From: Nitrososphaerales archaeon
Lineage (GTDB): Archaea > Thermoproteota > Nitrososphaeria > Nitrososphaerales > Gagatemarchaeaceae
Reading direction: 5' to 3'
Assembly (NCBI GenBank): GCA_035935095.1
Contig: DASYXJ010000075.1
Coordinates: forward strand, 1 to 64,000
Length of the DNA: 64,000 nucleotides
Shown here: positions 1 through 64,000 of the stretch, one piece after another
Layout of the letters: every line of letters begins with the position of its first letter
How positions within the stretch are numbered: position 1 is the stretch's first letter
Position numbers and translations under genes: made by a program
The notes under the pieces: model-generated
What the model saw: the letters and a program-made list of their open reading frames with translations, nothing else
What the model was told of the DNA's origin: nothing
Databases searched by the model: none

Positions 1-489
1 TACAGCTCTCTCGCTGTTGGCTCTGCCAAAGGCGGAGGGTGCAGTCCGAGTCGACGCCGAACACGCGCGAGATCGGGGAATATTCCGGGCTGCCCCTCGG
101 CCTGAGGTAGGGCCTTGTGCTCACAAGAGCGTGGTGTGGTCCGACGACCACGCCTCGGGAAGGTTGAGAAGCGCAGGCGGGGGCTGAAACGCACGAAGGT
201 GGACGCACGCAGGAGGGCGGAGACCCCTCTTCGACCGAAGGAGGTGTGGAGCGTCTTGCTTGGCACCGAAGTAGGACGACGAGGAGTCAAAACCTGAAAG
301 CGTACCGAAGCCCTAGAGCGGTTCAACTCCCAAGTGCGATTCAACACCTGAACGAAGCGTGGAAGAAATGCCACATCTTCGCTCCTGCGAGCAGACGAAG
401 ACAGCGAGGGGCGGCTTTGCCAAACAACCCACCGGGTTCATCTTTCTTCAGCGTAATCGATAAAGACATCCGAAAAAGCAGCGTACTCC

Positions 490-819
490 TTGAGCGTAGC
501 CGCTGCACAGAATGGAGATACGGTGTCAGTACATTACGTAGGAAAATTCCCCGGCGGAAAGGTCTTCGACACGAGCATGAGGGCTGAGGCGGAGAAGTCG
601 GGACTGTTCAACCCAGCCAGAGATTACAAGCCCCTCCAGGTCGTCCTGGGGAAGCACCAGGTCATCAGCGGGTTCGAGGAGGCCTTGATTGGGATGAAGG
701 TCAACGAGACCAAGGAGATCACCCTACCTCCAGAAAAGGCCTACGGGATGACAGGGAAGCACCCGATGGCCGGGAAGACTCTGCAGTTCAGACTTTTGGT
801 GACCAACATCAAGAAGTAG
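490..819 (+). CDS. FKBP-type peptidyl-prolyl cis-trans isomerase
   Basis: Translation shows the FKBP fold signature (GDTVSVHYVGKF...GKVFDTS...LQVVLGKHQVISGFEEALIGMKVNE). Non-ATG start. Confidence 0.8.
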   Translation: MSVAAAQNGDTVSVHYVGKFPGGKVFDTSMRAEAEKSGLFNPARDYKPLQVVLGKHQVISGFEEALIGMKVNETKEITLPPEKAYGMTGKHPMAGKTLQFRLLVTNIKK

Positions 820-1076
820 GCTTAACTTCCCGTCCATAGATTATTCTACCGCCTTCAAAGGAATCGTCGTCATACGGTTCTTTCGTCACTGGACAATACT
901 TGATGTGGACAATCTCGACAACCTTGTCGCCACTATGATGATGTTCCACATACACGCGATGAAATCCACCACAGCGCACGCAGTCTAGGACCGCGGCGAT
1001 CAAATGATTTGCTCCAGACAATTCGTCCGAAAGGGACGAAGCCCCGCTAATAAATTGCGCTCGGTCGGCTTTCAGG

Positions 1077-1745
1077 TTAGGCCTGCTTGACTCGCAGATG
1101 CCTGTCGTAGTACTTCTTGAATTTCATCCTATTCCCACAACTGTCCATGCTACACCATCTCCTACATTTGTTAACTGAGCAATCGAGGAAGAGTGAACCG
1201 CAGCCCTCCTCTTCATTCGCGCACTCCTTTACCCTGCTCAATTTATCGGAGGTCAATAGGTTGGCCGCTGAACGGGCCACAGGCCACAGAACCATGTCCA
1301 GTGACTGTCCGTCCTCCCATCCCCACACGAAACTTCCTCCATCAACGCTCAACTTTGTTTTTGAAAGGCTTCTCGCTAGGTGATGGTTGAGTATCTCTGT
1401 GTCTTTCTGCTCAGGCTTTTTTTCATGGGCCGTCGCGGAGAACAATCGAAAGATTGCTTCCCTAAGTTGATTAGCATCTTCTACAACTTCTTCCGCTCGA
1501 TTCCTCAATTCGTCTGCTTGCCGAGCTAGATATCGGGCCGTTTGTGCGTTGACTAGATCATGCCTTTGGCTCCACTTCAATAGATCTGAGTACGTCCTCA
1601 GTCTATTTTCCGGGTGATTACTTGTCCGCCAGTCTATTGTGTTGGCAAAGTCGAGGCAGAGCTCAAGGTTCGTTTCACGTGAAAGGTCCCTCCCCGATTC
1701 CATCATCGATCCTGACCGATTCATGTATTTCAACCTAACTACCAT
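1077..1745 (-). CDS. ABATE-domain / CGNR zinc-finger protein (putative stress-responsive regulator)
   Basis: C-terminal CxxxxC...RRWCSMDSCGNRMK matches the CGNR zinc-finger motif. N-terminal region resembles ABATE/DUF1470. Confidence 0.7.
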   Translation of the reverse strand: MVVRLKYMNRSGSMMESGRDLSRETNLELCLDFANTIDWRTSNHPENRLRTYSDLLKWSQRHDLVNAQTARYLARQADELRNRAEEVVEDANQLREAIFRLFSATAHEKKPEQKDTEILNHHLARSLSKTKLSVDGGSFVWGWEDGQSLDMVLWPVARSAANLLTSDKLSRVKECANEEEGCGSLFLDCSVNKCRRWCSMDSCGNRMKFKKYYDRHLRVKQA

Positions 1746-1815
1746 CTTGAGGCACTGGTAGTAGTATACTTAAATACTAACCCCCACCATGCTCCGTTGG
1801 TAGTTAGACAAGAAA

Positions 1816-2369
1816 ATGAGTCAAATTGAATTTACGACGACGACTGTCCCGCCCGCGATATGGATCGCAAAGCCACTGCACATCGATGAAATCCAAGAAG
1901 AGATCAACAGCCTCCCTGAAGAGATCAGTTCAGGCCGTACTTTCCTGAAAGTGGTCGCCTACCCATGGGGGGTAGAGTTCGACGTCTGCGAAGGGGAGGG
2001 CGAACGTTGAGCCCTGAAGGAAAAGTCCAGGTTATGGTCAGGAGCTCAAAGGTCCCCTACAGGACCTTGGAAGTCAGCGAGCGAATCTTCTCTGCGTCAG
2101 GATTCCCGATGGGAGTCAGAAGGAGTCGAGTCGTCCTGTACGACTCTACGCTCACCGACGAACATCTTCGCGCGATCAAAGAGGGCCAGAAACTGTCGTG
2201 CAGTCTCGGTCTCAAGCTCGAAATCATTGACCTGTCCAGGTCTAACTTCGCGAGACGTCTTCTCTCGGTGTTCGGCCGCAGCGCCTTTGGGCAGCCCAAC
2301 CTTGTGGTCACGCTCTACTCCCATCAAAGCTCGGGAGATCTGTCCAGGGACATCTCTCGGGCCCGCTAA
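1816..2369 (+). CDS. hypothetical protein, possibly frameshifted (two overlapping ORFs 1816..2010 and 1965..2369)
   Basis: Two same-strand ORFs overlap in different frames. No recognisable domain. Confidence 0.25.
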
Positions 2370-2464
2370 GGAGCGTGAGGGCCTACCAAGCCCTCACGTT
2401 TCTTGTATATTCCGGTTGACCCCGAAGCTATTTACCTACTCGCCGCAACCCTGAAGGCAAGAAA

Positions 2465-2746
2465 TTGGCGAAGCGAGCTTTCACCATAGACATAGGAACA
2501 GAGAAGATTCCGGTCGAGGGGCACGCCCACCAGAACGTTGCCGTAAAGTATCTCATGAAGAGACGCAGGAGCTTGATCTTTACCAAAGACCCCGCCAAGG
2601 TGGAGAAGCTATTTGCCGACGTACCCACCAAGATCAGCATTATCGGCGCCAACGTGACCAAGACCTACAAGGTCAGCTGGGAGAGGGTAAGCACCGGCGA
2701 ATTCGCCGGCGCCCGCTTCACGTTCACCTTGGAAGAAGTGACTTAG
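2465..2746 (+). CDS. small conserved hypothetical protein (93 aa)
   Basis: Clean ORF in an intergenic slot with host-like composition. No family recognised by eye. Confidence 0.4.
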   Translation: MAKRAFTIDIGTEKIPVEGHAHQNVAVKYLMKRRRSLIFTKDPAKVEKLFADVPTKISIIGANVTKTYKVSWERVSTGEFAGARFTFTLEEVT

Positions 2747-2779
2747 GACAACCTTTTCTGCCGGGCCGCCAGCCTAGTC

Positions 2780-2980
2780 TTGGGAGGCATGGCACCAGGA
2801 TACAGGAAGGATGCTTACCGGGACGCCATTGACAAGGTTCGCTCGGAGCATTCGGGTTCGATCAAGCACGCCAGCATGACCATTGAGTGTCCAAGGTGCG
2901 GCACCAGGCAAGTTGTCACCGACGCTCCTGGGAAGAGGGTCTGCATGAAGTGCGGCTTCGAGTTCGGTCGGCTAACGTAG
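2780..2980 (+). CDS. small zinc-ribbon protein
   Basis: CPRCG...CMKCG four-cysteine ribbon. Confidence 0.4.
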   Translation: MGGMAPGYRKDAYRDAIDKVRSEHSGSIKHASMTIECPRCGTRQVVTDAPGKRVCMKCGFEFGRLT

Positions 2981-2982
2981 GG

Positions 2983-3165
2983 TTAGCCCTTTCGCGTCAT
3001 TATCTTCTCGACCCCTGTCTTCGAGTCCACCCAGACCACGTAGCTGGTTCCACATGACGAACAGACGAACCTTCGGACCTTCATCGGTTTCTTCGTTTTG
3101 GCCCCTCCGACCCATTCTCTTGCAGGCGAACTGTTCTCCCTCCCGCACTTCGGGCACCTCGGCAA
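2983..3165 (-). CDS. small zinc-ribbon protein
   Basis: CPKCG...CSSCG ribbon. Convergent with the preceding gene. Confidence 0.4.
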   Translation of the reverse strand: MPRCPKCGRENSSPAREWVGGAKTKKPMKVRRFVCSSCGTSYVVWVDSKTGVEKIMTRKG

Positions 3166-3201
3166 TTCGACGGTGAGGGAAGCGGCCTACCCTTATCTAG
3201 G

Positions 3202-3675
3202 TTGGGTCGCGTCCCGTACGCTATGATGCCTAAACCTTCCCGGCCAGGCGGGGTAACAGTTCTGGCGATTCTCGACTTCCTCGGCGGGGTCCTCGCACTG
3301 TTAGTGGGACTCTTCGTCGTGGCCCTGGGCGGGTCCGGACTGCTCTCACAGTTCGGCTACGGGTTCGTCTCAGGCTTCGTGGTCGTGGCCGGAGTCGCAG
3401 TCATCATCATTGGCCTTCTCGCCCTTCTGCTCGGCTATGGGATGTGGACAGGAAAGGAATGGGCTTGGTTACTCGCAATCATACTCTATGCTCTTGGAGC
3501 ACTGTCCAGCCTACTCTCTCTGGCCGGCGGATCATTCGGCAGCATTGTCTCCCTGGTCATATACGGTCTCCTGCTATGGTATCTTTGGAAGCCTCACGTG
3601 AAGGCATACTTCGGAAGGGGGATGGGAATGGGACCGGCTCCGGCGGCCCAGCCCGCACCTCCTCCGACGCCCTGA
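3202..3675 (+). CDS. integral membrane protein with Pro-rich C-terminal tail
   Basis: Several hydrophobic helices and a PAPAAQPAPPPTP tail. Confidence 0.5.
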   Translation: MGRVPYAMMPKPSRPGGVTVLAILDFLGGVLALLVGLFVVALGGSGLLSQFGYGFVSGFVVVAGVAVIIIGLLALLLGYGMWTGKEWAWLLAIILYALGALSSLLSLAGGSFGSIVSLVIYGLLLWYLWKPHVKAYFGRGMGMGPAPAAQPAPPPTP

Positions 3676-3685
3676 CAGCGGAATA

Positions 3686-4084
3686 CTAACTTTTCTCGAA
3701 ATATTTCTTCATGGGTTCCCAGTAAAAGTCCTTCCAACCCTGGTCGTAGTCCGCGGCTTGTTCCGCCGGGACCTTCGAATGAATCATGGTCAGTTCAGTC
3801 TTCTTCCCTTTGGGCTTGATGATTAACTCGACCAACGACGGCGGATATCCCTTGGGCCATTCGGTGGTGGTCCATTCGTGCAAGATTCTCTTCCCCTTTT
3901 CTAGTTTGAGGTACTTCCCTGAAATGTAGCCGTTTCCGGCGGCAAACCTGCCACCCACCTTTGCCGTCCCCGTCGCGGAGTCCCCAGTGAACGCAGCGTG
4001 CTTCTTCGGGTCGACATAGGCCTCGTATACCTCGACGGGACTTGCGTCGATGATTGCAACCTGTTTGATTACCTCGAACTTCAT
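3686..4084 (-). CDS. SRPBCC superfamily protein (AHSA1/activator of Hsp90 ATPase-like)
   Basis: Length and sequence pattern (VEVYEAYVDPKKHAAFTG...GGRFAAGNGYISGKYLKLE) typical of the AHSA1/polyketide-cyclase fold. Confidence 0.65.
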   Translation of the reverse strand: MKFEVIKQVAIIDASPVEVYEAYVDPKKHAAFTGDSATGTAKVGGRFAAGNGYISGKYLKLEKGKRILHEWTTTEWPKGYPPSLVELIIKPKGKKTELTMIHSKVPAEQAADYDQGWKDFYWEPMKKYFEKS

Positions 4085-4947
4085 TGCTTTCCCTCTAGAA
4101 AGTCTAGCACACTTGAGTTGAAGACCTCAGGATTCTCCATGTGCGGAAAGTGCCTTGCCCCCGGGACATTGACCCGTCGAGCCTTCGGAACCGCCTTCGC
4201 CGTAAGCTCTCCTATCCTCTTCAGCCACAGTGCGCTTTCCTGTCCGTTGACCACCATTGTCGGGGCCGAAATCCTTCCCGCCTCCTGGGCTGTGAATCTT
4301 GGGAATGTCGTCCTCAGCTCTGCAATGGTCTTGGCGTTGTCGAGCATCATCTTCCTCGCTCCTTCCGAGAGTCGTCGAAACGCCCCCTCCGAATCCTGAA
4401 CGCCGTCCACATTGAGTTCCACCGCTTTTTCGACTTGTCCTCCATCGAGAGCCTTCAGCGAGGGCCCCAGGCTCTTGGTCTGGAACCTTCTGCCCGACAG
4501 AGCCACGGAAGGACTCCTGAGCAAGAGCCCAAGGGACTGGGCGCTGCTCGTCTGGTCGGCGACAAGTAGGGTTGAGATGGCCGGCTCTACGAGCACCAGG
4601 TTTCTCACCAGGTCAGGATGGCCAGCCGCCAGAAACGCAGAGATGAACCCGCCATACGAGTGGCCCACCAGGTCAACCGGACCTCCGGCAGCCTTCTCGA
4701 TGAAACCCTTCAGGTCCGCGGCGTTGTTTTGCACAGTTGAATCCGAAACGTCGCCCTCCCTCACGTTCGGCGCGGCGTATCTTCTGCTGACTGCGAGCAC
4801 CCTCCTTCCCTTCGAGAAGGGTTCGACCTGCGCTCCCCAGGCCCTGCAGTCGGTCGGGATCCCGTGAACGAAGACAACGGGCTGTCCGCTGCCTGACTCT
4901 TCGTAGTACAGGCTGACCCCACCTACATCGACCTTTGACACGTCCAA
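4081..4947 (-). CDS. alpha/beta-fold hydrolase
   Basis: GHSYGG nucleophile elbow, HG oxyanion motif (VFVHGIP). 4-nt overlap with the downstream gene. Confidence 0.8.
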   Translation of the reverse strand: MDVSKVDVGGVSLYYEESGSGQPVVFVHGIPTDCRAWGAQVEPFSKGRRVLAVSRRYAAPNVREGDVSDSTVQNNAADLKGFIEKAAGGPVDLVGHSYGGFISAFLAAGHPDLVRNLVLVEPAISTLLVADQTSSAQSLGLLLRSPSVALSGRRFQTKSLGPSLKALDGGQVEKAVELNVDGVQDSEGAFRRLSEGARKMMLDNAKTIAELRTTFPRFTAQEAGRISAPTMVVNGQESALWLKRIGELTAKAVPKARRVNVPGARHFPHMENPEVFNSSVLDFLEGKQ

Positions 4948-5235
4948 TCCCCAGCTTCGGCTGCTATTCTCCCTTTCTCAGCCCGTTTTCTTCCATGCCT
5001 GGGCCCGCTTGCAGAACTCATCAGCCTCCCCGACTGCAGTTTCGCACCGCCTGTAGTGACTGAAGACTTCTCTCAGCAACTCCTCTATTGGGGTTGGGGC
5101 GCCAGGACACTCCGAGTCGAGCTGGGCCCTGACCTCCATCATGTGCTGCCAGACGTCGTGGGGCACCACCACCGGGACTCCCTGCGTACTCATGGCCATG
5201 GCCGCCTCTGAGCCAAGTTGGTATTTCTGGGTTAG

Positions 5236-6252
5236 CTACGGCTTCTGGAGCCCGATGCTGTTGATCAGTCCGCCTGAGTTCCCATCGACGACGAGGACAA
5301 TTTTGCCGTTCTGGTGGTCGTACCTCACGAACCAGACGGGCGCGTGAAGGAGCTCCGCCTCCCCCACGTCCGACTCGGTTGAAAGCTGTTGTACCATGTG
5401 ATGGGCCGCATGGGCCTTCACAGACTGGACCTGGTCCACAAAGGTCTTCGCCTGTGACTTCGCCGCATCCTCCCCAACATCCCCGTTGAGGACCTTCATC
5501 CCCTTCACCTTCGTCTCGTCGAAGATCACCCTCCCGTCCAGATTGAACTGGTAGTCCTTGGGCTGGTAATCGGTGAGCGCCTTGAGGCCTATGATGGGGA
5601 AGTTGTAGTTGTTGTCCATCTCGTAGGCCCTTCTGTTCCCCTGACCGCCCGCGAATCCTCCTCCGCCCATCATGGTCCCGAGGAGGACGCCCCCCATGAG
5701 TCCCCCGCCGCCGAAGCCGCCCCTCCCACCACCCATGGCTCCCCCCATGATGCCCGCTAGGGCGGCCGTCGTAGCAATCTGCCCGGCCTCAGCTGCCATG
5801 TCAACCGCAACGAGGGATGTCCTCGCCGAGACCGGGATCAACCAATACGGAACCATGGCTAGGTTCGCTTCTTCCAGCGTCGATGACTCCTGAAGGTGAC
5901 GGTGGAGGAGGCCTGTGTCCAGCATACCGTGTACCACCTTTAACACGTCATCCTGCTGAGTGAGCTTCAACGACAGCATCGTGTGCTTGTTTATGTTCTT
6001 CCACCCGTCGTTCCCCAGCGAAACACTGCTCCCGCAGTAGGCGCACGTGACCAACATCTCGCCGAAATTCGGAGATATCGGGGCCCCACAGTTGGGACAC
6101 TTGAGGGTGGTGGCGCCCGACGGAGCGAAAACCTGCTGAGTGCTCGACGGAGCTTGTTGCTGCCCCGATACGAGGCCTATCTTGGCTCCGCACTTCAAAC
6201 AAAATCCTGCGTCGTCAGGAAGCTGGGTGCCGCACTTCGGGCAGAACACCAA
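5236..6252 (-). CDS. zinc-ribbon protein with Gly/Met-rich linker and C-terminal conserved domain
   Basis: Two N-terminal ribbons (CPKCG..CLKCG; CPNCG..CAYCG), a GGFGGGG low-complexity linker, then a C-terminal globular region. Last gene of a three-gene minus-strand operon. Confidence 0.5.
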   Translation of the reverse strand: MVFCPKCGTQLPDDAGFCLKCGAKIGLVSGQQQAPSSTQQVFAPSGATTLKCPNCGAPISPNFGEMLVTCAYCGSSVSLGNDGWKNINKHTMLSLKLTQQDDVLKVVHGMLDTGLLHRHLQESSTLEEANLAMVPYWLIPVSARTSLVAVDMAAEAGQIATTAALAGIMGGAMGGGRGGFGGGGLMGGVLLGTMMGGGGFAGGQGNRRAYEMDNNYNFPIIGLKALTDYQPKDYQFNLDGRVIFDETKVKGMKVLNGDVGEDAAKSQAKTFVDQVQSVKAHAAHHMVQQLSTESDVGEAELLHAPVWFVRYDHQNGKIVLVVDGNSGGLINSIGLQKP

Positions 6253-6260
6253 TCAATCAC

Positions 6261-7349
6261 CTAGAGCTGCGTGCCACAGTTGTTGCAGAACTTCGCGCCC
6301 GCTGAAATAGGACTGCCGCAGTTGGGGCAGAACTTGCTTCCCCCTGCGGGTGTAGGGGGCCCAGTTGGTCCGGGCATCGTCGCGCCGCAGTTTGGACAGA
6401 ACTTCACAGAGGCAGCGACCAAGGACCCGCAGTTCGGACAGCTCCTTGTCGCGGCAGCTTGACCCATCCCTTGGGCCATTTGCCCTCCAATCGCATAACC
6501 TACACCCAATCCAGCTCCCAGTCCCGCCGTCACTCCAGCCCCTCCCGACGGGTTCTTCGCAGCGTCATCAATAGCTTTGCCAGTCTGGAATTGCATGTAG
6601 TTGACCCCAAGGACCTGCATCTCCGACCGGGTGTCGATGGCCTGTTGCACTTCGTCTGGGAGGCTGATTGTCAGTCCTGAAATCTTGTTGATTTCAATTC
6701 CGTACTGCCCCAAGTGGTCTGGACTGGTCGCTAACACTTCCTGTTCGATGTTGGTAAGATTGGCCGCCAGGTCTGTCACCTTTAGCCCCTGCGCCTTCAT
6801 CTTTCCCAGCGCGTTGTAGAGAAGAACGACTAACTGTTCCTTCAGTCTGCCTTCCACGTCGTCCGAGGTCTCAGCTCCGAAGGTACCCACGAATTGGTTG
6901 ATGAAGAGCTCGGGGGATGAAATCTTCCACCTGTACTCCCCGAACACCCTCAGGTTCACAATCCCGAAGGTAGGGTCAGTGAACGAGTAGGGCTCAGTGC
7001 TCCCGAACTTGCCGTCCAAGTACCTCTTGGGTATGTAGAATACTTCTGCCTCCTGCTGAACACCGGTGAAGAACTTCAGCAGCCCGCTCACGATGGGTGC
7101 GTTGATGTCAGTCAGCGCGTACCTGTTGGGCTGGTCGAAGTAGGTCAGCACCTTTCCATCCCTGTAGAAGACCGCAGTCTCGTCCTCTCTTACGACAATG
7201 TTGTCGTTCAGCCTGATGTTCCTGGGCACTCTCCAGAGTACGCTCCCTAGCTTGAACTGGTCGTCCCAGGCGATTGTCGTTGACCCCAGGAGACTCCCCC
7301 CTGAGGCCGGGACTGGGTCGGTTTTCTTTCCGAATACCATCTTTCTCAC
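6261..7349 (-). CDS. SPFH/band-7-like (COG4260 'virion core protein'-type) protein with three C-terminal zinc ribbons
   Basis: N-terminal ~280 aa resemble the Band_7_1/SPFH-like family. C-terminus carries CPNCG...CPNCG, CPNCG...CNNCG repeats. Confidence 0.55.
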   Translation of the reverse strand: MRKMVFGKKTDPVPASGGSLLGSTTIAWDDQFKLGSVLWRVPRNIRLNDNIVVREDETAVFYRDGKVLTYFDQPNRYALTDINAPIVSGLLKFFTGVQQEAEVFYIPKRYLDGKFGSTEPYSFTDPTFGIVNLRVFGEYRWKISSPELFINQFVGTFGAETSDDVEGRLKEQLVVLLYNALGKMKAQGLKVTDLAANLTNIEQEVLATSPDHLGQYGIEINKISGLTISLPDEVQQAIDTRSEMQVLGVNYMQFQTGKAIDDAAKNPSGGAGVTAGLGAGLGVGYAIGGQMAQGMGQAAATRSCPNCGSLVAASVKFCPNCGATMPGPTGPPTPAGGSKFCPNCGSPISAGAKFCNNCGTQL

Positions 7350-7888
7350 TGCCCGAGGGCTATGCCCTCTATTGCCTCTACCCTAAGCGACCACTTCTGC
7401 CTGATGTCTGCAACAGATTCTGCGAAGCCTCCCAATGCAGGCTGGATTGAATTCGGGGATGTGCTATCATAGCTAAGGCGCGAAGTTGCATCGTCCAGCT
7501 GGAATACTGTGCTGACGAAAGTGTAATCGTAATCGTAGAGCTTGTTGAGCTTGTCCTCGTTGACCTGTATTGGCGCCACCCAGCCCGCGTAACCTTGGGC
7601 CGCATGCCTTACCTCCCCGCTGAGCGCCTGAACCTGGGAGATCAGAGAGCCTATGCTTGTGAGGTTTGTCAGGTCTCCGGCTGTGGCCATCTGCTTCCTC
7701 ACCTGATCCAGGTTCCCTTTCACCTTGTCCAGCCTGTCCGCGACCTGGTTCCTTAGCAGCTCGTCCGAGACTCTGATGTCTTCCTTGCTTCTGTATCCTC
7801 TGAGGCCTGGAATGAGAAGCTGAAGTTTCTTCACTGCGCCTCTGTTGGCTTCTACCGTCTGCCTGATATCTGGGTTACCCTGAGACAA
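7346..7888 (-). CDS. hypothetical coiled-coil protein, first gene of SPFH/zinc-ribbon operon
   Basis: 4-nt overlap with the SPFH-like gene. Helical/coiled-coil N-terminus. Confidence 0.4.
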   Translation of the reverse strand: MSQGNPDIRQTVEANRGAVKKLQLLIPGLRGYRSKEDIRVSDELLRNQVADRLDKVKGNLDQVRKQMATAGDLTNLTSIGSLISQVQALSGEVRHAAQGYAGWVAPIQVNEDKLNKLYDYDYTFVSTVFQLDDATSRLSYDSTSPNSIQPALGGFAESVADIRQKWSLRVEAIEGIALGQ

Positions 7889-7917
7889 GAGCGTACAAAA
7901 GCCGATTCCTCCTCCAA

Positions 7918-7930
7918 CTAAATAAATATA
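7918..7930 (+). promoter_or_regulatory. TATA-like box upstream of integrase
   Basis: aaataaatata about 15-25 nt upstream of the GTG start at 7945. Confidence 0.3.
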
Positions 7931-7944
7931 ATCCGTTAGAAGCG

Positions 7945-9069
7945 GTGCATGAGGCGCCTGAGAAGGAGACCCAATTCCGGCGCTTCTATGAGAGAAAACC
8001 GCATTCTAGCCCTAAATGGGACGAATCCAGCAGGCTAGCAGGCATCATAGCCCAAGATAAGGCCATAACCGTCTATCTCACCAACCTAGCCAACAGACGA
8101 AGAAACAACGGGGAGGTATGCTACGGAACCAGGTGGAGAACAATCAACTCGGTACGCCACTTCCTACAATTCGTCCACAAGGACATCACTCCGACATCTC
8201 TGACAAAAATGATACAGGACACCAAGGAGCAGCACAAGAACGACGACTATGCCACGGACGACGCACTCCTTGCGTTTGTCTCAAGGCCATCCATCATAGC
8301 CAACGCACAGAGAGGAGCCTACGTCAAAGCCGTGTTCAAAGCGAACAGATGCCTCCTCCAGGCATCATTCAACACCTCATTCACGCATTCAACTAAGAAA
8401 ATCAGCCTAGGCATCCTGAAAGCGATCTACAACAATCTCGACGACGAACACAAGAACATAATCGACCTGCAAGCCTACGCAGGAGAAAGGGTGCAGGCTA
8501 TCTGCACTGTCCCAATTGACCAATGGGAAGACTTCGACAACAGATATACCATAATCCACATCCATGCTAGGCAGACGAAAGCGCGTAACGAACACATCTG
8601 TATCATCCCCCGGACTCTAGCAGACCAAATACGTAACATATGCAAGCTCACCAAGCGTGACCGACCATTCCCGAATTACGAAAGCCTCTGGCGCAAGATT
8701 ACCAGACTCGCCCTCGACAAATACGGGACTCGCCTGACAAGCCACTACCTACGAAAACGTTTCCACACCTTAGCCGGCAAGACAGCCATGCCCGTCAACT
8801 CGTGGGACTATCTTATGGGAGACAAGCAAACACACGGACACAACGCCGGGACATACACCCTTGAGGACTTTTCCGAACTCGTCCATGAGTACGACAAATA
8901 CCTAGCCCCTTACCTGTCAATCGAGGAACCAAAGGAACTGGATGACCCAAAGGACCCTTTCAAGACCACTGCGGAACTTGAACAACTACGTCAGGAGAAC
9001 AAGGAGCTTAGGGAGCATCTACTTAGCCTGACGAAGCTACTCAATGAACAGCTAACAGGGAGAGCTTAA
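7945..9069 (+). CDS. tyrosine-type site-specific recombinase/integrase
   Basis: C-terminal catalytic region with HxxR (LTSHYLRKRF) and downstream Tyr (GTYTL). Upstream Arg/Lys box (ARQTKARNEH). Coiled-coil tail. Confidence 0.75.
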   Translation: MHEAPEKETQFRRFYERKPHSSPKWDESSRLAGIIAQDKAITVYLTNLANRRRNNGEVCYGTRWRTINSVRHFLQFVHKDITPTSLTKMIQDTKEQHKNDDYATDDALLAFVSRPSIIANAQRGAYVKAVFKANRCLLQASFNTSFTHSTKKISLGILKAIYNNLDDEHKNIIDLQAYAGERVQAICTVPIDQWEDFDNRYTIIHIHARQTKARNEHICIIPRTLADQIRNICKLTKRDRPFPNYESLWRKITRLALDKYGTRLTSHYLRKRFHTLAGKTAMPVNSWDYLMGDKQTHGHNAGTYTLEDFSELVHEYDKYLAPYLSIEEPKELDDPKDPFKTTAELEQLRQENKELREHLLSLTKLLNEQLTGRA

Positions 9070-9081
9070 CAGGCTCCCCTG

Positions 9082-9094
9082 TTTTCTTTCTTTC
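9082..9094 (+). terminator. oligo-T tract after integrase
   Basis: ctcccctgttttctttctttc is archaeal-type T-rich termination sequence. Confidence 0.3.
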
Positions 9095-9136
9095 AATCGA
9101 TGACTAACTCGAAGGAGGAGAAGTGGCCAAGACAGT

Positions 9137-9367
9137 CTACGACCCACGGCACTTCAAACCCCATCTAAGCGAAAAAATACCAAGAACAAATAACAATACC
9201 GAAATCACTGGCAGATACCAATAGAGCAAAAACGGATGTTGAATTGACCAATTGTAGTAGGCATCCACTACAAAGAAGGATCCCACTAGGAAAAAGACGA
9301 TTGCAATCGAGATAGCTATTGCCGCGTTCGTACCTTGCCGCTTACCCATCCGCGCCATCGAAGACAC
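9137..9367 (-). CDS. small membrane protein (2 TM)
   Basis: Hydrophobic 76-aa ORF in the AT-rich island. Confidence 0.3.
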   Translation of the reverse strand: MSSMARMGKRQGTNAAIAISIAIVFFLVGSFFVVDAYYNWSIQHPFLLYWYLPVISVLLFVLGIFSLRWGLKCRGS

Positions 9368-9641
9368 GTTAACTCATGCACCGACTAAGTCCACCAGCGA
9401 AAGAGTCGGCCCCAAGGAGGCAATTTCCAACTTTCGCAGAGACCAATTGCCGAAACTATGAAGGAAAATCGGCATATAAGCCCTAATGAGCAATAACATC
9501 AAGCTACGCGGCGCCGCGCTTCGCTGCGGCGCTCGCGGAGGAGCCCTCTTGCAAATAAACGAGTGCTCCCCCAACCTCTTCCAGAAAAACCACACGGAAT
9601 GAAAATGAAGACTTAACACGAGCCTTTGACTCAGCTTCAAG

Positions 9642-10220
9642 GTGGACGACCCAACCATCGTCCTCCTCATCTTCTCGGGCCTTGCCGCAATCGGGGGCCT
9701 TGGCGTGCTCTTGACTTGGATCATCGCCTTCTGGAGGCGAGGCAAATTTGTCATTCAATTTGCTCACGGCGCTTCGTCAATTCAATGCCAACGGAGCACT
9801 GTTCGAACCTTTGACATCGAAGTCATATTCAGGGGACGAAGTGGTATCGAGACAAAGACTATCTTCTTCTATTTTCCACACCAACTCGGGCTCGCGAGTC
9901 CAGTGACAAAGAGTGTCCCACTCCTTACTGTCACACCTATTGCATCTGGACGTTTTGCCGACCATGACTATTTCGGTGTCGAGAATTTCTCCTTTCTCCC
10001 CGACGAAGCAATGAGAGTAACGTTTACACTAATCTTCCCGATACAGGTGGACAGTATGCAATCACATGTTCAGTTCACCCAGTTTCTGGAATCCCCAAAA
10101 TTCACACACTTAACGTCCAAGTCATCTGAACCCCCCAATACTTCTAACTCCTACTCGGGAACCACGGCGCATAGGACTCTCGGCGCTTGCCGTTCACTGT
10201 CTCCTGTGCAAGATCCATGA
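9642..10220 (+). CDS. hypothetical protein with N-terminal TM helix (island cargo)
   Basis: ORF in the AT-rich region. No domain recognised. Confidence 0.3.
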   Translation: MDDPTIVLLIFSGLAAIGGLGVLLTWIIAFWRRGKFVIQFAHGASSIQCQRSTVRTFDIEVIFRGRSGIETKTIFFYFPHQLGLASPVTKSVPLLTVTPIASGRFADHDYFGVENFSFLPDEAMRVTFTLIFPIQVDSMQSHVQFTQFLESPKFTHLTSKSSEPPNTSNSYSGTTAHRTLGACRSLSPVQDP

Positions 10221-10611
10221 GCCAAAGCCAAGCACCCTTATCGTCCGTGCCGCGCTCCACAAGACGAATCCTGGTCCCGTCCCTAACGGAGGTGATAACT
10301 AACGGCGCGCGGACAACACGAGCCCCGTTCATTGCTCAGTCCCCACATTGGCTGCAAGGCGACGCTTGAACTCCTCAAGGGTCACCCGCCGCCACCTCTT
10401 TGGCTTGCCCTCGAGCTCCCAGCAGCCGAAATGAAGAACCACTCGCCTTGATTTTGACCGCCAGACCGGAACGAACACGACAGCCTGTCCTTGGGAGAAC
10501 CCCTCCACGCACTCGAAACGAGCGCATCTAGGAGGACCATCAACCCATGCCATTCGGTCGAAAGTCGTTATGTGAAAATGCGGCTTAACAACAGTCGTCG
10601 GTGCTCCACGC

Positions 10612-11811
10612 TCAGGACAAAGGGCAGTCATTTTGGCCACCACTATCCCGAATACGAACCCACGGAGGGAGCAACGCGATGAACGGCTCATTCTCAGCAA
10701 CCAACTTCGCAGTATCCTCTGGAGGCACGCCACGCACAACGTGCATTTCGTGCCCATTAGGACAACAGACCTTCTTACGTTCAACATCATACTCGGTGCG
10801 TTTCGCGAGACGCAGTCCGAGAAACCGCATGAAAGGAGAATCGGGACTCTGACTCTTGGGACTCAAAGCCCCATAGTATCTTACCCGTTGCTTGCCCGCT
10901 CGAGCAGAAAGGGCCTCGCGAACCCAGTCGAGATCAACATCCCCCTCAACATTAACGTCAGCCCACTCAGAAAAGTCCTTGACCGGACTGCGGAACATAT
11001 ATGCTGTCCGATGATTCCATTCATCCCAACCTTCCTCATATCGAACATGAACGTTGACATCGTCCGCCTGAACTTCACCATACTCTGACTCCAAGACCTT
11101 CCTCCAAGAGGCACGAGCCTCAACAAACCGAGAAGGAAGACCTTTCACATCAACACCCGCGTCTTCCAGATGTCGCGTCGAAAAGTGAATAACACGAGCG
11201 GGCTTGACTATACAACCACCATCGACAACCTCAGGCTCGAATCCAAAAGCCAAGGTGATGCCGTGACAATGAACGTGTTTAGGGTCGAACTTACCATTCC
11301 CACTGGGCCTCTTAGAACCCCACCATTGGGGCACAACAATTGTCAACAACTGAACAGACTCAGGAATCTTCAACCTCCGTCGAAGGTAACTCTCGAACCA
11401 TTTCACAGACATGGCAGTAAAGCGATCAATCCCATCCCTCATTGAAACAAAACCACGAAACTCGTATGGAAGCGTAGTCTCCCACCGCCAAAAGCGGATG
11501 GTGGTATGCAAGGACGAGGTTATCTCGCGCATCCGATAACGGAGATAGTCCCAAAGGTGCCTCGTTTCAGCAGCGGAACAAAACGGACACCAACGGGAAC
11601 GACACAGCATACGCTTCCAAGCACCAAAGGATTCCTCACCGTCGCAAGCCCACCAAAAAGACTTGGCACCACACTGAGAAATGCGCTTGGCCTCGACATA
11701 ACCTACAACACGACGAACAATACCAAGCCAGGCCTCGGAAGACTTCTTACGGAACAGATCTTTCCCGTACACGAGTCTGTATTCCTGCCGGCGAACCCTG
11801 TACGGCGTCAT
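10612..11811 (-). CDS. putative HUH-superfamily rolling-circle replication initiator (Rep)-like protein
   Basis: HVHCHGITLAF (His-hydrophobic-His) motif followed by Tyr-containing segments (RTAYMF, RYYGALSP). Cys-rich N-terminal region. Location in the integrase island. Confidence 0.4.
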   Translation of the reverse strand: MTPYRVRRQEYRLVYGKDLFRKKSSEAWLGIVRRVVGYVEAKRISQCGAKSFWWACDGEESFGAWKRMLCRSRWCPFCSAAETRHLWDYLRYRMREITSSLHTTIRFWRWETTLPYEFRGFVSMRDGIDRFTAMSVKWFESYLRRRLKIPESVQLLTIVVPQWWGSKRPSGNGKFDPKHVHCHGITLAFGFEPEVVDGGCIVKPARVIHFSTRHLEDAGVDVKGLPSRFVEARASWRKVLESEYGEVQADDVNVHVRYEEGWDEWNHRTAYMFRSPVKDFSEWADVNVEGDVDLDWVREALSARAGKQRVRYYGALSPKSQSPDSPFMRFLGLRLAKRTEYDVERKKVCCPNGHEMHVVRGVPPEDTAKLVAENEPFIALLPPWVRIRDSGGQNDCPLS

Positions 11812-12035
11812 AGATTCAATCTCAACCCCCGCAGGAGCTTCAGGGCATAATCGAAACCGCAGTTAATGCAGCAGAAACGCGCCAGGTAAGATTCGAAAGC
11901 GCCTAGGTAGCGATAGCTTCCATCGTAGGAAAAGACCTGACCACACCCAAGGCACTCAAACACACCCATTTTCTCAGGCACTAGTAGGCTTCAAAGCAGA
12001 TATAATGGTCAGGCGAATATACTACTGGTATATTC

Positions 12036-12479
12036 ATGGTTCGAAGATGTTTTCATATTTTGGCCGTACAGATTCTGGAGTTATGCAATCAGAAACCGAT
12101 GTCCGTGGTCGATCTGTACTACGCCATGAAGATGAATTATCCGACCATATACCGGACCGTCAGGCCAATGCTCCTTCTAGAGTGGATCAGAGAAGCAAAG
12201 AAGGATGGATCAAGGGTCTTCAACGCAAAGTACTATCACGAGATGATAGGGAAAGACATCGGTAAGATGAGAGTTTTCTCCTTCAGAATTGATCCCAAAG
12301 ATTACTATTATGTGCCTACCGACCTCGGACAGGAAGTTCTCAAGACTTGGAAGCATTTGGTGGACATCCAGATGGAAATCCACACAGTCATGCTCCAAGA
12401 ATTCCTCTTGAAACTCCCAGTTGTGCATCCGGAACTGAAAAGAAAACATAAACCAAGAAAGTACGAGGATACCGAATGA
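12036..12479 (+). CDS. winged-helix transcriptional regulator
   Basis: wHTH-like N-terminal region (MSVVDLYYAMKMNYPTIYRTVRPMLLLEWI). Basic C-terminus. Confidence 0.45.
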   Translation: MVRRCFHILAVQILELCNQKPMSVVDLYYAMKMNYPTIYRTVRPMLLLEWIREAKKDGSRVFNAKYYHEMIGKDIGKMRVFSFRIDPKDYYYVPTDLGQEVLKTWKHLVDIQMEIHTVMLQEFLLKLPVVHPELKRKHKPRKYEDTE

Positions 12480-12496
12480 GCCCGAATGAAAGCTCG

Positions 12497-12862
12497 CTAC
12501 CTATTCTCGCCGCTGCGCCATACAGCACCTATGTTTACTCCTGCACTAAATGCAAACAAGAGACTTTCAAGAACTGCAATTGCAAATATGTCAACAACAT
12601 AAGAATCAGAAACAACAAACCCAACCGAAGAAGCAACTAACGCAAGCAATGATGTGATGATTGCTAGGATTCCTAGCACAACATTCCCGACGAAAAGCCA
12701 CAACATCAGCACCCGTCCGGGGAATCTGTGCCATCGAGTTACCTGATGCAGCCTAAACTCAAACAAGGAGATCTCTTTCATCGCATTAACGGTCAAGAGC
12801 CCGCCTACAGACATGAATAGCGCACTTGCCGTAATCACAGCCTGAAAGAATGCGTCTGACAT
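12497..12862 (-). CDS. small membrane protein (3-4 TM)
   Basis: Hydrophobic profile. Confidence 0.4.
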   Translation of the reverse strand: MSDAFFQAVITASALFMSVGGLLTVNAMKEISLFEFRLHQVTRWHRFPGRVLMLWLFVGNVVLGILAIITSLLALVASSVGFVVSDSYVVDIFAIAVLESLLFAFSAGVNIGAVWRSGENR

Positions 12863-13029
12863 TCATCACGGGGTCTATAGAGCCTCGATAAATGCAATGG
12901 CCAATGAACTACCGCAACTCCTGAGAACCAGCTCAACCATTGGAACCCGTAGTCCTTTGACCCCACTTTAGAAAGAGCCCAAGACAGCTTGTAACGCTTT
13001 AAAGATAGCCTTGCTTCATCTGCTTTAGC

Positions 13030-14268
13030 TTGCTTACCCGTATATCCATTCTAAACTTCAAGGGCATCAGCAGGATAACTTTACCTCTAGCCCCATTGAC
13101 GATTTTCATTGGGGAGAACGGCACCGGAAAATCAACCGTTCTTCAGACTCTAAGCATGCTCAAGCGTTCGGCAAACCAAATGCAAGTCTTCACAGACCTA
13201 CCCTACGCCAACCTCGGTCAACTTAGTAACCTAATTCCTCCAGCAAAAGTATCCGAGATAGAAATTTCTGGCTGGGAAATGATTTCTCTCCCAGCAATTC
13301 CGACAGATAAAGTGTCATTTACTCATAGGGTCGGTTTCGATGTCAATGGCCTGTTCTCAAACACAACCGAATTGAAAATCGGAGAACAGATTGTTCTGAA
13401 CGATTGGACCCGAGCGTTTCAAAGTATCGAGCCCCGTGACTGGAAAATAAGAAAAGCGCACTTCAATCTCTCTCCTCAACCCAACATTGGCGTAGCATTC
13501 AATTTGGGTGGCTATAGTTTCGAAGGTTCACCGACACCTGATGAAACAAAGAGCTCTCAGGAAACCTACAACGACCTCACAAAACTTGCGTCATTGATTT
13601 CATCCATTCTGCAAAGAATCTTCATCGTCTCTCCCCAAAGGGGACTGACCGATCCATTTTACGGGCTGCAGCCATCGCCGACAGAAGAATACTCGCCTCG
13701 TCAAGGAACACAAGTAATGGGTTCGAGCTTGGCGACTAACCTAGAGTACAATCGTTTGAACATTGCCCAGATTTCCGATTGGGAACGCGAGATTCTAGGA
13801 GTCGGCGTAAGCACCAAACTGCAGCCAGGGCCGGTCATTTACGTGAAAAACCCAGAACGAGGCACTGACTTCGTGAACGAGGGTTTTGGCTCCAACCAAC
13901 TTCTATTCGTTCTCGAACGCATAGCGAACACACCTGATTATTCCATTGTGGGAATCGAAGAGCCCGAAATACACCTCCATCCAAAAGCACAATTCAATTT
14001 CGGAAAATGGTTAGCAAAAACCCTTCCATTCCTTAGAAAGCAGGTGATAATCACGACGCACAGTTCTGACATTATTGCGGGAATTCTAGCTGGCGTTCAT
14101 CAAAAAACAATCAAACCCGAATATGTTTCATTGTTGTTCTTCGAACAAAAGGACAAGAAGATTGAGGCATCGATTTCAGAGATTGACCAGGACGGAAAGG
14201 TCACTGGGCCGGCTCTAAGATCCTTTGTTGAATCAGCCGCAGCCCAACTGTCAGAATACACACGATAA
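13030..14268 (+). CDS. ABC/SMC-head-like AAA ATPase (AAA_21/AAA_15-type, PtuA/OLD-like)
   Basis: N-terminal strand (ISILNFKGI), Walker A (GENGTGKST), D-loop/Walker B (IVGIEEPEIHLHP), H-loop (VIITTHSSDII). TTG start. Confidence 0.8.
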   Translation: MLTRISILNFKGISRITLPLAPLTIFIGENGTGKSTVLQTLSMLKRSANQMQVFTDLPYANLGQLSNLIPPAKVSEIEISGWEMISLPAIPTDKVSFTHRVGFDVNGLFSNTTELKIGEQIVLNDWTRAFQSIEPRDWKIRKAHFNLSPQPNIGVAFNLGGYSFEGSPTPDETKSSQETYNDLTKLASLISSILQRIFIVSPQRGLTDPFYGLQPSPTEEYSPRQGTQVMGSSLATNLEYNRLNIAQISDWEREILGVGVSTKLQPGPVIYVKNPERGTDFVNEGFGSNQLLFVLERIANTPDYSIVGIEEPEIHLHPKAQFNFGKWLAKTLPFLRKQVIITTHSSDIIAGILAGVHQKTIKPEYVSLLFFEQKDKKIEASISEIDQDGKVTGPALRSFVESAAAQLSEYTR

Positions 14269-14706
14269 GTGTCTTGGCCTTTGCCCTACATAGTAGACAA
14301 GAGCGTTATGGTTTCAGTTTGGAAAGAGTTCGACATGAACTCAGCCAAGTTTCTCATAAAGGTCCATGAAACCTGTGAAAGAGTCTTTGCAACCGACACG
14401 ATGCAGGCTCTATACAAGCGGCTGCTCAAAGAAGTTGAAGAAAGGCAGAGGTATGGTCCGACCTTATTGAACTCTCTTCAACTATACCTCCTTTGGAAGG
14501 AAACAAAGAAAGTCCAAATCATCTTGACATCGACGCTAACACCTGTCGATGGCGAAGAAGAAGTAGAAGACGAAGACAGAGAATTCATACGATTAGCAAA
14601 GGTAACTGGAGCAATCCTAGTCACATATGATAAGAAATTGCTCAAACTGGCGAGCATATTGGGCTATCAAGCAGCAAAGCCATCAGACTTGCTACAGAAG
14701 CCTTAA
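14269..14706 (+). CDS. PIN-like domain protein (putative nuclease)
   Basis: Abuts the ATPase stop by 1 nt. Acidic residues spaced as in PIN (YIVDKS..., ...EDREF..., ILVTYDKKL). Weak call. Confidence 0.4.
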   Translation: MSWPLPYIVDKSVMVSVWKEFDMNSAKFLIKVHETCERVFATDTMQALYKRLLKEVEERQRYGPTLLNSLQLYLLWKETKKVQIILTSTLTPVDGEEEVEDEDREFIRLAKVTGAILVTYDKKLLKLASILGYQAAKPSDLLQKP

Positions 14707-14741
14707 ACAACCAACTTGGCAGAAGCATGAAGTAGGAATCT

Positions 14742-15266
14742 TTGTTCTATGAAGAAGAACGAAGGACAAAGCCGACACAGGCACTGAAGATTCTAGTTTA
14801 CCGTCGAGACAAAGGAATCTGCCGTCTCTGCGGCGAAAAGGTAGACCCATTGGACTTCGATATCGGACATAACACCGCGTTTGCTAGGGGTGGCAAACTG
14901 AGCCTCAAAAACGCAATCCTACTCCACCCTAGATGTAACAGGTCAATGCAGAAGCTCAACCTAAAAGAAGCAAGGACAGTTCTTGGCATGCCAGAGACTC
15001 AGGAAGAACAAGCAAAGAAAATCCTAAGAAGCCTCGGCATGAATCAACTGAAATATCTCGCCAAGCAAAGCTTCATCAAACTCAAATCAAGAGTCGAGGA
15101 AGGATTCTTTAGCACCACAGTGATTCAACCGTCTAAAAGACAATATGTCAACGCTCTCGCTAAGGCTTTGAACGTCGAAGAGATCAAATCAAAAATCACT
15201 TCTATGCCGAAGCCTGAAAGAAAAAAGAAACCAGCTAAGAAGAAAAGTGGTTTCTGGGACTTCTGA
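14742..15266 (+). CDS. HNH endonuclease with Lys-rich C-terminal tail
   Basis: CRLCGEKVDPLDFDIGHNTAFARGGKLSLKNAILLHPRCNRSM is a classic HNH motif (Cys pairs, catalytic His, Asn). Confidence 0.8.
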   Translation: MFYEEERRTKPTQALKILVYRRDKGICRLCGEKVDPLDFDIGHNTAFARGGKLSLKNAILLHPRCNRSMQKLNLKEARTVLGMPETQEEQAKKILRSLGMNQLKYLAKQSFIKLKSRVEEGFFSTTVIQPSKRQYVNALAKALNVEEIKSKITSMPKPERKKKPAKKKSGFWDF

Positions 15267-15343
15267 CCGTTATGGAACCGTACAGGTCTTGCCTTGACCG
15301 ACTACCAGTAGAAGACAAACTTTGCTGTACTCTCACCTCCCTC

Positions 15344-16138
15344 TCATTGGGTCACATCCAACGCCCCGGTATACCAAGTCGCGACATTCCCGTCTGCTAG
15401 GACATAGATGACAAAAGTGTAATGGCCGGGTGCTGCATTTGAGGAATGTATGCTGAACGTATACGTCCCTGAAGTCCCCCCTGGTGCAAGGTCACTTACT
15501 ATCTGACTGGATGGAGATATTGACATTCCTGTCACAGCGGGTGTAAACAGAACTGACGCACTCAGGTGTGTGTAAAGGACATTTTGACCAGAACTCAGAC
15601 TGTGAACCTCAAAATGAATGGTCGTACTATCATTTCGACCAATGCTGCTCTTTCCAAGAGGATGGAACAGATCCGAATACCATCCAAAACCCGGCACCTG
15701 AACCTTCGGAAGGACATACCATGTGAATTGAGGGCCGACGACTGAGTGAGACCCGTTCACGTCGTGGTAGTTAATATTGGTGGATACAACATACACCCCA
15801 TTTTGAACATCCTTGAAAGAGACATCACTTGACACGTCAATAGATTGACCTTGAAGTATTGTGACAGATGGCATGTTCACTGCTCCAAAAGCAGGAGAGT
15901 TCAAATTCAGAACAACATTGTTGGCATCTCCTCCAGAATCTAAGATTCCAAAATCAAGATGGTTGACTTCTCCCGCGGTTGGATTCTGTATGGGTACTGA
16001 GACGGACAAGATGGCTGCCTTCTTGGCTGTCTGATACGAATGAAATGAAGTCAAGACAAAGGCTCCGCCAACAAGGATCATCACAGCCAATAGCACCACC
16101 GCCGTCCACGATCCATTCGCGTTCCGTCCAAACATCAA
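15344..16138 (-). CDS. N-terminally anchored extracellular beta-rich protein
   Basis: Signal-anchor helix (WTAVVLLAVMILVGGAFVL) then a Ser/Thr/Asn/Val-rich region. Confidence 0.45.
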   Translation of the reverse strand: MMFGRNANGSWTAVVLLAVMILVGGAFVLTSFHSYQTAKKAAILSVSVPIQNPTAGEVNHLDFGILDSGGDANNVVLNLNSPAFGAVNMPSVTILQGQSIDVSSDVSFKDVQNGVYVVSTNINYHDVNGSHSVVGPQFTWYVLPKVQVPGFGWYSDLFHPLGKSSIGRNDSTTIHFEVHSLSSGQNVLYTHLSASVLFTPAVTGMSISPSSQIVSDLAPGGTSGTYTFSIHSSNAAPGHYTFVIYVLADGNVATWYTGALDVTQ

Positions 16139-16215
16139 GTGGAGTACGGATGAGCCCAGTTCAAAGGAGTGTCGGCTTTAAAGGAGCTTCTAGGCGTCTT
16201 CTAAGCGCTTAGAAG

Positions 16216-16800
16216 ATGCCCCAAACATGGCTGAAGAAGGCAATAGGGATCTTCTGGGTTGCAGTTGTCCCTGTTTTACTGACCACTTGGGCATCTACGC
16301 ATCTGCTGGTGCCTTGGCAACCAAACGAATTACCTGTATTTCTGATTCTTACGGTTGTATCATTCCTTCATTTGGCTAACCAAGTGCAATATGACCCAGG
16401 GAGGATTAAACAAGTAAGTTTTCGCAATGTTCCGCCTGAAATAAAAGAATTAATTGTTGAGACAACAAATAGAGGCGAATACATCAACATCGAAATCCTC
16501 AACTGTCTCGATGGTCCCGAGAAGTTGTCCCAAAACGCCTTGAGCATTAAGGTGACGAATGAAAGGGGAATCAAACTGACGCCAACTCAAGCTCGGGAAT
16601 ACGTCCTCAAATTGGAGGGTGAAAGACTCATAGAGAGTCCGATTACCATGGGGAAACAACCGAAAGAGTACCAACTAACCCATAAGGGTAAATGGGTTCG
16701 GCTCGTTATTTCACAGGTTTTGCCCAAAACAAACTTCGAGTTCTATTGGAGAAACTACGTAGGTCTTAGGAATATTCCTCCACAACCACAAGAAACGTAG
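16216..16800 (+). CDS. membrane-anchored winged-helix protein
   Basis: Two N-terminal TM helices. C-terminal wHTH-like segment (LTPTQAREYVLKLEGERLIES). Confidence 0.4.
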   Translation: MPQTWLKKAIGIFWVAVVPVLLTTWASTHLLVPWQPNELPVFLILTVVSFLHLANQVQYDPGRIKQVSFRNVPPEIKELIVETTNRGEYINIEILNCLDGPEKLSQNALSIKVTNERGIKLTPTQAREYVLKLEGERLIESPITMGKQPKEYQLTHKGKWVRLVISQVLPKTNFEFYWRNYVGLRNIPPQPQET

Positions 16801-17116
16801 GAACTGGACGGGAATATGAGCGGTCACCAAATGCAAAATCGGTTAGATAGCGGACTCCAACGCATCAACTTCTCTTGTCAAAGAATCGACTGTCTCGAGC
16901 CGAGAAATCTCCATCGTCCAATTAAGTCAGTCTAAATGGCTATGAACAAACCTTCAGCATCACAAAAGCAATGGAATCCCGAAATGGAGGCAAACTATGC
17001 CCATGTCAGAAGAAGAGCAAAATGCTTTTCCTCTCCATGAGTGTATGAATAATGCACCATTAACGGATTATAAATATGGCGAAGGTTCCCTCTAGATTTG
17101 GAACAGGTCTCGAGTC

Positions 17117-17917
17117 TTGGACCTTGAAAAGCTCCGGATTGGATGCAGCGGCTGGTCCTACAAGGACTGGCAGGGCCTATTCTACCCGAAGGGACTGGCG
17201 CCTAAAGATTTCCTGGGCCACTATTCTAAAGTCTTCAACTCCGTCGAGATAGATTCCAGCTTCTACCGAATCCCGAACCAGTTCATGATAACCCAGTGGC
17301 GGAACAGCACCCCAGAAGGGTTCCTCTTCTCGCCGAAGCTCCCAAAGAAGATAACCCACGAAAAAAAGCTGAAGGATTCAGAATCAACGCTCGTCTTTTT
17401 CTACAGCGTAGTCAGCAAACTCAAGGAAAAGCTCGGACCCATTGCCATCCAGCTTCCCCCTTCTATCAAACTCAGCACACACCTCGAGCTGATCAAGGGC
17501 TTCATTTCGCAACTCAGCCCCGAGTTCAAGCACGCGATAGAATTCAGGCACAAGTCCTGGTTCGTTCCCGAGGTCTACTCTCTCCTTAGAAAGAACAACA
17601 TAGCGATGATCTGGTCGCTCAACCAGTATCTCGAGACTCCCCCGGAGGTAACCGCCGATTTCGTCTACCTCAGGATGGTCGGGGACAGGGAAATCACTGA
17701 GTTCAGCGGCATCCAGAGGGACCGTTCCGACGACATGAAGCGATGGGCCTCGTCGGTCAAGGAGAATTCGAGCAAGTTCGAATCCGGGTACGTCTTCTTC
17801 AACAACCACTTCGCCGGCTTCAGCCCCGAGTCTGCTAACGAGTTCCGCCGTCTCCTTGGGCTCATGGAGCTTGAATGGAAGGCGCAGGGGACGGAGCAAA
17901 GGACTCTCTTCGGGTAG
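17117..17917 (+). CDS. DUF72 family protein (YecE-like)
   Basis: IGCSGWSYKDWQGLFYP N-terminal signature of DUF72. Confidence 0.8.
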   Translation: MDLEKLRIGCSGWSYKDWQGLFYPKGLAPKDFLGHYSKVFNSVEIDSSFYRIPNQFMITQWRNSTPEGFLFSPKLPKKITHEKKLKDSESTLVFFYSVVSKLKEKLGPIAIQLPPSIKLSTHLELIKGFISQLSPEFKHAIEFRHKSWFVPEVYSLLRKNNIAMIWSLNQYLETPPEVTADFVYLRMVGDREITEFSGIQRDRSDDMKRWASSVKENSSKFESGYVFFNNHFAGFSPESANEFRRLLGLMELEWKAQGTEQRTLFG

Positions 17918-17927
17918 TCGCTGATAG

Positions 17928-19019
17928 ATGCAAGCTGAGCGCAGGGCGATTCTCCATGTAGACCTGGACGCGTTCTACGTCTCAGCCGAGATGAGAGAGC
18001 ACCCAGAACTGAAAGGCCTCCCAGTGGTCGTGGGTGCCGACCCAGAAGGTGGAAAGGGGAGGGGCGTTGTTGTCGCATGTTCCTACGAGGCGAGGAAGTT
18101 CGGTCTCAGGTCTGGGATGCCCATTTCCATCGCCTACAGGTTCTGTCCCCAAGCCAAGTACATTCGTCCTGACTGGGGTCTCTACGAACGCGTCTCGGAA
18201 GAAGTCATGTCCACTCTGAAGGGGTTCGCCGACAAGTTCGAACAGGGGAGCATCGACGAAGCATTCCTGGACGTATCAAGCAAGGCAAACGACGAGGAGT
18301 CTGCCTCGAAGTTCGCGAGGGATGTCAAGAAGGCCGTCAAGGAACGGCATGGCCTAACCTGCTCCATCGGCGTCGCCCCGAACAAGTCATCAGCGAAGAT
18401 AGCTTCTGACCGGAACAAACCCGACGGGTTGACTGTGGTCCCGTTCAACGACGTCGCAGGTTTCCTGGCTCCCCTCCCAATCGGGGTTGTCCCGGGAATC
18501 GGAAACAAGACCGGGGATTTCCTAAACGAGAAGGGCATCTCAACAATCGAGCAGCTGCAGAAGCTCGACGGCAAACAACTCCTCACTTGGTTCGGGAAGA
18601 ACGGGGTCTGGCTGTGGGGGGTTATCCACGGGGAAGAGAACGTGGACGTACGGCAGCAGGAGATAGCAAAATCCCTGAGTGTGGAAAGGACATTCAAGGA
18701 AGACGTGAAGGACTTCCGAGAAGTTAGGAAGGAAGCTGCGGACGGCGCATCCGAGCTGATCAGAAGGGTGAAGTCGGCAGGCTATTCATACAGGGTGGCA
18801 GGAATAAAGATCCGATTCAGAGGTTTCGAGACACACACCAGGGAGAAGACACTGGTCAGCCATACGGACAGCGACAGACCTCTCATGGAGGCCGTGGACA
18901 AACTCCTGGACGAGTTCGAATCGAAAGGGAAGCCGGTCAGGTTGGTCGGCGTCCGGGTTGCGGATATTCAGCGCTCGGCTTCTGGTCCAGCAAGGCTGGA
19001 CGACTGGATGGGCGCCTGA
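17928..19019 (+). CDS. dinB: Y-family DNA polymerase IV (DinB/Dpo4)
   Basis: ILHVDLDAFYVSAEM...GVVVACSYEARKFGLRSGMP and the IGVAPNK...VPGIG motifs. Confidence 0.9.
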   Translation: MQAERRAILHVDLDAFYVSAEMREHPELKGLPVVVGADPEGGKGRGVVVACSYEARKFGLRSGMPISIAYRFCPQAKYIRPDWGLYERVSEEVMSTLKGFADKFEQGSIDEAFLDVSSKANDEESASKFARDVKKAVKERHGLTCSIGVAPNKSSAKIASDRNKPDGLTVVPFNDVAGFLAPLPIGVVPGIGNKTGDFLNEKGISTIEQLQKLDGKQLLTWFGKNGVWLWGVIHGEENVDVRQQEIAKSLSVERTFKEDVKDFREVRKEAADGASELIRRVKSAGYSYRVAGIKIRFRGFETHTREKTLVSHTDSDRPLMEAVDKLLDEFESKGKPVRLVGVRVADIQRSASGPARLDDWMGA

Positions 19020-20248
19020 GCCGCTACGCGAGTTTCTTCAGGGAGCTTGGCGTCCCTGAACATGAACCAGTACAAACTGATTCCTATGACGTAAAGCACG
19101 GTTGCAATGTAGAATGGAAGGGCCACGAGCCCCCCGCCGATCAGGACCAGACCGACGTAACTCGACAACGAGTTCGGCAACCTCCACGTGGACGCCGTTA
19201 TCCCAGATGCCATCCCCCTCTCGTCAGGGGATACGAGGCCCATGATGAGCGACTGGGTCAGAGGGTTCGAGAGGTTCATCAGGAAGACCCTTACCAGATA
19301 CAGCGAAGCAGCGATGGCAAAGGTCGGAGACGAGGGAACCAATGCCATGAAAAATGTCGAGGACGCCTGTGTGAGCACCGTGGCCTTGACGAGTCCAAAC
19401 CTTCTTGCCAACCTGGGCGACAAAAACACAACCCCGGCAGTCAGCAGGTTCGTGATGCCGAGGATGGGGCCGCTGACGCCATCAGAAACTCCATAGGCCG
19501 CCGCGAACCAGTTGGTCATGATGGGGACGAACAGCCCAGCTCCGACGGCGATGAACACGCTGTAGATTATGAATCGCTTCAGGACCCGACTTGACTTCCG
19601 TGGAAGAACTTCCTTCCTCCTTGTCGTCGTGGAGCCTTCCCTGACCAAGAAGAACAGGGGTGTGATGGATAGGCTAAGGAGGCCGACGGCAGCGTACAAG
19701 ATTATGTGGGCCTGTCTTGCATCGAGTCCGAATGCCTGTAGGGCCAGCACTGAAGAGATGACGAATCCTCCAAGGGCGCCCGCTATCCAGCCGAGGAACG
19801 CCAGCAACGAGAAGGCCGACGTGCGTTTCGTATCTCCGGCCTTCTCAGCCAGAAGAGCCCCCACAGAGACGGCGTAGGCTGCCTCTCCAGTCCCCTCGAG
19901 TATCGCGAAAACCAGGATTAGCCCGAAGTCCGTGGTAAGCGCGAACCCTATCAGGCTAAGACTTGCACAGAGGTTCCCCAGGAAAAGCATCTTCCTCCGA
20001 CCGTACCTGTCGGCAACAATCCCGAACGGGATGCTCTCGGCCACCAGGGTCGCCCCGAGGACCGCTATCACAATCCCAGTAGAACTGGGGGTCAGGCCCT
20101 GGATCTTTGGCAGAAAGAAAGCAAGGTCAATGTAGATGAACCCGATGGCAATGTTAGGGATGAAGCTGAGGTAGATCAGCAGCCTGGCCTGAGAGGGTAT
20201 CCCTCTGTATTCGCTGAACAACCTGCGCCCCACCGGGCAGCGTTCCAA
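18968..20248 (-). CDS. MFS transporter
   Basis: 12 predicted TM helices. MFS-like loop motif (GIVADRYGRRKMLFLG). Confidence 0.8.
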   Translation of the reverse strand: MERCPVGRRLFSEYRGIPSQARLLIYLSFIPNIAIGFIYIDLAFFLPKIQGLTPSSTGIVIAVLGATLVAESIPFGIVADRYGRRKMLFLGNLCASLSLIGFALTTDFGLILVFAILEGTGEAAYAVSVGALLAEKAGDTKRTSAFSLLAFLGWIAGALGGFVISSVLALQAFGLDARQAHIILYAAVGLLSLSITPLFFLVREGSTTTRRKEVLPRKSSRVLKRFIIYSVFIAVGAGLFVPIMTNWFAAAYGVSDGVSGPILGITNLLTAGVVFLSPRLARRFGLVKATVLTQASSTFFMALVPSSPTFAIAASLYLVRVFLMNLSNPLTQSLIMGLVSPDERGMASGITASTWRLPNSLSSYVGLVLIGGGLVALPFYIATVLYVIGISLYWFMFRDAKLPEETRVAAQAPIQSSSLAGPEAER

Positions 20249-20288
20249 TCAGTATAAACCCAAAGGAAGGCGCCCCTGACAACCGTAT

Positions 20289-22307
20289 TTGCCCGGTCCA
20301 AAGAGGCGGGTGGCCGCAGGTGTAGACGTAGGAGGAACTTTCACTGATATCGTCTTAGGCGACTCCGAAGGACTTGTCGTCCTGAAGCTCCCTACCACCG
20401 CCGACCCTTCTGAGGCAGTCTTGCAGGGCCTCCGGAGAATGGGTCCAGATGCCCGCGACGTATCCCTCATCTCGCACGCCACAACGCTTGCCACCAACGC
20501 CCTCCTCACCCACTCAGGGCTTGCTCGGACGGCCCTGATAACCAACGAAGGCTTCAGGGACATCCTGGAGATAGGAAGGCAGCGACGCCCCGAGCTCTAC
20601 GACCTGAAGACACGAAGGCCCCCTCCGCTGGTGGAACGACATGACAGGTTCACGATTGCATGCAGGATTTCGGCCGAAGGTTCGGAACTGGTCCCCCTCG
20701 ACGAAAGAACGGCCCGGTCTCTTGCTAAGAAAATCAAAGGAGTTGGGTACGAGTCGGTTGCGGTATGTTTTCTCAACTCGTACCTCAATGACAAACAAGA
20801 AACTCGGATGCGGGCCATCCTCGTTGAGAGCGGCTTTCGGGGCCATGTGAGCATATCCAGTGAAGTCGATAGAGAGTACAGGGAGTACGAACGGACGTGC
20901 ACCACGGTGGTCAACGCTGTTCTCTCTCCCCTGATGACAGGGTACCTCTCTTCCCTCCGCTACTCGCTTACCCGGTCTGGAATCCACGCCCCAGTCTACG
21001 TGATGAACTCGGACGGAGGGGCCAGCACCAGCTCATTCGCATCTGGGCACCCAGCGTCGGTCTTGGAGTCTGGCCCCGCCGCCGGCGTCATCGCATCGCA
21101 GCGCCTTGCCAGACAGCTTTCGCTGGACCGGGTCCTGACCTTCGACATGGGCGGGACGACAGCGAAAACCGGGACTGTGATGGACGGCCACCCAGACGTA
21201 ATCAACGAATTCGAGGCTGCGGGGAAGACCCACAGTGGAAGGTCAATACGCGGGAGCGGATATCCTGTCAGAGGACAGTTCATCGACTTGGCTGAAGTAA
21301 GCGCTGGGGGCGGAACCATCGCCCGGGTGGACGAGGCAGGTGAGCTGAAGGTAGGGCCCTTGAGCGCAGGCTCTGCTCCCGGTCCCGCATGCTATGGGAG
21401 GGGAGGAACCGAACCAACAGTGACAGATGCCAACGTCCTGCTCGGGAGGCTCAACCCTTTCGGACTCCTAGGAGGGTCGATGCCAGTGCACAGAGATCTC
21501 GCCGCTCGTTCAATTCACAAGTTATCGAGAAGAGTCGACTTGGGCCCTGGGGAGACCGCAAGGGGCATCGTCAGACTTGTCAACGACAGCATGGCGAGGG
21601 CGATATCGATGGTCACCGTCGAGAGGGGAAGGGACCCAAGAGACTTCGCCATGTTCGCATTCGGGGGCGCAGGGCCGGTCCACGCCTGTGACCTCGCGGA
21701 GGAGATGGGAATTACAGACATCGTGGTCCCTCCACACGCCGGTCTCTTCTCGGCCTACGGCCTCCTCGCTGGCGAACTCACTCGCACCTTCACAATGCCC
21801 TTAATGCGGGCCGACCCGCGACTGAAAGAACAATTCCTCAAGCTCGAGGCGTCTGCGAAGAAGGAGCTCCAATCGGAAGGCTTCACGCGCTTCACCTACG
21901 ACCGCTTTTTCGAAGGAAGGTATCTGGGGCAGTCCCACGAACTCCTCCTCCCGTTCGAGTCCGACTCGTCGATGAGGGCAGCTTTCGACTCCAGGCACAG
22001 GGCCCTCTATGGGTACGCCCTAACCGACAAGCTGGAAGTGGTCAACATCAAGGTCAGGGCAGCCGTCAGGAGGAAGGACGTGGGGGCCCTGCGCTCGCGA
22101 GGGACTCTCCCTCCAACCCGGCCTACGATGCGAATGGCATCAGTTGGGAGGGAGCCGCGGCGAGTCAAGGTGTTCAGACGAGAATCGTTGAGGCCCGGTG
22201 ACGCCGGGAGAGGTCCCTGCATAATCGAAGAATACGACTCCACCCTCGTCGTCAACCCTTCGTGGAGGTGGTCGTCGGAGGAATACGGCACGAGGCTGAC
22301 AAGATGA
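20289..22307 (+). CDS. hyuA: hydantoinase/oxoprolinase family protein, A subunit (HyuA-like, ATP-dependent)
   Basis: N-terminal VDVGGTFTDIVL sugar-kinase/Hsp70-fold ATPase motif. Length 672 aa. ATGA overlap with the downstream B subunit. Confidence 0.85.
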   Translation: MPGPKRRVAAGVDVGGTFTDIVLGDSEGLVVLKLPTTADPSEAVLQGLRRMGPDARDVSLISHATTLATNALLTHSGLARTALITNEGFRDILEIGRQRRPELYDLKTRRPPPLVERHDRFTIACRISAEGSELVPLDERTARSLAKKIKGVGYESVAVCFLNSYLNDKQETRMRAILVESGFRGHVSISSEVDREYREYERTCTTVVNAVLSPLMTGYLSSLRYSLTRSGIHAPVYVMNSDGGASTSSFASGHPASVLESGPAAGVIASQRLARQLSLDRVLTFDMGGTTAKTGTVMDGHPDVINEFEAAGKTHSGRSIRGSGYPVRGQFIDLAEVSAGGGTIARVDEAGELKVGPLSAGSAPGPACYGRGGTEPTVTDANVLLGRLNPFGLLGGSMPVHRDLAARSIHKLSRRVDLGPGETARGIVRLVNDSMARAISMVTVERGRDPRDFAMFAFGGAGPVHACDLAEEMGITDIVVPPHAGLFSAYGLLAGELTRTFTMPLMRADPRLKEQFLKLEASAKKELQSEGFTRFTYDRFFEGRYLGQSHELLLPFESDSSMRAAFDSRHRALYGYALTDKLEVVNIKVRAAVRRKDVGALRSRGTLPPTRPTMRMASVGREPRRVKVFRRESLRPGDAGRGPCIIEEYDSTLVVNPSWRWSSEEYGTRLTR

Positions 22308-24001
22308 AGCCAGACAACGTGACCCTCCAAATCATCAGCCACTCTCTCCTGTACACCAGCGAGGAAATGGGGCTCGCTCTCCGCAATTCGGCCTACTCCC
22401 CCAACATCAACGAGAGGATGGACCATTCCGCAGCTCTATTCGACCCCGGAGGACGACTCCTCGCTCAGGCGGAGCACATACCCGTCCATCTCGGCTCCCT
22501 TCCATGGGGCCTGAAGAACCTGATTGACTACTTGGGTCGAGAAGGGATGGCATTCGAGGAAGGCTCCATGATTGCGGCCAACGACCCATACATCACTGGG
22601 ACTCATCTGAACGACGTGACAGTCGCGGCCCCAATCCACCATGGAGGGAAGCTCGTCGCATTTGCAGTCAACAAGGCCCACCACGCCGACGTCGGGGGTA
22701 GCGTGCCCGGGAGCATCTCCATGGACGCCCACACTTTGTCCGAAGAGGGCTTCATTCTGAAGCCTTCCGTCCTATGGAGGAAGAAGGATTTCGTCGAGTC
22801 TGTTGTTGAAAGGTTCGCAACCGCTTCAAGGACTCCAGTCGAGCGTCGAGGAGACCTCAAGGCTCAGGTGGCTGCCAACCTTCTTGGAACGAGACGGGTG
22901 AAAGAAGTCATCGACCGGCATGGCCTCGAAGCCTTCAAACGCGCCGCTGTTCGCGCTTTCAGGCACTCTGAAACTCTGAGCCGTAGGATGCTTTCTGGTT
23001 TCCGCAGCGGTACCTACGAAGCTACGGACGTAGTAGAAGGACCGCGAGGCGAGGACCTGAAGATCAGGGCGAGTGTGAGGATTTCGAAGTCGGGGATAGT
23101 TGTTGACTACTCGGGCACCTCCAAGGAGGTCGACTTCCCCCTTAACGCAGTCTTCGGTGTGACAGTATCGGGAGTGTTCTTCGTCCTTCGGTGCCTCCTT
23201 GGTGACGACATCCCTGCCAACCACGGCGCCTTCTCGTTCGTGACCGTGCGTGCTCCCCCGGGTACCCTGCTCAGTCCGACCCGTCCCCATCCTGTTGGTG
23301 GCGGCAATGTGGAGACAAGCCAACGGAACGCCGATGTCATCTTCAGGGCACTATCATCGGCCGCGAGGCACCGCGTCCCCGCTGCAGCAGGAGGGTCGAT
23401 GAACAACGTGATGATTGGCGGGGACAAAGCGGGGTCCCCCTGGGCTTTCTACGAGACGATTGGTGTCGGGCTTGGCGCTGGCACGACTTGGGACGGGATC
23501 GATGGGATACAGGCCAACATGACGAACACCATGAATACCCCGATTGAGGAGATCGAGCGCTCTCTTCCTCTAAGGATTGTCAAGTACGAATTCAGGCCTG
23601 ACAGCTCAGGCTCAGGGAGACGCAGAGGTGGCTCAGGTCTGGTTCGGGCTTACATGTCGCTGTCCGACGGGACAACCTTCACAATCCTGGCTGACAGAGA
23701 GAAACATTCCCCGTGGGGCCTCCACGGCGGCGGTCCCGGGGGAAGGACAGAAGTCCTGCTCGAACGAAGTAGAAAGCAATCAAGAATCCCCTCCAAGTCC
23801 ACCATGGTTATGAGGAAAGGGGACGTAATTGAAATCAGGACAGCTGGGGGAGGGGGCTACGGAAGCCCTCGGGCAAGAGAGAAACCGAAAATCATACGGG
23901 ATGTCATTAACGGACTTCTAACTCCAGTGAGGGCTGAGCGTGAATACAGTCTCAAGACATCAAAATTCCAGCTTGCGAGATCAAAGGCCATGCCGATTTG
24001 A
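22304..24001 (+). CDS. hyuB: hydantoinase B/oxoprolinase family protein (HyuB-like)
   Basis: MKPDNVTLQIISHSLLYTSEEMG...HIPVHLGS region typical of Hydantoinase_B. Start chosen at the ATG overlapping the hyuA stop. Confidence 0.85.
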   Translation: MKPDNVTLQIISHSLLYTSEEMGLALRNSAYSPNINERMDHSAALFDPGGRLLAQAEHIPVHLGSLPWGLKNLIDYLGREGMAFEEGSMIAANDPYITGTHLNDVTVAAPIHHGGKLVAFAVNKAHHADVGGSVPGSISMDAHTLSEEGFILKPSVLWRKKDFVESVVERFATASRTPVERRGDLKAQVAANLLGTRRVKEVIDRHGLEAFKRAAVRAFRHSETLSRRMLSGFRSGTYEATDVVEGPRGEDLKIRASVRISKSGIVVDYSGTSKEVDFPLNAVFGVTVSGVFFVLRCLLGDDIPANHGAFSFVTVRAPPGTLLSPTRPHPVGGGNVETSQRNADVIFRALSSAARHRVPAAAGGSMNNVMIGGDKAGSPWAFYETIGVGLGAGTTWDGIDGIQANMTNTMNTPIEEIERSLPLRIVKYEFRPDSSGSGRRRGGSGLVRAYMSLSDGTTFTILADREKHSPWGLHGGGPGGRTEVLLERSRKQSRIPSKSTMVMRKGDVIEIRTAGGGGYGSPRAREKPKIIRDVINGLLTPVRAEREYSLKTSKFQLARSKAMPI

Positions 24002-24510
24002 GACCAATCCTCGGAGTCTCGGTCGAGGTTGCGATTCTTGCCGGAATCGCAGCCGGAAGTTCTTTTGTCCCCCCGGGCCTCTTCTTCGCCATCTATGTCC
24101 TCGTCGCTCAGGGTGCAGGGACTTACCTGGTCCACTGCCCGGCGCACTACATCGTGGGACGGGCCCTGGGCATAAATTTCAGGAGCATTCGATTCGGGCG
24201 AACTACCCTGGCGCGAGCCCTACCGCCCAGGTTTTCTGGTCTGGCTCGGCTTGTCCCTATCCTGACACTCTCGACCGAAAGGGCTTCGCTCGCAAAAGCA
24301 TCGAAGGGGAGGGCCGCCGCGATGTATGCCTCGGGGACCATCGCCTCGGTTTGCTCGGCTTTCGTCATTGCCGGGCTTGCGACGGTGTCGGAGGCGTCTT
24401 TCCCAGGTGCCATTGCATGGCTGTTGGCCATCGGTTATCTTCTCTTCGACGTGGTCTTCTCGCCACGGACAGGGGACATCAGCAGGGCCCGAGCTGCGCT
24501 AGGGGCTTGA
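23998..24510 (+). CDS. hypothetical membrane protein
   Basis: Hydrophobic segments. Overlapping alternative-frame ORF 23940..24614 judged spurious. Confidence 0.35.
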   Translation: MRPILGVSVEVAILAGIAAGSSFVPPGLFFAIYVLVAQGAGTYLVHCPAHYIVGRALGINFRSIRFGRTTLARALPPRFSGLARLVPILTLSTERASLAKASKGRAAAMYASGTIASVCSAFVIAGLATVSEASFPGAIAWLLAIGYLLFDVVFSPRTGDISRARAALGA

Positions 24511-25653
24511 CTGGCGAGCGAACCTCTCCACGTCAAGAAAAGAAATATCATACGCTGTCTTCTTCTCCGTCGCGAAGTCCGCCGCCACCTCTCCGAGTAC
24601 GCTCGCGAACTTGAAACCATGGCCGGAGCACGCGCTTACAATTGTGACCCGCGGGTCGTCCGGGTGTAGACCTACGGCGAAGTTCAGGTCAGGGGTATTC
24701 GTGTAAAGGCATGTGGTAGATGCGATGGGAGGCCCTTGGAGCATTGGAAGTCTACGCTCTATGAATCCTTTGACCGGGGCGAGGTCTTCCTCGGTCACCT
24801 CCCGTCTGATATTATCTGGCTCACCAATCTCCCCGCCGTGGGTCCTGGCTACCTTGGTTCCGTGTCCTACGTCAGGTATCCCATAATAGAATTGGCCAGG
24901 AGCATCCTCGAAAATGAACACCGGCATCTCTTGGGGCATGAAACGCTTCTGTCCGTTAGATGAGAACCAGAAGGGAACTTGTCTTTCGCACTGAAGAGGC
25001 AGCAGGTTACCCAGAAACGTGGAGTTCCAGGCTCCAGCGCAAAGAACCAACCTGTCAGTCGTGTGCGTGCCGCTTGATGACTCGATTTCTATTCCAGATT
25101 CAGAGGACCTCCAACGATTCATCCTTTCGCCGAACCTGACCTCGCACCCGGCTTCCCGAGCCCCATCAACAAAGGCCCCAATGCATTCCTCCGGGAAGAG
25201 GATCCCCGCGCTTTCTTCGTGGACAGCGCACATGTCGTCGCCTATGGTGAATGCTTCGAATTTGTCGTCTACCTCTGTGGAGGTCAGAACACGGTGGGGA
25301 ATCCCGTGCGTCTTTGCGCTCCCCAGAACCCCGGTCACCAATTCGCCTTCGGGGGTTCCAATCATCAGCCCTCCCGTCAACTTGAGCAGGACCTTCCCCG
25401 ACTTGGACTCCAGCTCCCGCCAAGAATCGAAGGCGCGTCGGAGCAGAGGAACATACCTCGAGTCTTCGTAATATGCGAGCCTGATGATCCGGGTCTTCCC
25501 GTGGGACGAGCCGAGCTCATGGTTGAGCCCAAACCTCTCCAGGGTGAGAACCCTTAGCCCTCGCCTTGCTAGATTGTAGCTTGTCGAGGCCCCCACGGCC
25601 CCGCAACCCACGACGATGGCGTCCCACCGCCGGGTCCCGGCTTGGTTAGCCAA
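24499..25653 (-). CDS. FAD-dependent oxidoreductase, monomeric sarcosine oxidase / N-methyl-amino-acid oxidase-like
   Basis: N-terminal DAIVVGCGAVGASTSYNLARRG Rossmann motif. GSSHGKTRIIR segment as in MSOX/SolA. Confidence 0.7.
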   Translation of the reverse strand: MANQAGTRRWDAIVVGCGAVGASTSYNLARRGLRVLTLERFGLNHELGSSHGKTRIIRLAYYEDSRYVPLLRRAFDSWRELESKSGKVLLKLTGGLMIGTPEGELVTGVLGSAKTHGIPHRVLTSTEVDDKFEAFTIGDDMCAVHEESAGILFPEECIGAFVDGAREAGCEVRFGERMNRWRSSESGIEIESSSGTHTTDRLVLCAGAWNSTFLGNLLPLQCERQVPFWFSSNGQKRFMPQEMPVFIFEDAPGQFYYGIPDVGHGTKVARTHGGEIGEPDNIRREVTEEDLAPVKGFIERRLPMLQGPPIASTTCLYTNTPDLNFAVGLHPDDPRVTIVSACSGHGFKFASVLGEVAADFATEKKTAYDISFLDVERFARQSSP

Positions 25654-26503
25654 GATTCCGTCCAGCCATCGTCAGAGTCTCCTCCATCCAGGGCAAAACA
25701 TGCGTGACAAAGGAAGGGCCGTGATGTGCGAGAAAATCCAGAGGTCTCGGGGTCAAGAAGACGTTTCCTGACTTGACGGCTTTGAGGCTTGTCCACCCCC
25801 TCGACTCGATAAGACTTTGGAGGTCCTTCGCATCGAACGACACGAACATCTTCGATTCGTAGATAATCACGTCAGGGTCCTCCCCGGCAATCCCTTCTAA
25901 GTCGGGTTTCATCCATTCACTTCGTTCGTCCTCGCAAACAGTCGAGCAACCGAGAACCCTGAATGCGTCTGTGATGTAGCTGTAGGCGCCAAAGGTGACT
26001 GGTCCGCCTAAGTCAATTTCTTCGTAAGCTCTGAGCCTCGGAACGCTCCCAAGTTCCCCAATCCTGTGAAGAAGAGAAGTCGCTAATTCCCTTGCCCGGT
26101 CGGGGACTCCTGCGACCAGTCCGACCTTTACCACGAAGTCCACGATCCCGGCGACCGAGACCGGCAGCTCGAGGGGATAGACGGGGTACTTCTTTGCGAG
26201 CCTGAGGGCGAACTCCCGCTGGTAGCCTGTCACCGCAAGGATCAGGTCAGGCCTCAGTTCATCCAAGACTTCCTCCCTAACCGTGTTGTAGCTCCCCACC
26301 TTTCGCTTCTGACTCACTTCCGGAGGCCTGGCACAGAATGCGCTCACTCCGACCACACTTTCTCCCGCTCCGATTTCGAAGAGCGTCTCCGTAGCAGCGG
26401 GGCTGAAACTTACAATCCGAGTGGGAACCTCCGGAATGCGCACCTCTGTTCCTAGGATTTCATTGAAGACCTGGGCCAAGGGATGCAGGGCCCCGCGAGC
26501 CAC
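25646..26503 (-). CDS. ABC-transporter periplasmic binding protein, class III (cobalamin/siderophore BtuF-like)
   Basis: PTRIVSFSPAATETLFEIGAGESVVGV and a later DLILA motif typical of BtuF/FhuD-type binding proteins. Confidence 0.65.
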   Translation of the reverse strand: MARGALHPLAQVFNEILGTEVRIPEVPTRIVSFSPAATETLFEIGAGESVVGVSAFCARPPEVSQKRKVGSYNTVREEVLDELRPDLILAVTGYQREFALRLAKKYPVYPLELPVSVAGIVDFVVKVGLVAGVPDRARELATSLLHRIGELGSVPRLRAYEEIDLGGPVTFGAYSYITDAFRVLGCSTVCEDERSEWMKPDLEGIAGEDPDVIIYESKMFVSFDAKDLQSLIESRGWTSLKAVKSGNVFLTPRPLDFLAHHGPSFVTHVLPWMEETLTMAGRNLG

Positions 26504-26585
26504 GCGATATGCGTTTCCAGCCGCGCCAGCCTGTTCAACTTATCTAACACTCGTTAAATAAAGGAAGTTTGGACCCCGCCTTCAC

Positions 26586-27134
26586 TTGGAGACGCGGAAG
26601 CTCGCCACGGCGACCCTGTTCGGGGTCATCATAGCCCTGGTCAAAGCGCCGTTCACTTTCCCAGTCACCGACTATCTGATCATTGTGGAGGTCCCGATCC
26701 TCGCCCTGAGTTTTCTTCTCCTCGGCAGAGGTGGGGCTACATACACGGGCCTGGTGAACGGGGTGCTCCAGTCTGCAGTAAAAGTGAGCTTTTTCCCCTA
26801 TGATCTGATTTTCGCGGTGTCATTCGGTGCGCTGGTCGATGTGTTCGGGACGCTGCTCAAAGTAAGAACTGCGGAAAAAGCAAATGCAAAAAGGCTGGCA
26901 TTGGCCCTGGGTCTCGCAAGCACAGTTCTGGGGGTCAGCATCGCCTATGTGTTTCTTGCACTCAATCTAAGTCCTGGAATAAGCCTATCCGGATACTCCA
27001 CAACGACTCTGCTGGAGGTCGTCTACGGCCCAATAGTCATCTGGGGAATAATCAGTGGATTCCTCGGAGGCTACATCTCAGACAGGATCTGGGAGAAGAA
27101 CCTAAAACCGAGGTTCAAGCCAATGCAGGCCTAG
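26586..27134 (+). CDS. integral membrane protein (possible ECF-transporter S-component-like)
   Basis: Five or six TM helices, ~180 aa. Confidence 0.35.
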   Translation: METRKLATATLFGVIIALVKAPFTFPVTDYLIIVEVPILALSFLLLGRGGATYTGLVNGVLQSAVKVSFFPYDLIFAVSFGALVDVFGTLLKVRTAEKANAKRLALALGLASTVLGVSIAYVFLALNLSPGISLSGYSTTTLLEVVYGPIVIWGIISGFLGGYISDRIWEKNLKPRFKPMQA

Positions 27135-27378
27135 CTTTTCTTCTCCGCGTCGCTGATCTGTCTCTCCAGCTTCCTCGCGAACCTGAAGAGCATTCTGTAG
27201 AGGACCAGTCCCAACACTATGATAGCAACTCCTGCAATATCATTGACGACGACTCCTCCTACAACACCGGCGAAGAGGGTGAACACCCCCAAGGCTATGA
27301 TGAGCAGCGCCGCGGTCTTCGAAATCGGGCTCGCCCTTACTGACACATCCTTCCTCAGATTCGAGGCGGCTTAAACGG

Positions 27379-28077
27379 TTGCGAGGGTCAAGAACCGTTA
27401 ATTGTCCAGAATACGCCCATCGAGGGTCAATGGGAGTCAACACCGAGGGAATTTCCTGCTGCTTTGATGACGAGTCTGAGCGTATGCTCAAGGATTACAG
27501 GAAGGATGGACTCGACGACGCCTCAATGGTCGTCTTAGATGCCTTGAGCTCGCGGGACCTCGCGGGGTCATCAATACTCGAACTAGGGTGCGGAATCGGC
27601 GCGCTATCCCTCGAGCTTCTCAAGAAAGGAGCAGGGTCAGTTCACGGAATGGACCTCTCTCCCGCGATGGTTGAGCTAGCGCGATCTCTTGCCGCCGAGG
27701 CTGGCGTCTCGATGAAGGCTTCATTCGAGCGAGGCGATGGGGCGGTGGCCGGCCTGCCCAGCTCGGACGTCGTAATCCTCGACAAGGTTCTCTGCTGCTA
27801 CCCCGACGTTGTTGCCCTGGTGGCCAACTCAAGTTCAGCCGCCCGGCGCTATTACGTTTTCTCGCTTCCAAACGACAAGCGTGTTGTCACAAGATTCCTT
27901 CGGCTCTTCGTGCCCCTGCAGGCAATATTTTCCAGGCGAAACTCATTTCGTTTCTTCATCCACTCGACGAGTCAAATCGAGGAGAAGTTGAAGGCCAGAG
28001 GCTTCACTCCTGTCTTCGAATCCGCAGTCGGATGGATCTGGTCCGTGTTCATCTTTGCCGCTCCGGCGGCATTGTGA
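27379..28077 (+). CDS. class I SAM-dependent methyltransferase
   Basis: ILELGCGIGALSLEL motif I. Acidic motif II (GMDLSPAM). Confidence 0.75.
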   Translation: MRGSRTVNCPEYAHRGSMGVNTEGISCCFDDESERMLKDYRKDGLDDASMVVLDALSSRDLAGSSILELGCGIGALSLELLKKGAGSVHGMDLSPAMVELARSLAAEAGVSMKASFERGDGAVAGLPSSDVVILDKVLCCYPDVVALVANSSSAARRYYVFSLPNDKRVVTRFLRLFVPLQAIFSRRNSFRFFIHSTSQIEEKLKARGFTPVFESAVGWIWSVFIFAAPAAL

Positions 28078-28096
28078 AATTCTCGTCCCTGTGGGC

Positions 28097-28288
28097 CTAC
28101 CGACGTCCGCTGCTCTTTTCCTCTTCTTTCAAAAGTCTGAAGAGTCTGAACTTGTCCGACTCACCGGGCGACAGCGTGTACCCGCAAATCCTGCAAGTTA
28201 TCCCCTGTCCTGTCTCTTTGAGCTCGAATCTGCCGCACTTCGGGCACTTCATTTCGTCGCTCTGGCTCTTCTGACTCTTCATGTCCAT
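28097..28288 (-). CDS. small zinc-ribbon protein
   Basis: CPKCG...CRICG. Confidence 0.35.
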   Translation of the reverse strand: MDMKSQKSQSDEMKCPKCGRFELKETGQGITCRICGYTLSPGESDKFRLFRLLKEEEKSSGRR

Positions 28289-28325
28289 AACCGCCTCGCT
28301 TGACTCAGTTCAAAAACATTGAAGC

Positions 28326-29087
28326 CTACGCGACCTTCAGCAGGTTAGTCCTCCCGAACTTGCCGGGCTCCTGTCCATATTTTCGATAGATTTGCTCCGG
28401 GAGTGATATGTCGGCCAGGTAAAGTTCTCCGACGAACCTCATAGATTCTCGATTCAGGAACCCAGTCTTCAGCAGGCCGAACGTCACCGTCGCATTAGCA
28501 GCAATGCACGGTTCACCCGGCTCTCCCGTGGTTGCATCCATTCCCGATGGGACGTCGACACCCAGAACCGGAATTCCGGAAGAATTGATTTTGCGAATCA
28601 GGCCAGCCACCGGCTCTTTGGGATTACCCTTCGACCCGTAGCCGAGCAGAGCATCTACGAGGAGCTCGGCTCCGTCGAACCCTCCGGCAGGGCAATTGAC
28701 TTCAACGCCCATCTTTTCCAATATTCTCAGCTGCTTAGCAGGGACGTCGCGGAGGTCTCCCTTCTCGGCCCCCAGGACGACGGTAACCTTAGCTCCCCAA
28801 TTGTGAAGGTGTCTCGCCGCAACCAGCCCGTCCCCTCCATTGTTCCCCTTTCCCGCAACCACGCAGACAGATCTCCCTGCCACAGTCCCTCCCAGCATCT
28901 TCCTGGCAAGAACCCCGACCTGAAGGCCAGCATTCTCCATCAGCACAACGACATCAATACCGAATTCTTCTATGGCAATTCTGTCCGCCTGAGCCATCTC
29001 CTCCGCCGTCAGGTATGCGAACCCGCCCTTGGACCTCAACCCTGAGCTCCACTTTCTGGCATCTTTTATCCGCCCAGGGCCCTCCAC
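28326..29087 (-). CDS. NAD(P)H-hydrate epimerase (YjeF N-terminal domain)
   Basis: VVAGKGNNGGDGLVAARHL is the YjeF_N signature. Confidence 0.8.
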   Translation of the reverse strand: MEGPGRIKDARKWSSGLRSKGGFAYLTAEEMAQADRIAIEEFGIDVVVLMENAGLQVGVLARKMLGGTVAGRSVCVVAGKGNNGGDGLVAARHLHNWGAKVTVVLGAEKGDLRDVPAKQLRILEKMGVEVNCPAGGFDGAELLVDALLGYGSKGNPKEPVAGLIRKINSSGIPVLGVDVPSGMDATTGEPGEPCIAANATVTFGLLKTGFLNRESMRFVGELYLADISLPEQIYRKYGQEPGKFGRTNLLKVA

Positions 29088-29144
29088 AGGCCACGGTCAA
29101 CAATTTTTCTTCAAACTGGCACCGGGATTAGAGCAGTCGGTATA

Positions 29145-29822
29145 TTGGAACTCAGAGCGAAGTGCGGTGCAATAATGAGCTTTTCATCAAAATGGGAAAC
29201 GAAAGACCAGGGCCCCGGCTTCATGGACAAACTAAGGGGATCAGTCCGACCAACGGGTCCACTGAAACCTCAAATCGAACAGGCAAACAGACAGATTCGC
29301 GTCCTCATCTCCCAGCTCGACAACACCGTGAACAGAATCAAGCAACGCGACTCGATGATCTTCAAGAACGTAGTCTCATCCCTCGCCAAGCATGACGCCC
29401 AGCACGCCGCAGTCTACGCCAACGAGCTCTCCGAAGTCAGGAAGATGGGCAAGATGGTCACGCAGGCCCAGCTCGCGCTCGAACAGATTTCGCTCAGGCT
29501 AGGTACCATTACCGACCTCGGCGAGATAGCGGACACACTGGCTCCGGCTGTCTCCGTCATCAGGGGGATGAAGGACAGCCTTAGGCTGGCGCTCCCCGAG
29601 GCAGACAAGGAGATCAGCGAGATCTCGGGTCTGCTCAGCACGGTCCTCGTGGACGCAGGCACAACAGAAGGACTCTCCCTCAACTTCAGCGCAGCCAACG
29701 AAGATGCCCAGAAAGTCCTAGAGGAAGCAGCAGCCGTCGCCGAAGAGAGGATGAAGGAGGACTTTCCACAGGTTCCTGCCGGCGTGTTCGCCGAGCCGGA
29801 AAAAGAAGGACTCGCAATCTAG
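29145..29822 (+). CDS. ESCRT-III/Snf7 family protein (CdvB-like)
   Basis: Helical hairpin core resembling CHMP/Snf7 (AAVYANELSEVRKMGKMVTQAQLALEQISLRLGTI vs [32 protein letters not shown]). Acidic C-terminus. The true start may be the internal Met about 10 codons in. Confidence 0.55.
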   Translation: MELRAKCGAIMSFSSKWETKDQGPGFMDKLRGSVRPTGPLKPQIEQANRQIRVLISQLDNTVNRIKQRDSMIFKNVVSSLAKHDAQHAAVYANELSEVRKMGKMVTQAQLALEQISLRLGTITDLGEIADTLAPAVSVIRGMKDSLRLALPEADKEISEISGLLSTVLVDAGTTEGLSLNFSAANEDAQKVLEEAAAVAEERMKEDFPQVPAGVFAEPEKEGLAI

Positions 29823-29960
29823 AGTAGGCGTCCCAGGTATTTCGAATGGGCCAGGTGGCTGTGGCAAATGCCACAGCCATCGGTCCAACACGTCCAATCT
29901 TCTTGAACACCCGGAAGTTACAATTCGCTTAATATCAAGACAGAAGGGGTCTAAACTACC

Positions 29961-31145
29961 TTGAAGTTCGGCCCGCATAGCCGCTCGGTCACCACAGAAA
30001 CCCATGTCAGCACAGAAGGCCCACGGAGGTCCGTTCGAGCTGCAGCGCTGATAATCGTCGCCCTCATCTTGCTCGCCGCCTTCGTTGTGGGGGCCCCGTA
30101 CCTTTCCAAGGCCTTGAAGCAAGGCCTATCCTTCTTTTCGCAACTGACCACCACCGGCCCAGGGACACAGACGAGCACCGTCAGTCCCACGAGCACAACC
30201 ACGACTCCGAATACCAACTGCTCCAGCGTGGTTTCTGTCCGGCCTCTGGTTGAACCCGACATAAAGAACGGTTCAGCCAACATATCGTATCCGGGGAATT
30301 ACTGCGAACTCGTTTCCTACACGCTTACTTTGATCAACGCAGACCGCGCAGCCAACGGCTCGGGCCCCGTGACCCTCGACTACAACCAGGCCGCACAGCA
30401 GCACGCGGACTCCATGCTCTACTACGGATACTTCAGCCACTTCGACACCCAGGGCCTCAAGCCGTACATGCGTTACTCTCTTCTGGGAGGACTCGGTGCA
30501 GACTTCGAGAATGTCGCCTTCTTCTCATACTCAGCCAACCACTATAGCTCAACTTCTCTTGTCGAAGAAGCAATCAAGGTGCTCGAGCACTCGATGGTTT
30601 ACAACGACAGCGCGTGCTGCAACAACGGACACAGGTACAACATCCTCGACCCCATTCACAACAAGGTGTCCATTGGCGTGGCGTACAACGGGACTCACGT
30701 ATATTTCGATGAGGAATTTCTGAACGACTTCATCAAGCTCAACTTCGCCATAACCGGCCCCACCGGTTCCAGTCCCCACTACGTGACCATGACGGGGACC
30801 CCCACCCATGCCTTCGCGACTCCTAACTCGATTTACATCGCCTTCGACGATACCCCGTCGCCGCAGACGATATCACAGCTCAACAGCGGCCCGCACGAAT
30901 ATGGTCCCGGTACCCTGGAGGGGGGAGTCCTACCAAGGAACGACCTACTGGGTGGCTGCGCTCAGTTCCAGACTGGTACAACTCAGTGCGCAGACAAGTG
31001 GACATTCTCCTCGACCCAGGTCGACGTAGCCTTCTCTCTTCAGAAATTCAGAACCACCTATGGTGCGGGGGTCTACACCATCTACTTGATTACGGGTTCC
31101 AGCACAAATTCGGCAATCACGACGATTTCGGTCTTCCTTGCCTGA
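29961..31145 (+). CDS. membrane-anchored CAP (SCP/PR-1-like) domain protein with Thr-rich linker
   Basis: TM anchor, T/S/P-rich linker, then a CAP-like core (LINADRAANG...HADSMLYYGYFSH...GENV...HSMVYND...GHRYNILDP...IGVAY). Confidence 0.6.
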   Translation: MKFGPHSRSVTTETHVSTEGPRRSVRAAALIIVALILLAAFVVGAPYLSKALKQGLSFFSQLTTTGPGTQTSTVSPTSTTTTPNTNCSSVVSVRPLVEPDIKNGSANISYPGNYCELVSYTLTLINADRAANGSGPVTLDYNQAAQQHADSMLYYGYFSHFDTQGLKPYMRYSLLGGLGADFENVAFFSYSANHYSSTSLVEEAIKVLEHSMVYNDSACCNNGHRYNILDPIHNKVSIGVAYNGTHVYFDEEFLNDFIKLNFAITGPTGSSPHYVTMTGTPTHAFATPNSIYIAFDDTPSPQTISQLNSGPHEYGPGTLEGGVLPRNDLLGGCAQFQTGTTQCADKWTFSSTQVDVAFSLQKFRTTYGAGVYTIYLITGSSTNSAITTISVFLA

Positions 31146-31151
31146 CGCTCT

Positions 31152-31601
31152 CTATTCCTTCATCTCGGACCGAATGGACTCCGCAGCAGCGCTCATCTCC
31201 TCGGGGGTGAACCTCTTCCTATCAACAAACCTCCCCTTGTCTTCCATCTTCACTGGAATCACATGCACGTGAACGTGGGCCACAACTTGGTTAGCTGCCT
31301 CCCCGTTGTTCTGCACAAACCTGAACCCGTCCGCTCCCATCGCAGAGACGACCGCCTTCGAGACCTTGAAGGCTACCTTGAACAGCTCTGCGATGTCGGC
31401 CTCCTTCATGTCCCAAATCGTCTCCCCGTGTTCCTTTGGACAAACCAACGTGTGCCCTTTGGAGAACGGGAACGTGTCCAAGAATGCGATGTACCTGTCG
31501 TCTTCGTAGACTATGTTCGCGGGCGCCTTCCTTGAGATTATCCGGCAAAAAATGCAATCGTCCGGTCCGACTGTCGGAGTGCTGAAAGTTATCCGCTTCA
31601 T
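31152..31601 (-). CDS. HIT family (histidine triad) hydrolase
   Basis: VAHVHVHVIP HxHxHxx triad. Confidence 0.85.
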   Translation of the reverse strand: MKRITFSTPTVGPDDCIFCRIISRKAPANIVYEDDRYIAFLDTFPFSKGHTLVCPKEHGETIWDMKEADIAELFKVAFKVSKAVVSAMGADGFRFVQNNGEAANQVVAHVHVHVIPVKMEDKGRFVDRKRFTPEEMSAAAESIRSEMKE

Positions 31602-31847
31602 AGCACATTCCAGATGGTATTGGCCCCCAATTAACCTGAACCTTTTCCCACTTGCTGCATCTTAATACTCCGGGCGACGACGTCCAATTGGGTTGATCTG
31701 CGACAAATGCCACGCCGGCCAGATGGTGGAGTATGAGCGCACGGTCGGTCCGAGTTCCAATCCGACGACCATCAGAGGGACTAAATGCGAAAGGTGTGGT
31801 TTCACGAGTCTTGACAACGACGATGACATCTGGTCTGCTGTCGGGCT

Positions 31848-32216
31848 TTAGCCGGAGGGCCTATTCTCCAAGCTTGCAACTTGCCTGCGGTAGGCTTCAA
31901 TGAAATCGAGGGCGAACCGGTCCGCGTCTTTCTCGGTCCCCCTATGGCGTCCACTTGCCGACCTCAGGTGGTGATAGAATTCGTGAATCATGACGAAAGG
32001 GTCATAGAGGTAATCTCTACTCGCTGCAAGAATCTCCTTCCTTCTGAGAGAGTAAACAGCCGCGACCCCCTTCGTCTTCCCTTCCACCACTCCAACCCCC
32101 AACTTGGGTACTGGAACCTTGTACCATTTCGAAAGGAGGTCCAGGGCGTCCTCTGTCTTTGAGTCGAGAATCAGGGCGACGACCGAAGCCTTGAACTCAT
32201 CCAGGGATACCTTCAA
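31848..32216 (-). CDS. small putative zinc metallopeptidase-like protein (HExxH)
   Basis: IHEFYHHL contains HExxH. Confidence 0.35.
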   Translation of the reverse strand: MKVSLDEFKASVVALILDSKTEDALDLLSKWYKVPVPKLGVGVVEGKTKGVAAVYSLRRKEILAASRDYLYDPFVMIHEFYHHLRSASGRHRGTEKDADRFALDFIEAYRRQVASLENRPSG

Positions 32217-32561
32217 TCAGAGGGTTGCACGCCTTCGTCCACTTAAGCAGTCATGGCGGGTGTAACTCCTTGAGTCGTTGGTCAGCATTCGTTGATTTCC
32301 CTGTTCAACTGGGAATCCAGCTGTTTCGGGAGGTATGAACAGGCGCAGGCACATCAGACTCAACGGCCCCAGAAGCATGAGGTTCAGGGGCGCATCGTCC
32401 CTGTTTTCGATACGCTGAGTCATCTTTCACTTCACCCGACTTGGGGCCTCACGCCTACTGGTGGCTATGCCCTAGGGCACGCAGGAACAATTCCCGATGT
32501 AGACTAAGCGCCGGCTACAATCAGGAAACGAGTTATAGACATCCACCGCAACCGCCCTCCA

Positions 32562-33182
32562 ATGCCATCGCTTTCCAGCCTCCTTCAGATAAGCGAAAGG
32601 CCCATCCAGGGCCCTCCGGCGTCCTTCGAAAGAGCTCATCTCCTTCTAGCGTTCATCACCATCGGGGAAAGCGGCGTGATCGGCAGGCAATCTCTGGCCG
32701 TCCGCTCCGGCCTAGGCCTGGGGGCTGTCCGCACAGTAATCAAGAAGCTGAGGGAAGACGGATACGCGGGGACGACGGCCTCGGGCTGTTACCTGACCGC
32801 TGCAGGCAAGAGAGTCTATAGGTCGACTCAGGAAAAGTTCTCGCCAATCGTACTCCTCGACGGTTCGAACCTTACGGTGGGAGACTCCCAGGTCGGAATG
32901 GCAGTCAGGGGCGTGGCTAGAAACTTGAAGGCAGGGCTTGAGCAGCGCGATGCGGCAGTCAAGGTGGGTGGGACCGGGGCTTCGACCTACGTCATGAAGT
33001 CAGGTAAGTTCGCCATCCCAGGAGGCTCGTCCGACTGTGAGAAGGATTTCCCGAGCAAGGTGTGGTCATCGTTAAGGGATCAATTCAGCCCAAAGAACGG
33101 AGACGCTGTAATCCTGTGCGGAGCACGAGACGAAACAACGGCAAAGCTCGGCGCCCTGTCGGCTGCTTTGACCCTCGTGTAG
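32562..33182 (+). CDS. hypothetical protein with N-terminal wHTH-like segment
   Basis: LAVRSGLGLGAVRTVIKKLREDGYA helix-turn-helix-like. Gly-rich C-terminal domain of unknown function. Confidence 0.35.
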   Translation: MPSLSSLLQISERPIQGPPASFERAHLLLAFITIGESGVIGRQSLAVRSGLGLGAVRTVIKKLREDGYAGTTASGCYLTAAGKRVYRSTQEKFSPIVLLDGSNLTVGDSQVGMAVRGVARNLKAGLEQRDAAVKVGGTGASTYVMKSGKFAIPGGSSDCEKDFPSKVWSSLRDQFSPKNGDAVILCGARDETTAKLGALSAALTLV

Positions 33183-33527
33183 CTACTGTTTTGGTGCCTG
33201 TTCTGCGGGACTTGGCTCCGGTCCCGACGCTGGTTTGTTTACCTGCCGGTTGATGGCCTCGGCGAAGTAGTGTCCGGTGACCATCACCTTCACAGACTTC
33301 ACGCCTTTGACCTGCAACAGGCCGTCCCTCAAATCCTGAGAAATCTTGAGGGCGAACACCGGGGGGCAGTATTGTGTCGTGGCGTGATACTCGACGTCCA
33401 CCATCCCGTCCTTTACATCCAGCTTGTCAATAAGGTTCATTTCTACGATTGGCATGCCAATTTCAGGGTCGACAACCTTTGATACTTGCCTCTGAATTTC
33501 TTTGACATCCACCTGCTCAACTGACAT
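33183..33527 (-). CDS. DUF59/MIP18 (SufT-like) Fe-S cluster assembly protein
   Basis: KVVDPEIGMPIVEMNLIDKLDVKDGMVDVEYHATTQYCP pattern of DUF59. Confidence 0.75.
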   Translation of the reverse strand: MSVEQVDVKEIQRQVSKVVDPEIGMPIVEMNLIDKLDVKDGMVDVEYHATTQYCPPVFALKISQDLRDGLLQVKGVKSVKVMVTGHYFAEAINRQVNKPASGPEPSPAEQAPKQ

Positions 33528-33626
33528 GAAATTCGGAACAAACCCGGGTTTCCGCTACTAAAAGATTGTCCCGCGGCTGAAGGCAGACCGACACCTTTTA
33601 CACCCAGGCGCCGGCCAATTCAGGCC

Positions 33627-34205
33627 GTGAAGCCTGAAGAAGTCCTTGAATCCATAGAGAAGGTGGCCCCCAGGCAAGGGTGGCCAATCATCGGGCCGGA
33701 AAGAGGGGAGATTCTCGACGAAGTGGTAGTGAAACAAAAGCCCTCCACTATCCTCGAGGTTGGGACCCTCGTAGGCTACAGTGCAATCAGGATGGGCAGG
33801 CATCTGAAGAAGGGACAAAAGATCACATGCGTGGAGCTGAGTGAGAATATCGCTCGGACCGCGCGCTCAAACTTCGAAAAGGCCGGACTCTCAGACCGCA
33901 TTGAGGTAATGGTGGGCGACGCCAAGAAGGTCCTTCCCACCCTCAAGGGAAGTTTCGATATGGTCTTCCTTGACGCCGAAAAAGTGGAATACCTGACCTA
34001 TCTCAAATCGGTCGAACACCTGCTTCACAAAGGAAGCGTCGTCATCGCGGACAACGTGCGATCCCATGCGGCAGAGGTCACCGACTATCTGGAGTACGTC
34101 AGGGATTCCGGGAATTACAAAAGTGATTACAGGGACTACCCCATTGGGTACAACGTAGCCACACACAACGAAGGGGACGCCGTAGAAGTAAGCGTCAAGC
34201 TCTGA
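33627..34205 (+). CDS. class I SAM-dependent O-methyltransferase (family 3, YrrM/COMT-like)
   Basis: ILEVGTLVGYSAIRMG...VELSENIARTARSNF...VFLDAEK motifs. Confidence 0.8.
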   Translation: MKPEEVLESIEKVAPRQGWPIIGPERGEILDEVVVKQKPSTILEVGTLVGYSAIRMGRHLKKGQKITCVELSENIARTARSNFEKAGLSDRIEVMVGDAKKVLPTLKGSFDMVFLDAEKVEYLTYLKSVEHLLHKGSVVIADNVRSHAAEVTDYLEYVRDSGNYKSDYRDYPIGYNVATHNEGDAVEVSVKL

Positions 34206-35259
34206 ACCCTCCGACCAAGACCTTCCACTTCTCGTCCCCGTCGAATGGAAGGTAGAGCCTAACCCTGTCTGCGAAGCCTTTGTACCTGTTTTCGATGGTT
34301 CTTCCAATCTCCCTCCATTCCCCTTGGATGACGAACTCGTCCAGGATGTCGTCTCCAATTTCGGAAGCCATCTTTTCCCACTCCCCCTTCGCCGACAGCG
34401 CGTGGAGTCTGTCGCATACGTCGCCCCATCCATGCATTTCCATTACTTTCCTGTATGTCCTTGTCGACGCGTAAAATGCGACTTGCCCCCGGTATGATTC
34501 CCTGACGTTATCGATTTCCCGCTTGGACTCTCCGACGGCGGCAAACACCGACGCCGCTATTGTCACGTCTTCCCTTTTCCTTCCAGATTTGACGAGCCCT
34601 GCTCCCACTGCTGGGACTATGGCATTTCTCATGTACCTCATGGTGTGAAGCGGGTGGACATGCAATCCATCGGCGACCGCCCCCGCCAAACTACACATTC
34701 CCTGGTTGACGCCTGCCACATAGATTGGAATCGCAGGATGTTCGATTGGGCCCGGACTGAAGAACGGAGTCATGAGGTCCAGTTTGAAAAACTTCCCGTT
34801 GAAATCCAGATTCGACCCGTCCTGCCAAGCTTTCCAGACCGCCCTCATCGCACGAATTGTTTCCTTCATCTTCGGGGCCGGGGCTTCCCACTTCATCCCG
34901 AACCTTCTCTCGACGTGTCCCTTCACCTGGCTGCCGAGCCCGAGCAGGAGCCTCCCTTGGGAAACCCTCTGAAGATCCCAGGCAGTATACGCCAGCGTCG
35001 TCGGGCTCCGCGTGAACGCCAAAGCGATGGATGTCCCCAGTGCAATCTTCTTCGTCGACTGGGCGGCCAGGGCAAGCTGGACGAAGGGGTCATGTTTGAT
35101 TTCGTTTACCCAGAAGCAGTCGAACCCGTACTCCTCGGCCCTCCTAGCGAGGTCTACGGCCTCGAGTGGCGACCCCACGGTGACCTCGGCGTCGACCTTC
35201 AAGGAATCGTCCCGCCGAAGTACTCCTCTTAAAGCCGAATCTGATGAGGCTGCCAGCAA
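34195..35259 (-). CDS. LLM-class (luciferase-like) F420-dependent oxidoreductase
   Basis: TIM-barrel LLM pattern (YGFDCFWVNEIKHDPF...LGTSIALAF...GRLLLGLGSQ). Confidence 0.8.
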   Translation of the reverse strand: MLAASSDSALRGVLRRDDSLKVDAEVTVGSPLEAVDLARRAEEYGFDCFWVNEIKHDPFVQLALAAQSTKKIALGTSIALAFTRSPTTLAYTAWDLQRVSQGRLLLGLGSQVKGHVERRFGMKWEAPAPKMKETIRAMRAVWKAWQDGSNLDFNGKFFKLDLMTPFFSPGPIEHPAIPIYVAGVNQGMCSLAGAVADGLHVHPLHTMRYMRNAIVPAVGAGLVKSGRKREDVTIAASVFAAVGESKREIDNVRESYRGQVAFYASTRTYRKVMEMHGWGDVCDRLHALSAKGEWEKMASEIGDDILDEFVIQGEWREIGRTIENRYKGFADRVRLYLPFDGDEKWKVLVGGFRA

Positions 35260-35265
35260 AACATT

Positions 35266-36153
35266 TTGGTGTATTCATCGATTGCAGCCGGTCTTGTTAC
35301 AGCCTGCTGCTGGGGGACTGCGGACTACCTCTCCAGGTATCAGTCGGAGAAGGTGGGATACTACAAGACGGTTGTGTACTCAAACGTAGTCACACTCGTG
35401 GTCCTCATAGGACTAGTGCCAACACTTAGCCCCAACCTTGAGCTCGCTACCTTTCCAATCTTAGTCTTAGTCGGTGCGGGGGCCCTGAATTTTGTCGCAT
35501 TCAATTTTCTATACAGGGCCTTCCACAAGGGCGTGGTCTCGGTTGTGGCGCCCGTCGCCTACACATTTCCCGCCGTGACCACTGTACTTTCTGTAATCAT
35601 ATTAGGAACTTTCCTGTCGTCAACCCGGATTCTTGCCATCGCCGGAATCATCGTCGGGATTATCCTGCTTTCCACTCGATTCTCCGAGCTCAGTGCTTAC
35701 CTGAAGGGCAAGGGGGCTCCCAACATCACCGCGGGTCTCGGATCGGCCATCGGGGCTTCGCTCTTCTTCGGGACGGTGTACATTGGCATTGGGTACGCTG
35801 CACCATTCGTCAGCATTGTTGTCCCCGCAATGGTCCTCAGATCCGTCGCCACCATCGCAGGTTTCCTGCTGGCGCCGGTGCTGCACCAGCAAGTTAGGCC
35901 CTCCCGGCCCGCCTTCTCGAGAATAATCCTGGTAATGGGAGTCCTCGAAGCGGCCGGCTTCCTTTCCTTCACGTATGGGATATCCGCGGTTGGGGGTTCG
36001 CTCCCCGTCGTCGCTGCGCTCTCAGGCATGGGCGGAGCCGTGGCTTCTGCCTACGGGCTTGTCTTCCTCAAAGAGCGCCTGGAACTTAACCAGATGGTCG
36101 GCGTTGTCCTTTCAATCGTCGGCGTCTTCACATTGCTTTTTCTTGGAGGCTAG
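35266..36153 (+). CDS. EamA/DMT family transporter
   Basis: Ten TM helices in two EamA repeats. Confidence 0.8.
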   Translation: MVYSSIAAGLVTACCWGTADYLSRYQSEKVGYYKTVVYSNVVTLVVLIGLVPTLSPNLELATFPILVLVGAGALNFVAFNFLYRAFHKGVVSVVAPVAYTFPAVTTVLSVIILGTFLSSTRILAIAGIIVGIILLSTRFSELSAYLKGKGAPNITAGLGSAIGASLFFGTVYIGIGYAAPFVSIVVPAMVLRSVATIAGFLLAPVLHQQVRPSRPAFSRIILVMGVLEAAGFLSFTYGISAVGGSLPVVAALSGMGGAVASAYGLVFLKERLELNQMVGVVLSIVGVFTLLFLGG

Positions 36154-36613
36154 AGACTCGGACTACTTCGCGGCCGTTCAGGAAGGGAGGCGACGAGTCA
36201 ACGAATCCATCAACGTCCTGCAGGGCGTGGCGGGCCCCTGCTACCCGATGCTCTTCCTGAAGCTGGGAGTGATGGATTGGACCCCAGTAGGAGAAGAGAT
36301 GCTTCACAAGGTGGTCCCGGGCAAGAACGGCTTGGCCGCCTTGGTAATCTGCGATGGCGAAGGCAACTCGAAGACCATAAGCGGCTGGGTCCCAGAAGCG
36401 CAGGCCAAGGAATTCTCGAAGTCGCTGGAGCTGAAAGGCATCCCGGAGTTCCCCGGCGAAGTCAAGCTCCCAATTTAGGGCGCTGGTTTATTAACCGGGC
36501 GCGTCCTAGACAATCTTGCGCCAGACCCGCACCGTTCGCCGCTCCGACGAACTCTAACCAGCTCGACGAGGCCGGAATGTGCATGTTTGTCGCGGGAAAA
36601 TTGAGATAAAAGA

Positions 36614-36790
36614 ATGGCAAGATGTTCGGTTTGCAGGGGTCATGCAGTGGCGTTGTGCGCTGAGTGCAGTGCCCAGGTTTGCATGTCCCACTCGACTACC
36701 ATCTTCGACGAAACAAGCAGGCAGATGAAGACCTTCTGCGGGAACTGTACGGCGAAGAGGATGCCTGTCTGGGTCGCGCGAAGAAGGTAA
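36614..36790 (+). CDS. unannotated Cys-rich mini-protein (58 aa)
   Basis: Hand-translated MARCSVCRGHAVALCAECSAQVCMSHSTTIFDETSRQMKTFCGNCTAKRMPVWVARRR: nine cysteines in Cx2C-type spacing. Below the ORF-track size cutoff. Coordinates approximate (+/-2). Confidence 0.3.
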   Translation: MARCSVCRGHAVALCAECSAQVCMSHSTTIFDETSRQMKTFCGNCTAKRMPVWVARRR

Positions 36791-36795
36791 TTCAG

Positions 36796-37161
36796 CTAGA
36801 GCGAGATTTCTAGGGCAACATCCGAGGTCGGGTAGTACTGTTTCACCCTACGTTCGCTATATTTCACGCTGAACCTGCGTTTGATGTCGTCGATCGCCTT
36901 TGAGTCCCGCAGAATCTTGGGTTTGGAGGCCTTCTTCCTCCAGTCTCTAATCTTCAGGTCCATTGTTCCATCTTTCTCTACGTCAACGAGCCACTTGGTC
37001 TTCAATCCGTACATCGGCAGCAGTTCCATCTTGCCTCCGTTCACTGTGAACCAAATGGGGATTGTCCTGGATTTCCCGTCCTTTGACCTTACGAAGGAGA
37101 TCAATACCTCCTCCTCCTGAGGTACCCCGGTTTGGCTTGCTGTTGATATAAACCAAATCAT
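36796..37161 (-). CDS. hypothetical protein (possible split-barrel/DUF385-like)
   Basis: Weak resemblance (KDGKSRTIPIWFTVNGGKMELLPMYGLKTKWL). Confidence 0.3.
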   Translation of the reverse strand: MIWFISTASQTGVPQEEEVLISFVRSKDGKSRTIPIWFTVNGGKMELLPMYGLKTKWLVDVEKDGTMDLKIRDWRKKASKPKILRDSKAIDDIKRRFSVKYSERRVKQYYPTSDVALEISL

Positions 37162-37185
37162 GCCTCGGGTTCTTCTTAACTATGC

Positions 37186-37893
37186 TCATTGGACCGTGAA
37201 ATAGAGCCGTCTGTTGCTCTTCCCTTTGTTCTCAGCCTTCAGTCCAATCACTTTCCCTATCTCCCTGGTGTTCCCAACATGGACCCCGCCGTCAGCCTGA
37301 GTATCGACGTCGCCAATCTGCACGATCCGAAGGACATCGACCGACGGGGGCATTGCGTTCGCGAGCTTGACGAATCCCGGGTTGGCGAGGGCCTCTTCCC
37401 TCTTCATGAAGTATGTCTTCACCTCGAGCTGCCTCCGCACGGCACTGTTCACTTTGTCGATGTAGTAGGTCATCTTGTCCCTGTCGAAATCGTCAAGGTT
37501 GAAGTCAACCCGCGATTCCTCAGGACTAATCTGATTCCCCGTGATTAGGGCCCCGCTCTCTCCGTTGACGACCGAGCTCAGGATGTGGGCCGTCGTATGC
37601 ATCCTCATTATCTTGAATCTCCTGTCCCACTCCAGCGCCCCATGGACCTCATCCCCCGGCTTCAGCCCTCCCGGGGACTCCAAAACATGGAAGATCTCCT
37701 CGCCCTCCTTGACGACCTCCGAGACCCTAGAGCCTCCAAGTGTTCCAGTGTCCGAAACGAGCCCACCCCCTCGAGGGTTGAACGCCGTCTGGTCGAGCAC
37801 AAGCCTGTTCCTGTCCACTGATGTCACTTCTGCATCGAATTCGCGGAGGTACATGTCCTCCCAGAAGAGGCGTTTTGTCATTCTTCCCTCCAC
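37186..37893 (-). CDS. alaX: alanyl-tRNA editing protein AlaX-M
   Basis: Zn-binding HxxxH (MHTTAHIL) and CxxxH-like (ADGGVHV) editing-domain motifs. ~235 aa. Confidence 0.8.
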   Translation of the reverse strand: MEGRMTKRLFWEDMYLREFDAEVTSVDRNRLVLDQTAFNPRGGGLVSDTGTLGGSRVSEVVKEGEEIFHVLESPGGLKPGDEVHGALEWDRRFKIMRMHTTAHILSSVVNGESGALITGNQISPEESRVDFNLDDFDRDKMTYYIDKVNSAVRRQLEVKTYFMKREEALANPGFVKLANAMPPSVDVLRIVQIGDVDTQADGGVHVGNTREIGKVIGLKAENKGKSNRRLYFTVQ

Positions 37894-37921
37894 GGAATCC
37901 GGCCTTCTATAACGTTGAAGC

Positions 37922-39241
37922 CTATCGGTATGCGCTGATCTTTGTCTGAGTGAGTTCCCTCGAAATCAGGACGCTCTCGCTCATCCACTTCGACTTGGAA
38001 ATAGCAAGCTTCGAGAGCGCTGAATCCATAGCTCCCCGGAAGGATTCGTGCCTTTCGAAGGGCAGTTTCATCAGTTCCCGAATGCTCTCCCGCACATTCC
38101 AGACTCCCAGGGGCATGATGAACCCAGGGTAGGTCTCGCGAAGTACAATGGCCGCGGCCTGTTTACGCTCTCTATCTAGCGCCTCGGTCACCGCCAGCCT
38201 CGTCGAATAGTAGCATCCTCCTACCTTGGCGTACTTTGTCCTCCCAAAGTACTCCTCGTAGTCCCCGATCATGTACGGAGTTGTGGTGAACTGGTTCCAA
38301 GTCGTGTTGGGGAACCACGCTTCTATCCACTCGAACCTCCATGGCTCCGGCAGAAGAATCGCTACGTACTGATTGTCGTAGACCCTGAAGCCGTACACCC
38401 TGTACTCGTCGATGGTTGGCAGGCGCTTGACCTTCTCGATTAGTTCCAGACTAATCGAGCTGTCGACGGCGGTGATGCTCCAACGCGTCGGCACAATCTT
38501 CCTCCTCGTTCCCACCCCGAACATTCCCAAGGAGAACGCCTTCTGGATCCTTGTGACCAGCACCCCTTTCCGATAGAGCTCCCCCACCGCCCCCGCAGCG
38601 TCGAGGTCTCGGTCGTAGTAGGCGGTCTGCACCCGTCTGTCCACGGAGGGATTGTCAATCTTGAACTTGTCAAGGGGCCCTGACGGGCCGTATGGCTGAG
38701 TGTCCTCGCTGAGAGTCAATATCCTCCGCGGAGGCTTTGTCAACCTGAGTTCAGTATCAACTGGCTTTGCGGCCATCGCGAGTTCCTGAAGCGAAGAAAG
38801 AAACCTCCCAGGTTGGCGGGCGTCATCGACGCTGGCCTTGGAATTCCCCCTTACGAGAGAATATCGATAGTCCACTATCTGGTCGATAGGCCTGCCAAGC
38901 CATTCTTCGGGAGTGTCAAGAATCGCAGTGTCCCCGAACTGCGGCGGAACCATCGGACCAATCGAAACCTTCGGATAGCCCAGCCTCCCGACAAAAACCC
39001 CCGGAGGAGACGACCCAAGGATCTCGTTGGTGGACATTGCAGGCCCCTGCCTGGCCATGGACTGCGCCTTGACAATGATAGGGCACCTTGGTTTCCCGCA
39101 GAGCAGCTTCGCTCCCCTGCAGGCCAGGCACATCCAGGCCGGCGGGTTCTCCACGACTTCTATCGACCTCGCCACGTCGTCTTCGAGGCCTGTGACAGAA
39201 GCGGCCATCACATTGGAAAGCCAGGTGATCCTTCTCGGCAC
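37922..39241 (-). CDS. nreA: Nre family protein (NreA-like, DNA-repair associated)
   Basis: N-terminal CLACRGAKLLCGKPRCP motif characteristic of archaeal Nre proteins. ~440 aa. Immediately downstream of rad50. Confidence 0.6.
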   Translation of the reverse strand: MPRRITWLSNVMAASVTGLEDDVARSIEVVENPPAWMCLACRGAKLLCGKPRCPIIVKAQSMARQGPAMSTNEILGSSPPGVFVGRLGYPKVSIGPMVPPQFGDTAILDTPEEWLGRPIDQIVDYRYSLVRGNSKASVDDARQPGRFLSSLQELAMAAKPVDTELRLTKPPRRILTLSEDTQPYGPSGPLDKFKIDNPSVDRRVQTAYYDRDLDAAGAVGELYRKGVLVTRIQKAFSLGMFGVGTRRKIVPTRWSITAVDSSISLELIEKVKRLPTIDEYRVYGFRVYDNQYVAILLPEPWRFEWIEAWFPNTTWNQFTTTPYMIGDYEEYFGRTKYAKVGGCYYSTRLAVTEALDRERKQAAAIVLRETYPGFIMPLGVWNVRESIRELMKLPFERHESFRGAMDSALSKLAISKSKWMSESVLISRELTQTKISAYR

Positions 39242-39299
39242 GACCTGACTCGATTTGTTTTCCGCTCTTAAACTCGGTGCCTTCCGCCTGACGGCTAAC

Positions 39300-41327
39300 T
39301 CAGCTGGGCACGCTTACGGTGGACTCGCTCCCTGTCTTCTCCACCCTGAAGATCTGGTCTGCTAAGCTCTCCAGCTCCTTGTCGTGTGATACTATGATGA
39401 CCTGGGGGGAGCCGACTTCGTCCAGGACTTCCCTGACGTTTCCCAGCTGCTCCTTGCTGAACCCATCCGTTGGCTCGTCAAGTATCAGAAGGTTCGATTT
39501 CATGCCGACCGAAACCACCTGGGCCAAGATATTGAGCGAAAGGCGGTAGGCCAAGGCCATGCTCGTCCTTTCCCCACCGCTGAGATATCTCACGTCCTGC
39601 TCATACCCTCCTTCGGTCACGACGGGGGTGAAATCAGCATCGACGCTCACCTCCTTGTCCGGGTCGTTGACGAGCATCCCGAACCACCTCTTGAACAGCA
39701 AGTCAAAGTCCTGGTTGATGGTGGCTAGCACCGACTTCTCGATGGCCTTGAGCGTGGTCACAAAGTAATCTCTCAACCAGATCTCTTTTTCCTTTAGCTT
39801 CCTGCTCTTGTTCGACGCTTCCTCCTTCGCCATAATCTCGCTGGTGATTTGACTCCGTTGTTTCTTGACGGACTCGAGCCTCTCCTTCGCTCTGATTGTG
39901 TCCTCGCTTGCTTTCCTGAGAGCGTCTTCCGCCTGAGAAAGCCTCTTTTCCACAGTCCGCCTTATGTCAAACACTTCCTCCAGCTCCTCGAGCTCCTTCG
40001 CAAGCTGTTGCAGTTCGTTCCCAGCAAACGCTGAACGTTTTTCGAACTTCTTCCTTGACTTCTCTTTTCTCGCAACATCATTCTTCAACCTGGCGAGCTC
40101 TGACCTGAGCAATGCGAACTTTCTAATTCCTTCCCGATAGGCTTCCGCCTTCTCTCTCTTCTCCCTCAAGACACGAATTTCTGATTCAACCGACTCGAGT
40201 TCCTTGACTACGTGTTCACGTTCAGCCTCTTTCCTCGTCTTCCTTGCGTCGAAGTCATGCGCTTCTACGGGCCTATCGCAGACGGGGCACACCCTGCGCT
40301 TCATAATCGATTCGTAGTCCGCGAGCTTGGATTCGACGGCTCCCTTGAGGCCTGCCAACTTCCTCGCTTTTGATTCGAGGGAGCGTTCCATCCTCCTGAG
40401 CTCTGCGATGGGCTTTGACGTTGGAGGTTTCTCCCTCCGCGCCTCCTCAATGCTAGCCTTGACTTTGGCAAGCCTCTCCGTATAGTCGTCCACCTCTTCC
40501 TTCAAGTCGGCCGCGTCTCTTTCAGCTTCCAGCCTGACCCGCTCGTAGTTTTCTTTCTCTGACTTCGCCTTTTGAAGTGCCACCTCGGTTTTCTGGAATT
40601 TCTCCATCTCCTGTCTAAGCAGTCTTGCCTGTTCCTCGGCTTGCGAAGACGAAACTTCGAGCTGACCCAGCTCGGCCTTGCGGCTCTCTTCCTCCTGCTG
40701 CAGCCCACCGACTTGGCTCTTCAACTCGTCCATCCCCCTGGCAATCCCGTCCAGTTCTCTCGCATCTTCCCTGATCGCTCTGGTGGCGTCCTCAGCGTTG
40801 GTCGCGGCAGTCTTGTAGTCCTCCACCCTGAACGCCCGCCGAAGAATCTGGAGCCTCTGGTCGGGGACGAGGTTGAGTATGTACTTCATCTCCTCCTGGG
40901 GCGTGTAGACGGCATATCTGTAGATCCAGCTCAGGGCCTTGGGGTCGGGGGCCTCGTTGAACTCCAGGACCTCAAGCACTTTCTCCTTCAATTCACTCGG
41001 AGAAAGATCCAGCGTTTCCTCGGGCGTCTTCAGTTCGCCACCGGCCTGCTGGACCTTACCAGACTTCCTTTGCAGTCTCCTTCTTACTTCGTACTCAGAC
41101 CCGTCGACGTCGAAAACAAGCCTTACTTCCCCGTTGTCATGGCCGAGCTTGAGCACCGAGTTCCCAGAATCCGAACCCAGGCCGAAAAGTGCGAACTCGA
41201 TCGCCATAAGAACACTGGACTTGCCCGACCCTATGTCCCCCTCCAGTAGGGTCTTGCCTGCGGGGAACTTGATCAGTGAGTGTCCGTGACTCCTGACGTT
41301 CGTCATCTCGAGCTCCTTGATTATCAA
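39300..41327 (-). CDS. rad50: DNA double-strand break repair ATPase Rad50
   Basis: Walker A (GDIGSGKSSVLMAIEFALFG), long coiled coil with CPVC zinc hook, signature (LSGGERTSMALAYRLSL), Walker B (LILDEPTDGF). Confidence 0.9.
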   Translation of the reverse strand: MIIKELEMTNVRSHGHSLIKFPAGKTLLEGDIGSGKSSVLMAIEFALFGLGSDSGNSVLKLGHDNGEVRLVFDVDGSEYEVRRRLQRKSGKVQQAGGELKTPEETLDLSPSELKEKVLEVLEFNEAPDPKALSWIYRYAVYTPQEEMKYILNLVPDQRLQILRRAFRVEDYKTAATNAEDATRAIREDARELDGIARGMDELKSQVGGLQQEEESRKAELGQLEVSSSQAEEQARLLRQEMEKFQKTEVALQKAKSEKENYERVRLEAERDAADLKEEVDDYTERLAKVKASIEEARREKPPTSKPIAELRRMERSLESKARKLAGLKGAVESKLADYESIMKRRVCPVCDRPVEAHDFDARKTRKEAEREHVVKELESVESEIRVLREKREKAEAYREGIRKFALLRSELARLKNDVARKEKSRKKFEKRSAFAGNELQQLAKELEELEEVFDIRRTVEKRLSQAEDALRKASEDTIRAKERLESVKKQRSQITSEIMAKEEASNKSRKLKEKEIWLRDYFVTTLKAIEKSVLATINQDFDLLFKRWFGMLVNDPDKEVSVDADFTPVVTEGGYEQDVRYLSGGERTSMALAYRLSLNILAQVVSVGMKSNLLILDEPTDGFSKEQLGNVREVLDEVGSPQVIIVSHDKELESLADQIFRVEKTGSESTVSVPS

Positions 41328-42651
41328 GTCTTGTCCTCCCTCCCCAGAGCATTCGTGCCCTCCCTGACCATCCTTGTCGCATAGTCCCTCTTCGTCTCGC
41401 CGAGTTTCTGCGGTAGCCGCCAGAGCCCCAGAAGCTCCATCGCTCTCTCCGCCCCCTTTCGCCCGCGGAGATGGTCGGCCCCAGCGTTGAACTTGGCCGC
41501 CTCATCCTCGAAGAGCTTCCTTTCGATGAAGGCTGGTTCCTCGCCCGAAAAGACGGGGCCGGCCGTCTCCCTCGATTTCAGAGCATTCCTGTTCAGGTAA
41601 ACGTGAATCGCTCCTCGTTCGAAAAGGCTCGTCCTCATTCCTGCAAGCCCCACCTCCGACACGCTACCACCCGCCAGCTCGCCGTATACCTTGAGAACCA
41701 CGAGCTTCCCTGACACGTCTATTCCTTTCGCATCATCAGAAATCATCGACCCCGCCTCCGGCGCATTCCTCCCCGTCAGGTCGTATTCTCTGAAGACGCC
41801 TTCGAATGTATCCAGAGGGATGAAGTACTTCGCGTCGACGCGGGCGCCGAAATCGACCACGTAGAATCCTCGCCTCTCCCCCTTCGCAGTTGCCTCAAGG
41901 TCTCGCCCGTGGCCTGTGAACAGGGGTCCGGGAAAGACAATCTCGTCGAGCCCCGGGAGCCTAAACTCTCCCCTCTCGTGTATGTGTCCCCCCGCATAGT
42001 AGTCGAACCCTCTGGGGAGCAACGCGCTGTCCACCGTCTCCATATCGCCTAGGCTCCTGGGCATCAGCTCGGTGAGCCCGCTGTGGAAGGCGAAAATCTT
42101 GAACCCCTCTTCCTTCTCGAGCGACTTCTATCGAGGACGTCGAAATAGTGGCTCTCGAGCCCTATCTTCCGGGCCGATATGCCAGTTATCTTCGCTCCTG
42201 TCTTCTCATCAACGGTGAATCCGAGCCTGAGACTTTCGCCTTCGAAACTCGGCTTGAACACGTTGGTGAGCACGCCGGCAGTGTTCAGGATGTCTATGAC
42301 CGAGGTCCCGTTCGGCGTGTAGTCATGGCTTCCATAGATGGCATAGATAGGAATCCCGGCTTTCTGGACCTCCATCATGCTCTTGAGGGCAGAATTGACT
42401 ATTCCAAGGTCGGGGATTCCGACGTGGAACAGGTCCCCGCATACGAGGATGAAGTCCACGCTGAACTCCACGCACTTTCGCATGGCCAATTCGAACGTCT
42501 GCAACTCCAATTTCTGCAGGGCCGGTTCCCTATGGGCCCCGAGGTGTACATCTGCTAGGTGGGCGAATCTGGGCAACATCTCCGTCCACATTTGCGTCAG
42601 TTTAAGCATGCTTCGGCCGACATGACGCGACAGCGATTTGTCAGAAATCAT
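41324..42651 (-). CDS. mre11: DNA repair nuclease Mre11, interrupted by an apparent frameshift near 42064-42110 (ORFs 42064..42651 and 41324..42064)
   Basis: N-terminal ORF carries phosphoesterase motifs I-III (FAHLADVHLG, VCGDLFH, GSHD). The ORF starting at 42064 carries GGHIHE. Continuous reading requires a 1-nt frame change. Confidence 0.75.
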
Positions 42652-43088
42652 CTTCGTGGAAGCTTTGCAAGTCCCCGAGGGAGGGGTTTCCCCCTCCGCC
42701 GAGGATTCCGACGTGTGCCGGCCATAGTCCTCCTTCTGTTTTAGGCGGGATTCAGCTCAGCGGCCTACCCTGGTCTCCTGCAGGCGTTTCATCGACCACG
42801 TTTGGCCTTGCTCCGCACGGGTCAGCCGTTTCATCCCGGTCCCCACCGACCTCAAGGTCGCCCCATCATCGCATGATGGGCCGGGTCTCGTTTCTGTTCT
42901 GGAGCCGACCCTCTCGGGTCGCGTCTCTTGACGCCGTGCGTCCTGCTGCGAGGGAGGAACTTCCCCAGGAGATCCCCGTGGCCCGTCCACCGGCTCGCGT
43001 CGCACCCATGTGCCAGCGTTGACCAATTAACCGTTTCCTGATCCCGAAAGATAGAGTGCCTGACTAACCACTAGATCGACGGGAAGCT

Positions 43089-43625
43089 TCAGTTCGCCCG
43101 TTGGAAAGGGCCAACCTCGAAGACCTGAGGGAAGTACTCTCTCTCCGCCTTGAGCACTTTCCCCTCGGTCCTGGCGCGGCGATACTCCTCCAGCGGCTCT
43201 TCATTGAGTGTCAAAAAATTCGGACCCCATTTGTAAATCGAGAGATATCTCGTCGCTTCCTCGACCTCGCCCAGAATGTACATCGTGGCAGCAACTGCTT
43301 CCAGAGAGCTTAGCATCCCCGCCCTCGAGTAATTGGTCGGGTTCGCCGCCAGCAGGGTTGGGAGTCTCCTGTGTTTTCCGCCAAGCTTTCTGAAGAAGAC
43401 TTCCTGTGCCTGGTTCCATGAACAGTCTATTGCTAATACTGCCTTAGCCACTCTTTTGTCTGGAGGAGAAAGGACCCTGTGGGCCCAGGGGTTCAGGACG
43501 ATTATCTTGTCTGACGCGTGGAACTTCCTTCCGACGCCCCTGGCAAGGTCCATGTGGATCATCTTCCTCGCGGTGCATTTGGTCGGGTCATCTTGGCCCA
43601 TCTCGAGGGCGAAAACGCCTATCAT
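43089..43625 (-). CDS. tsr3: 16S/18S rRNA aminocarboxypropyltransferase Tsr3
   Basis: DDPTKCTARKM...AIDCSWNQ...HRRLPTLLAANPTNYSRAGMLSSLEAVAATMYILGEVEEA closely parallels archaeal Tsr3. Confidence 0.85.
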   Translation of the reverse strand: MIGVFALEMGQDDPTKCTARKMIHMDLARGVGRKFHASDKIIVLNPWAHRVLSPPDKRVAKAVLAIDCSWNQAQEVFFRKLGGKHRRLPTLLAANPTNYSRAGMLSSLEAVAATMYILGEVEEATRYLSIYKWGPNFLTLNEEPLEEYRRARTEGKVLKAEREYFPQVFEVGPFQRAN

Positions 43626-43663
43626 GAATCCTTAGCTCCTTTGCCGAGGCCATTTTGGCTCCC

Positions 43664-44353
43664 TTATCTACTGTCGGTTGTCTCTACTCGTCCTAGGCCC
43701 TTTACTCCGACGTAGCCCCGGCCTCCTCCTAGGACTTGCCTGATTGTTTCTCTGGCATACTGGGGATACTCTTTGACAAGGTCGCGCAAACGTTTGCCAT
43801 ATTCAAAATGACCCCTGCGTATGTCCTCGTAATCCTCCGGAGTCACCTTTGCTCTGAATTTACCGAAGGCATCTCTCAACTTGTCCTTTCGTCTTTCCTT
43901 CATGATTCTGTCACCCTCAGTCCGAGTGAATGGAACATTGATTGGAACCTTACGAGGCCTCCGCTCGCGACGTTCTGCTTCGACCTCTTCTTGGAAAACC
44001 GCAATTAGCCTGTTTCCGGTAATCTTGCCGTCATAATAGTCAAGGGCGGACCTTGCTTCATTTGCGTTCTTGCATAGGAATGGTAGCATCAATCTGAGCG
44101 CCTTCTTCACAGAATGGAATTCGCTAACGACCACGATGTTCGCTGTTCCCTTGGAGGTCTTCAGAATGTTGCTAGTCCTGATTCCATTATGATTGAGGAA
44201 GTCTCTGATGTTGGAAATCTGATAAAGTGACTGGTCAGTAAATATAAGCGACAGACTGAGTGTGTATGGCTGGTTTGAAATATCGGAAGTTGCGATTGAG
44301 CCGTCTCCGTCAAAGTAGCCGGCCACCTGACGCCGTGATGTGTACTGAGGCAC
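43664..44353 (-). CDS. free-standing single-motif LAGLIDADG homing endonuclease (I-CreI-like)
   Basis: VAGYFDGDGSI near the N-terminus. Downstream YTLSLSLIFTDQ and LRLMLPFL segments parallel I-CreI (HQLSLTFQVTQK, LTQLQPFL). Basic C-terminal extension. Confidence 0.8.
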   Translation of the reverse strand: MPQYTSRRQVAGYFDGDGSIATSDISNQPYTLSLSLIFTDQSLYQISNIRDFLNHNGIRTSNILKTSKGTANIVVVSEFHSVKKALRLMLPFLCKNANEARSALDYYDGKITGNRLIAVFQEEVEAERRERRPRKVPINVPFTRTEGDRIMKERRKDKLRDAFGKFRAKVTPEDYEDIRRGHFEYGKRLRDLVKEYPQYARETIRQVLGGGRGYVGVKGLGRVETTDSR

Positions 44354-44458
44354 AAGAGTATGATCGCTTGGATAATATAACCAGCAAGGGTTATTACTCC
44401 AACCTACTACTGCATCGCGGAGAGGTGGTGAGTTCGGCTATGCCGATGGCATTTCGTT

Positions 44459-44674
44459 TTGGTCAATGCTGACCTTGGAGCTGAAGAGGACCTCCTGAAG
44501 AAGCTCAGGGAGATTCAAAACGTCAAGGACGTCTATGTCGTCTACGGTGTCTATGACATCGTCGCCAGGGTAGAGGCCGACACCATGGAGAAGGTCAAGG
44601 AGACCATCACCTGGAACATACGCCGTCTCGACAAGGTGAGGAGCACCCTCACCATGATCGTCGTCGAAGCGTAG
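44459..44674 (+). CDS. stand-alone AsnC/Lrp-type RAM (ligand-binding) domain protein
   Basis: 71-aa beta-alpha-beta-beta-alpha-beta pattern (KDVYVVYGVYDIVARVEADTMEKV). Confidence 0.5.
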   Translation: MVNADLGAEEDLLKKLREIQNVKDVYVVYGVYDIVARVEADTMEKVKETITWNIRRLDKVRSTLTMIVVEA

Positions 44675-44721
44675 CCGGGCGTTTCCTCCCACGTTAAAAT
44701 AAGTCAGGGGCAGGAGACGAT

Positions 44722-45933
44722 ATGATGCACTGTCTCGTAGCCATCGACGACACAGATTCTTCCCGTGGGTGCTGTACGACCTACCTGGCGTACCGCATCG
44801 CGACAGACCTGCGCCCCGACGTCAGTGTAATTGCATACCCCAGGTTGGTGAGGCTAAACCCGAACATCCCGTTCAAGACCCGAGGCAATGCGGCCGTCTG
44901 CCTTCACATTGAGGCCTCGGATCCTGAGGTTGCATTCGAAAAGCTCGCAGCCAAGATAACAGAACTGTCCGATGTCGGCGGTGGGGCCAACTCAGGCATG
45001 GTCTTCGTCGAAGACTCCTCCAGGGCGAATAAGTTCGAGCCACTGTATCTCGAAGCTCTGACAGGGATAGTGAGCCCGCACAAGGTTAGACGATTCCTGC
45101 GAGAGCTGGGGACGAGAACGTTGGAGCTGGGAAACGGGATGGGGTTGGTCGGTGCGGCCAGTGCGCTGGGATTTGACGAGCGCTTCGACCACACGTACGA
45201 GTTGATCGCCTACCGAAAGAAGGAATTCTGGGGCACGCAGCGCGTCATTGACTCGTCCTCCGTGAGGGACATGGACTCCAAGATGTTCCCTCACACTTTC
45301 AACAACTATGATTACCAAAAACGGAAGGTACTGATCGCTCCACATGGGCCCGACCCAGTCTTCGCGGGCGTTCGAGGAGATTCACCAAATGCGGTGATCA
45401 AGGCATTCAACATCCTCGTTTACGACGAGACCATCGACGGCCGGATGGTCTACATCTCTAACCAGCACACGGACGCTCACCTGAAACGAGAGCTGAACTG
45501 GAAGGTCTACTCGTCTGGGTGGGTCGAGGGAACTGTGACCGAAGTCCGCGTGGGAGCCGGAGGCCACGTGTACCTTACCATCGATGCCGACGGACGCAAG
45601 CGCTTCGCCGCAGCCTACGAGCCGACCGGAGACCTGCGGAGGACAGCTCGGCTCCTAAAGTCCGGAGACAAAGTCAAGGCCTACGGCGGGGTTCGCAGAG
45701 CCACTTCCCTACACCCGAAGATGCTCAATCTGGAGAAGTTCGAGGTCATTTCATCGGCCAGAAGAGGGACCTCTATCCCCAAAGGGACATACATCTCGTC
45801 GCCTCGGGCAAACAGGCACTTGACGAAACCATTGATCAGATACGGCCTTGAGAACCACGAGAAGGAACAGGCCGTCGACGACTGGTTAGATTCAGCACCT
45901 AGATTGCCGACAGTGCCTGCGAGAAGTCGCTGA
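44722..45933 (+). CDS. tiaS: tRNA(Ile2) 2-agmatinylcytidine synthetase TiaS
   Basis: IDDTDSSRGCCTTYLA, YPRLVRLNPNIPFKTRGNAAV, ELIAYR, NQHTDAHL, GGHVY, LNLEKFEVI, RHLTKPLIR all parallel characterised TiaS. No C-terminal zinc ribbon. Confidence 0.9.
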   Translation: MMHCLVAIDDTDSSRGCCTTYLAYRIATDLRPDVSVIAYPRLVRLNPNIPFKTRGNAAVCLHIEASDPEVAFEKLAAKITELSDVGGGANSGMVFVEDSSRANKFEPLYLEALTGIVSPHKVRRFLRELGTRTLELGNGMGLVGAASALGFDERFDHTYELIAYRKKEFWGTQRVIDSSSVRDMDSKMFPHTFNNYDYQKRKVLIAPHGPDPVFAGVRGDSPNAVIKAFNILVYDETIDGRMVYISNQHTDAHLKRELNWKVYSSGWVEGTVTEVRVGAGGHVYLTIDADGRKRFAAAYEPTGDLRRTARLLKSGDKVKAYGGVRRATSLHPKMLNLEKFEVISSARRGTSIPKGTYISSPRANRHLTKPLIRYGLENHEKEQAVDDWLDSAPRLPTVPARSR

Positions 45934-47065
45934 CCAAGTCCTCGACATCCTCTATCCCGATTGAAACCCTTACCAGGGTATCGGGAATCCCGGTCTTCTC
46001 CCTAGCCTTCGCAGACATCTGGGTGTGAGTCATGTTGTATGGCTGCGAGACGAGGGTCCCGATTCCGCCAAGACTCGCTGCGAGGCTCGCAATCTTCAAC
46101 GACTCGGTGAACTTCATCGCGTCCTTTGTGGACCCTTTGATTTCGATGCTCATCATCCCCCCGAAACCCCTCATCTGTTTCTTAGCCAGTGCGTGTTGTG
46201 GGTGAGTTTTCAGTCCGGGATAGTGCACCTGCGAGACTTTCCTGTGTTTGGAGAGGAACTCGGCAATGGCCATAGCGTTCGAGTTCTGCTGCCTGACCCT
46301 TATTGCCATGGTCTTCATTCCCCTGAGCACGAGCCAGGCGGGGAGAGGGTCGAGAGTTCCGCCGAAGTCTCTCCTCATCATCTTGATTGCATGCGCCTTC
46401 TTCTTGTTGGTCACCGCGGCACCGGCTATTAGGTCTGAGTGCCCGTTGAGGTATTTTGTAGCACTGTGAAGCACTACGTCGGCCCCAAGCTCTAGCGGGT
46501 TCTGATTGATGGGAGAAGCGAACGTGTTGTCCACCATCAAGATTGCGCCTCCCTGGTGGGCGAGCTTTGCCACCTTCGCTAGGTCGACGAGCTTCAGAGT
46601 GGGGTTGGTCGGCGACTCCACATAGACGATTCGCGTGTTCTTCCTGATTCCTCTTTCCATCGCCCCGAGGTCGGTCGTCTCCACGAGGTTTGTTGCAAAT
46701 CCCAAGTCCGGCAGAATATCGTGAATGAGGGAGTAGGCTCCCCCATAGAGGTCGCGGATGCCCAGGACGAGCATACCTTTCTTGAGGAACGAGAAGACCG
46801 AAGTCGAAATCGCAGCCATCCCCGACGAAAACGCGGCTGCATCCCCTCCATGCTCCAAGGCAGCGAGCTTCCTCTCTAGGGTGACGACCGTGGGGTTGTC
46901 CCATCTCGAATAGACATACCCCTGCTTCCCAGAGACCGCCACGGGAACCTCTTCTGCCTTGGTAAACCCAAAGGTCGCTGTTTCATAGATTGGCGTGTTG
47001 ATGGAGCCGGTCGCTTCGTCAAAGGGTTCTGCTTCGTGGACCGACCTGGTAGAATCCCCTGCCAA
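45899..47065 (-). CDS. PLP-dependent Cys/Met metabolism enzyme (cystathionine gamma-synthase/lyase or O-acetylhomoserine sulfhydrylase family)
   Basis: Fold-type I pattern with the Lys in SATKYLNGHSDLIAGA. ~388 aa. Confidence 0.85.
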   Translation of the reverse strand: MAGDSTRSVHEAEPFDEATGSINTPIYETATFGFTKAEEVPVAVSGKQGYVYSRWDNPTVVTLERKLAALEHGGDAAAFSSGMAAISTSVFSFLKKGMLVLGIRDLYGGAYSLIHDILPDLGFATNLVETTDLGAMERGIRKNTRIVYVESPTNPTLKLVDLAKVAKLAHQGGAILMVDNTFASPINQNPLELGADVVLHSATKYLNGHSDLIAGAAVTNKKKAHAIKMMRRDFGGTLDPLPAWLVLRGMKTMAIRVRQQNSNAMAIAEFLSKHRKVSQVHYPGLKTHPQHALAKKQMRGFGGMMSIEIKGSTKDAMKFTESLKIASLAASLGGIGTLVSQPYNMTHTQMSAKAREKTGIPDTLVRVSIGIEDVEDLVSDFSQALSAI

Positions 47066-47137
47066 CAGAAGTCGACTCCATGGCTGACCGTAATAAATAG
47101 CGAATACGACGCCTCAGACGGCATTATGTCGAGGCTC

Positions 47138-47944
47138 TCATGGTATCGCACGGATATCGTATGTTTGAATAACTTCTGAAGAGTCTGAATAGACGACGAC
47201 CACATAGACTTTGAATGCTCCCCCGACCATGACGGGCCGCTGTTGAGTGCTTCCATTGAAAGTTTGACCGAGATCAAGAGGTTGAGCGTGGGCGGTTTGC
47301 TGGACATAGCCTCCTGCACAAAGAAACGGGAAGAATGCTAGAAGCGACGTGCCGTTCCATAGCTCCGCATAAATGAACTGGATGGACTTCGCATCCGCAT
47401 TTGAAACCGTGAGACTCCAATCGGAGAAGTTTCTCTGAAATTCGTTGTTGTAAACTGCGGCCCTCAGCGTGCTGGAGGCCGAGAACTGCCCGGAAAACTG
47501 TGTTTGAGTTGAGTTGCTGAAGGTCAAGGGATAGTCGGACGAGGATATCCCAGATGAGTTCATTATGATTATCGAAACCTGGTAGGTGAAAGTTTTCAAA
47601 AATGGAATACTCATGCATGTGTTGACGGTGTTCTCCTGACCGGGTTGCAATCTTGATGAGTTCCCATAGGCAATGTTGTCGTTCGTGCGGATCAAGTAAT
47701 TGACATAGGCTGTGGCGTTTCCCGAATTCCTCATCCGCAATTCCCAGATTCCAATCGAATAATTGAAGCCAGGAAGTTTGATTAGGACAATTCTGTTCGA
47801 TTCAACTGCGAATCCGTGCCTCCCGGTTCTTCCAGCCTGAGGGAGATAATAGACAAGATAGGTCCCTACCGCTGCACCAATAATCACGATCACCAGCGAG
47901 ACCGCGATAACTTTGGTTCTGTGGCGTGGGGCTGCTTCGCTCAT
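47138..47944 (-). CDS. N-terminally anchored extracellular protein, many N-glycosylation sequons
   Basis: TM anchor then an Asn/Ser/Thr-rich beta region. AT-richer than neighbours. Confidence 0.45.
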   Translation of the reverse strand: MSEAAPRHRTKVIAVSLVIVIIGAAVGTYLVYYLPQAGRTGRHGFAVESNRIVLIKLPGFNYSIGIWELRMRNSGNATAYVNYLIRTNDNIAYGNSSRLQPGQENTVNTCMSIPFLKTFTYQVSIIIMNSSGISSSDYPLTFSNSTQTQFSGQFSASSTLRAAVYNNEFQRNFSDWSLTVSNADAKSIQFIYAELWNGTSLLAFFPFLCAGGYVQQTAHAQPLDLGQTFNGSTQQRPVMVGGAFKVYVVVVYSDSSEVIQTYDIRAIP

Positions 47945-48016
47945 CGACTTGGTTTGCCTGTCAAGCAGTGTATGAGTCTATCGTATCTTGATAAGCAACC
48001 CGGGAGATTACGCACC

Positions 48017-48883
48017 ATGAATCCCTGGGGGCTCATCGGGGTTCCGCTCTACACCCTTGCGGGCTACAGGGGGATGGGTGATGCCCCCGAGGCCCTTCGT
48101 AAGGCTGGGCTGGCCCAAGAGCTTGATGGGACAATCGACATGGGCGACATCGAACTGCCCTCCATTAAGAAGGACGTGACAGAAGAGAAGGTCAAGAACC
48201 TCTCGAACTTCAGGGATGCAACCTCGAGAATCTATAACGCGGCGAAATCAATCCAGGGGGAACAGGTCTTCGTCCTGGGGGGCGAGTGTTCGGTCATCGT
48301 CGGCGTTCTTGCAGGGCTTTCAGAAGTCTTCAGCGGAAAGCCTGGTATGCTGTGGATGGATGCCCACGGCGACTTCAACACTCCTGAGACCTCGCCATCC
48401 GGCTACATTGGGGGCATGTGCCTGGCAATAGCCTGTGGGCGAAGTCCTGGACTTGGCCTCGAAACGGGCGGCCGTGGATATTCACTTGGCGAGGAGCGGC
48501 TTGTCCACGTCGGCTCCAGGGCACTCGACCCTCCGGAGGTCGCTGCTTTGAGCGCGTCCCCGGCCAAACTCTACACGGCCCAGCAGGTCAAAAAGACTGG
48601 AGTCGCGGACGTCGCGGAAGAAGCAGCCAGGCATCTTGAAAATAGGTCGGATTGGATTGTTTGTCACCTTGACGTGGACGTCACTGATCCAGAACTCATC
48701 CCTTCAGTGAATTATCCGACAACCGGAGGACTAACCATACAAGAGACGACGAAGATTGTGAGGAGGCTGCTGGAGACTGAAAAAATGAGAGTCCTGGAGC
48801 TGGCAGCTTACAATGCAGCCAAGGACAGGCGCGGTTCATCCGCGAAAACGATTGTCAATCTAGTGAGAGCGGTCTTCAGGTGA
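48017..48883 (+). CDS. arginase/agmatinase/formiminoglutamase family ureohydrolase
   Basis: Mn-binding motifs (GGECS, DAHGDF, HLDVDVTDP). The in-frame ATG at 48017 avoids overlap with the upstream convergent gene. Confidence 0.8.
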   Translation: MNPWGLIGVPLYTLAGYRGMGDAPEALRKAGLAQELDGTIDMGDIELPSIKKDVTEEKVKNLSNFRDATSRIYNAAKSIQGEQVFVLGGECSVIVGVLAGLSEVFSGKPGMLWMDAHGDFNTPETSPSGYIGGMCLAIACGRSPGLGLETGGRGYSLGEERLVHVGSRALDPPEVAALSASPAKLYTAQQVKKTGVADVAEEAARHLENRSDWIVCHLDVDVTDPELIPSVNYPTTGGLTIQETTKIVRRLLETEKMRVLELAAYNAAKDRRGSSAKTIVNLVRAVFR

Positions 48884-48916
48884 TTGCTGTCAAGGTAGTT
48901 CAGAGCCAATTAGAAA

Positions 48917-49048
48917 TAGCGAGGGGAGGATTTGAACGTACGGTCGAGCCGAGGCTCGAACTCCGCTCTGCGGGTGTCTAAGCTCTCGCTTATGAGCCCG
49001 CCGGGATGATCCTTACCCCCACAGGGGGTCTGGCTTCCCCACCTCGCT
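48917..49048 (-). tRNA. putative initiator tRNA-Met (CAT) with three predicted introns
   Basis: Minus-strand read: perfect 7-bp acceptor stem AGCGAGG/CCTCGCT with A1:U72 and discriminator A. GCGGG-CTCATA-[~15 nt insert]-A-CCCGC anticodon arm (CAT, three G-C pairs). GGAG-[~23 nt insert]-G-TTCAAAT-CCTCC T-arm. D-region about 20 nt too long. Confidence 0.5.
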
Positions 49049-49093
49049 GAAGAGAAGCCCGTGACGTTTGGCCCTTAAATCTTCCTTGCTCGA

Positions 49094-49207
49094 CTAAGTA
49101 GAAACCAGAATCTGCATGCAGGCGGCCCGGTTGTACTTGCAGCATGTGCACTTCCCGCAGCTTTCGTAATCCTTGTGCCGGCATGCCTTGCAAATGCAGG
49201 AAGCCAT
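49094..49207 (-). CDS. unannotated Cys-rich mini-protein (37 aa)
   Basis: Hand-translated MASCICKACRHKDYESCGKCTCCKYNRAACMQILVST: 10 Cys in 37 aa. Lies between the tRNA and the HD-domain gene. Confidence 0.3.
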   Translation of the reverse strand: MASCICKACRHKDYESCGKCTCCKYNRAACMQILVST

Positions 49208-49219
49208 GAGATGCTCTCG

Positions 49220-49771
49220 CTATTGTGACGCTTTAAGCTTCTCGAAGATCAATTTCTCCGGGTCTTCCCCAAGCTCTCGTTGCAGTGATTCCTTCAAGGC
49301 GAGGAGCCTCCCCACATCGTGGGACTTGATTCTGAATCTTCGTACCTCCTCTTCGAAGGACCTCACCTTGTTCCTGTCGACCATCTTGTCCGCAAAACAG
49401 ACGATCTTCTCCTCCAGAGTGCGAGGGATATAGTCAAGGTCGGGGAGTCCCAGGCGAATAGATTCTTCGGGCGCAATCCCCGCTCCTACGTGCTTCCTGA
49501 CAATCTCGACCACCTTTTTGTCCGCCCCTTCCTTTTCTACGATCTGCGACCCTTCGATGCCGTGACTGATCGTGTGTGTCTTCGAGCGGCCTATGTCGTG
49601 GAGCATTGCAGCAGAGACTACAGCCTGCAGGTCCACTTGACGCCCTCTATTCTCGAACGCCTCGGCAAGAACCTTGGCCACTCGTGCTACAGTCTCACAA
49701 TGTTCTATGATGACTTGGTCCGACCCGTATTTCCTGTGCAGTGCGATGGCCTCCCCCTCGGAGGGGATCAC
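49220..49771 (-). CDS. HD-domain phosphohydrolase
   Basis: MLHDIGRS HD motif. Upstream His (AHVA). Confidence 0.75.
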   Translation of the reverse strand: MIPSEGEAIALHRKYGSDQVIIEHCETVARVAKVLAEAFENRGRQVDLQAVVSAAMLHDIGRSKTHTISHGIEGSQIVEKEGADKKVVEIVRKHVGAGIAPEESIRLGLPDLDYIPRTLEEKIVCFADKMVDRNKVRSFEEEVRRFRIKSHDVGRLLALKESLQRELGEDPEKLIFEKLKASQ

Positions 49772-50277
49772 TTGGCCAGTTCCTCTTCGAGTTGTTTGAT
49801 CTTCCAGCGGAGCGCGTCCTTCAGCTCGGTGTTATCCAGTCGGTTCAAGGGTTTGCTGCATGTAGGGCATTTGAAGAAGTTCTCCATTGCGTCCTCGAAG
49901 GTCCTGGTGAGGCAAGTCGCGGTCCCGCAGTGGTAGAATTCATGGGTTTCTTCATAGTCCAGCCTCTGCCTGAGTCTGTTCAGCACCTTCCGCCTTTGGG
50001 TCTGGATGAACCCGTCCGTCTGGTCCCGCTGGGCCTTCCACCTATAGACGAACCATCCTCTCTTGGGGTCCCGCACCCTTACCCCAGTAATCAGGCTTCG
50101 GCCGAAGAGGTCGTAGAGGGCCTTCCTTACAGTCTTGATCTTCAGGCCGGTGGCTGAAGCGATCTCCTCATCGGTCGCGTTTTCGTTGTTGAGAAGCGCT
50201 CTCGCTACCCGTACGTAGTCCGGCCCCCCGATTAGACCGGCTACTTTTACAAATGTGTCTTCATATTCGATTTTCAA
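49768..50277 (-). CDS. tfe: transcription factor E (TFIIE alpha homolog)
   Basis: N-terminal wHTH. C-terminal zinc ribbon (YHCGTATC...CPTCSKPL). 4-nt overlap with the neighbours. Confidence 0.8.
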   Translation of the reverse strand: MKIEYEDTFVKVAGLIGGPDYVRVARALLNNENATDEEIASATGLKIKTVRKALYDLFGRSLITGVRVRDPKRGWFVYRWKAQRDQTDGFIQTQRRKVLNRLRQRLDYEETHEFYHCGTATCLTRTFEDAMENFFKCPTCSKPLNRLDNTELKDALRWKIKQLEEELAK

Positions 50278-50831
50278 TTTTCTACAACCCTCTTGCCATG
50301 GGCAGATGGCAAGATTCTGAGTCTACTTTTGTGAAACGGCCTCTTAAGTTCTTCCCCGGACTGTATTTCATGGAGCGCAATTGCGAGGGCGGCGATCTCG
50401 GAATGAGGCTGGGACGTGACTGAGACATTGTAGTCAGCTTCGTGGTACACCTTTCCCGGCACCTTTGGGCCCCCCACGACCAAGAGCACCTTCTCGAGGC
50501 TTCGAAGTTCATGAGTGACCTCCTGAATCGGCACCCCGTACATAGTGAGATGCACAATCTTCCAGCCATCTTTCTTCGCGTCTTGAATCACCTTCCTCCA
50601 AGGCATGCCCAGGACCGCTTTGAAATCCCCTCCCCATGTCTTGTTCACCTCCTCGAGAGTCCCTGTGACATCCTTTTCGGCATCCTGAAGATAGATCGAC
50701 TCCGCCCCCAAAGCCCTGGAGACCAGGCAGAGATGAGTGAGTGTCCTGTCGTCCCTGACGTATCTCTGCCCGACCCTGAGCACCCGTATCGATGTCAGTC
50801 CGACGACCATGACCGTCCCCGCAGCGGCCAC
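50274..50831 (-). CDS. trm56: tRNA (cytidine56-2'-O)-methyltransferase aTrm56 (SPOUT)
   Basis: RTLTHLCLVSRALGAESIYL...WGGDFKAV...HLTMYG...VLLVVGGPKVP...ADYNVSVTSQPHSEIAALAIAL parallels aTrm56. Confidence 0.85.
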   Translation of the reverse strand: MAAAGTVMVVGLTSIRVLRVGQRYVRDDRTLTHLCLVSRALGAESIYLQDAEKDVTGTLEEVNKTWGGDFKAVLGMPWRKVIQDAKKDGWKIVHLTMYGVPIQEVTHELRSLEKVLLVVGGPKVPGKVYHEADYNVSVTSQPHSEIAALAIALHEIQSGEELKRPFHKSRLRILPSAHGKRVVEN

Positions 50832-50859
50832 TAGATGAACGATTCAGACGGCCCTCCGA

Positions 50860-51414
50860 ATGCTGAACGAGAGCGAGCACTCTTATCTAGCCAGGTTGGG
50901 GACCCGGACACAGATGGCTGACCCGACGGTCATAGCGGTCCTGACATTTCTTCACATAGCGTCTGCAATCGGCTGGATGGGAGCCGTGGTGTTCTTCTTG
51001 TCTGTGATTGGGCCTTCGGTCCGGAATTTCACCCCAGCTGCCTCGCTCGAATTCCTTACCAAAGTCGGTCCTAGGCAAATTAGGTACTTCGCCGGGACAG
51101 CGACTTCAACGATAGTCTTCGGCCTTGCCCTTCTCTTCACTACGTTTGGGACCGACTACACGACCTGGCCGAGATACATCGAAGTAGGATTCTCGTTGGG
51201 GCTGCTGGCCTATCTCATCGCCTTGCTCGTAGCCATCCCAAGCTTCCGCGGAGCAGACAAGGTCGCCCATCAGATCATGAGCAACCCGCAGGCTGGGCCT
51301 CCGCCTCCGGAACTGGCCCGATACCTCAAGAGGGGGAATCAGGCCGCGATTGCCATCGCAATCATCCTTCTGCTCGCCTTGGTGTTCATGGTCCTCAGCA
51401 CCGTCTTCGCCTAG
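50860..51414 (+). CDS. integral membrane protein (4 TM)
   Basis: Hydrophobicity pattern. Confidence 0.45.
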   Translation: MLNESEHSYLARLGTRTQMADPTVIAVLTFLHIASAIGWMGAVVFFLSVIGPSVRNFTPAASLEFLTKVGPRQIRYFAGTATSTIVFGLALLFTTFGTDYTTWPRYIEVGFSLGLLAYLIALLVAIPSFRGADKVAHQIMSNPQAGPPPPELARYLKRGNQAAIAIAIILLLALVFMVLSTVFA

Positions 51415-51455
51415 CCAAAAGCAGGTCCTGGCCACACCTTTTATCGACCTTCCCT

Positions 51456-51935
51456 ATGATGCGGCAGTTGCCTACTCCGGGAGACCTCAGACGCATTTCA
51501 ATCATGGTTGACTACCTTTTCGGGAAAGGGGTGAGCAAGGCCCTCCCGAAAAAGGGCTTCAGCCTTCAATACTCGCGTCGGTCGGGCCGTGTCAAACTCA
51601 TCTTCCATGAAGAAAAGCTCTTCGCCACTGTCAAGCCAAACGGGGCCATGGCCCTTTCGATCTACGGGGCAGCTATCCTTTCGAAGAGCCCGAAGTTCAA
51701 AGATAATTGCGTCCAAGTCTCCGACGACGTCGTGGAGTTCGTAAGGAGTACCAAGTCCGTGTTTTGCAAATTCGTCCTATGGGCAGGGAAAAACATCTAT
51801 CCGAAGAGCGAGGTCGCTGTCATCGACGAGAAAGGGAAGGTCGTGGGCGTTGGGATGGCCGTCCTCAATGGGGCCTTCATGCGATTGTTTAAGACCGGGG
51901 TCGCCGTGAAGGTAAGAGCAGGTCTCAAGAAATGA
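51456..51935 (+). CDS. PUA-domain protein
   Basis: C-terminal PUA-like segment (CVQVSDDVVEFVRSTKSVFCKFVLWAGKNIYPKSEVAVIDEKGKVVGVGMAV). Confidence 0.55.
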   Translation: MMRQLPTPGDLRRISIMVDYLFGKGVSKALPKKGFSLQYSRRSGRVKLIFHEEKLFATVKPNGAMALSIYGAAILSKSPKFKDNCVQVSDDVVEFVRSTKSVFCKFVLWAGKNIYPKSEVAVIDEKGKVVGVGMAVLNGAFMRLFKTGVAVKVRAGLKK

Positions 51936-52264
51936 AGATGGACAACAGAAACGCCAGAAGGATGATGGACCGCCTGGGGATCGACATGAAGGAGATACCG
52001 AACGTCCAAGAGGTCATTATCAAGACACCAGAGAGGGAATTGCACATCACGAACGCCTCGGTCTCTGAGGTCAACGCCCAGGGGAACCGGGTGTTCCAAG
52101 TGGCGGGAGAAGTCGAAGAGGTCGAGGTCGAGAAGAAAACCTTCAGCGACGAGGATATTCTACTCGTGCAGCAGCAGACGGGGGTATCGAAGGAACGAGC
52201 GATGACGGCGTTGGAAGAGTCGGACGGAGAAGTCGCCAGGGCCATCCTGAAACTAACGTCCTAG
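51932..52264 (+). CDS. nac: nascent polypeptide-associated complex protein (NAC alpha, with UBA)
   Basis: NAC domain (MDRLGIDMKEIPNVQEVIIKT). C-terminal UBA-like (VSKERAMTALEESDGEVARAI). Confidence 0.85.
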   Translation: MKMDNRNARRMMDRLGIDMKEIPNVQEVIIKTPERELHITNASVSEVNAQGNRVFQVAGEVEEVEVEKKTFSDEDILLVQQQTGVSKERAMTALEESDGEVARAILKLTS

Positions 52265-52321
52265 GACGTGTTCTGTTTCCGATAGTAGAAAGTCGGGGTC
52301 TTGAGTTGACGATCGGCTTCT

Positions 52322-52669
52322 TCACAATCGACGTTTCCATCCGCGTTGTCCCATTGAACGAAGAAGGCACCCTCGCCGGCCCATTCGGCAAATTCTCTTG
52401 ACGGCTGTGGCGTGAGGCTCCGTGGTCACGAAAAACCCTATGGCTTTGCGATCCTTCCAGACTGAGTAGGTCCAGAATCTCTTGTGAAGGAAGTCTGTCT
52501 TCAACCCATACCTCACCACCCCTTCTGTTTTTCTAAGCTGTCGCTCCACCAGGCCGGACCTGCGGAAGAACACGATAACGTGCCTCCAACGCCCGACGGG
52601 CAAGTAGGTGGCAACAGATGTGAATTCACCGAAGTCAGCTGGGCTGACTTCAACAACTTTCTGGACCAA
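52322..52669 (-). CDS. hypothetical protein (alpha/beta-barrel-like?)
   Basis: No confident family. Confidence 0.3.
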   Translation of the reverse strand: MVQKVVEVSPADFGEFTSVATYLPVGRWRHVIVFFRRSGLVERQLRKTEGVVRYGLKTDFLHKRFWTYSVWKDRKAIGFFVTTEPHATAVKRICRMGRRGCLLRSMGQRGWKRRL

Positions 52670-52715
52670 GAATCCCTCCTACCGCGAGGCGAGATAACTA
52701 GTATTCGCTGGTGGG

Positions 52716-53288
52716 CTATGCGCCTAGAACTTCCAGAGCCTTGGTCGTAAGCTTTCGATCTTTAGTCAGATAACCACTCGAGGTCAATGACGTGGTCTCA
52801 GTTTCGATGGCGTCTTTGTCCATGGAGAGCATTCTTCCGATATCATTGGAGTTCTTCATCCCCTGTCTATAACATCGCAGAACAATGAATTGTGCGCGCG
52901 AGATGTCCGCTGGAAGTGTCGCTGGGATGCCCGCCTGGGCTCCCATTCCGCCCATCCCTCCCATCATGCTCATCATCCCTGGAAAATTCATTTTGCTCAT
53001 CATTTCATCCGGCGAAGGCATCGTCGCTGCTGCCATCACGCTGCTGGCGGATCGTCCAACCCTGCTGAGGACTTCGTAGAGGACCAACCCTGTCGCTCCA
53101 CCTGGAACCAATGCCGCAAACGGGCTCCCTGCACCGTACGTTTGAGTGAGGGATGTCATATCAAAACCCAAGATTTTTTGGGGATCCAGCCCAATGGGTG
53201 TCAAGTATCCATAGATGAAGAGGATAACCAATATTGACACCACGGCGGAAATCGAAGCTCTAGCGACCCTGCTGAGCTTTCCCAACAT
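52716..53288 (-). CDS. membrane-anchored protein with Met/Gly-rich linker and C-terminal wHTH
   Basis: N-terminal TM, MMSMMGGMGGMG linker, MarR-like C-terminus (AQFIVLRCYRQG...IGRMLSMDKDAI). Confidence 0.4.
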   Translation of the reverse strand: MLGKLSRVARASISAVVSILVILFIYGYLTPIGLDPQKILGFDMTSLTQTYGAGSPFAALVPGGATGLVLYEVLSRVGRSASSVMAAATMPSPDEMMSKMNFPGMMSMMGGMGGMGAQAGIPATLPADISRAQFIVLRCYRQGMKNSNDIGRMLSMDKDAIETETTSLTSSGYLTKDRKLTTKALEVLGA

Positions 53289-53388
53289 TCAAACGGACGA
53301 GACTCCCAAATTTATCCATTGCGCCTGGCAGCGGCGGGCATCCTCCGGATTGAATTCCTAGGGCTGGCGACTGTTCCCCTGAGAATAC

Positions 53389-53404
53389 GTTTAATTACAT
53401 AAAT
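53389..53404 (+). promoter_or_regulatory. TATA-like box for the A-type ATPase operon
   Basis: tttaattacataaat about 30-40 nt upstream of the atpH start. Confidence 0.3.
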
Positions 53405-53429
53405 CAGAGGCAGACGAAAAACAACTTAC

Positions 53430-53759
53430 ATGAGTTCTGCCATTGAAGAGACGGTCAAGGCTCTCGTCGAATTCGAGTCAGACCTCGACGCCGCGAAGGG
53501 GGAAGTCTCCCAAGCTAAGACGAAGACAATGAAAGAAGCTGCGGACTGGGCAGTGGCTGCCAAAGCTTCTGCAATCTCAAAGGCTCAGGAGATCGCTTCC
53601 AGGACCGTAGCCAAGGCCAGGGAGGCCGCGGAAGCCGAGGCTGCAAAAATCCGGAAGAATGGCGAATCAGACTTGAAGGCGTTTGAAAGTTCAATCACGG
53701 AGCACAAGTCAAAGGCGGCTGAGCTGGTCGCCTCTAGGCTCTTGGGTGAGGCCGAGTGA
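53430..53759 (+). CDS. atpH: A-type ATP synthase subunit H
   Basis: ~109-aa Ala/Glu/Lys-rich helical protein. First gene of the ATPase operon. Confidence 0.55.
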   Translation: MSSAIEETVKALVEFESDLDAAKGEVSQAKTKTMKEAADWAVAAKASAISKAQEIASRTVAKAREAAEAEAAKIRKNGESDLKAFESSITEHKSKAAELVASRLLGEAE

Positions 53760-54052
53760 AGGTCGTGGCAGTCGGCGGAAAAGCGTTCGTCACCGGGTTC
53801 GTCCTTTCGGGCGTCAGTGGAGAATATGTGTCCAACTCTTCAGCCGCCCTTGAGAAGATCGTGGCTCTGTCAAAGAATCCATCTGTGGGGCTCATCATGG
53901 TGAGCGACGAGGTGTCCAAACCAATAGCCGACCAGTTGACCGCGATACGCTCCAAGAAGGCGATCCCTCTGATCTACGAAGTCCCGGGGCCTGGGAGCAA
54001 GAAGGAGAAAGTGGAGTACAGGGCGATGCTTAGGGCAATCCTAGGAGTTTGA
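53756..54052 (+). CDS. atpF: A-type ATP synthase subunit F
   Basis: MKVVAVGGKAFVTGFVLSGV start typical of subunit F. 4-nt overlap with atpH. Confidence 0.75.
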   Translation: MKVVAVGGKAFVTGFVLSGVSGEYVSNSSAALEKIVALSKNPSVGLIMVSDEVSKPIADQLTAIRSKKAIPLIYEVPGPGSKKEKVEYRAMLRAILGV

Positions 54053-54056
54053 TGGT

Positions 54057-54653
54057 TTGAGCAAAGCGGCAGCGGATACTTTGGAAAAGGTCTCCGGGGA
54101 GTTCCAAGCTGAGGTGATGGCCGACCTTGAAGCAGGACGTAGGGACGCACTGTCAAGGATCGAATCGGCCCGAAAGGAGGCCGCCGAGGCCGTGTCCAAG
54201 ATTCTGGAAACAAGCGTCAAGCAGGCCGAATCCACTAGAAGGCAGATAATCGGGGCTTCCGAGCTCGCGGCCCGAAACGTGAAGCTCAAGTCCCTGGAGA
54301 AGGCGGTCAACGAAGTGTTCGACCTTGCAACAAAAGAGATTTCGTCCACCTCAGGGTCCTCCTACGAAAAGTCAATCGCGGGCCTGATCAAAGAGGGGAT
54401 GGGGGTCATTGGTCAGAAAGCGAAGGTCCAGTGTTCCACCAAGGACAAAAAAGTGGTCGCGTCGGCAATCAGGAAGCTCAAGGGGGGACAGGCCAAGCTC
54501 ACCCTTGACGATACGCCCGTCGAGACGTTGGGTGGGGTCGTCCTGACCACCATCGACGGGTCAATCAGGTTCGACAATACCTTCGAAGCGAGGCTCGAGA
54601 GGATGAAGCCGACCCTGAGGAAAGACGTTGCGGGCATCCTCGCAGGCGCTTGA
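54057..54653 (+). CDS. atpE: A-type ATP synthase subunit E
   Basis: C-terminal GGVVLTTIDGSIRFDNTFEARLE signature of subunit E. Confidence 0.85.
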   Translation: MSKAAADTLEKVSGEFQAEVMADLEAGRRDALSRIESARKEAAEAVSKILETSVKQAESTRRQIIGASELAARNVKLKSLEKAVNEVFDLATKEISSTSGSSYEKSIAGLIKEGMGVIGQKAKVQCSTKDKKVVASAIRKLKGGQAKLTLDDTPVETLGGVVLTTIDGSIRFDNTFEARLERMKPTLRKDVAGILAGA

Positions 54654-54731
54654 AATCCGACGACAAAAATTCGACCAAATCATTCTAAACATTATAAGGC
54701 CCACAAATTTGACGGTCGAGCAGGTTCTGTC

Positions 54732-56519
54732 TTGCCGGTCAAAGGAAAGATCGAGTGGATTTCGGGGCCCGCCGTAAAGGCCTCCGGCATGGCCGCAGCG
54801 CAGATGTACGAGGTAACACAAGTCGGCGAGGAGAAGCTCGTCGGAGAAGTCATCAAACTCACGGGCGACATCGCCTTCGTTCAAGTTTACGAATCTACCA
54901 GCGGCCTCCGACCCGGAGAGCCGGTCCTTGGCACAGGACAGCCTCTTTCGACGACTCTGGGGCCTGGAATGATAGGAACAATCTACGACGGTCTACAGCG
55001 ACCCCTGGACCTGATTGCGAAGAGGGCAGGCTCGTTCATCACAAGGGGGGTCACCGCTGACTCGATTCCTTTCGACAAGCAATGGGAATTCGTCCCCTCC
55101 CTGAAGAAGGGAGACGAAATCGAAGGAGGAAGCATACTGGGTACGGTAAAGGAGACACCACTCATCGACCACAGGATACTAGCGCCACCACTTACGCCGA
55201 AAGCGAAGGTGAAGGACGTCGTCAAGGCAGGGAGTTACAAGATTGATGAGACAGTGGTAACGGCGACGGACAAATCAGGCAAAGACCACGAGCTGATGCT
55301 TTACCATAAATGGCCAGTGCGGAGGCCGCGGCCGATTCGTGAAAGGCTCGACCCTGAGATTCCTCTTCTGACAGGTCAGCGCGTCCTCGACACCCTCTTT
55401 CCGATGTCGAAGGGGGGAACGGGCGCGATACCCGGGGCGTTCGGCACGGGAAAAACCGTCACTTTACACTCAGTGGCAAAATATGCCGACGCGAAGGTCG
55501 TCTTCCACATCGGGTGCGGAGAGCGAGGCAACGAGATGACCGAGGTCCTTGTGGAGTTCCCCGAACTGATAGACCCCCAGAGCGGCAGGCCGCTGATGGA
55601 GAGGACGATACTCATCGCCAACGTCAGCAACATGCCGGTCGCGGCGAGAGAGGCAAGCATCTACACCGGCGTGACTATGGCAGAGTATTACAGGGACATG
55701 GGCTATGACACGGTCCTCGTCGCGGATTCGACCAGCAGGTGGGCCGAAGCACTGCGCGAAATCAGTGGAAGGCTTGAGGAAATGCCCGCGGAAGAAGGCT
55801 ATCCATCGTACCTCGCATCAAGACTGGCGGAGTTTTACGAAAGAGCGGGGAGAGTTGATGTCCTCGGCACTCCCGAGAGGACCGGTTCCATCACGCTCAT
55901 AGGCGCAGTATCGCCAGCCGGAGGCGATTTCACGGAGCCCGTCACCTCGCAGACCATCCGCTTCGTTAAGAACTTCTGGGCCCTTGACGCCAGGCTCGCC
56001 TACTCTCGTCACTATCCTTCCATAAACTGGATGAGCTCCTACTCCGGGTACATCGAGTCAGTCAGCAAGTGGTGGGGAGAGAGGGTCGACAAGGACTGGC
56101 TCAATGTCAGAGCCGACGCCTACGGTATTCTCCAGCGCGAGGACGCCCTCAAGGAAATCGTCAGGCTCCTCGGCCCCGAGGCACTCCCGGACGAAGAGAA
56201 ACTCATCCTAGACGTCGCCCGGATGATACAGATCGGCTTCCTCCAGCAGAACGCCTACGATGATGTCGACGCCTACTGCAGTCCCCAAAAGCAGTTTATC
56301 ATGATGAAGATGTTCGTTCAGTTCCACCAGGAGGCCCTGAAGGCTGTGAGGAACGGGGTCTCCCTCACCAAAATCAGAGGAATGCAGGTCATAGCCCCTA
56401 TGCTCAGAGCCAAGTTCGCCATCAAGAGCGAAGACTTGGGCAAGCTTGAGGCTCTGTCGAAACAGATGCTTGACGAGTTCTCTTCCATTTCGAATGTCCA
56501 GGAAGTCCGCGCCTCTTGA
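54732..56519 (+). CDS. atpA: A-type ATP synthase catalytic subunit A
   Basis: Walker A ([10 protein letters not shown]), non-homologous region and overall A-subunit architecture. Confidence 0.95.
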
Positions 56520-57928
56520 GCAAGTCTTCGTCGGGTCTGGAGTACAGCAAGGTAGCTGAGATCAGGGGCCCTCTCCTAGTGGTGGACGGGGTCGAGCGAG
56601 CGGCGTTCGACGAACTGGTCGAGATAGAAGACAATACCGGAAATCACAGGCTCGCCCGCGTCCTCGAGACAGGGTTCGGCAAGGCGGTCGTTCAGGTATT
56701 CGAGGGAACCTCGGGGCTATCAATCAGCGGTACGAAGGCTCGCTTCCTCGGCAGGACGATGGAGCTCGCAGTGTCTGACCAGCTCCTCGGCAGGGTCTTC
56801 GACGGGCTGGGAAGGCCCCAGGACGGCCTGCCCGAACCCGTGGCCAAGGCATTCCTCGACGTCAACGGCGCTCCCATCAATCCTGAGCGACGCGAGTACC
56901 CGACGGACCTAATCCAGACAGGCGTCTCTGTCATCGACGGAATGCTCACACTTGTCAGAGGCCAAAAACTCCCCATCTTTTCTGGAGCAGGAATGCCCCA
57001 CAATATGCTCGCGGCTCAGATTGCGAGGCAGGCCACTGTCGTGGGCGAAGGTGAGGAGTTCGCCGTCGTCTTCGCCGCAGTCGGCGTCTCCCATAGCGAC
57101 GCGTCCTTTTTCCAGCGGACCCTTGCTGAGTCGGGGGCCATCAGACGAAGCATCCTCTACCTGAACCTCGCCGATGACCCGGCCATCGAGAGGATAATCA
57201 CGCCAAGGGTGGCACTGACCGCAGCCGAGTACCTGGCGTTCGAGCTGGGCATGCACGTGCTCGTAATCATCACCGACATTACCAACTACGCGGAGGCGCT
57301 CAGGGAGATTTCGGCCGCTCGAGAAGAGGTCCCAGGGAGAAAGGGCTTCCCCGGCTACCTGTACACCGACCTGGCCACCAACTACGAGCGCGCAGGTAGA
57401 ATCAAGGGGAGAAAGGGGAGCATCACCCAGATGCCCATACTCTCCATGCCCAGCGACGACGTGACGCACCCGATCCCAGACCTCACCGGATACATCACCG
57501 AAGGCCAGATCTTCCTTGGGAGGGACCTTTTCAGGAAGGGGATCTACCCGCCCGTCTACGTCCTCTCGAGCCTTAGCAGGCTGATGGGCCCCGCACTCGG
57601 GTACGTCATAAAGCAGGGGAAGGCCCGGCCCGACCACCACCAGGTCGGCAACCAACTCTACAACGCCTATGCGAGGGCGGTCGAGCTCAGGGCACTCGCC
57701 GAGATCGTTGGCAAGTCCGGCCTAACGGGCTCCGACCTCAGGTACCTGCAGTTCGGTGACGAGTTCGAGCAGAAGTTCCTCAACCAGGGCTACGACGAGA
57801 ACAGGACGTTCGAGGACACACTTAGGATCGCCTGGGACACTCTCTCTGTCCTCCCGGAGAACGAGCTCACCAACATCAAGGAAGAGTTCATCAAGCAACA
57901 CTACGTCAAAGGGAAGTCGACCGGGTAG
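56516..57928 (+). CDS. atpB: A-type ATP synthase subunit B
   Basis: B-subunit pattern lacking a P-loop ([20 protein letters not shown]). ATGA overlap with atpA. Confidence 0.95.
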
Positions 57929-57930
57929 AA

Positions 57931-58575
57931 ATGTCCGTAGCCTCCGGAGGCAACGTCCTGCCGACGAAAATAGAACTTATCGGCACCCGGAGACGTCTCC
58001 AAACAGCAGTCAGGGTCAAGAAGGTCCTCGACGACAAGAGGGACGTCCTCCTGAAACGACTGGACGAGATGATCGAGCAGGCCACCGTGGCCAGGGACGA
58101 GATATCGCAGCCGCTCTCCGATGCCTACCTCGCTCTTTATGACGCCTATCTCAAGCTTGGTCCCCTCAGATTAGAGGGGATAGCAGCTAACACTCCACCG
58201 ATGGTGGAGGCGGACGTCAGCGTACGCAGGGTCGTCGATGTCGACATCCCTTCCATCAAACTCTCAGAGAAGGAGGTCGGGATGACATACGGCTTCGCCG
58301 ACACCAACGTCGCCGTCGACAGGGCTTCCAGGCAGATGAGAAAGGTCCTCCCGTCAATATTCAGGGCGGCCGAATTCGAGAATGCCATATTCAGGTTGGC
58401 AAAGGAGTTGGAGAAGACCCAGCGCCTCCTCAATGCCCTCGAATACATGATCATACCCCGCTATGAGGGTTCGATCCGGTTCATCCAGGCGACCCTCGAA
58501 GAAAGGGAGAGGGAAGAGTTCTCAAGGCTGAAATTCGTGAAGAAAGTGCTGGAAAGGAAGGCGGCAGCCAAATGA
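57931..58575 (+). CDS. atpD: A-type ATP synthase subunit D
   Basis: Central-stalk D-subunit pattern (LPTKIELIGTRRRLQTAVRVKKVLDDKRDVLLKRLDE). Confidence 0.9.
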   Translation: MSVASGGNVLPTKIELIGTRRRLQTAVRVKKVLDDKRDVLLKRLDEMIEQATVARDEISQPLSDAYLALYDAYLKLGPLRLEGIAANTPPMVEADVSVRRVVDVDIPSIKLSEKEVGMTYGFADTNVAVDRASRQMRKVLPSIFRAAEFENAIFRLAKELEKTQRLLNALEYMIIPRYEGSIRFIQATLEEREREEFSRLKFVKKVLERKAAAK

Positions 58576-58709
58576 GCGAAGACCTCGTCGAGGAACCATT
58601 CAAGTCAGCGGCCAAACGAGTCGAGGAGGCCTATGACAAAGCTGCCGAAGAGCTGAAAGCCAAAGTCGAGAAGTCGAAGGCCACAGCTCTAAAGAAAATC
58701 AGCCAGTAG
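58572..58709 (+). CDS. unannotated 45-aa helical mini-ORF translationally coupled to atpD
   Basis: ATG overlaps the atpD stop (ATGA). Hand-translated MSEDLVEEPFKSAAKRVEEAYDKAAEELKAKVEKSKATALKKISQ. Confidence 0.3.
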   Translation: MSEDLVEEPFKSAAKRVEEAYDKAAEELKAKVEKSKATALKKISQ

Positions 58710-58929
58710 GACCGTCGGTCCTGGTCACAACCGACTTGATTACCCTGAATATGATCGCCATCCCCGCGACGAACCCAACCGTCGAGAATGCGATGGCCAG
58801 CACGCTCTGTGAGTACCCTACTGCTCCGCCCACGTAGAAACCGAGGAGGACTCCGCCCAGCACGAGGGGTGTCATCACCAGAGCCGTCGCGAGCACCACG
58901 ACGAAAAGCGCTCGTCTCCCTTTTCTCAA
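58699..58929 (-). CDS. small membrane protein (2 TM)
   Basis: Hydrophobic 76-aa ORF downstream of nrdJ. Confidence 0.35.
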   Translation of the reverse strand: MRKGRRALFVVVLATALVMTPLVLGGVLLGFYVGGAVGYSQSVLAIAFSTVGFVAGMAIIFRVIKSVVTRTDGPTG

Positions 58930-58998
58930 AGCGTTCCTCGGCTCCGCTAGGGAGAGTAAAAATCATGCCGGAGGCCTGAACCTCCGACTTTCAGGGCC

Positions 58999-61299
58999 TT
59001 ATTCGCACTTGCTATATCCGCACGAACTGCAGTGGTAGCAACCATTCTCGAACACGAGTGTGTTCTCATGGCAGTCGGGGCAGGTCGCTCCCTGCGAGGC
59101 AGACTTGGCCTCTGAGGGGAACCCGGATTCCTTGACCACGTGATTGAGGGTCAGGAGCTCTAGGGCCTTCGCTACCGCGTCTGGAATCGATTGAAGCTGC
59201 GTCCCCTCGTCCCAGGAGACATACTTCCCTTTGATCCCCTTCAACGTGCTGATGACGCTTTGGATATCCCCGCCGTGCTGCAGGTAGAGGCTGATCAGTC
59301 TCCCCAGGGCCTCCGCGTCGGCCTTTTCGTCCCCTCCCGACTTGCCCAGCGTGACGAAGACCTCCTTGAGTTCTCCGTTCACCAGGTTCGCTGTTAGGTA
59401 CAAGCCGCCCTGAGGGAGCCTGAGTTTGAGGGTCTTCCCCTCCATCAACCTCGGCCTGCCGAAGCTCGCCTTAGGCGCCTCGGCCTTCTTTGCTACCTTC
59501 TCTGTCTCCAGTATGCCTTCCCTGCTCCCTTCTCTGTAGACCGTGATGCCCTTGCACCCCATCCTCCAGGCTAGGAGGTAGATCCCTTCGACCTCTTCGG
59601 GGGTTATCTCTTCGGGTAGGTTTACCGTGCTGGATATCGCCGTGTCAATGTGTTTCTGGATTGTTGCCTGCATCTTCACTCGCATTTCCGGCTTGATCTG
59701 GTGGGACGTGACGAAGTAGTTCGGGAGCTTTTCTTCGTCCCTGGCCCCTGTGGCCACCATGTATTCCTTCACCAGCGGGTGGAAGACCTTGAACTCCCCT
59801 TCGCTCAGCGACTTGCTACGTCTCTTGTAGACCAGGGCGAAGACCGGCTCGACCCCGCTGCTGGTCCCTGCTAGTATCGACCCTGACCCCACCGGAGGGA
59901 TGGTGGTGATGGCCGCGTTCCGTATACCCTGGGCCCTGACCTTCTCCTTGACCTTCTCGTCCAGCTTGGCGATGAAAGGCTGCGCGAGATGCTTCTCCGC
60001 GTCGAAGGCGGGGAAACTCCCCTTCTCCTTCGCCAAGTCCGTCGAGTAGTCATAGATCACATTCTTGATCCTCTCAAACAGATGGTCCACGAAGCCTATC
60101 GTCGAGTCATCGTCGTACTTCAGGCCGAGCTTGATCAGCATGTCCCCTAGGCCCGTGATTCCTACTCCTATCCTCCTGCTCCAGAGAGACGCGTCCTTCT
60201 GCTGCGGGAGCGGGTGTCTCTCGGCGTTGTAGTCTAGGACGTTGTCGAGGAAACGAACCCCGTATTGGGTCGCCTTCGTGAGGGAGTCCCAGTCGATGCT
60301 CGCTCTCTCTGTGAACGGGTCCTTCACGAATACGCTCAGGTTGACGGACCCGAGGCAGCAGCACCCGTAACTCTCGAGAGTCTGCTCGCTGCACGGATTG
60401 ACGCCTTGAACTTCCATGCCGTTGTACTCCGTCGTCGAATCTCGCTTGATCGTGTCCCAGAAGAGGACCCCGGGCTCGGCCGACTGCCAGGCTCCTTTGA
60501 TCAGGGACTTCCAGACGTCCTTGGCCCTTACGGTCCTGTTCACTTCGACTTTGTCGTTCTTGAAGTGAAGATGGAAGTCGCCGTCGGTCTCCACCGCCCT
60601 CATGAAGTCGTCCGAGATCTTCACGGAGACGTTGGCATAGTTGACCTTCCTCAGGTCCTTCTTCACGTTGACGAAGTCCATAATGTCCGGGTGGTCCACT
60701 CTGATGGTGATCATCAGCGCGCCTCTTCTTCCTGCCTGGCCTATTGTCCCGGTTGTAGTCGACAGGAGTTCCATGAATGACACGGACCCCGAGCTGTATA
60801 TCGCCGAGTTGTTGACGGGGGCCCCTCTAGGCCTGAGGACTGAGATGTCTGTCCCGACTCCTCCGCCGTAGCTGTAGGTCCGCGCGGCTTCTTTGCACCA
60901 GTCGAATATGGCTTCGATGGAATCCTCCTTTATCTTGAAGAAATAGCAGTTCAGGAGCGTAGACTTCCTCGATTGTCCGGCGCCGAAGAGGACCCTGCCC
61001 CCCGGGACGAAACGAGAATCCTGAAGGAGCCAGTAGAACTTCGATGCCCACTCCTTGCGCTTCTCATCGTCCATCTCAGGCAAGGCGAGTTCCCTCGCCA
61101 CCCTGCGCCACATGTCATCCGGGACCTTCTCCATCTGTTTGCCATCGGTGTCTCTCAGCGCGTACTTCTCATAGAAGACCCTGGCGCGCAGTTCATCTCC
61201 TCCGAACGCCGCGAGGGTTTCTGGAGGGAGCTTTACCTCTCCCTTGGTCTGTTCTCCGGCATCCGGAGAGTCACGTGGTTGCTCAACTATTGACGTCAT
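58999..61299 (-). CDS. nrdJ: adenosylcobalamin-dependent ribonucleoside-diphosphate reductase (class II) with C-terminal zinc ribbon
   Basis: Active-site GVNPCSEQTLESYGCCCLGS. CxxC...CxxC C-terminal ribbon (CPDCHEN...CYHCSSCGYSKCE). Confidence 0.85.
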   Translation of the reverse strand: MTSIVEQPRDSPDAGEQTKGEVKLPPETLAAFGGDELRARVFYEKYALRDTDGKQMEKVPDDMWRRVARELALPEMDDEKRKEWASKFYWLLQDSRFVPGGRVLFGAGQSRKSTLLNCYFFKIKEDSIEAIFDWCKEAARTYSYGGGVGTDISVLRPRGAPVNNSAIYSSGSVSFMELLSTTTGTIGQAGRRGALMITIRVDHPDIMDFVNVKKDLRKVNYANVSVKISDDFMRAVETDGDFHLHFKNDKVEVNRTVRAKDVWKSLIKGAWQSAEPGVLFWDTIKRDSTTEYNGMEVQGVNPCSEQTLESYGCCCLGSVNLSVFVKDPFTERASIDWDSLTKATQYGVRFLDNVLDYNAERHPLPQQKDASLWSRRIGVGITGLGDMLIKLGLKYDDDSTIGFVDHLFERIKNVIYDYSTDLAKEKGSFPAFDAEKHLAQPFIAKLDEKVKEKVRAQGIRNAAITTIPPVGSGSILAGTSSGVEPVFALVYKRRSKSLSEGEFKVFHPLVKEYMVATGARDEEKLPNYFVTSHQIKPEMRVKMQATIQKHIDTAISSTVNLPEEITPEEVEGIYLLAWRMGCKGITVYREGSREGILETEKVAKKAEAPKASFGRPRLMEGKTLKLRLPQGGLYLTANLVNGELKEVFVTLGKSGGDEKADAEALGRLISLYLQHGGDIQSVISTLKGIKGKYVSWDEGTQLQSIPDAVAKALELLTLNHVVKESGFPSEAKSASQGATCPDCHENTLVFENGCYHCSSCGYSKCE

Positions 61300-61453
61300 A
61301 ACGTTAACCTCGACCCCATTGCGCGGGATATATATTTCACCCTATGCTGATTCTAAGTTAACCTTCACGCGAGGAGGCGCGACCACACACGCATGACATG
61401 AAGCGTTCCGCTGTGAACTCTTCTTGACAAGATGTCAGTGCGATTCGTTCGGA

Positions 61454-63541
61454 TTACTCGGCTGTCGAATACTGCGACATGGCGACCGATTTGCATTTTG
61501 GACATCTTGCCGCGTTCTGTGGAAGCTTCGTGCCGCAGTTCCTGCAGACAGAAATGGTCCGGTCCACTTTGAAGTACGAGAGTTTCGGGGTCGCATTCAG
61601 AATCATATTGTAGATGCCTCTCACTTCATCCGACGACCCATCCAGAGTCATTGACAGGCCGCCCTGAAGTCCGACCGAGAGCTTTGACATGTAGTCCATC
61701 TTCTCAGGGTTCTCGAGATCCGCAAGAACCAGCCGCGGTGCCTGTGTATAGGCTCCTTTCTGGAGTGGCTGTAGGTTCGCCTTGCCGTATTTCTCCGCGT
61801 CGAGAGAAGCAAGCCTCATCGCCCCGTCCAATTCGAGCATCGCTACACCAAGCCTGTCTATCTTCGTGGACTTGTCGTCGGCGACCTGGCTAGCCGTCCC
61901 CACGATCTTCATCGCAAGCTCATACCTTGAGGCGGCAGTGGGGTCCCTGATCAGGCTGGCAAGGGTCTCATCGAGCCCGACCATGTTCATTATGAGAGGC
62001 ATCGTGTCCGAAGTAACGGCGTCCGACCCGGAAGCGAGGGACGGCAGCAGGCCCCGCTTCAAGGTCCTCTCAATTAGCCTCCTCCGAGTCGAAAGGGCGT
62101 CTGAAGCGACTCCGATCAGAAGCGCGAGCTTGGCCCTGAAGTACGTCTCGTCCTGGTTCGAATCGTAGGCCAGCCTCGGAAGGTTGAGACTCAGGCCATG
62201 AAGGACGCTGATGTTGTCGGCTTGTGACTCCTGAGAGAGAACGTTGGCGTTCAGGCCGAGGAAGCTCCTCCTCTGGTCCGACGAGAAGAAGGCTATCCTC
62301 CCGCCGCTGAAAATGATGGAAGCGGCATCCTTCAGAGTCTTCGTCTCATCTACCCTGTTGGGCTTGGCGAGTAGGAGCCTTACTTCGGGCCTCGGAGTCT
62401 CCGCCACATAGCTTCTGTAAGCACCCATGACAGCGTCCAATATTTTGTCCATGACGTCCCTTCCGACGTCGTCATGCCGGTACGGATTCAGGTCAATGCT
62501 GAGTGCGGGTCCCGGGGCTCCCGCCACCGGAGAGCCTATCGTCTCGAAAAAACGAAGCATCAGCGATTCCAGTTCCCTCTTCCCCCTGGATTTGCAGAAG
62601 GGGCCGACGTACTGGAGGAAGTTCCTGAAAGTCAGCTCGTCCGTTGCTTCCCGCGTCAGCATGGACGCCATGTTCAGGACAATGCCCAGAGCACGCTCGG
62701 CGTTTTCCGGGCTCGGAATCTTGGACATGTTGGAGATTCTTCCTCTGGGATTGAGTCCGGCGCTCCTCATGGACAGAAGGTCCACGAATACGGTATCGGG
62801 CATCAGTCCCCAGGACCCTGCATTGGTGATGTGGATGTCTCCTGACAGGTGGGCGTCTGCTACGTCCCTAGGGAGCTGCTCGAGAAGGAGGTACTCTGCG
62901 AACACTTGCTTACCCGTCTGGTGAATAAGCGACTCCACGTTGCCTCCGTCATCCCCCGCCTTCCCAAGGAGCTGGGTCACGTCGTAGATGGGCATGCCGA
63001 GTCTGGTCAGCTTGTGCCTGTACTCCTCCATGCTGTGCTCGACCAGCAGGGCGTTGACTATCTCACGTATCAGGGGGGCGGTGAGGTACTGGGTCTGGAA
63101 CTTGTAGAGCCTCGACTCGGTCTCGCTGGTTATCTTTTGGGCAAGCTCCACTGGCATCCCCGCCTCCTTCACGAGAGACTGCAGGATCTTGTTTGCGTTG
63201 AACTCCTCCATCGTCTGGTGGGAGGTCCTTACGTAAAGCTTCCCGCTCTCAACCAAGGACTGCTCTTCGATCTGTCGGGTAAGGTTGAGCACGAGGCGCC
63301 CCAGGTTTGTCACAGTGTACTTCCTCTCCTGCCTGTTTAGCTGGATGAGAAGTTGTTTCACAAGCTTCCTGAGATGATAGGCGAACTTCCCCGATTCCTT
63401 CTTCGATTTGAAGCCAGCCAGTGTCTTCAGCGCGCTGTAGGTCAGGGGCCCCTTGATGTTCAGAATCCGGAGAATCTCGAGCCGCTGTGGCGACGCAATA
63501 ACACTGTAGATTGTCTTGACTCTGCGAGGAGCAGCCTGCAA
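61454..63541 (-). CDS. wHTH + ATP-cone domain protein with C-terminal zinc ribbon, ribonucleotide-reductase-like (class III-like) but lacking recognisable catalytic/glycyl-radical motifs
   Basis: N-terminal HTH (ASPQRLEILRILNIKGPLTYSALKT). ATP-cone-like segment (LYVRTSHQTMEEFNANKILQSLVKEAGMPVELAQKITSETESRL). C-terminal CRNCG...CPKCKS. Immediately upstream of nrdJ. Confidence 0.45.
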   Translation of the reverse strand: MQAAPRRVKTIYSVIASPQRLEILRILNIKGPLTYSALKTLAGFKSKKESGKFAYHLRKLVKQLLIQLNRQERKYTVTNLGRLVLNLTRQIEEQSLVESGKLYVRTSHQTMEEFNANKILQSLVKEAGMPVELAQKITSETESRLYKFQTQYLTAPLIREIVNALLVEHSMEEYRHKLTRLGMPIYDVTQLLGKAGDDGGNVESLIHQTGKQVFAEYLLLEQLPRDVADAHLSGDIHITNAGSWGLMPDTVFVDLLSMRSAGLNPRGRISNMSKIPSPENAERALGIVLNMASMLTREATDELTFRNFLQYVGPFCKSRGKRELESLMLRFFETIGSPVAGAPGPALSIDLNPYRHDDVGRDVMDKILDAVMGAYRSYVAETPRPEVRLLLAKPNRVDETKTLKDAASIIFSGGRIAFFSSDQRRSFLGLNANVLSQESQADNISVLHGLSLNLPRLAYDSNQDETYFRAKLALLIGVASDALSTRRRLIERTLKRGLLPSLASGSDAVTSDTMPLIMNMVGLDETLASLIRDPTAASRYELAMKIVGTASQVADDKSTKIDRLGVAMLELDGAMRLASLDAEKYGKANLQPLQKGAYTQAPRLVLADLENPEKMDYMSKLSVGLQGGLSMTLDGSSDEVRGIYNMILNATPKLSYFKVDRTISVCRNCGTKLPQNAARCPKCKSVAMSQYSTAE

Positions 63542-63661
63542 CGCGGGCCAGACGTCGCGGTCAATTCTATTTAACAGTATGATAACGCGAATTCAGTAAG
63601 GACAATGTGATGGGACAGGAACGTAACTCTGTGACGCCGTTTACGTTTCTTCGGGCTCGAC

Positions 63662-63937
63662 TCAGAGGTCGCAGGAATCCAGAACAAGTTCGTTCGAAGG
63701 CGGCGGGGGAATGGGTGTTCCGTGAAACTCCGTGACCTTCTGCATGAACCACACATCGAATGAATCTTTGGAAACAGCCAGTCTTTCGAACGCTTTGTCG
63801 GCGTCCTTTCCATCGTCAGTAACGACTGCGAAGTCTCCCTGTGGGGTATGTTGAAGACATACGAATTCGTGTTTGATTCCTGCCCTCTTCAATGAATTCT
63901 TGAACTCTTTCCGCTTTGGACCCTTCAATTCGCTCAC
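63662..63937 (-). CDS. hypothetical small protein (91 aa)
   Basis: Clean ORF near the window end. Confidence 0.3.
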   Translation of the reverse strand: MSELKGPKRKEFKNSLKRAGIKHEFVCLQHTPQGDFAVVTDDGKDADKAFERLAVSKDSFDVWFMQKVTEFHGTPIPPPPSNELVLDSCDL

Positions 63938-64000
63938 GAAGCTCTTCCACTCTTCAGTTTTTCCTGGTAGTATTGGAATCGCGGTCGCATTTGGTCTATG

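Follow-up and report, generated by a model that had tools for sequence, protein, structure and literature searches.

The 64,000-nt window analysed here, from a Nitrososphaerales archaeon, harbors a block of genes coding for a predicted tyrosine recombinase, a Rep-like protein, several membrane proteins, an ATPase and an HNH endonuclease, lying between two divergent host genes, p180 and DUF72 (Table 1). The p180 gene is the first of an operon that also includes SPFH (6261-7349) and a zinc-ribbon gene. The composition of the block is foreign. The whole element (about 7930-17077) has a GC content of 48.0% versus 56.3% for the host, where 9.1-kb windows vary with a standard deviation of 1.0% and never fall below 54.4%. 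The tetranucleotide distance between element and host is 0.337, versus 0.132 +/- 0.015 (maximum 0.166) for 5-kb windows of the host. Both computations confirm the drop relative to the GC-rich flanks that an earlier note had reported from reading the sequence. Within the element, the integrase-Rep backbone has 51.4% GC and the cargo block (11982-16981) 45.5%.

Table 1. Features of the element and its host flanks (positions in the window)
Feature	Position	Strand	Evidence
p180 (LIMLP_15305-like), host, left flank	7346..7888	-	NCBIfam NF047596 E = 2.4e-9; adjoins DUF72 in 21 related genomes
Left att core ATAAATAT (attL), host-derived	7922..7929	+	Single copy in empty sites; L005/L026 overlap
Left arm AATCCGTTA, putative integrase-binding half-site of attP	7930..7938	+	Perfect complement of 17061-17069
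int(C), predicted tyrosine recombinase body, 374 aa from GTG	7945..9069	+	XerA_Arch, phrog_216
Small membrane protein, two TM, 76 aa, variable slot A	9137..9367	-	Two hydrophobic stretches in translation
Backbone ORF, 62 aa, candidate regulator or directionality factor	10144..10332	-	tblastx to L026, L027; Rep-less L029
ORF downstream of Rep, 74 aa	10329..10553	-	Gene called on Logan contig; 61% identical in L027 by tblastx
HUH-superfamily Rep-like protein, 399 aa	10612..11811	-	Motifs, HUH-fold model
Putative winged-helix regulator, 147 aa, opens cargo slot B	12036..12479	+	Weak Pfam matches: HTH_45 0.0063, TrmB 0.097
Multi-TM membrane protein, 121 aa	12497..12862	-	Hydrophobic segments in translation; no family match
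OLD/ABC-type ATPase, NsnB-like, 412 aa	13030..14268	+	PADLOC NsnB 2.8e-42, full length
ATPase partner, 145 aa, start abuts ATPase stop codon	14269..14706	+	Pairing in L047
HNH endonuclease, 174 aa	14742..15266	+	Pfam HNH 2e-5; PHROG HNH families down to 2.3e-8
Cargo protein, N-terminal TM segment, 264 aa	15344..16138	-	Translation; no significant family match; absent in siblings
Cargo protein, two N-terminal TM segments, 194 aa	16216..16800	+	Translation; no family match; absent in siblings
int(N), conserved right end	16986..17077	+	GGAGG 16986-16990; ATG at 16997, 17003; 27 codons ending in core
Right arm TAACGGATT, putative second half-site of attP	17061..17069	+	Identical in L026, L027, L029
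Right att core ATAAATAT (attR)	17070..17077	+	Direct repeat of left core; empty-site comparison
DUF72, host, right flank	17117..17917	+	Pfam DUF72 1.9e-59; adjoins p180 in 21 related genomes

The block is an insertion. No element gene lies between p180 and DUF72 in any of the 21 related Nitrososphaerales genomes that keep this gene order, where the gap measures 65-425 bp, mostly 73-82 bp. Five sibling elements with the same junctions were found in different host backgrounds (L026, L027, L029, L048 and L049); counting the window, the same 8-mer and promoter site serve at least six hosts, with cargo that differs from host to host. The earlier note had placed an integrated element between the SPFH operon and the DUF72 gene, and advised a comparison with relatives. 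These might have carried the same genes in place; the opposite was found, and the empty sites together with the same-site siblings bear the proposal out. The occupied metagenome contig L026 has flanks 100% identical to the empty-site genome L005, the two overlapping by exactly the 8 bp of ATAAATAT, and the L027 flank matches the empty site L006 at 97% identity; these identities support recent mobility. Integrases of sibling elements compare at 74-82% on the amino acid level and their hosts diverge similarly (p180 at ~75-79%), which would also be compatible with long co-residence plus loss. The similar size of these divergences is the one feature favoring an ancestral block deleted in the relatives, a scenario that is next to impossible given the single core copy in an otherwise conserved promoter at 14 of the 21 empty sites, the foreign composition, and the identity of the L026 flanks to an empty site.

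The element is bordered by an 8-bp direct repeat, with a perfect 9-bp inverted repeat (arms AATCCGTTA and TAACGGATT) just inside the two core copies. The occupied site therefore reads CTAA ATAAATAT AATCCGTTA ... TAACGGATT ATAAATAT GGCGAA, and the empty site, with a single core copy, reads CTAAATAAATAT joined directly to GGCGAA. In the 14 empty sites that contain it, the core lies ~33 nt from the start of p180 and ~39 nt from that of DUF72; the left core lies within a conserved TATA-like block in the divergent promoter. The empty-site sequences, read directly, contain no attP-like arms in attB. The left arm is unchanged in all five siblings, and AATCAGTTA, AATTCGTTA or AATGCGTTA is found upstream of more distant integrases. 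The earlier note had drawn attention to a 12-bp inverted repeat, TATAATCCGTTA, at 7927-7938 (+) and 17061-17072 (-), as possible element termini or att core. It is made up of the 9-bp arm and 3 bp of the adjoining 8-bp core, and its two copies are the sole matches in the 64 kb even with one mismatch allowed (chance expectation 0.07; two or more matches in 0 of 100 shuffles). The repeat does mark the ends, but it is not a transposon terminal repeat, and the true core is the 8-bp sequence, which had been missed. A terminal inverted repeat within an 8-bp direct repeat would formally fit a cut-and-paste transposon with 9-12-bp termini and an 8-bp target-site duplication; this is barely credible, since the element has no transposase, the site and 8-mer are identical in six hosts, and the 8-mer with its arms constitutes a lox-like site inside or beside the recombinase gene. 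Integration is site-specific, via the tyrosine recombinase of the element, and not transposition. The layout of the junctions supports an interpretation in which the inverted repeat would represent a pair of recombinase-binding arms that flanked the core of a lox-like attP and were parted by integration, the direct repeat being that core.

Identification of the int(C) product as a tyrosine recombinase is supported by its family matches (NCBIfam XerA_Arch 3.9e-8; phrog_216 integrase 7.5e-5) and by the conserved R, K, H-x-x-R and Y: in the family alignment R182, K212, R270 and Y304 do not vary, and H267 and H299 hardly do. PF00589 is matched by 7 of 32 family members, and most of the 97 homologues come from Nitrososphaerales MAGs. 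The profile gave no sequence match to solved recombinase structures, presumably including the SSV1 integrase catalytic domain, whose structure is in the PDB; in this the present integrase is unlike the SSV-type ones. The gene had been described as intact in the earlier note. Its coding frame is open already from 7930, however, and in the rejoined circle runs over attP to the other end of the element, where a conserved ATG follows GGAGG at 6-9 nt in a block (int(N)) conserved in all four right ends compared. In L026, L029 and the element studied here, the int(N)-int(C) frame continues without interruption across the rejoined attP and each of the remaining frames contains 2-3 stops; the left arm encodes N-P-L of the integrase. 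In the integrated state, int(N) reads through to a stop at 17093-17095. The integrase is thus probably 5'-truncated by integration, in the layout of the archaeal "suicidal" (type I) integrases.

A classical intact (type II) integrase starting at the GTG at 7945, with attP just upstream and overlapping its promoter, would leave the element and its integration chemistry unchanged. GTG or TTG is kept at the equivalent position in all five siblings covering it, which makes such an integrase possible. In addition, codon counts on the alignment of four siblings show no excess of third-position changes in the 27 N-terminal codons, so the right-end conservation could reflect DNA-binding sites and not coding, and the N-terminal extension aligns unconvincingly to intact distant relatives. 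We nevertheless consider a type II integrase rather unlikely: only the integrase-phase frame is open at the right end in three siblings, with the conserved ATG and GGAGG, and in members of three other subfamilies (L032, L034-36 and L041-43) no start codon precedes the conserved N-terminal coding sequence of the integrase. In P0033 the putative start position is occupied by Ser and the ORF runs on upstream. With a type II integrase, the conserved 95-bp right end would be noncoding and correspond to accessory (arm-type) binding sites or a promoter.

The Rep-like protein contains, in order, an N-terminal Cys/His cluster, motif I (T113), the HUH motif (H181-x-H183), a Tyr motif (Y271, R274) and a C-terminal CPxCG zinc ribbon. 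Its confident structure model has the HUH fold, in agreement with the earlier reading of the gene, with the Helraiser Helitron transposase as top fold match, the next matches being the Rep nucleases of parvovirus and AAV. No sequence relation to any Pfam Rep family was detected, and the protein belongs to a small family lacking its own Pfam model. Motifs, model and fold matches support its prediction as a rolling-circle initiator. No replication origin was identified, and the sequence upstream of Rep is unconserved between siblings. The order motif I-HUH-Tyr and the N-terminal zinc-binding domain are shared, like the fold, with IS91/Helitron and phiX174/pC194-type Rep proteins. Of 41 family members, 8 match Zn_Tnp_IS91 and 2 match Y2_Tnp (the NCBIfam IS91 match, E = 0.0069, is far below the cut-off). 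Together with the fold match to Helraiser, this could suggest that the protein is a rolling-circle transposase of the IS91/Helitron kind and moves the element, with the integrase as a passenger. This is very improbable: L029 occupies the same site with identical junctions although it lacks Rep, which is thus not needed for residence there. Moreover, unlike IS91/Helitron proteins, the family has a single invariant tyrosine and no helicase domain, the ends are not IS91-type, the same 8-bp sequence flanks every copy, and a direct repeat with inverted arms beside an integrase gene is the signature of a tyrosine recombinase. Neither the 62-aa backbone ORF nor the 74-aa ORF downstream of Rep has a Pfam match; the 62-aa ORF has an aligned counterpart in L029 (15630-15788).

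The cargo includes defence-type genes. The ATPase (Pfam AAA_15 6e-27, AAA_21 5e-19, DUF3696 0.0017) has the AAA_15 + DUF3696 architecture of NsnB in Menshen (NsnABC) (PMC12065111). Unlike in Menshen, NsnA (ParB-DUF262) is absent from the window, and HNH is unmentioned among the NsnC effector domains in PMC12065111. The pairing of ATPase and HNH also recalls Septu (PtuAB), but PtuA matches are far weaker (1e-16) and PADLOC gave no PtuB match. The 145-aa partner has only two homologues; its N-terminal YI(V/I)DKSV is kept in L047, beside a 67%-identical ATPase. Integrase, HUH Rep-like protein, ATPase and HNH endonuclease were all correctly recognized in the earlier note, as was the regulator on a weak match. 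The "PIN-like" label given to the 145-aa protein was not sustained, with no Pfam or PADLOC match and an unusable AF2 model (pLDDT 44). A homologue of the winged-helix protein, 34% identical, adjoins a distant integrase in L041, and the 76-aa membrane protein gene is not conserved among siblings. Sibling cargo includes a type IIG restriction-modification enzyme (L029, E = 0), an NsnA/PD-T4-2_A-like protein (7e-64) with a HEPN protein (L026), or a DndB/DpdB-like protein (L048). The cargo thus differs from sibling to sibling and consists mostly of genes of anti-virus defence type.

The size of ~9 kb, the rolling-circle Rep, the ATPase and the several membrane proteins are also reminiscent of a small provirus (for example pleolipovirus-like), in which the last two would be virion or assembly parts, and the Rep model weakly resembles ORF1 of Halorubrum pleomorphic virus 1 and microvirus Rep proteins. 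A provirus is quite improbable, however. L026 and L029 have the backbone in common with the element but neither its membrane proteins nor its ATPase; this ATPase is of the OLD/ABC defence type; no structural-protein family is matched in PHROGs; and relatives of Int or Rep are absent from IMG/VR, as are relatives of Rep from the phage collection. The search of plasmid and virus collections, advised in the earlier note, found no relative. No transfer or packaging genes are present in the element.

Taken together, positions 7930-17077 (9,148 bp) likely represent an integrated plasmid-like mobile element of this archaeon, inserted site-specifically with its integrase gene split. The free form would be a circle of 9,148 bp with a lox-like attP (TAACGGATT-ATAAATAT-AATCCGTTA) within the 5' part of its own integrase gene (codons 21-30 of a 406-aa protein); the 24-nt attP sequence of the circular junction is absent from JGI metagenomes and IMG/VR. 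The integrase would recombine attP with the chromosomal 8-mer in the TATA-like centre of the ~80-bp p180/SPFH-DUF72 divergent promoter, duplicating the core, leaving one arm at either end, and splitting the gene into int(N) on the right (ribosome-binding site and 27 codons) and int(C) on the left. With GTG/TTG five codons past the arm, behind the host TATA-like block, Int(C) may still be made, and excision could be the work of Int(C) or of the intact integrase of a related element. The HUH endonuclease would initiate rolling-circle replication of the circle, as fold and motifs suggest, and exchangeable anti-virus defence cargo would explain retention by the host.

The element is real but of a fairly ordinary kind, with some unusual details. 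It belongs to the cryptic integrated elements (CIE) of Thaumarchaeota, which are small (<20 kb), integrase-bearing and devoid of viral or conjugation hallmark genes (Krupovic et al. 2019, PMC6563490), with att sites as short as 8 bp (also PMC8371274), intergenic targets in 15 of 68 cases and restriction-modification cargo (PMC6563490). All these features recur here, the last in L029. A rolling-circle Rep is encoded by the CIE NitAQ6f-E2, and the NitEve-E3 integrase is split on integration (PMC6563490); unlike in other CIE, these two rare features are combined in the present family, whose Rep has no detectable sequence kinship to Pfam Rep families, whose hosts are a high-GC group of Nitrososphaerales MAGs, and which uses one promoter site with host-specific cargo. 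Suicidal (SSV-type) integrases are archaea-specific, and those of SSV1, pTN3 and pT26-2 likewise have attP inside the integrase ORF, giving int(N) and int(C) upon integration (PMC8371274, PMC7253208); some related int(C) genes retain an in-frame start codon (PMC8371274). Their described att sites are 40-50 bp in tRNA genes and their hosts mostly hyperthermophiles, whereas the present integrase uses 8 bp of identity in an intergenic promoter, loses only ~27-32 codons, and occurs in hosts known only as MAGs from environmental metagenomes. The pSAM2-type AICEs of actinomycetes also combine a tyrosine integrase with a rolling-circle Rep; their tRNA-gene targets, excisionase and FtsK-like transfer genes are not seen here. 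Finally, the rejoined attP, whose perfect inverted arms enclose an asymmetric 8-bp spacer (9-8-9), resembles loxP and FRT (13-8-13) and dif (11-6-11), but its arms are found in attP only, attB sharing the spacer alone, and the site doubles as recombinase coding sequence.

The AT-rich block between the p180/SPFH operon of the host and its DUF72 gene is a site-specific and recently mobile insertion. Scanning the left-flank protein p180 against one genome per species retrieved 24 loci, in 21 of which DUF72 directly adjoins p180 in divergent orientation. None of these 21 related genomes carries element genes in the p180-DUF72 spacer, which measures 65-82 bp in most of them and is larger in three. 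The empty site that the earlier note proposed to look for is therefore well represented, and the refuting condition that it named, the same genes in the same place with host-like composition, was not seen in these 21 genomes. Five further occupied sites were recovered via Int and Rep homologues. Each of them is flanked by p180 and DUF72, and core and arm are identical at every junction on their contigs. Identity to the window integrase is 74% in L026, 76% in L029, 82% in L048 and 81% in L049, and identity to the window Rep is 79% in L026 and 77% in the partial L027; Int is not on the contig of L027, Rep is not on those of L048 and L049, and L029 has no Rep. The six occupied sites, in differing host backgrounds, all read CTAAATAAATAT/AATCCGTTA at the junction. 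Moreover, L026 has flanks that match the empty-site genome L005 at 100%, and the overlap between the two flanks is exactly the 8-bp core; for L027, flank identity to the empty site L006 is 97%. The alternative of an ancestral island lost in the relatives is contradicted by the flank identity between L026 and L005 and by the foreign composition of the block.

The [G + C] content falls from ~56-60% in the flanks to 44-52% across ~8.0-17.0 kb. It averages 48.0% over the element (51.4% in the Int-Rep backbone and 45.5% in the cargo block) and 56.3% in the rest of the window, where 9.1-kb host windows have a minimum of 54.4% (sd 1.0%). The tetranucleotide distance between element and host is 0.337, against 0.132 +/- 0.015 (maximum 0.166) for host 5-kb windows. 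The compositional drop described from the sequence in the earlier note is thus confirmed by both profiles, and the genes that it listed are present. The host belongs to the Nitrososphaerales, and the integrase matches an NCBI protein from a MAG of that order at 100%. Exact-protein look-ups of the host DUF72, p180 and DinB returned no record. In addition, a Logan contig (L001, from SRR12347814) is 100% identical to the window across the whole element. It stops at 103 bp to the left of attL and at 207 bp to the right of attR, so the assembly graph breaks just beyond both ends, which is compatible with strain variation or with mixed occupied and empty populations in that sample.

Coordinates of the features (window positions unless a locus is named)
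Feature	Locus	Position	Remark
Element with one core copy	window	7930-17077	9,148 bp; composition computed on 7931-17077
Core, 8-bp direct repeat	window	7922-7929; 17070-17077	bounds the element
Arms, 9-bp inverted repeat	window	7930-7938; 17061-17069	perfect; immediately inside the core copies
12-bp inverted repeat	window	7927-7938 (+); 17061-17072 (-)	
int(C), probable	window	7930-9069	
Integrase coiled-coil-like tail	window	8950-9066	Int residues ~335-370; alignment A4
62-aa ORF	window	10144-10332	
Rep-like protein	window	10612-11811 (-)	399 aa
Cargo block	window	11982-16981	
Weak wHTH	window	12036-12479	
145-aa partner of the ATPase	window	14269-14706	
Conserved ATG, probable int(N)	window	16997, 17003	
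Region identical to L001	window	7827-17284	
Host operon	window	5236-7888	
Mild GC dips	window	1001-2000; 46001-48000	49%; 52.6%
Enlarged spacer	L022	9576-10000	425 bp
Enlarged spacer	L013	9869-10000	132 bp
Enlarged spacer	L017	2295-2401	107 bp
Broken integrase	L046	8007-8959	three reading frames
tRNA-Ser(GCT)	L038	7559-7639	
tRNA-Ser(GCT)	L046	6620-6704	
Start-less ORF	L032	1242-1416	
wHTH homologue	L041	1866-2204	34% identity
ATPase and 145-aa protein	L047	2-1204	JGI contig
Protein beside the restriction-modification gene	L029	14563-15597	310-344 aa

Because the spacer alignment sets the empty site (CCAACTAAATAAATAT/GGCGAAGG) against the left (CCAACTAA-ATAAATAT-AATCCGTTAGAAGCGGTG) and right (CCATTAACGGATT-ATAAATAT-GGCGAAGG) junctions of the window, with the core in the middle of each, the element can be delimited by the 8-bp direct repeat ATAAATAT. 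The 12-bp inverted repeat that the earlier note proposed as termini or att core sits precisely where it was placed. Its two copies are the sole matches in the window, even at one mismatch (chance expectation 0.07; two matches were reached in 0/100 shuffles). It does mark both borders, but it consists of one 9-bp arm plus three core bases, the real core being the direct repeat. No longer imperfect border repeat extends significantly past the 9-bp arms (equalled in 47/1000 shuffles), and a GGTGCAT motif considered as part of a longer terminal repeat was unconvincing owing to unequal spacing. When the ends are rejoined in silico, attP reads TAACGGATT-ATAAATAT-AATCCGTTA, with an asymmetric 8-bp spacer between two perfect arms, which is the layout of loxP, FRT and dif; attB has no arms comparable to these. 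The predicted junction sequences are ...CACCATTAACGGATTATAAATATAATCCGTTAGAAGCGGTG... for attP and ...CTAAATAAATATGGCGAAGG... for the empty attB. A transposon with terminal inverted repeats and target-site duplication is excluded, since all six hosts have the same 8-mer at the same site and there is no transposase. No internal att-like site indicative of tandem or nested elements was found at up to three mismatches, nor any tRNA or other RNA gene at the borders. The 24-nt attP sequence had no exact match in JGI metagenomes or IMG/VR, and an excised circle or episome was not observed there. A related arm, AATCAGTTA, together with the same core, lies upstream of more distant integrases in L032 and L033, and AATTCGTTA or AATGCGTTA upstream of distant integrases in L038 and L046. 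Searches for the second ends of the more distant relatives L030 and L038 gave chance-level repeats only.

The core was found in 14 of the 21 empty sites, at a distance of ~33 nt from the start of p180 and ~39 nt from that of DUF72, within the sole strongly conserved block of the spacer. From its position and conservation, this block may be the TATA-like element of a divergent archaeal promoter. The three enlarged spacers (L022, L013 and L017) do not contain the core and could be scars left there by other events.

With 97 clusters, the tyrosine-recombinase family to which the integrase belongs is a divergent one. An alignment of 32 sequences shows R182, K212, R270 and Y304 as invariant, with H267 and H299 nearly invariant. 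Given their spacing, R182, K212, H267-x-x-R270, H299 and Y304 are the putative catalytic residues, in the usual tyrosine-recombinase order. Similarity to described families is low: the window protein scores 33 bits (E = 3.9e-8) against the NCBIfam model XerA_Arch, whose cut-off is 220 bits, and 7.5e-5 against a PHROG integrase, and it has no Pfam match, PF00589 being matched by 7/32 relatives (best 5.4e-7). The integrase profile matches no PDB chain at E <= 10, and the probable likeness to the integrase clusters of SSV1, pTN3 and pT26-2 is drawn from gene layout. The catalytic tyrosine is followed by a conserved coiled-coil-like tail (ELEQLRQENKELREHL...), with weak Pfam HALZ or SlyX matches in 5/32 members, which may be a helix for oligomerisation. 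In L046 the integrase is split over three reading frames and therefore represents a decaying copy. Separately, L038 and L046 both have a tRNA-Ser(GCT) gene at 0.4-1.3 kb upstream of the integrase.

The earlier note described this integrase as intact. We consider it rather likely, from the reading frames, that the gene is instead split by integration, in the "suicidal" or type I layout with attP inside the ORF. The right-end ~95 bp are conserved in all four available right ends, that of the Rep-less L029 included. In the window, L026 and L029, no stop interrupts the integrase frame across the rejoined attP, while the other two frames contain 2-3 stops each. The open frame reaches a conserved ATG, 6-9 nt ahead of which lies an invariant AAATGGAGGCAA block containing GGAGG. 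The predicted full-length protein has 404-410 aa, and arms plus core would encode P-L-T-D-Y-K-Y-N-P-L. Given a type I layout, the conserved right end is probably int(N) and the left-end gene int(C). Three observations temper this model: all five siblings retain a GTG or TTG five codons past the arm, the 27 N-terminal codons show no third-position bias, and the attP search of JGI metagenomes and IMG/VR gave no episome. An alignment of the N-terminal extension with intact distant integrases was not convincing, the lengths alone being in agreement. The relatives lend the model independent support: in L032, L034-36 and L041-43, no start codon lies upstream of the conserved N-terminal integrase coding sequence, and 58 to ~100 open codons precede the first one. 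Such start-less ORFs in several subfamilies (for example in L032) suggest that the whole 97-cluster family is of the gene-splitting type.

The Rep-like protein had been recognised in the earlier note as an HUH protein, and this call was right, as indicated by its motifs and structure matches. Only four homologues were found among 5.8 billion clustered proteins, and a profile search of 1.84 billion representatives gave 64 clusters. An alignment of 41 sequences shows an N-terminal C...C...H...C..CPxC cluster, a motif I EFTxP with invariant T113, a PHxH motif with invariant H181 and nearly invariant H183 (>=90%), an HRLxYxxRxPV motif with invariant Y271 and R274, and a C-terminal CPxCG ribbon; the conserved pair corresponds to the second and third His of HVHCH. 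The structure model adopts a predicted HUH nuclease fold, with matches to Helraiser (8.0), the NS1 nucleases of parvovirus (7.9) and bocavirus (7.2), AAV Rep (6.5), SIRV1 ORF119 (6.1) and TrwC (5.5), and, in a viral library, to microvirus Rep proteins and HRPV-1 ORF1. The profile retrieved zinc-ribbon noise only among solved structures. The window Rep has no Pfam match, while Zn_Tnp_IS91 is matched by 8/41 members of the family. An IS91/Y2 transposase was rejected: Y2_Tnp is matched weakly by only 2/41 (0.014), and there is a single invariant tyrosine instead of two. Because of the motif order and this single tyrosine, a rolling-circle initiator is a better fit than either a relaxase or a Y2 transposase. 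No conserved sequence or origin was found upstream of Rep in the three siblings compared. Rep is not required for residence at the site, since L029 occupies it without the gene.

Comparison of the siblings defines the backbone as attL - int(C) - slot A - 62-aa ORF - 74-aa ORF - Rep - slot B - int(N) - attR. No family is matched by the ORF of 62 aa, which even L029 conserves; that it acts in regulation or directionality is a guess. In the window, slot B holds a weak wHTH, a membrane protein, an NsnB-like ABC ATPase (PADLOC NsnB, 2.8e-42; AAA_15 and DUF3696), a 145-aa partner translationally abutted to it, an HNH nuclease, and two proteins starting with TM segments and without assigned function. 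The siblings carry other cargo: a type IIG restriction-modification enzyme in L029 (E = 0), an NsnA/PD-T4-2_A-like DUF262 protein (7e-64) with a RiboL-PSP HEPN protein in L026, and a DndB/DpdB-like protein in L048. Homology of window and sibling cargo thus makes the reading as putative defence cargo, proposed in the earlier note, well supported at the family level. The window ATPase is NsnB-like as in Menshen (NsnABC), but no DUF262 protein (the NsnA ParB-DUF262 sensor) was found in the window element, which is therefore not a canonical Menshen; nor is the ATPase-145aa pair a Septu system. L047 again pairs the ATPase (at 67% identity) with the 145-aa protein (at 56%), without an HNH gene. Since an N-terminal motif YI(V/I)DKSV is conserved in the L047 homologue upstream of the called Met, the true start probably precedes the annotated one. 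The 145-aa protein, previously taken for a PIN candidate, has no PIN match in Pfam, PADLOC, PHROG or NCBIfam, and resembles PIN at the motif level only (IVDKSV...LVTYDKK; structure model pLDDT 44.5). The wHTH regulator may travel with the integrase family, as a homologue lies just downstream of a distant same-family integrase in L041. In L029, the protein beside the restriction-modification gene has an N-terminal hydrophobic segment, many N-x-S/T motifs and no family match.

The element fits the "cryptic integrated elements", a class described in Thaumarchaeota (PMC6563490), and 8-bp att sites are already on record for thaumarchaeal elements (PMC6563490; PMC8371274). By none of the tests run is it a provirus: there are no structural genes, the membrane proteins and ATPase are not common to the siblings compared, and Int and Rep have no relatives in IMG/VR. 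The search of plasmid and virus databases proposed in the earlier note was equally empty for PLSDB plasmids and INPHARED phages. The suicidal integrase architecture is known only from archaea (PMC8371274). The described elements share 40-50 bp of identity, target tRNA genes and live in mostly hyperthermophilic hosts (PMC8371274; PMC7253208), whereas here the identity is 8 bp, the target is an intergenic promoter, int(N) is very short and the host clade is one of environmental MAGs. The Rep family is unannotated; the element as a whole extends known distributions and is conceptually unsurprising.

Taken jointly, these features tentatively raise the doubtful but possible reading that small archaeal "defence shuttles" form a lineage not described so far, with a minimal backbone of split integrase and unannotated HUH Rep, a promoter-aimed attP and refilled cargo slots. 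The lox-like attP would be part of the first 30 codons of the integrase gene itself and target the TATA box in a conserved promoter of the host, so that upon integration a hybrid host/element promoter would take over expression of the truncated integrase, and hence excision. The two cargo slots would be refilled with differing defence systems in differing hosts. If this were true, integrases of the suicidal type would occur widely in mesophilic Nitrososphaerales and Bathyarchaeia (97 clusters), and would not be mainly a trait of hyperthermophiles.

To our knowledge, mobile elements of Nitrososphaerales are known almost only through genome mining, and for very few of them are exact borders, a defined target and a set of several comparable natural variants available. 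The present case offers all three, with a base-exact attB/attP pair of perfect dyad symmetry, six insertions and 21 empty sites, and a backbone of few genes, which makes the recombination directly testable in vitro. It suggests that self-splitting integrases are common outside hyperthermophiles, that there is a family of rolling-circle initiators without a Pfam model of its own, and that one promoter site in this archaeal clade serves as docking point for exchanged defence systems (type IIG restriction-modification, DUF262-HEPN, DndB-like and ATPase-nuclease). Current views are not overturned; a known class is extended.

Two more, mild GC dips occur in the window outside the element. The host operon on the left encodes p180 (LIMLP_15305-like), an SPFH/Band_7 protein with C-terminal double zinc ribbons and a zinc-ribbon protein (338 aa); its p180-SPFH core is kept in 24/24 genomes retrieved, and in most of these the gene for the zinc-ribbon protein was detected as well.

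Follow-up and report, generated by a model that had tools for sequence, protein, structure and literature searches.

A conserved gene pair for an NsnB-like ABC ATPase and a PIN-domain protein on an archaeal low-GC island: a putative defence or toxin module

Of the immune systems that combine an ABC ATPase with a nuclease (OLD, Gabija, PARIS, Septu, Menshen, and HEC-03), few, to our knowledge, have been studied in archaea, and the model proposed here, if it holds, would add an archaeal branch to them. HEC-03 and Menshen bring an ABC ATPase together with a PIN-type protein. HEC-03 (Payne et al., bioRxiv 10.1101/2024.01.29.577857) consists of an ABC ATPase and a VapC-like PIN protein, and phage defence requires the two genes together; the system is toxic upon induction and is found embedded in bacterial Hma systems. 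In Menshen, or NsnABC (Millman et al. 2022; Li et al. 2025, PMC12065111), which has been catalogued only in bacteria, the NsnC protein has a PIN-like N-domain joined to an effector, and predictions place this domain in a clamp formed by the DUF3696 helices of the ATPase NsnB.

The locus compared here with these systems lies in a window of 64,000 nucleotides, which is the whole stretch of DNA that was analysed (contig DASYXJ010000075.1 of assembly GCA_035935095.1, from a Nitrososphaerales archaeon). A sequence-only reading had described three packed, co-oriented genes on an AT-rich, integrase-bearing archaeal island as a Septu-like defence candidate, with an ATPase and an HNH nuclease as its core and a PIN-like gene as an extra component. 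The comparison makes it rather probable that the ATPase and PIN genes instead form a conserved two-gene operon, in which an NsnB-like ATPase goes together with a PIN nuclease, and that the HNH gene is separate.

The locus and its sequence context

The features of the locus are the following.

7945-9069, forward strand: tyrosine-recombinase-like gene near the left end of the low-GC island (phrog_216 integrase, E 7.5e-5)
12998-13007, forward strand: candidate archaeal TATA box TTTAAAGATA, about 28 nt before the ATPase start codon, read from the sequence
13030-14268, forward strand: ATPase ORF, 412 aa, TTG start; NsnB-like ABC (OLD-ABC, AAA_15/AAA_21) ATPase according to PADLOC NsnB and Pfam
13111-13137, forward strand: Walker A motif GENGTGKST, residues 28-36
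13945-13983, forward strand: Walker B and D-loop IVGIEEPEIHLHP, residues 306-318, with the acidic pair E310-E311
14110-14265, forward strand: DUF3696-like C-terminal helix and conserved tail, residues 361-412
14269-14706, forward strand: PIN ORF, 145 aa, GTG start; stand-alone PIN-domain protein, the conserved partner of the ATPase
14697-14741, forward strand: HNH upstream element, containing CTTAAA that overlaps the PIN stop codon
14742-15266, forward strand: HNH ORF, 174 aa, TTG start; HNH endonuclease, in which the C-terminal half is helical and SAP/HeH-like and the tail is rich in Lys

The ORF coordinates leave 0 nt between the ATPase and PIN genes and 35 nt between the PIN and HNH genes; the second distance had been given correctly in the sequence-only reading, while the first had been put at 1 nt. 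The three packed genes themselves were confirmed as genuine, with homologs, Pfam matches, and a confidently predicted fold. Their non-ATG starts are supported, because conservation extends upstream of the first ATG: the residues YI[VI]DKSV, encoded upstream of it, are conserved in the related locus L001. The HNH start is TTG in all four HNH loci. In the automatic gene calls for the identical contig L002, internal ATGs were chosen, which would cut off the Walker A motif, strand 1 of the PIN domain, and the HNH motif. Because automatic callers truncate all three genes in this way, and because PADLOC-DB v2 and Pfam both miss the window PIN protein, modules of this kind have likely been overlooked in archaeal genomes. 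The sequence at 12998-13007, if it serves as a TATA box, would imply a leaderless or short-leader transcript.

The GC content is 0.43-0.52 from about position 8000 to about position 17600, and 0.55-0.61 outside this island. The host is confirmed as archaeal, since an archaeal RNase P RNA is found at 42713-42998. The gene near the left end of the island has, by eye, the motifs HYLRKRFH and GH...Y (the pattern HxLRxxF...GH...Y) and no Pfam match, and it is weakly supported as an integrase. In a search for the island borders and att sites, no tRNA genes were found in the window or in L001, and no direct repeats of at least 14 bp around the island. The low GC and the archaeal host of the earlier description are thus borne out, its integrase weakly so, and it is plausible to regard the cassette, on its low-GC archaeal island, as a candidate for defence.

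The ATPase and PIN proteins

The ATPase matches the Pfam models AAA_15 (E 6e-27) and AAA_21 (E 5e-19), in agreement with its earlier assignment, and all motifs quoted at that time (GENGTGKST, EPEIHLHP at residues 311-318, and ITTHS at residues 341-345) were found. Walker A, the Walker B Glu, and the H-loop His are intact; in the family alignment (A4), residues G28, N30, G33, K34, and S35 of Walker A are invariant, and so are E310, E311, P312, E313, H315, and H317. In PADLOC, the protein matches NsnB, the ATPase of Menshen, best (E 2.8e-42, 144 bits), with residues 1-392 aligned to positions 1-325 of the 345 in the model, and NsnB is also the best PADLOC match for each of the eight relatives tested (E 1e-35 to 1e-56). 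There are 662 homologs at E <= 1e-5, and about 40 full-length homologs at 32-55% identity, which are mostly unnamed and metagenomic, the named ones being archaeal.

Toward the C-terminus, the family alignment shows no variation at G389, L396, and F399. The Pfam model DUF3696 is matched by the window ATPase with E 0.0017 and 19 bits, which is below the 22-bit cutoff, and by 9 of 24 family members at E <= 0.01. By analogy with the predicted NsnB-NsnC complexes (PMC12065111), residues 361-412 are proposed as the docking site of the PIN protein, and the ATPase is proposed to be the sensor or regulator of the two-gene module. Among solved structures, an OLD-family nuclease, the "AAA family ATPase" chain 9n69, and AriA are matched in the terminal motifs only, and no close relative was found. 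All that a scan of contigs with the ATPase alignment brought up were bacterial ATPases of 520-715 aa (L010-L015), OLD-like and distant, the motifs being too generic to provide useful context, and a tblastn search of a plasmid collection gave no match for either the ATPase or the PIN protein.

The predicted structure of the PIN protein (pLDDT 91) has the PIN fold, a three-layer alpha/beta/alpha sandwich with a parallel sheet, as the sequence-only reading had surmised, and it is structurally closest to VapC toxins. Its homologs form a small family of proteins of 113-160 aa that consist of the PIN domain alone. In this family, D10, D103, and D121 are invariant, position 42 is T or S in 29 of 31 members, and E44, the second canonical acidic position, is present in 21 of 31. 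Judged by sequence, the catalytic site is apparently intact, and the PIN protein is proposed to be a nuclease effector or toxin. Position 44 is T in the window and H in L001, and the adjacent D43 is kept; since E44 is replaced and only D43 is left beside it, the window copy could be weakened or inactive. Some family members match the Pfam models PIN_5 (6e-6) and PIN_3. The window protein is unrecognised in its own Pfam scan and has no PADLOC match at E <= 1; at the same threshold, 22 family members gave only two weak PDC-M11A matches and none to HEC-03 or NsnC models. A search with a tighter PIN alignment led to six metagenome loci. The family was found in none of the viral contigs, and a fold search in BFVD gave nothing significant.

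Linkage of the ATPase and PIN genes and independence of the HNH gene

Consider now the order of these genes in other genomes. A PIN-family gene lies directly 3' of an ATPase-family gene in the window and in all ten other independent loci (L001, L003, L004, L016, L017, L020, L022, L023, L024, and L025), so that the linkage refers to 11 loci looked at, as compared with more than 600 ATPase matches. L002 was left out, because it is 100% identical to positions 7827-17284 of the window, and L018 and L019, which are identical to L003, were not counted. The junctions between the two genes range from a 4-nt overlap to a gap of about 24 nt. The linked loci occur in archaea as well as in bacteria, and, compared with the window ATPase, theirs are about 70% identical at the most (partial, L001) and about 30% at the least. 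The pairwise identities of the ATPases and of the PIN proteins co-vary (r = 0.85 over 36 non-independent pairs), and a Metallosphaera locus, L005, retains a decayed PIN remnant. The HNH gene is absent from all ten of the other ATPase-PIN loci. Because the PIN gene is conserved together with the ATPase gene and the HNH gene occurs in none of the other loci, the conserved unit is a two-gene ATPase-PIN module. The roles assigned by the sequence-only reading are thereby reversed, its "extra" PIN gene being the partner of the ATPase gene in ten loci of ten and the HNH gene in none; homologs of the middle gene show no conserved linkage with ATPase-HNH pairs, an outcome which that reading had itself named as counting against it.

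As to the wider surroundings, several are of the defence type: a type IIG restriction-modification gene and HARE-HTH are neighbours in L004, Cas1 is a neighbour in L022, L005 has a second AAA_15 ATPase besides MNT/HEPN and an SLFN-like helicase, and the window island has its integrase-like gene. L023 and L025 sit among housekeeping genes and not in obvious defence islands.

The HNH protein is an intact HNH nuclease, as it had been called before: it matches PF01844 at 2e-5, and both the motif CxxC...H-N...N...[HC]xxCN and the beta-beta-alpha-Me fold are present. It has 23 close homologs, and its homologs, 54-78% identical, belong to Nitrososphaerota. In the three other contexts of HNH homologs that were examined, neither the ATPase nor a PIN gene of the window type is present, and each of these contexts carries its own conserved upstream element. 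The upstream element in the window (14697-14741) shares about 70% identity with the sequence that precedes the HNH homolog in L007, an unrelated locus, and all four HNH loci have in common a motif with TTA some 40 nt before the gene; the element is a candidate promoter and 5' UTR from which the HNH gene would be expressed independently. As judged by these comparisons, the HNH gene is a separately distributed HNH-SAP nuclease gene of Nitrososphaerota, a neighbour of the module and not part of it. Because no more than 35 nt separate it from the PIN gene, in the same orientation, it may nevertheless be co-transcribed by read-through from the ATPase-PIN pair. In viral contigs there are only two distant HNH relatives, with 38-39% identity over the motif.

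Described systems, rival explanations, and a proposed mechanism

Among described systems, HEC-03 is the closest analogue of the ATPase-PIN pair. The architecture of two genes, one for an ABC ATPase and one for a small VapC-like PIN protein, is shared, and the PADLOC HEC-03B model matches the C-terminal third of ATPase-family proteins with 68-126 bits (68 for the window). This match, however, spans only the part from Walker B to the C-terminus, and NsnB scores higher in every member tested. No HEC-03 model matches the window PIN protein or the 22 PIN family members, so that the pair does not belong to HEC-03 by sequence, and the family is largely archaeal and not embedded in Hma systems. The A/B naming of HEC-03 in PADLOC appears to be reversed with respect to that of the preprint.

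With Menshen, the pair has in common an NsnB-type ATPase, for which NsnB is the best match over the full length, with no coiled coil, a C-terminal helix of DUF3696 type, and a GxG signature motif; its invariant Arg204, placed by sequence position only, may replace the Q-loop Gln as in NsnB. A PIN-fold protein is encoded directly downstream of the ATPase, and NsnC likewise starts with a PIN-like domain. In contrast to Menshen, the PIN protein stands alone and carries no C-terminal effector domain, its family retains the catalytic Asp residues that the inPIN domains of NsnC lack, and Walker B has EE in the window where NsnB has EN. NsnA (ParB-DUF262 and ParBDB) was not found in the window, where the upstream ORFs encode a weak wHTH protein and a 121-aa product without Pfam match, and no DUF262; nor does DUF262 appear in the Pfam lists of L003, L004, L005, L022, L023, L024, and L025. 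Since NsnA, a PIN-fused effector, PtuA, and PtuB are all absent, the locus is neither Septu nor canonical Menshen. PARIS (AriA-AriB) and Gabija/OLD resemble it in that an OLD-ABC type ATPase is combined with a nuclease that sensing sets free or activates, but the effector of the window is a PIN and not a Toprim domain, and AriA models score below NsnB. The likeness to VapBC lies in the VapC-like PIN model; a VapB-type antitoxin is absent, and the upstream partner is the 412-aa ABC ATPase.

The framing of the sequence-only reading, a divergent Septu with a PtuA-like ATPase, a PtuB-like HNH protein, and an inserted accessory gene, has become extremely improbable. The ATPase, which by HMM and PADLOC searches groups with NsnB, does match PtuA models weakly (E 1e-16 to 1e-13), but only at the P-loop and D-loop ends, with at most 59 bits in PADLOC, where NsnB reaches 144 bits along the full length, and with 50 bits against a cutoff of 500 for the NCBIfam PtuA model. 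The general theme of an ABC ATPase near an HNH nuclease that it might regulate is the same as in Septu, but the window HNH protein has no PtuB or TIGR02646 match, and the adjacency of the two genes is not conserved, being seen in the window island alone. In the HNH family, the PtuB models gave only four weak matches (E 0.001-0.009). Septu membership was rejected, since a PtuA-type ATPase, a PtuB-type HNH protein, and a conserved ATPase-HNH operon were all missing. Adjacency alone can mislead, as the HNH protein resembled a Septu-type effector and turned out to be a neighbour.

It is also quite improbable that three components act together, either with the ATPase controlling both the PIN and the HNH protein or with an inactive PIN adaptor that recruits the HNH protein in trans (a "split NsnC"). 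Such a system would agree with the three genes on one strand and the 35-nt gap, with the PIN-like domain of Menshen as an adaptor between NsnB and the nuclease, and with the missing E44 of the window PIN protein. Yet L001, where the PIN protein also lacks E44, is one of the ten loci without the HNH gene, and the same lack of conserved adjacency speaks against the "undescribed ATPase-plus-two-nuclease system" suggested before. Further, the three HNH homolog loci examined are unrelated contexts, the region upstream of the HNH gene is homologous to that in L007 and has a conserved promoter-like motif, and throughout the PIN family the three main catalytic Asp residues never vary, unlike in inPIN domains. 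The HNH nuclease is not in the list of 15 NsnC effector families, and the NsnC model matches one of the 23 HNH homologs with an E value of 0.0028, which is within chance. Somewhat more weight, though still the smaller part, falls to a toxin-antitoxin pair that stabilises the integrated element by addiction, with the PIN protein as a VapC-like toxin and the ATPase as its antitoxin. Plain addiction would account for the present data as well. The structural closeness of the PIN model to VapC, the low-GC island that carries both the pair and an integrase-like gene, the Pfam description of AAA_21 as "putative AbiEii toxin, Type IV TA system", and the name "antitoxin" for AriA in one PDB entry are in line with it. 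However, an ABC ATPase of 412 aa with an intact catalytic site differs from the small, labile antitoxins that bind DNA, the pair is found in chromosomal contexts, too, that do not look mobile, and the analogous HEC-03 pair protects against phage. Addiction and antiviral roles are not mutually exclusive.

Most likely, then, the ATPase-PIN pair is an ATP-controlled RNase module for defence or toxicity, of a known general kind. Analogy with the described systems suggests a physical ATPase-PIN complex, an RNA target, a trigger, and a role in defence, and the mechanism may be pictured in the following way. The ATPase would oligomerise through its ATP-sandwich head, and its conserved DUF3696-like C-terminal helices would hold the PIN protein and thereby keep the nuclease inactive. 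When a signal of infection or stress shifts the nucleotide state of the ATPase, the PIN protein would be released or activated and would cleave RNA, much as VapC toxins cut tRNA or rRNA. The cleavage would then arrest the cell or the invading element, that is, lead to abortive infection.

As a simple system of two proteins, the pair may help to show how an NsnB-type ATPase holds and releases a PIN-fold partner, a question relevant both to how Menshen works and to how its "inactive PIN" adaptor arose. A more tentative reading, possible but less probable than the two-gene operon as such, is that the pair represents a widespread, uncatalogued two-gene family of archaea and bacteria and the core of Menshen in its minimal and perhaps ancestral form. 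Here a PIN protein that is still active would be clamped by an NsnB-type ATPase; in Menshen, the PIN domain would at a later stage have given up its catalytic activity and turned into the inPIN adaptor of fused toxin domains, and NsnA would have joined to sense DNA. The PIN partner diverges much faster than its ATPase: between L016 and L020, the ATPases are 91% identical and the PIN proteins 64%. If this reading is true, the difference would reflect an arms race at the interface of the effector or of the trigger.

A conserved ATPase-PIN gene pair

The three co-oriented genes that the sequence-only reading had described were found at the coordinates given for them, all on the forward strand; of the two gaps, that of 35 nt stands, while the other, read as 1 nt, is 0 nt when measured.

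13030-14268, +, gene A, ABC ATPase (412 aa, TTG start)
14269-14706, +, gene B, stand-alone PIN protein (145 aa, GTG start)
14742-15266, +, gene C, HNH nuclease (174 aa, TTG start)

The linkage survey covers every retrievable locus that carries the ATPase or the PIN gene, leaving out of the count L002, which is 100% identical to the window, and L018 and L019, which are identical to L003. In the window and in the comparison loci listed here, an ATPase-family gene lies directly upstream of a PIN-family gene, where the two genes overlap by up to 4 nt or stand up to about 24 nt apart.

Comparison loci with an ATPase gene followed by a PIN gene
L001: ATPase ~70% identical to that of the window, partial
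L003: ATPase 53% identical
L004: ATPase 45% identical; type IIG restriction-modification gene with HARE-HTH nearby
L016, L017, L020: metagenome contigs
L022: ATPase 40% identical; Cas1 nearby
L023: ATPase 31% identical; 639-kb contig, adjoins his genes
L024: ATPase 29% identical
L025: shorter ATPase of 348 aa; 4-Mb contig

An HMM of the HNH family has no match in any of the other ATPase-PIN loci. An ABC ATPase and a PIN nuclease together make up the conserved unit, and the view of the PIN gene as an addition to an ATPase-HNH pair must be reversed: PIN is the conserved partner of the ATPase, and it is the HNH gene that the other loci lack. In Metallosphaera javensis (L005, AP024487) an intact ATPase homolog is followed only by a decayed PIN remnant (6237-6566) of 45 codons, still recognised by the family profile (E 2.5e-7), and then by an MNT/HEPN pair; this locus is an example of effector loss. 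L021 has a PIN fragment without the ATPase.

The pairwise identities of ATPase and PIN co-vary (r = 0.85 over 36 non-independent pairs). When the closely related modules of L016 and L020 are compared, the ATPases are 91% identical and the PIN proteins 64%. PIN thus evolves much faster than the ATPase, which is what diversifying selection on a component would be expected to produce.

The ATPase and PIN families

The motifs GENGTGKST, EPEIHLHP and ITTHS are all present in protein A, as first read. Its Pfam matches are AAA_15 (6e-27) and AAA_21 (5e-19), with a sub-threshold C-terminal match to DUF3696. Among PADLOC models NsnB, the Menshen ATPase, leads by a wide margin (144 bits, E 2.8e-42), aligned from residues 1-392 to positions 1-325 of the 345 in the model, and NsnB is also the best match in 8 of 8 ATPase relatives scanned. 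The PADLOC models of PtuA, GajA, OLD and AriA align only at the P-loop and D-loop ends. About 40 full-length homologs are 32-55% identical, mostly unnamed metagenomic proteins, the named ones coming from Conexivisphaerales and Metallosphaera; in many more, of which some are named Chloroflexi, identity is about 30%. The family alignment keeps Walker A, the EE pair of Walker B, the H-loop His, the EGFGSNQ (GxG) signature and the C-terminal tail. A GxG signature is among the unusual traits reported for NsnB (PMC12065111). R204 is invariant and, placed by its position in the sequence, may be the counterpart of the Arg-for-Gln Q-loop substitution in NsnB.

Protein B itself has no match among Pfam, PADLOC and PHROG models, and its family is small: a word-indexed search gave 2 matches, and HMMER, run exhaustively against 1.8 billion representatives, gave 23. 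Stand-alone proteins 113-160 aa long account for 21 of these; the remaining two are a fragment of 75 aa and a marginal match of 630 aa. Against the family profile HARP, the RNA-free RNase P of PIN type, scores E 7e-4 with the ED and LVT.D motifs aligned, and some members match Pfam PIN_5 or PIN_3. These matches, the conserved Asp pattern and the predicted fold confirm the earlier description of the middle protein as PIN-like. D10 is conserved in 26/26 sequences with the N-terminus present, of 31 aligned, T/S42 in 29/31, D103 in 31/31 and D121 in 30/30. The PIN domain of NsnC in Menshen is called 'inactive', whereas the protein B family keeps its catalytic Asp residues and, by this pattern, looks catalytically competent. 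E44, the second canonical acidic residue, occurs in 21/31 sequences and is replaced in the window (T44) and in its closest relative (H44), with D43 adjacent; some doubt thus attaches to the competence of the window copy. Weak matches to PDC-M11A, a larger candidate, are seen in two family members and cover its N-terminal 140 positions.

The HNH gene and the island

Protein C has many close homologs in Nitrososphaerota (54-78% identical); members of this family are about 173 aa long and carry SAP-like helices after the HNH domain. Three long contexts were compared with the window, and all differ from one another:

L007, 5001-5522, HNH gene following a DUF5343 + HEPN_Swt1 pair
L008, 5001-5522, HNH gene following two unknown genes, near an integrase
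L009, 5001-5522, HNH gene convergent with an unrelated PIN gene

Neither the ATPase nor a protein B-family PIN is present in these three. All four HNH loci have a TTG start and, about 40 nt upstream of it, a TTA-containing motif in common. The differing contexts, the common start and the shared motif mean that the HNH gene behaves as a separate cassette. The 45 nt upstream of the window gene are ~70% identical to their L007 counterpart, and this stretch starts exactly at the PIN stop codon; in this island the cassette, with a putative promoter of its own, abuts the ATPase-PIN operon at its end. In structure, protein C is closest to the type IV enzyme McrA, and across the four loci the HNH gene has different toxin- or defence-like neighbours (DUF5343 + HEPN_Swt1, PIN, the ATPase-PIN pair). 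One possibility is a solitary nuclease, restriction-like or selfish, and a marker of variable hotspots. In the window's sub-branch the third zinc Cys is His (LLHPRCN vs LLCPxCN).

The genes lie in an island where G+C is 0.43-0.52, from ~8000 to ~17600, compared with 0.55-0.61 outside it in the window.

6261-7349, −, SPFH/Band-7 protein with C-terminal double zinc ribbon (Pfam Band_7_1, 1.6e-34), just left of the island
7945-9069, +, integrase-like gene
10612-11811, −, Cys-rich 399-aa protein, no Pfam or PHROG match
11808-11981, −, small zinc-ribbon-like ORF
42713-42998, −, archaeal RNase P RNA (Rfam RF00373, 188 bits)

The RNase P RNA identifies the host as an archaeon. A PHROG integrase match (7.5e-5) and recombinase-like motifs seen by eye weakly suggest that 7945-9069 encodes an integrase; a Pfam scan gave no match. 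The two minus-strand genes between it and the cassette may serve replication or maintenance of the element. No tRNA genes were found in the window, and no att-type repeats of at least 14 bp around the island.

L002 (Logan contig SRR12347814_295943, 9458 bp), an independent assembly, is 100% identical to exactly 7827-17284, and its ends coincide with the low-GC borders. About 20 nt inside each end lies a 10-bp direct repeat, GCTTCTACCG (7848-7857 and 17259-17268), its right copy within a DUF72 gene (17117-17917); a repeat of this length is near chance, with ~0.2 matches expected. The repeats or contig ends could be att sites of the element or mark a population-variable insertion. The automatic gene calls on L002 take an internal ATG as the start of each of the three genes. 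The products, of 370, 132 and 106 aa, lack Walker A in A, PIN strand 1 with Asp10 in B and the entire HNH motif in C; TTG and GTG seem to be frequent start codons in this genome.

Relation to known systems and proposed role

The suggestion of a Septu variant was wrong. The three defining features of Septu, a PtuA-family ATPase, a PtuB-family HNH and a conserved ATPase-HNH operon, were each tested and none was found; protein A reaches 50 bits with NCBIfam PtuA, whose cutoff is 500. With Menshen the pair shares the NsnB-type ATPase, but NsnA and the fused NsnC effector are absent from the module, and the PIN protein, its catalytic Asp kept, stands without an effector, so that canonical Menshen is also rejected. 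No NsnA/DUF262 gene occurs in the window, L003, L004, L005, L022, L023, L024 or L025. The Menshen survey was seeded on DUF262 and confined to bacteria, and the two-gene NsnB-PIN form is not described there (PMC12065111). HEC-03 has the same architecture as the pair, but its PADLOC models match the ATPase over the C-terminal third only and PIN not at all. Literature searches found no description of the ATPase-PIN family. The pair is a new, mostly archaeal version of a theme already known, in which an ABC ATPase is combined with a nuclease effector, and an unrelated HNH-SAP nuclease adjoins it here; as a clean minimal system the pair could shed light on Menshen.

In PARIS, AriA releases AriB; in Septu, PtuA holds PtuB; and in Menshen two DUF3696 helices of NsnB are predicted to grip the PIN-like domain of NsnC between them (PMC12065111). 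HEC-03 combines an ABC ATPase with a VapC-like PIN, requires both genes for defence and is toxic on induction (10.1101/2024.01.29.577857). The gene pair, the PIN fold, the conserved residues and the family affinities are results of the analysis; by analogy, complex, trigger, substrate and biological role may be pictured as follows. An ATPase oligomer would hold PIN through its C-terminal helices; when infection is sensed, the nucleotide state of the ATPase would change and PIN would be released or activated; active PIN would then cleave RNA and arrest growth. The same data fit a plain addiction module as well as they fit defence. Contextual support for the defence role comes from the neighbours in several loci: L004 has the type IIG restriction-modification gene and HARE-HTH, L022 has Cas1, L005 has MNT/HEPN and further ATPases, and the window has the integrase-like gene. 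The domain assignments and the idea of a defence candidate in the sequence-only reading stand, and its Septu assignment and choice of add-on gene do not.

The PADLOC-DB model PDLC04148 ('HEC-03B', 458 positions) matches ATPases, and the preprint calls the ATPase HEC-03A and PIN HEC-03B (10.1101/2024.01.29.577857); the two names appear to be swapped between database and paper.

Follow-up and report, generated by a model that had tools for sequence, protein, structure and literature searches.

A probable homing endonuclease gene in a cycle of gain, decay and loss between conserved genes of Nitrososphaerales

What is a gene of the homing endonuclease type doing between two conserved genes of an archaeal chromosome, with neither an intron nor an intein around it? 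To our knowledge, the archaeal LAGLIDADG enzymes that have been characterised come from introns or inteins, and full-text literature searches gave no account of a free-standing chromosomal family that combines a tethered HTH domain with a record of gain, decay and loss. The open reading frame (ORF) considered here lies in a 64,000-nucleotide stretch of DNA from a Nitrososphaerales archaeon (hereafter, the window), in the following setting:

43664–44353, minus strand: LAGLIDADG-HTH gene, a complete, free-standing ORF (229 aa, GTG start)
43626–43663, minus strand: spacer of 38 nt from the ORF stop codon to the tsr3 start codon
43089–43625, minus strand: tsr3, 16S rRNA aminocarboxypropyltransferase family (PF04034, E 3e-40; NCBIfam PRK02287, 190 bits)
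44354–44458, no strand assigned: putative divergent promoter spacer separating the LAGLIDADG and AsnC/RAM-domain genes
44459–44674, plus strand: stand-alone AsnC/Lrp ligand-binding (RAM) domain gene (PF01037, E 8e-13)
45899–47065, strand not given: CGS, a cystathionine-gamma-synthase-like gene, used here as a flank

The 229-aa product is 100% identical to a hypothetical protein (P0001) recorded at NCBI from a Nitrososphaerales MAG. A preliminary description of this DNA, made from the sequence, had placed the ORF 38 nt upstream of tsr3 on the same strand and outside any intron or intein, and both points were borne out. No tRNA genes were found in the window, and no rRNA or tRNA host gene was found for the ORF. 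A permissive Rfam scan of positions 42600–44800 (E up to 1) matched no intron model, returning one noise match and the RNase P RNA at 42713–42998; no other RNA family lies near the ORF. Intergenic DNA flanks the ORF on its two sides, and an intein host is absent, since the reading frame opens straight into the LAGLIDADG helix. The gene is thus neither intron- nor intein-encoded. It is also AT-richer than its neighbours, as had been noted (GC 0.487 and GC3 0.526, compared with 0.55 GC for the whole window and GC3 values of 0.68–0.79 for the neighbours).

An I-CreI-type core joined to an HTH domain

The protein divides into a LAGLIDADG core and a C-terminal region of about 100 residues, with the following elements on the DNA:

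43979–44353, minus strand: LAGLIDADG core (AlphaFold2 secondary structure, pLDDT mostly >90)
44294–44326, minus strand: LAGLIDADG motif VAGYFDGDGSI, residues 10–20, in which D17 aligns with I-CreI D20
44066–44068, minus strand: codon 96, AAC (Asn), aligned with the catalytic K98 of I-CreI
43862–43978, minus strand: basic linker (EAERRERRPRKVPINVPF...) and the helix after it, aa 126–164, including the highly conserved block EVEAGRRER
43694–43861, minus strand: predicted three-helix, homeodomain-like HTH, aa ~165–220, core GKRLRDLVKEYPQYARETIRQVLG
43736–43738, minus strand: codon of R206Q, a change in the third helix of the HTH that is unique to the window copy

At the sequence level, the best PDB matches were I-MsoI (E 7e-4) and I-CreI (E 0.1), and the Pfam model LAGLIDADG_1 matched residues 11–108 with 18.6 bits (E 0.0037) against a curated threshold of 23.1, while LAGLIDADG_3 scored 14.4 bits, below its threshold of 22.5. 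Two orthologs carry a precomputed PF00961 match; otherwise, the family passes no Pfam or NCBIfam model, and NCBIfam returned no match to the protein at all. The sub-threshold Pfam scores weigh against the homing endonuclease assignment; they reflect a sequence too divergent for the model, and fold and motif agree. Aligning the family profile with I-CreI using hhalign gave a probability of 89%, and a Foldseek search with the AlphaFold2 model (pLDDT 83.6) gave a probability of 1.00 to I-CreI, I-MsoI, I-CvuI and I-Vdi141I, with E 2e-7 for I-CreI and its relatives. The modelled ORF product accordingly has an I-CreI-type fold, in line with the single-motif, I-CreI-like assignment made initially. 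The presence of one LAGLIDADG motif per chain implies that the protein would act as a homodimer, presumably bound, like I-CreI, to a pseudo-palindromic site.

The region following the core was initially described as a basic C-terminal extension. Its roughly 100 residues are indeed basic (RRERRPRK...), but rather than a mere extension they form a conserved linker and HTH domain. When searched alone, the C-terminal 103 residues matched nothing in Pfam, and the HTH assignment draws on the predicted fold together with sub-threshold matches in paralogs.

The GYFDGDG core is invariant among 35 orthologs. Among 118 full-length orthologs, the predicted active-site residues are nearly invariant, with D17 kept in 117, Q45 in all 118 and K96 in 117, their correspondence to I-CreI D20, Q47 and K98 being drawn from profile alignment, not structural superposition. 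The sole exception at position 96 is the window copy itself, which has Asn. Because K96N falls on the predicted catalytic lysine, the window copy may be inactive, and with both K96N and R206Q unique to it, this copy may stand at the start of a decay phase.

Compared with known systems, the family shares the single motif and core fold of I-CreI, I-MsoI, I-CvuI and I-Vdi141I at only 16–22% identity. Those enzymes lie inside group I or archaeal rRNA introns and lack the linker and HTH of about 100 residues, whereas the gene described here is intergenic in an archaeal chromosome. It resembles the seg and mob genes of T4-like phages, which are likewise stand-alone ORFs wedged between conserved genes and patchy among relatives, and whose products link a nuclease domain to a small DNA-binding module of the HTH type. 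The seg and mob enzymes are mostly of the GIY-YIG or HNH type, reside in phage genomes and spread during co-infection; here, by contrast, a LAGLIDADG protein is encoded in cellular archaeal chromosomes.

Alleles at the locus and their history

More than 200 full-length orthologs are present in Nitrososphaerales MAGs (related loci are numbered with the prefix L), always about 100 bp from, and divergent to, a small AsnC/RAM-domain gene. The orthologs at L009–L011 and L014 keep this neighbour with no tsr3 nearby, so the invariant neighbour is the AsnC/RAM-domain gene, not tsr3, and any putative target is therefore more likely to lie on the AsnC/RAM-domain side than on the tsr3 side. The tsr3 region, suggested earlier as the target, is accordingly less likely. 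In the close clade, the ORF sits between tsr3, its downstream host gene, and the AsnC-domain gene. In the distant lineages L049–L061, these two genes, ancestral neighbours, are directly divergent and 85–200 bp apart with no LAGLIDADG gene, which identifies the ORF as an insertion. Paralogs with 26–42% identity and the same two-domain architecture are found between other housekeeping genes, each subgroup having one site: proteasome alpha, sucCD, 2-oxoacid dehydrogenase E2/E1beta, enolase/rpS2 or aRF1/GTPase.

Comparing close relatives at the locus, as had been proposed, revealed a polymorphism of intact, broken and deleted states at the site between tsr3 and the AsnC-domain gene. The 28 distinct close-clade loci include 13 intact copies, 2 open copies truncated where the contig ends, 5 pseudogenes and 6 deletions. 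Frameshifts or stops disrupt the gene at L015, L033, L039 and L065, and the same in-frame stop occurs at L002 and L029, whose gene DNA is identical (one genome record and one metagenome record). Some of the frameshifts are possibly metagenome assembly errors. The deletions differ in what they leave: a 3' remnant at L027, a 29-codon 5' stub at L028, the last codons of the ORF at L035, L036 and L041, and nothing recognisable at L030, which is ambiguous. The gene is thus variously present, broken or deleted in close relatives and AT-richer than its neighbours at every locus examined, rather than conserved throughout the lineage with a host-like composition, the finding that the preliminary description had named as refuting its reading.

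We considered whether L035, L036 and L041 might be naive empty sites. The following element, however, argued otherwise:

43662–43678, minus strand: 3'-terminal element ACCGACAGTAGATAAGG, overlapping the ORF stop codon

This element is kept in the deletion alleles, with a reading frame that differs between short-tail and long-tail variants, and it is missing upstream of tsr3 in the deep lineages that have no LAGLIDADG gene. As the three alleles retain terminal codons of the ORF, they are read from their sequences as secondary deletions. Among the close-clade loci there is no clear or unambiguous naive empty allele, and the spacers of the deep lineages are too diverged, so the target site could not be reconstructed.

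A dN/dS of 0.076 between the window copy and that of L001, and a median of about 0.13 where measurable, indicate that intact copies are under purifying selection, with dN/dS about 0.1. Intact is the commonest state at the locus and is strongly constrained, which speaks against homing in that a host-beneficial function would give the same result.

The allele history was then compared with that of the flanks, using distances and synonymous sites rather than a full likelihood topology test. Identity between LAGLIDADG alleles correlated with flank identity at a Spearman coefficient of 0.43 for tsr3, 0.20 for TiaS and 0.05 for CGS; the coefficient between tsr3 and TiaS was 0.86. Comparing the window with L002 in 40-nt bins, we could delimit an exchanged segment:

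43700–44450, minus strand: putatively exchanged cassette of ~750 bp

Within the cassette the two loci are 45–78% identical and in the flanks 78–98%, with breakpoints coinciding with the cassette edges. At four-fold degenerate sites, the same pair differs by 0.64 in the gene and by 0.35 and 0.25 in the flanks (Fisher p 2.7e-5), and four further pairs gave p values of 0.003–0.009. Synonymous sites saturate sooner in a low-GC3 gene than in codon-biased flanks, inflating some of these comparisons; the control is the window–L001 pair, in which the gene differs by 0.37 and the flanks by about 0.45. In MAG TA_8, two contigs (L010 and L011) encode AsnC-domain proteins that are 100% identical next to LAGLIDADG alleles that are 62% identical. 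Taken at the level of these sequence comparisons, the history of the LAGLIDADG allele is uncoupled from that of its flanks. Incongruence of this kind could also come about through ordinary homologous recombination between lineages, for which no endonuclease is needed, and this too weighs against homing.

The control pair also bears on the age of the window copy, which the preliminary description had suggested to be recently mobile. Low GC3 is common to all copies of the family, and the divergence values indicate that the window allele and its flanks have descended together ever since their lineage parted from that of L001, so the suggestion does not hold for this copy.

Homing, regulation and host function

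We consider the ORF to be, probably, a free-standing LAGLIDADG homing endonuclease gene of a Nitrososphaerales family that passes through a cycle of gain, decay and loss. The locus pattern matches the published life cycle of homing endonuclease genes, of which free-standing representatives occupy intergenic sites (PMC13619312). The same mix of functional, degenerate and absent alleles among close relatives, together with gene-versus-host incongruence, is known from yeast omega (I-SceI) and VDE (PI-SceI) and is captured by the Goddard and Burt model (PMC13619312). Omega and VDE are shielded by a self-splicing intron or an intein within a conserved gene, whereas the cassette described here is intergenic and its losses are imprecise deletions that leave remnants.

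According to our model, the protein would form an I-CreI-like homodimer with two LAGLIDADG cores and two active sites (D17, Q45 and K96) on a roughly palindromic central site, while the basic linker and homeodomain-like HTH of each subunit would reach the flanking DNA and lengthen the recognised site. The cassette of ~750 bp would comprise its own promoter spacer and the ORF, with the promoter of the AsnC/RAM-domain gene on one side and tsr3 on the other, so that neither host gene would be disrupted. Lineages would exchange it at this one site, the simplest route being gene conversion induced by double-strand breaks, and it would afterwards decay by point mutation and frameshift before being deleted.

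The preliminary description had left open whether the ORF is an active selfish element or a domesticated DNA-binding protein. The selfish reading fits much better, and it is unlikely that the gene now encodes a WhiA-like DNA-binding regulator of tsr3, of the AsnC/RAM-domain gene or of itself, no longer mobile. Such a role would account for the strong purifying selection that extends along the entire protein, HTH included, and for the constant distance of ~100 bp from the divergent AsnC-domain gene with a shared promoter region. There is precedent for it as well: WhiA (DUF199), a transcription factor universal in Gram-positive bacteria, also combines LAGLIDADG with a C-terminal HTH, and the homing endonuclease I-TevI can double as a repressor (PMC3384342). 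Yet the equivalents of the catalytic Asp, Gln and Lys, lost in WhiA (PMC3384342), are nearly invariant here, and the family has one LAGLIDADG domain, is polymorphic and is often lost, with about 40% of close-clade loci having lost the gene through independent mutations or deletions. A regulator of its neighbours would also be hard to reconcile with an allele history uncoupled from the flanks, with the widespread occurrence of the AsnC-domain/tsr3 pair without a LAGLIDADG gene and with paralogs at unrelated loci. We also rejected a split Lrp-like regulator formed with the AsnC/RAM-domain gene, as that gene is widely conserved where no LAGLIDADG gene accompanies it and the paralogs occupy other loci. 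A secondary autoregulatory role of the LAGLIDADG-HTH protein may nonetheless exist.

It is quite improbable that the ORF is an ordinary, dispensable host gene, inherited vertically at uneven rates and often lost, whose incongruence combines rate variation with occasional generic recombination. The identical position of the gene in all orthologous loci and the star-like allele identities of about 55–70% would suit this explanation, and low codon bias could hasten saturation at its synonymous sites. However, tsr3 differs at four-fold sites by 0.35 from L002 and by 0.46 from L001, while the gene shows the opposite order, and synonymous rates should not differ so strongly between lineages. The sharp breakpoints at the cassette edges and the discordant alleles beside identical AsnC-domain proteins in a single MAG argue in the same direction, as do a fold and active site of the homing endonuclease type.

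Finally, it is very improbable that the gene came in with a larger mobile element such as an integrated virus or a plasmid, and this origin was rejected. It might be thought of because the GC content is below that of the surroundings and because many phages, an archaeal tailed virus among them, carry LAGLIDADG genes. However, the low-GC tract is the ~750-bp cassette only, and conserved housekeeping genes in conserved order flank it on both sides with no integrase, repeats or tRNA nearby. IMG/VR gave only two distant viral matches (28–35% identity, N-terminal domain), and the matches in BFVD were all generic LAGLIDADG proteins of phages, among which no counterpart with an HTH was evident.

More tentatively, the orthologs and paralogs together could be active, free-standing LAGLIDADG-HTH homing endonucleases whose family is radiating in uncultivated soil Nitrososphaerales, each subgroup homing to its own intergenic site between housekeeping genes. 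If so, exchange and recombination of chromosomal DNA between cells from different Nitrososphaerales lineages would have to be a regular event, and the proteins would represent a natural nuclease architecture of a new kind, in which an I-CreI-like dimer carries two tethered HTH domains and recognises an extended target. Should the proteins be active, allele exchange would serve as an intrinsic marker for gene flow and for homologous recombination in uncultivated soil Thaumarchaeota, a group in which these are difficult to follow by other means. With its paralogs at other housekeeping sites, the family also offers a natural experiment on how a homing endonuclease might switch targets, and the combination of a LAGLIDADG dimer with HTH domains is a possible scaffold for long-site nucleases. 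Hypothetical proteins of this family can now be named, the window copy being a probable catalytic-site variant.

Candidate promoter elements around the ORF

The spacer between the ORF and the AsnC/RAM-domain gene holds a conserved motif, AGCAAGGGTTATTAC, at 44383–44397 on the plus strand (GTAATAACCnTTGCT on the minus strand). It is found in occupied and deleted alleles alike, and the deep lineages have an equivalent element, TTAAATAGG. The same spacer contains an inverted repeat, ATAACC-N6-GGTTAT, at 44377–44394, which we considered as an operator or target and set aside, its arms being only 6 nt long and the second arm (GGTTAT) unconserved in other loci. A TATA-like sequence, TTATATTA, lies ~27 nt upstream of the GTG start, a spacing that suggests a leaderless mRNA. 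At the other end of the ORF, the 3'-terminal element ACCGACAGTAGATAAGG probably serves as the present-day promoter of tsr3.

A free-standing gene for a two-domain LAGLIDADG protein

The ORF reported in the preliminary description is real, and its extent, single motif and distance to tsr3 are as claimed there.

Features of the window
43664–44353, minus strand: LAGLIDADG ORF, 229 aa, GTG start
Residues 10–20 of that ORF, minus strand: LAGLIDADG motif VAGYFDGDGSI
43089–43625: tsr3, starting 38 nt past the LAGLIDADG stop codon
42713–42998, minus strand: archaeal RNase P RNA (Rfam RF00373, 187.8 bits), directly downstream of tsr3
41324–42651, minus strand: Mre11, split by a frameshift into ORFs 42064–42651 and 41324–42064
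44459–44674, plus strand: stand-alone RAM-domain protein (AsnC/RAM-domain gene)
45899–47065: cystathionine-gamma-synthase-like gene, labelled CGS here
47138–47944, minus strand: 268-aa ORF with an N-terminal hydrophobic segment and abundant Asn, Ser and Thr

The gene (GC 0.487, GC3 0.526) is indeed AT-richer than its neighbours (GC3 0.68–0.79); low GC3 was found in every ortholog and paralog, and is thus a trait of the family, not a mark of recent arrival. A second low-GC stretch (0.46–0.50 at 47200–48000) coincides with the 268-aa ORF. The gene is also free-standing: the 64-kb window contains no tRNA gene, intron RNA models gave no match around the ORF even at permissive thresholds, and, since the LAGLIDADG helix stands at the very start of the ORF, an intein host protein is absent.

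At the sequence level, support for the LAGLIDADG assignment was weak but consistent, with below-threshold Pfam scores for the window protein (LAGLIDADG_1, 18.6 bits vs. threshold 23.1; LAGLIDADG_3, 14.4 vs. 22.5), no matching NCBIfam model, and I-MsoI and I-CreI as the top PDB sequence matches. Modelling provided strong fold-level support: an AlphaFold2 model derived from 35 orthologs (mean pLDDT 83.6) matched I-CreI, I-MsoI, I-CvuI and archaeal I-Vdi141I with a Foldseek probability of 1.00, and profile alignment of the family to I-CreI reached a probability of 89%, bearing out the proposed I-CreI likeness. Mapping through this alignment, with conservation counted over 118 full-length orthologs, indicated that the predicted active site, including the catalytic Asp, is kept in the family.

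Active-site residues of I-CreI and their family counterparts
I-CreI D20: family D17, kept in 117/118 orthologs
I-CreI Q47: family Q45, kept in 118/118 orthologs
I-CreI K98: family position 96, Lys in 117/118 orthologs

What had been called a basic C-terminal extension does contain a basic linker, but it is a portion of a conserved two-domain protein rather than a mere extension. Constraint spans the full length in the 35 orthologs (including EVEAGRRER, RDAFGRFRAKVTPEDF and GKRLxDLxxEYPQYARETIRRVLG), and models of the C-terminal part show the linker leading through a helix into a three-helix bundle, whose closest structural neighbours are DNA-binding HTH domains; sub-threshold Pfam matches to HTH_38, HTH_23, HTH_7 and DUF433 recur in paralogs at the same place.

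We recovered 217 homologs at E ≤ 1e-3, the best 120 of them full-length and 60–100% identical; every homolog with a name is a MAG protein from Nitrososphaerales or Thaumarchaeota, and almost all are annotated "hypothetical". The LAGLIDADG-HTH family is small, as only 182 of 1.84 billion cluster representatives match at E ≤ 1e-3. One homolog, P0145 (882 aa, JGI metagenome protein), carries the LAGLIDADG-HTH unit at residues 677–877 after 676 aa with no Pfam match; it could reflect fusion of two genes, read-through, or a host protein that goes unrecognised.

Insertion site and allele states

Species-representative genomes yielded 15 orthologous loci, and paralogs at 26–42% identity that coexist with orthologs in some genomes. 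At every orthologous locus, an AsnC/RAM-domain gene lies ~100 bp away, divergent to the LAGLIDADG gene, and the usual order is CGS, TiaS, AsnC-domain gene, LAGLIDADG gene, tsr3, RNase P RNA, Mre11, Rad50. Four compared loci (L009–L011, L014) have the AsnC-domain neighbour, with tsr3 and TiaS absent nearby; this invariant neighbour suggests that the putative target of the protein lies on the AsnC-domain side.

Several features of these neighbours were observed alongside. The RNase P RNA DNA is 95–99% identical across relatives with flanking genes only 45–85% identical. Mre11 is a single open frame of ~420–440 codons in L001, L002 and L008, and its split in the window reflects either genuine pseudogene formation or faulty assembly of the source contig. 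The AsnC/RAM-domain gene shows a 1-nt difference at its 5′ end (44440–44461, plus strand), GGCATTTCG in the window and L001 vs. GGCCTTCG in L002, which sets the upstream ATG out of frame, so that translation has to begin at TTG 44459 (GTG in L001); L003 and L007 have ATC/ATT and no ATG there, and the start appears unusual or variable. The RAM-domain protein (71–75 aa in the window and loci L029–L108) is 92–100% identical in the close clade, defined by an AsnC-domain protein at least 92% identical, and 59–85% identical in distant lineages. Its gene is divergent to tsr3 with TiaS on the opposite side, an order that holds across very divergent Thaumarchaeota and hints at a functional link among the three.

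Scanning metagenomes around the AsnC-domain gene yielded 80 loci. In distant lineages (tsr3 32–47% identical), tsr3 directly adjoins the AsnC-domain gene in divergent orientation, 85–200 bp away, and no LAGLIDADG gene separates the two. We sorted 28 distinct close-clade loci by state; by these comparisons, the gene is a polymorphic insertion between tsr3 and the AsnC-domain gene.

Allele states in the close clade
Intact, 13: window, L001, L003–L008, L031, L032, L034, L038, L040
Open, interrupted by contig end, 2: L013, L037
Pseudogene, 5: L002 (in-frame stop, codon 72), L015 (frameshift near codon 147), L033 (at least two frameshifts, three stops), L039 (frameshift), L065 (one frameshift, one stop)
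Deleted, 6: L027 (frameshifted 3′ remnant alone), L028 (29-codon 5′ stub, motif mutated to DGGG), L030 (no recognisable remnant), L035, L036 and L041 (last codons alone: TDTTIRE, TDSR*, TDITIKDS*)

The L002 stop is present in both a genome and a metagenome record, as the L029 gene DNA is identical, and L027 is the window's nearest relative by flanks. L035 and L036 appear to share a single deletion event, with L041 independent. We rejected the "empty" alleles L035, L036 and L041 as naive sites: deep gene-less lineages are without the terminal element ACCGACA...ATAAGG upstream of tsr3, so these alleles are secondary deletions. The element is read in differing frames in short-tail and long-tail variants and persists through deletion, from which we infer that it now serves as a putative tsr3 promoter.

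Allele history and paralogous sites

Intact copies are under purifying selection, judging by dN/dS (0.076 for window vs. L001; median ~0.13 where dS is measurable). LAGLIDADG relationships do not follow those of the flanks: Spearman correlations of LAGLIDADG with flank identity are 0.43 (tsr3), 0.20 (TiaS) and 0.05 (CGS), compared to 0.86 for tsr3 with TiaS.

Divergence of matched pairs at 4-fold degenerate sites, gene vs. flanking genes
Window vs. L001: LAGLIDADG 0.37; tsr3 0.46, TiaS 0.45
Window vs. L002: LAGLIDADG 0.64; tsr3 0.35, AsnC-domain gene 0.25 (Fisher p = 2.7e-5)
L007 vs. L038: LAGLIDADG 0.65; TiaS 0.47, AsnC-domain gene 0.31 (Fisher p = 0.009)

Three further pairs gave Fisher p = 0.003–0.006. 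Between the window and L002, the divergent tract runs from ~44450 to ~43700 (40-nt resolution), covering the promoter spacer and whole ORF, and is 45–78% identical, with flanks at 78–98%. In MAG TA_8 (VBPK01), contigs L010 and L011 encode 100% identical AsnC-domain proteins and LAGLIDADG alleles of 62% identity, either because the bin mixes strains or because the locus is duplicated. Flank-discordant divergence, the sharp tract and the TA_8 alleles together argue that this cassette of spacer and ORF has passed between lineages while keeping its site, putatively moved by endonuclease-induced repair, with generic recombination as the alternative.

Two-domain paralogs are also free-standing between housekeeping genes, each subgroup recurring at its own site.

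Paralog sites
L017, L018: upstream of proteasome alpha
L016, L021: adjoining sucD/sucC
L023, L026: between 2-oxoacid dehydrogenase E2 and E1beta
L020, L025: at enolase / rpS2
L019: between aRF1 and a GTPase gene
L015, second copy, 7758–8324: upstream of Mre11, within ~3 kb inserted after tsr3, 33% identity

L015 thus carries its frameshifted ortholog and a paralogous LAGLIDADG-HTH gene in the same locus. Paralog beta1-beta2 residues are unlike those of orthologs, as changed DNA specificity would require.

Homing endonuclease gene or regulator

These observations match a homing endonuclease gene, encoding a predicted nuclease, in the classical life cycle in which such genes invade, become fixed, decay and are lost; they also fit the rule that free-standing members occupy intergenic sites (PMC13619312). 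This reading rests on the conserved predicted active site, the fixed intergenic position at which both host genes would stay expressed, the intact, broken and deleted alleles of close relatives, the purifying selection seen where the gene is intact, an allele history that departs from that of the flanks and breaks at the borders of the cassette, and diversified paralogs elsewhere. The preliminary description had left domesticated and selfish roles side by side; polymorphic alleles and flank discordance favour the latter. The main rival, a domesticated WhiA-like regulator, shares the architecture of the LAGLIDADG-HTH protein and is disfavoured, as the catalytic residues are gone from WhiA, which is itself universally retained (PMC3384342), whereas this family keeps them and frequently disappears. 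The protein may also regulate its own gene at the shared promoter as a secondary role.

In the literature searched, we found no description of a thaumarchaeal free-standing LAGLIDADG family; the one pertinent paper describes LAGLIDADG genes carried by archaeal group I introns (PMC6125680). The family described here would be LAGLIDADG homing endonucleases with a tethered HTH domain, encoded by free-standing genes in archaeal chromosomes.

The suggested recent arrival in the window did not hold up: window vs. L001 divergence is consistent with an intact ORF inherited jointly with the flanking DNA ever since the L001 lineage split off. The window copy deviates at six columns at least 90% conserved (family median three), and has substitutions at two otherwise invariant positions: K96N (codon 44066–44068), the single exception among the 118 orthologs, and R206Q in the third HTH helix, unique to this copy. 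It may be catalytically impaired, which would be an early step of decay.
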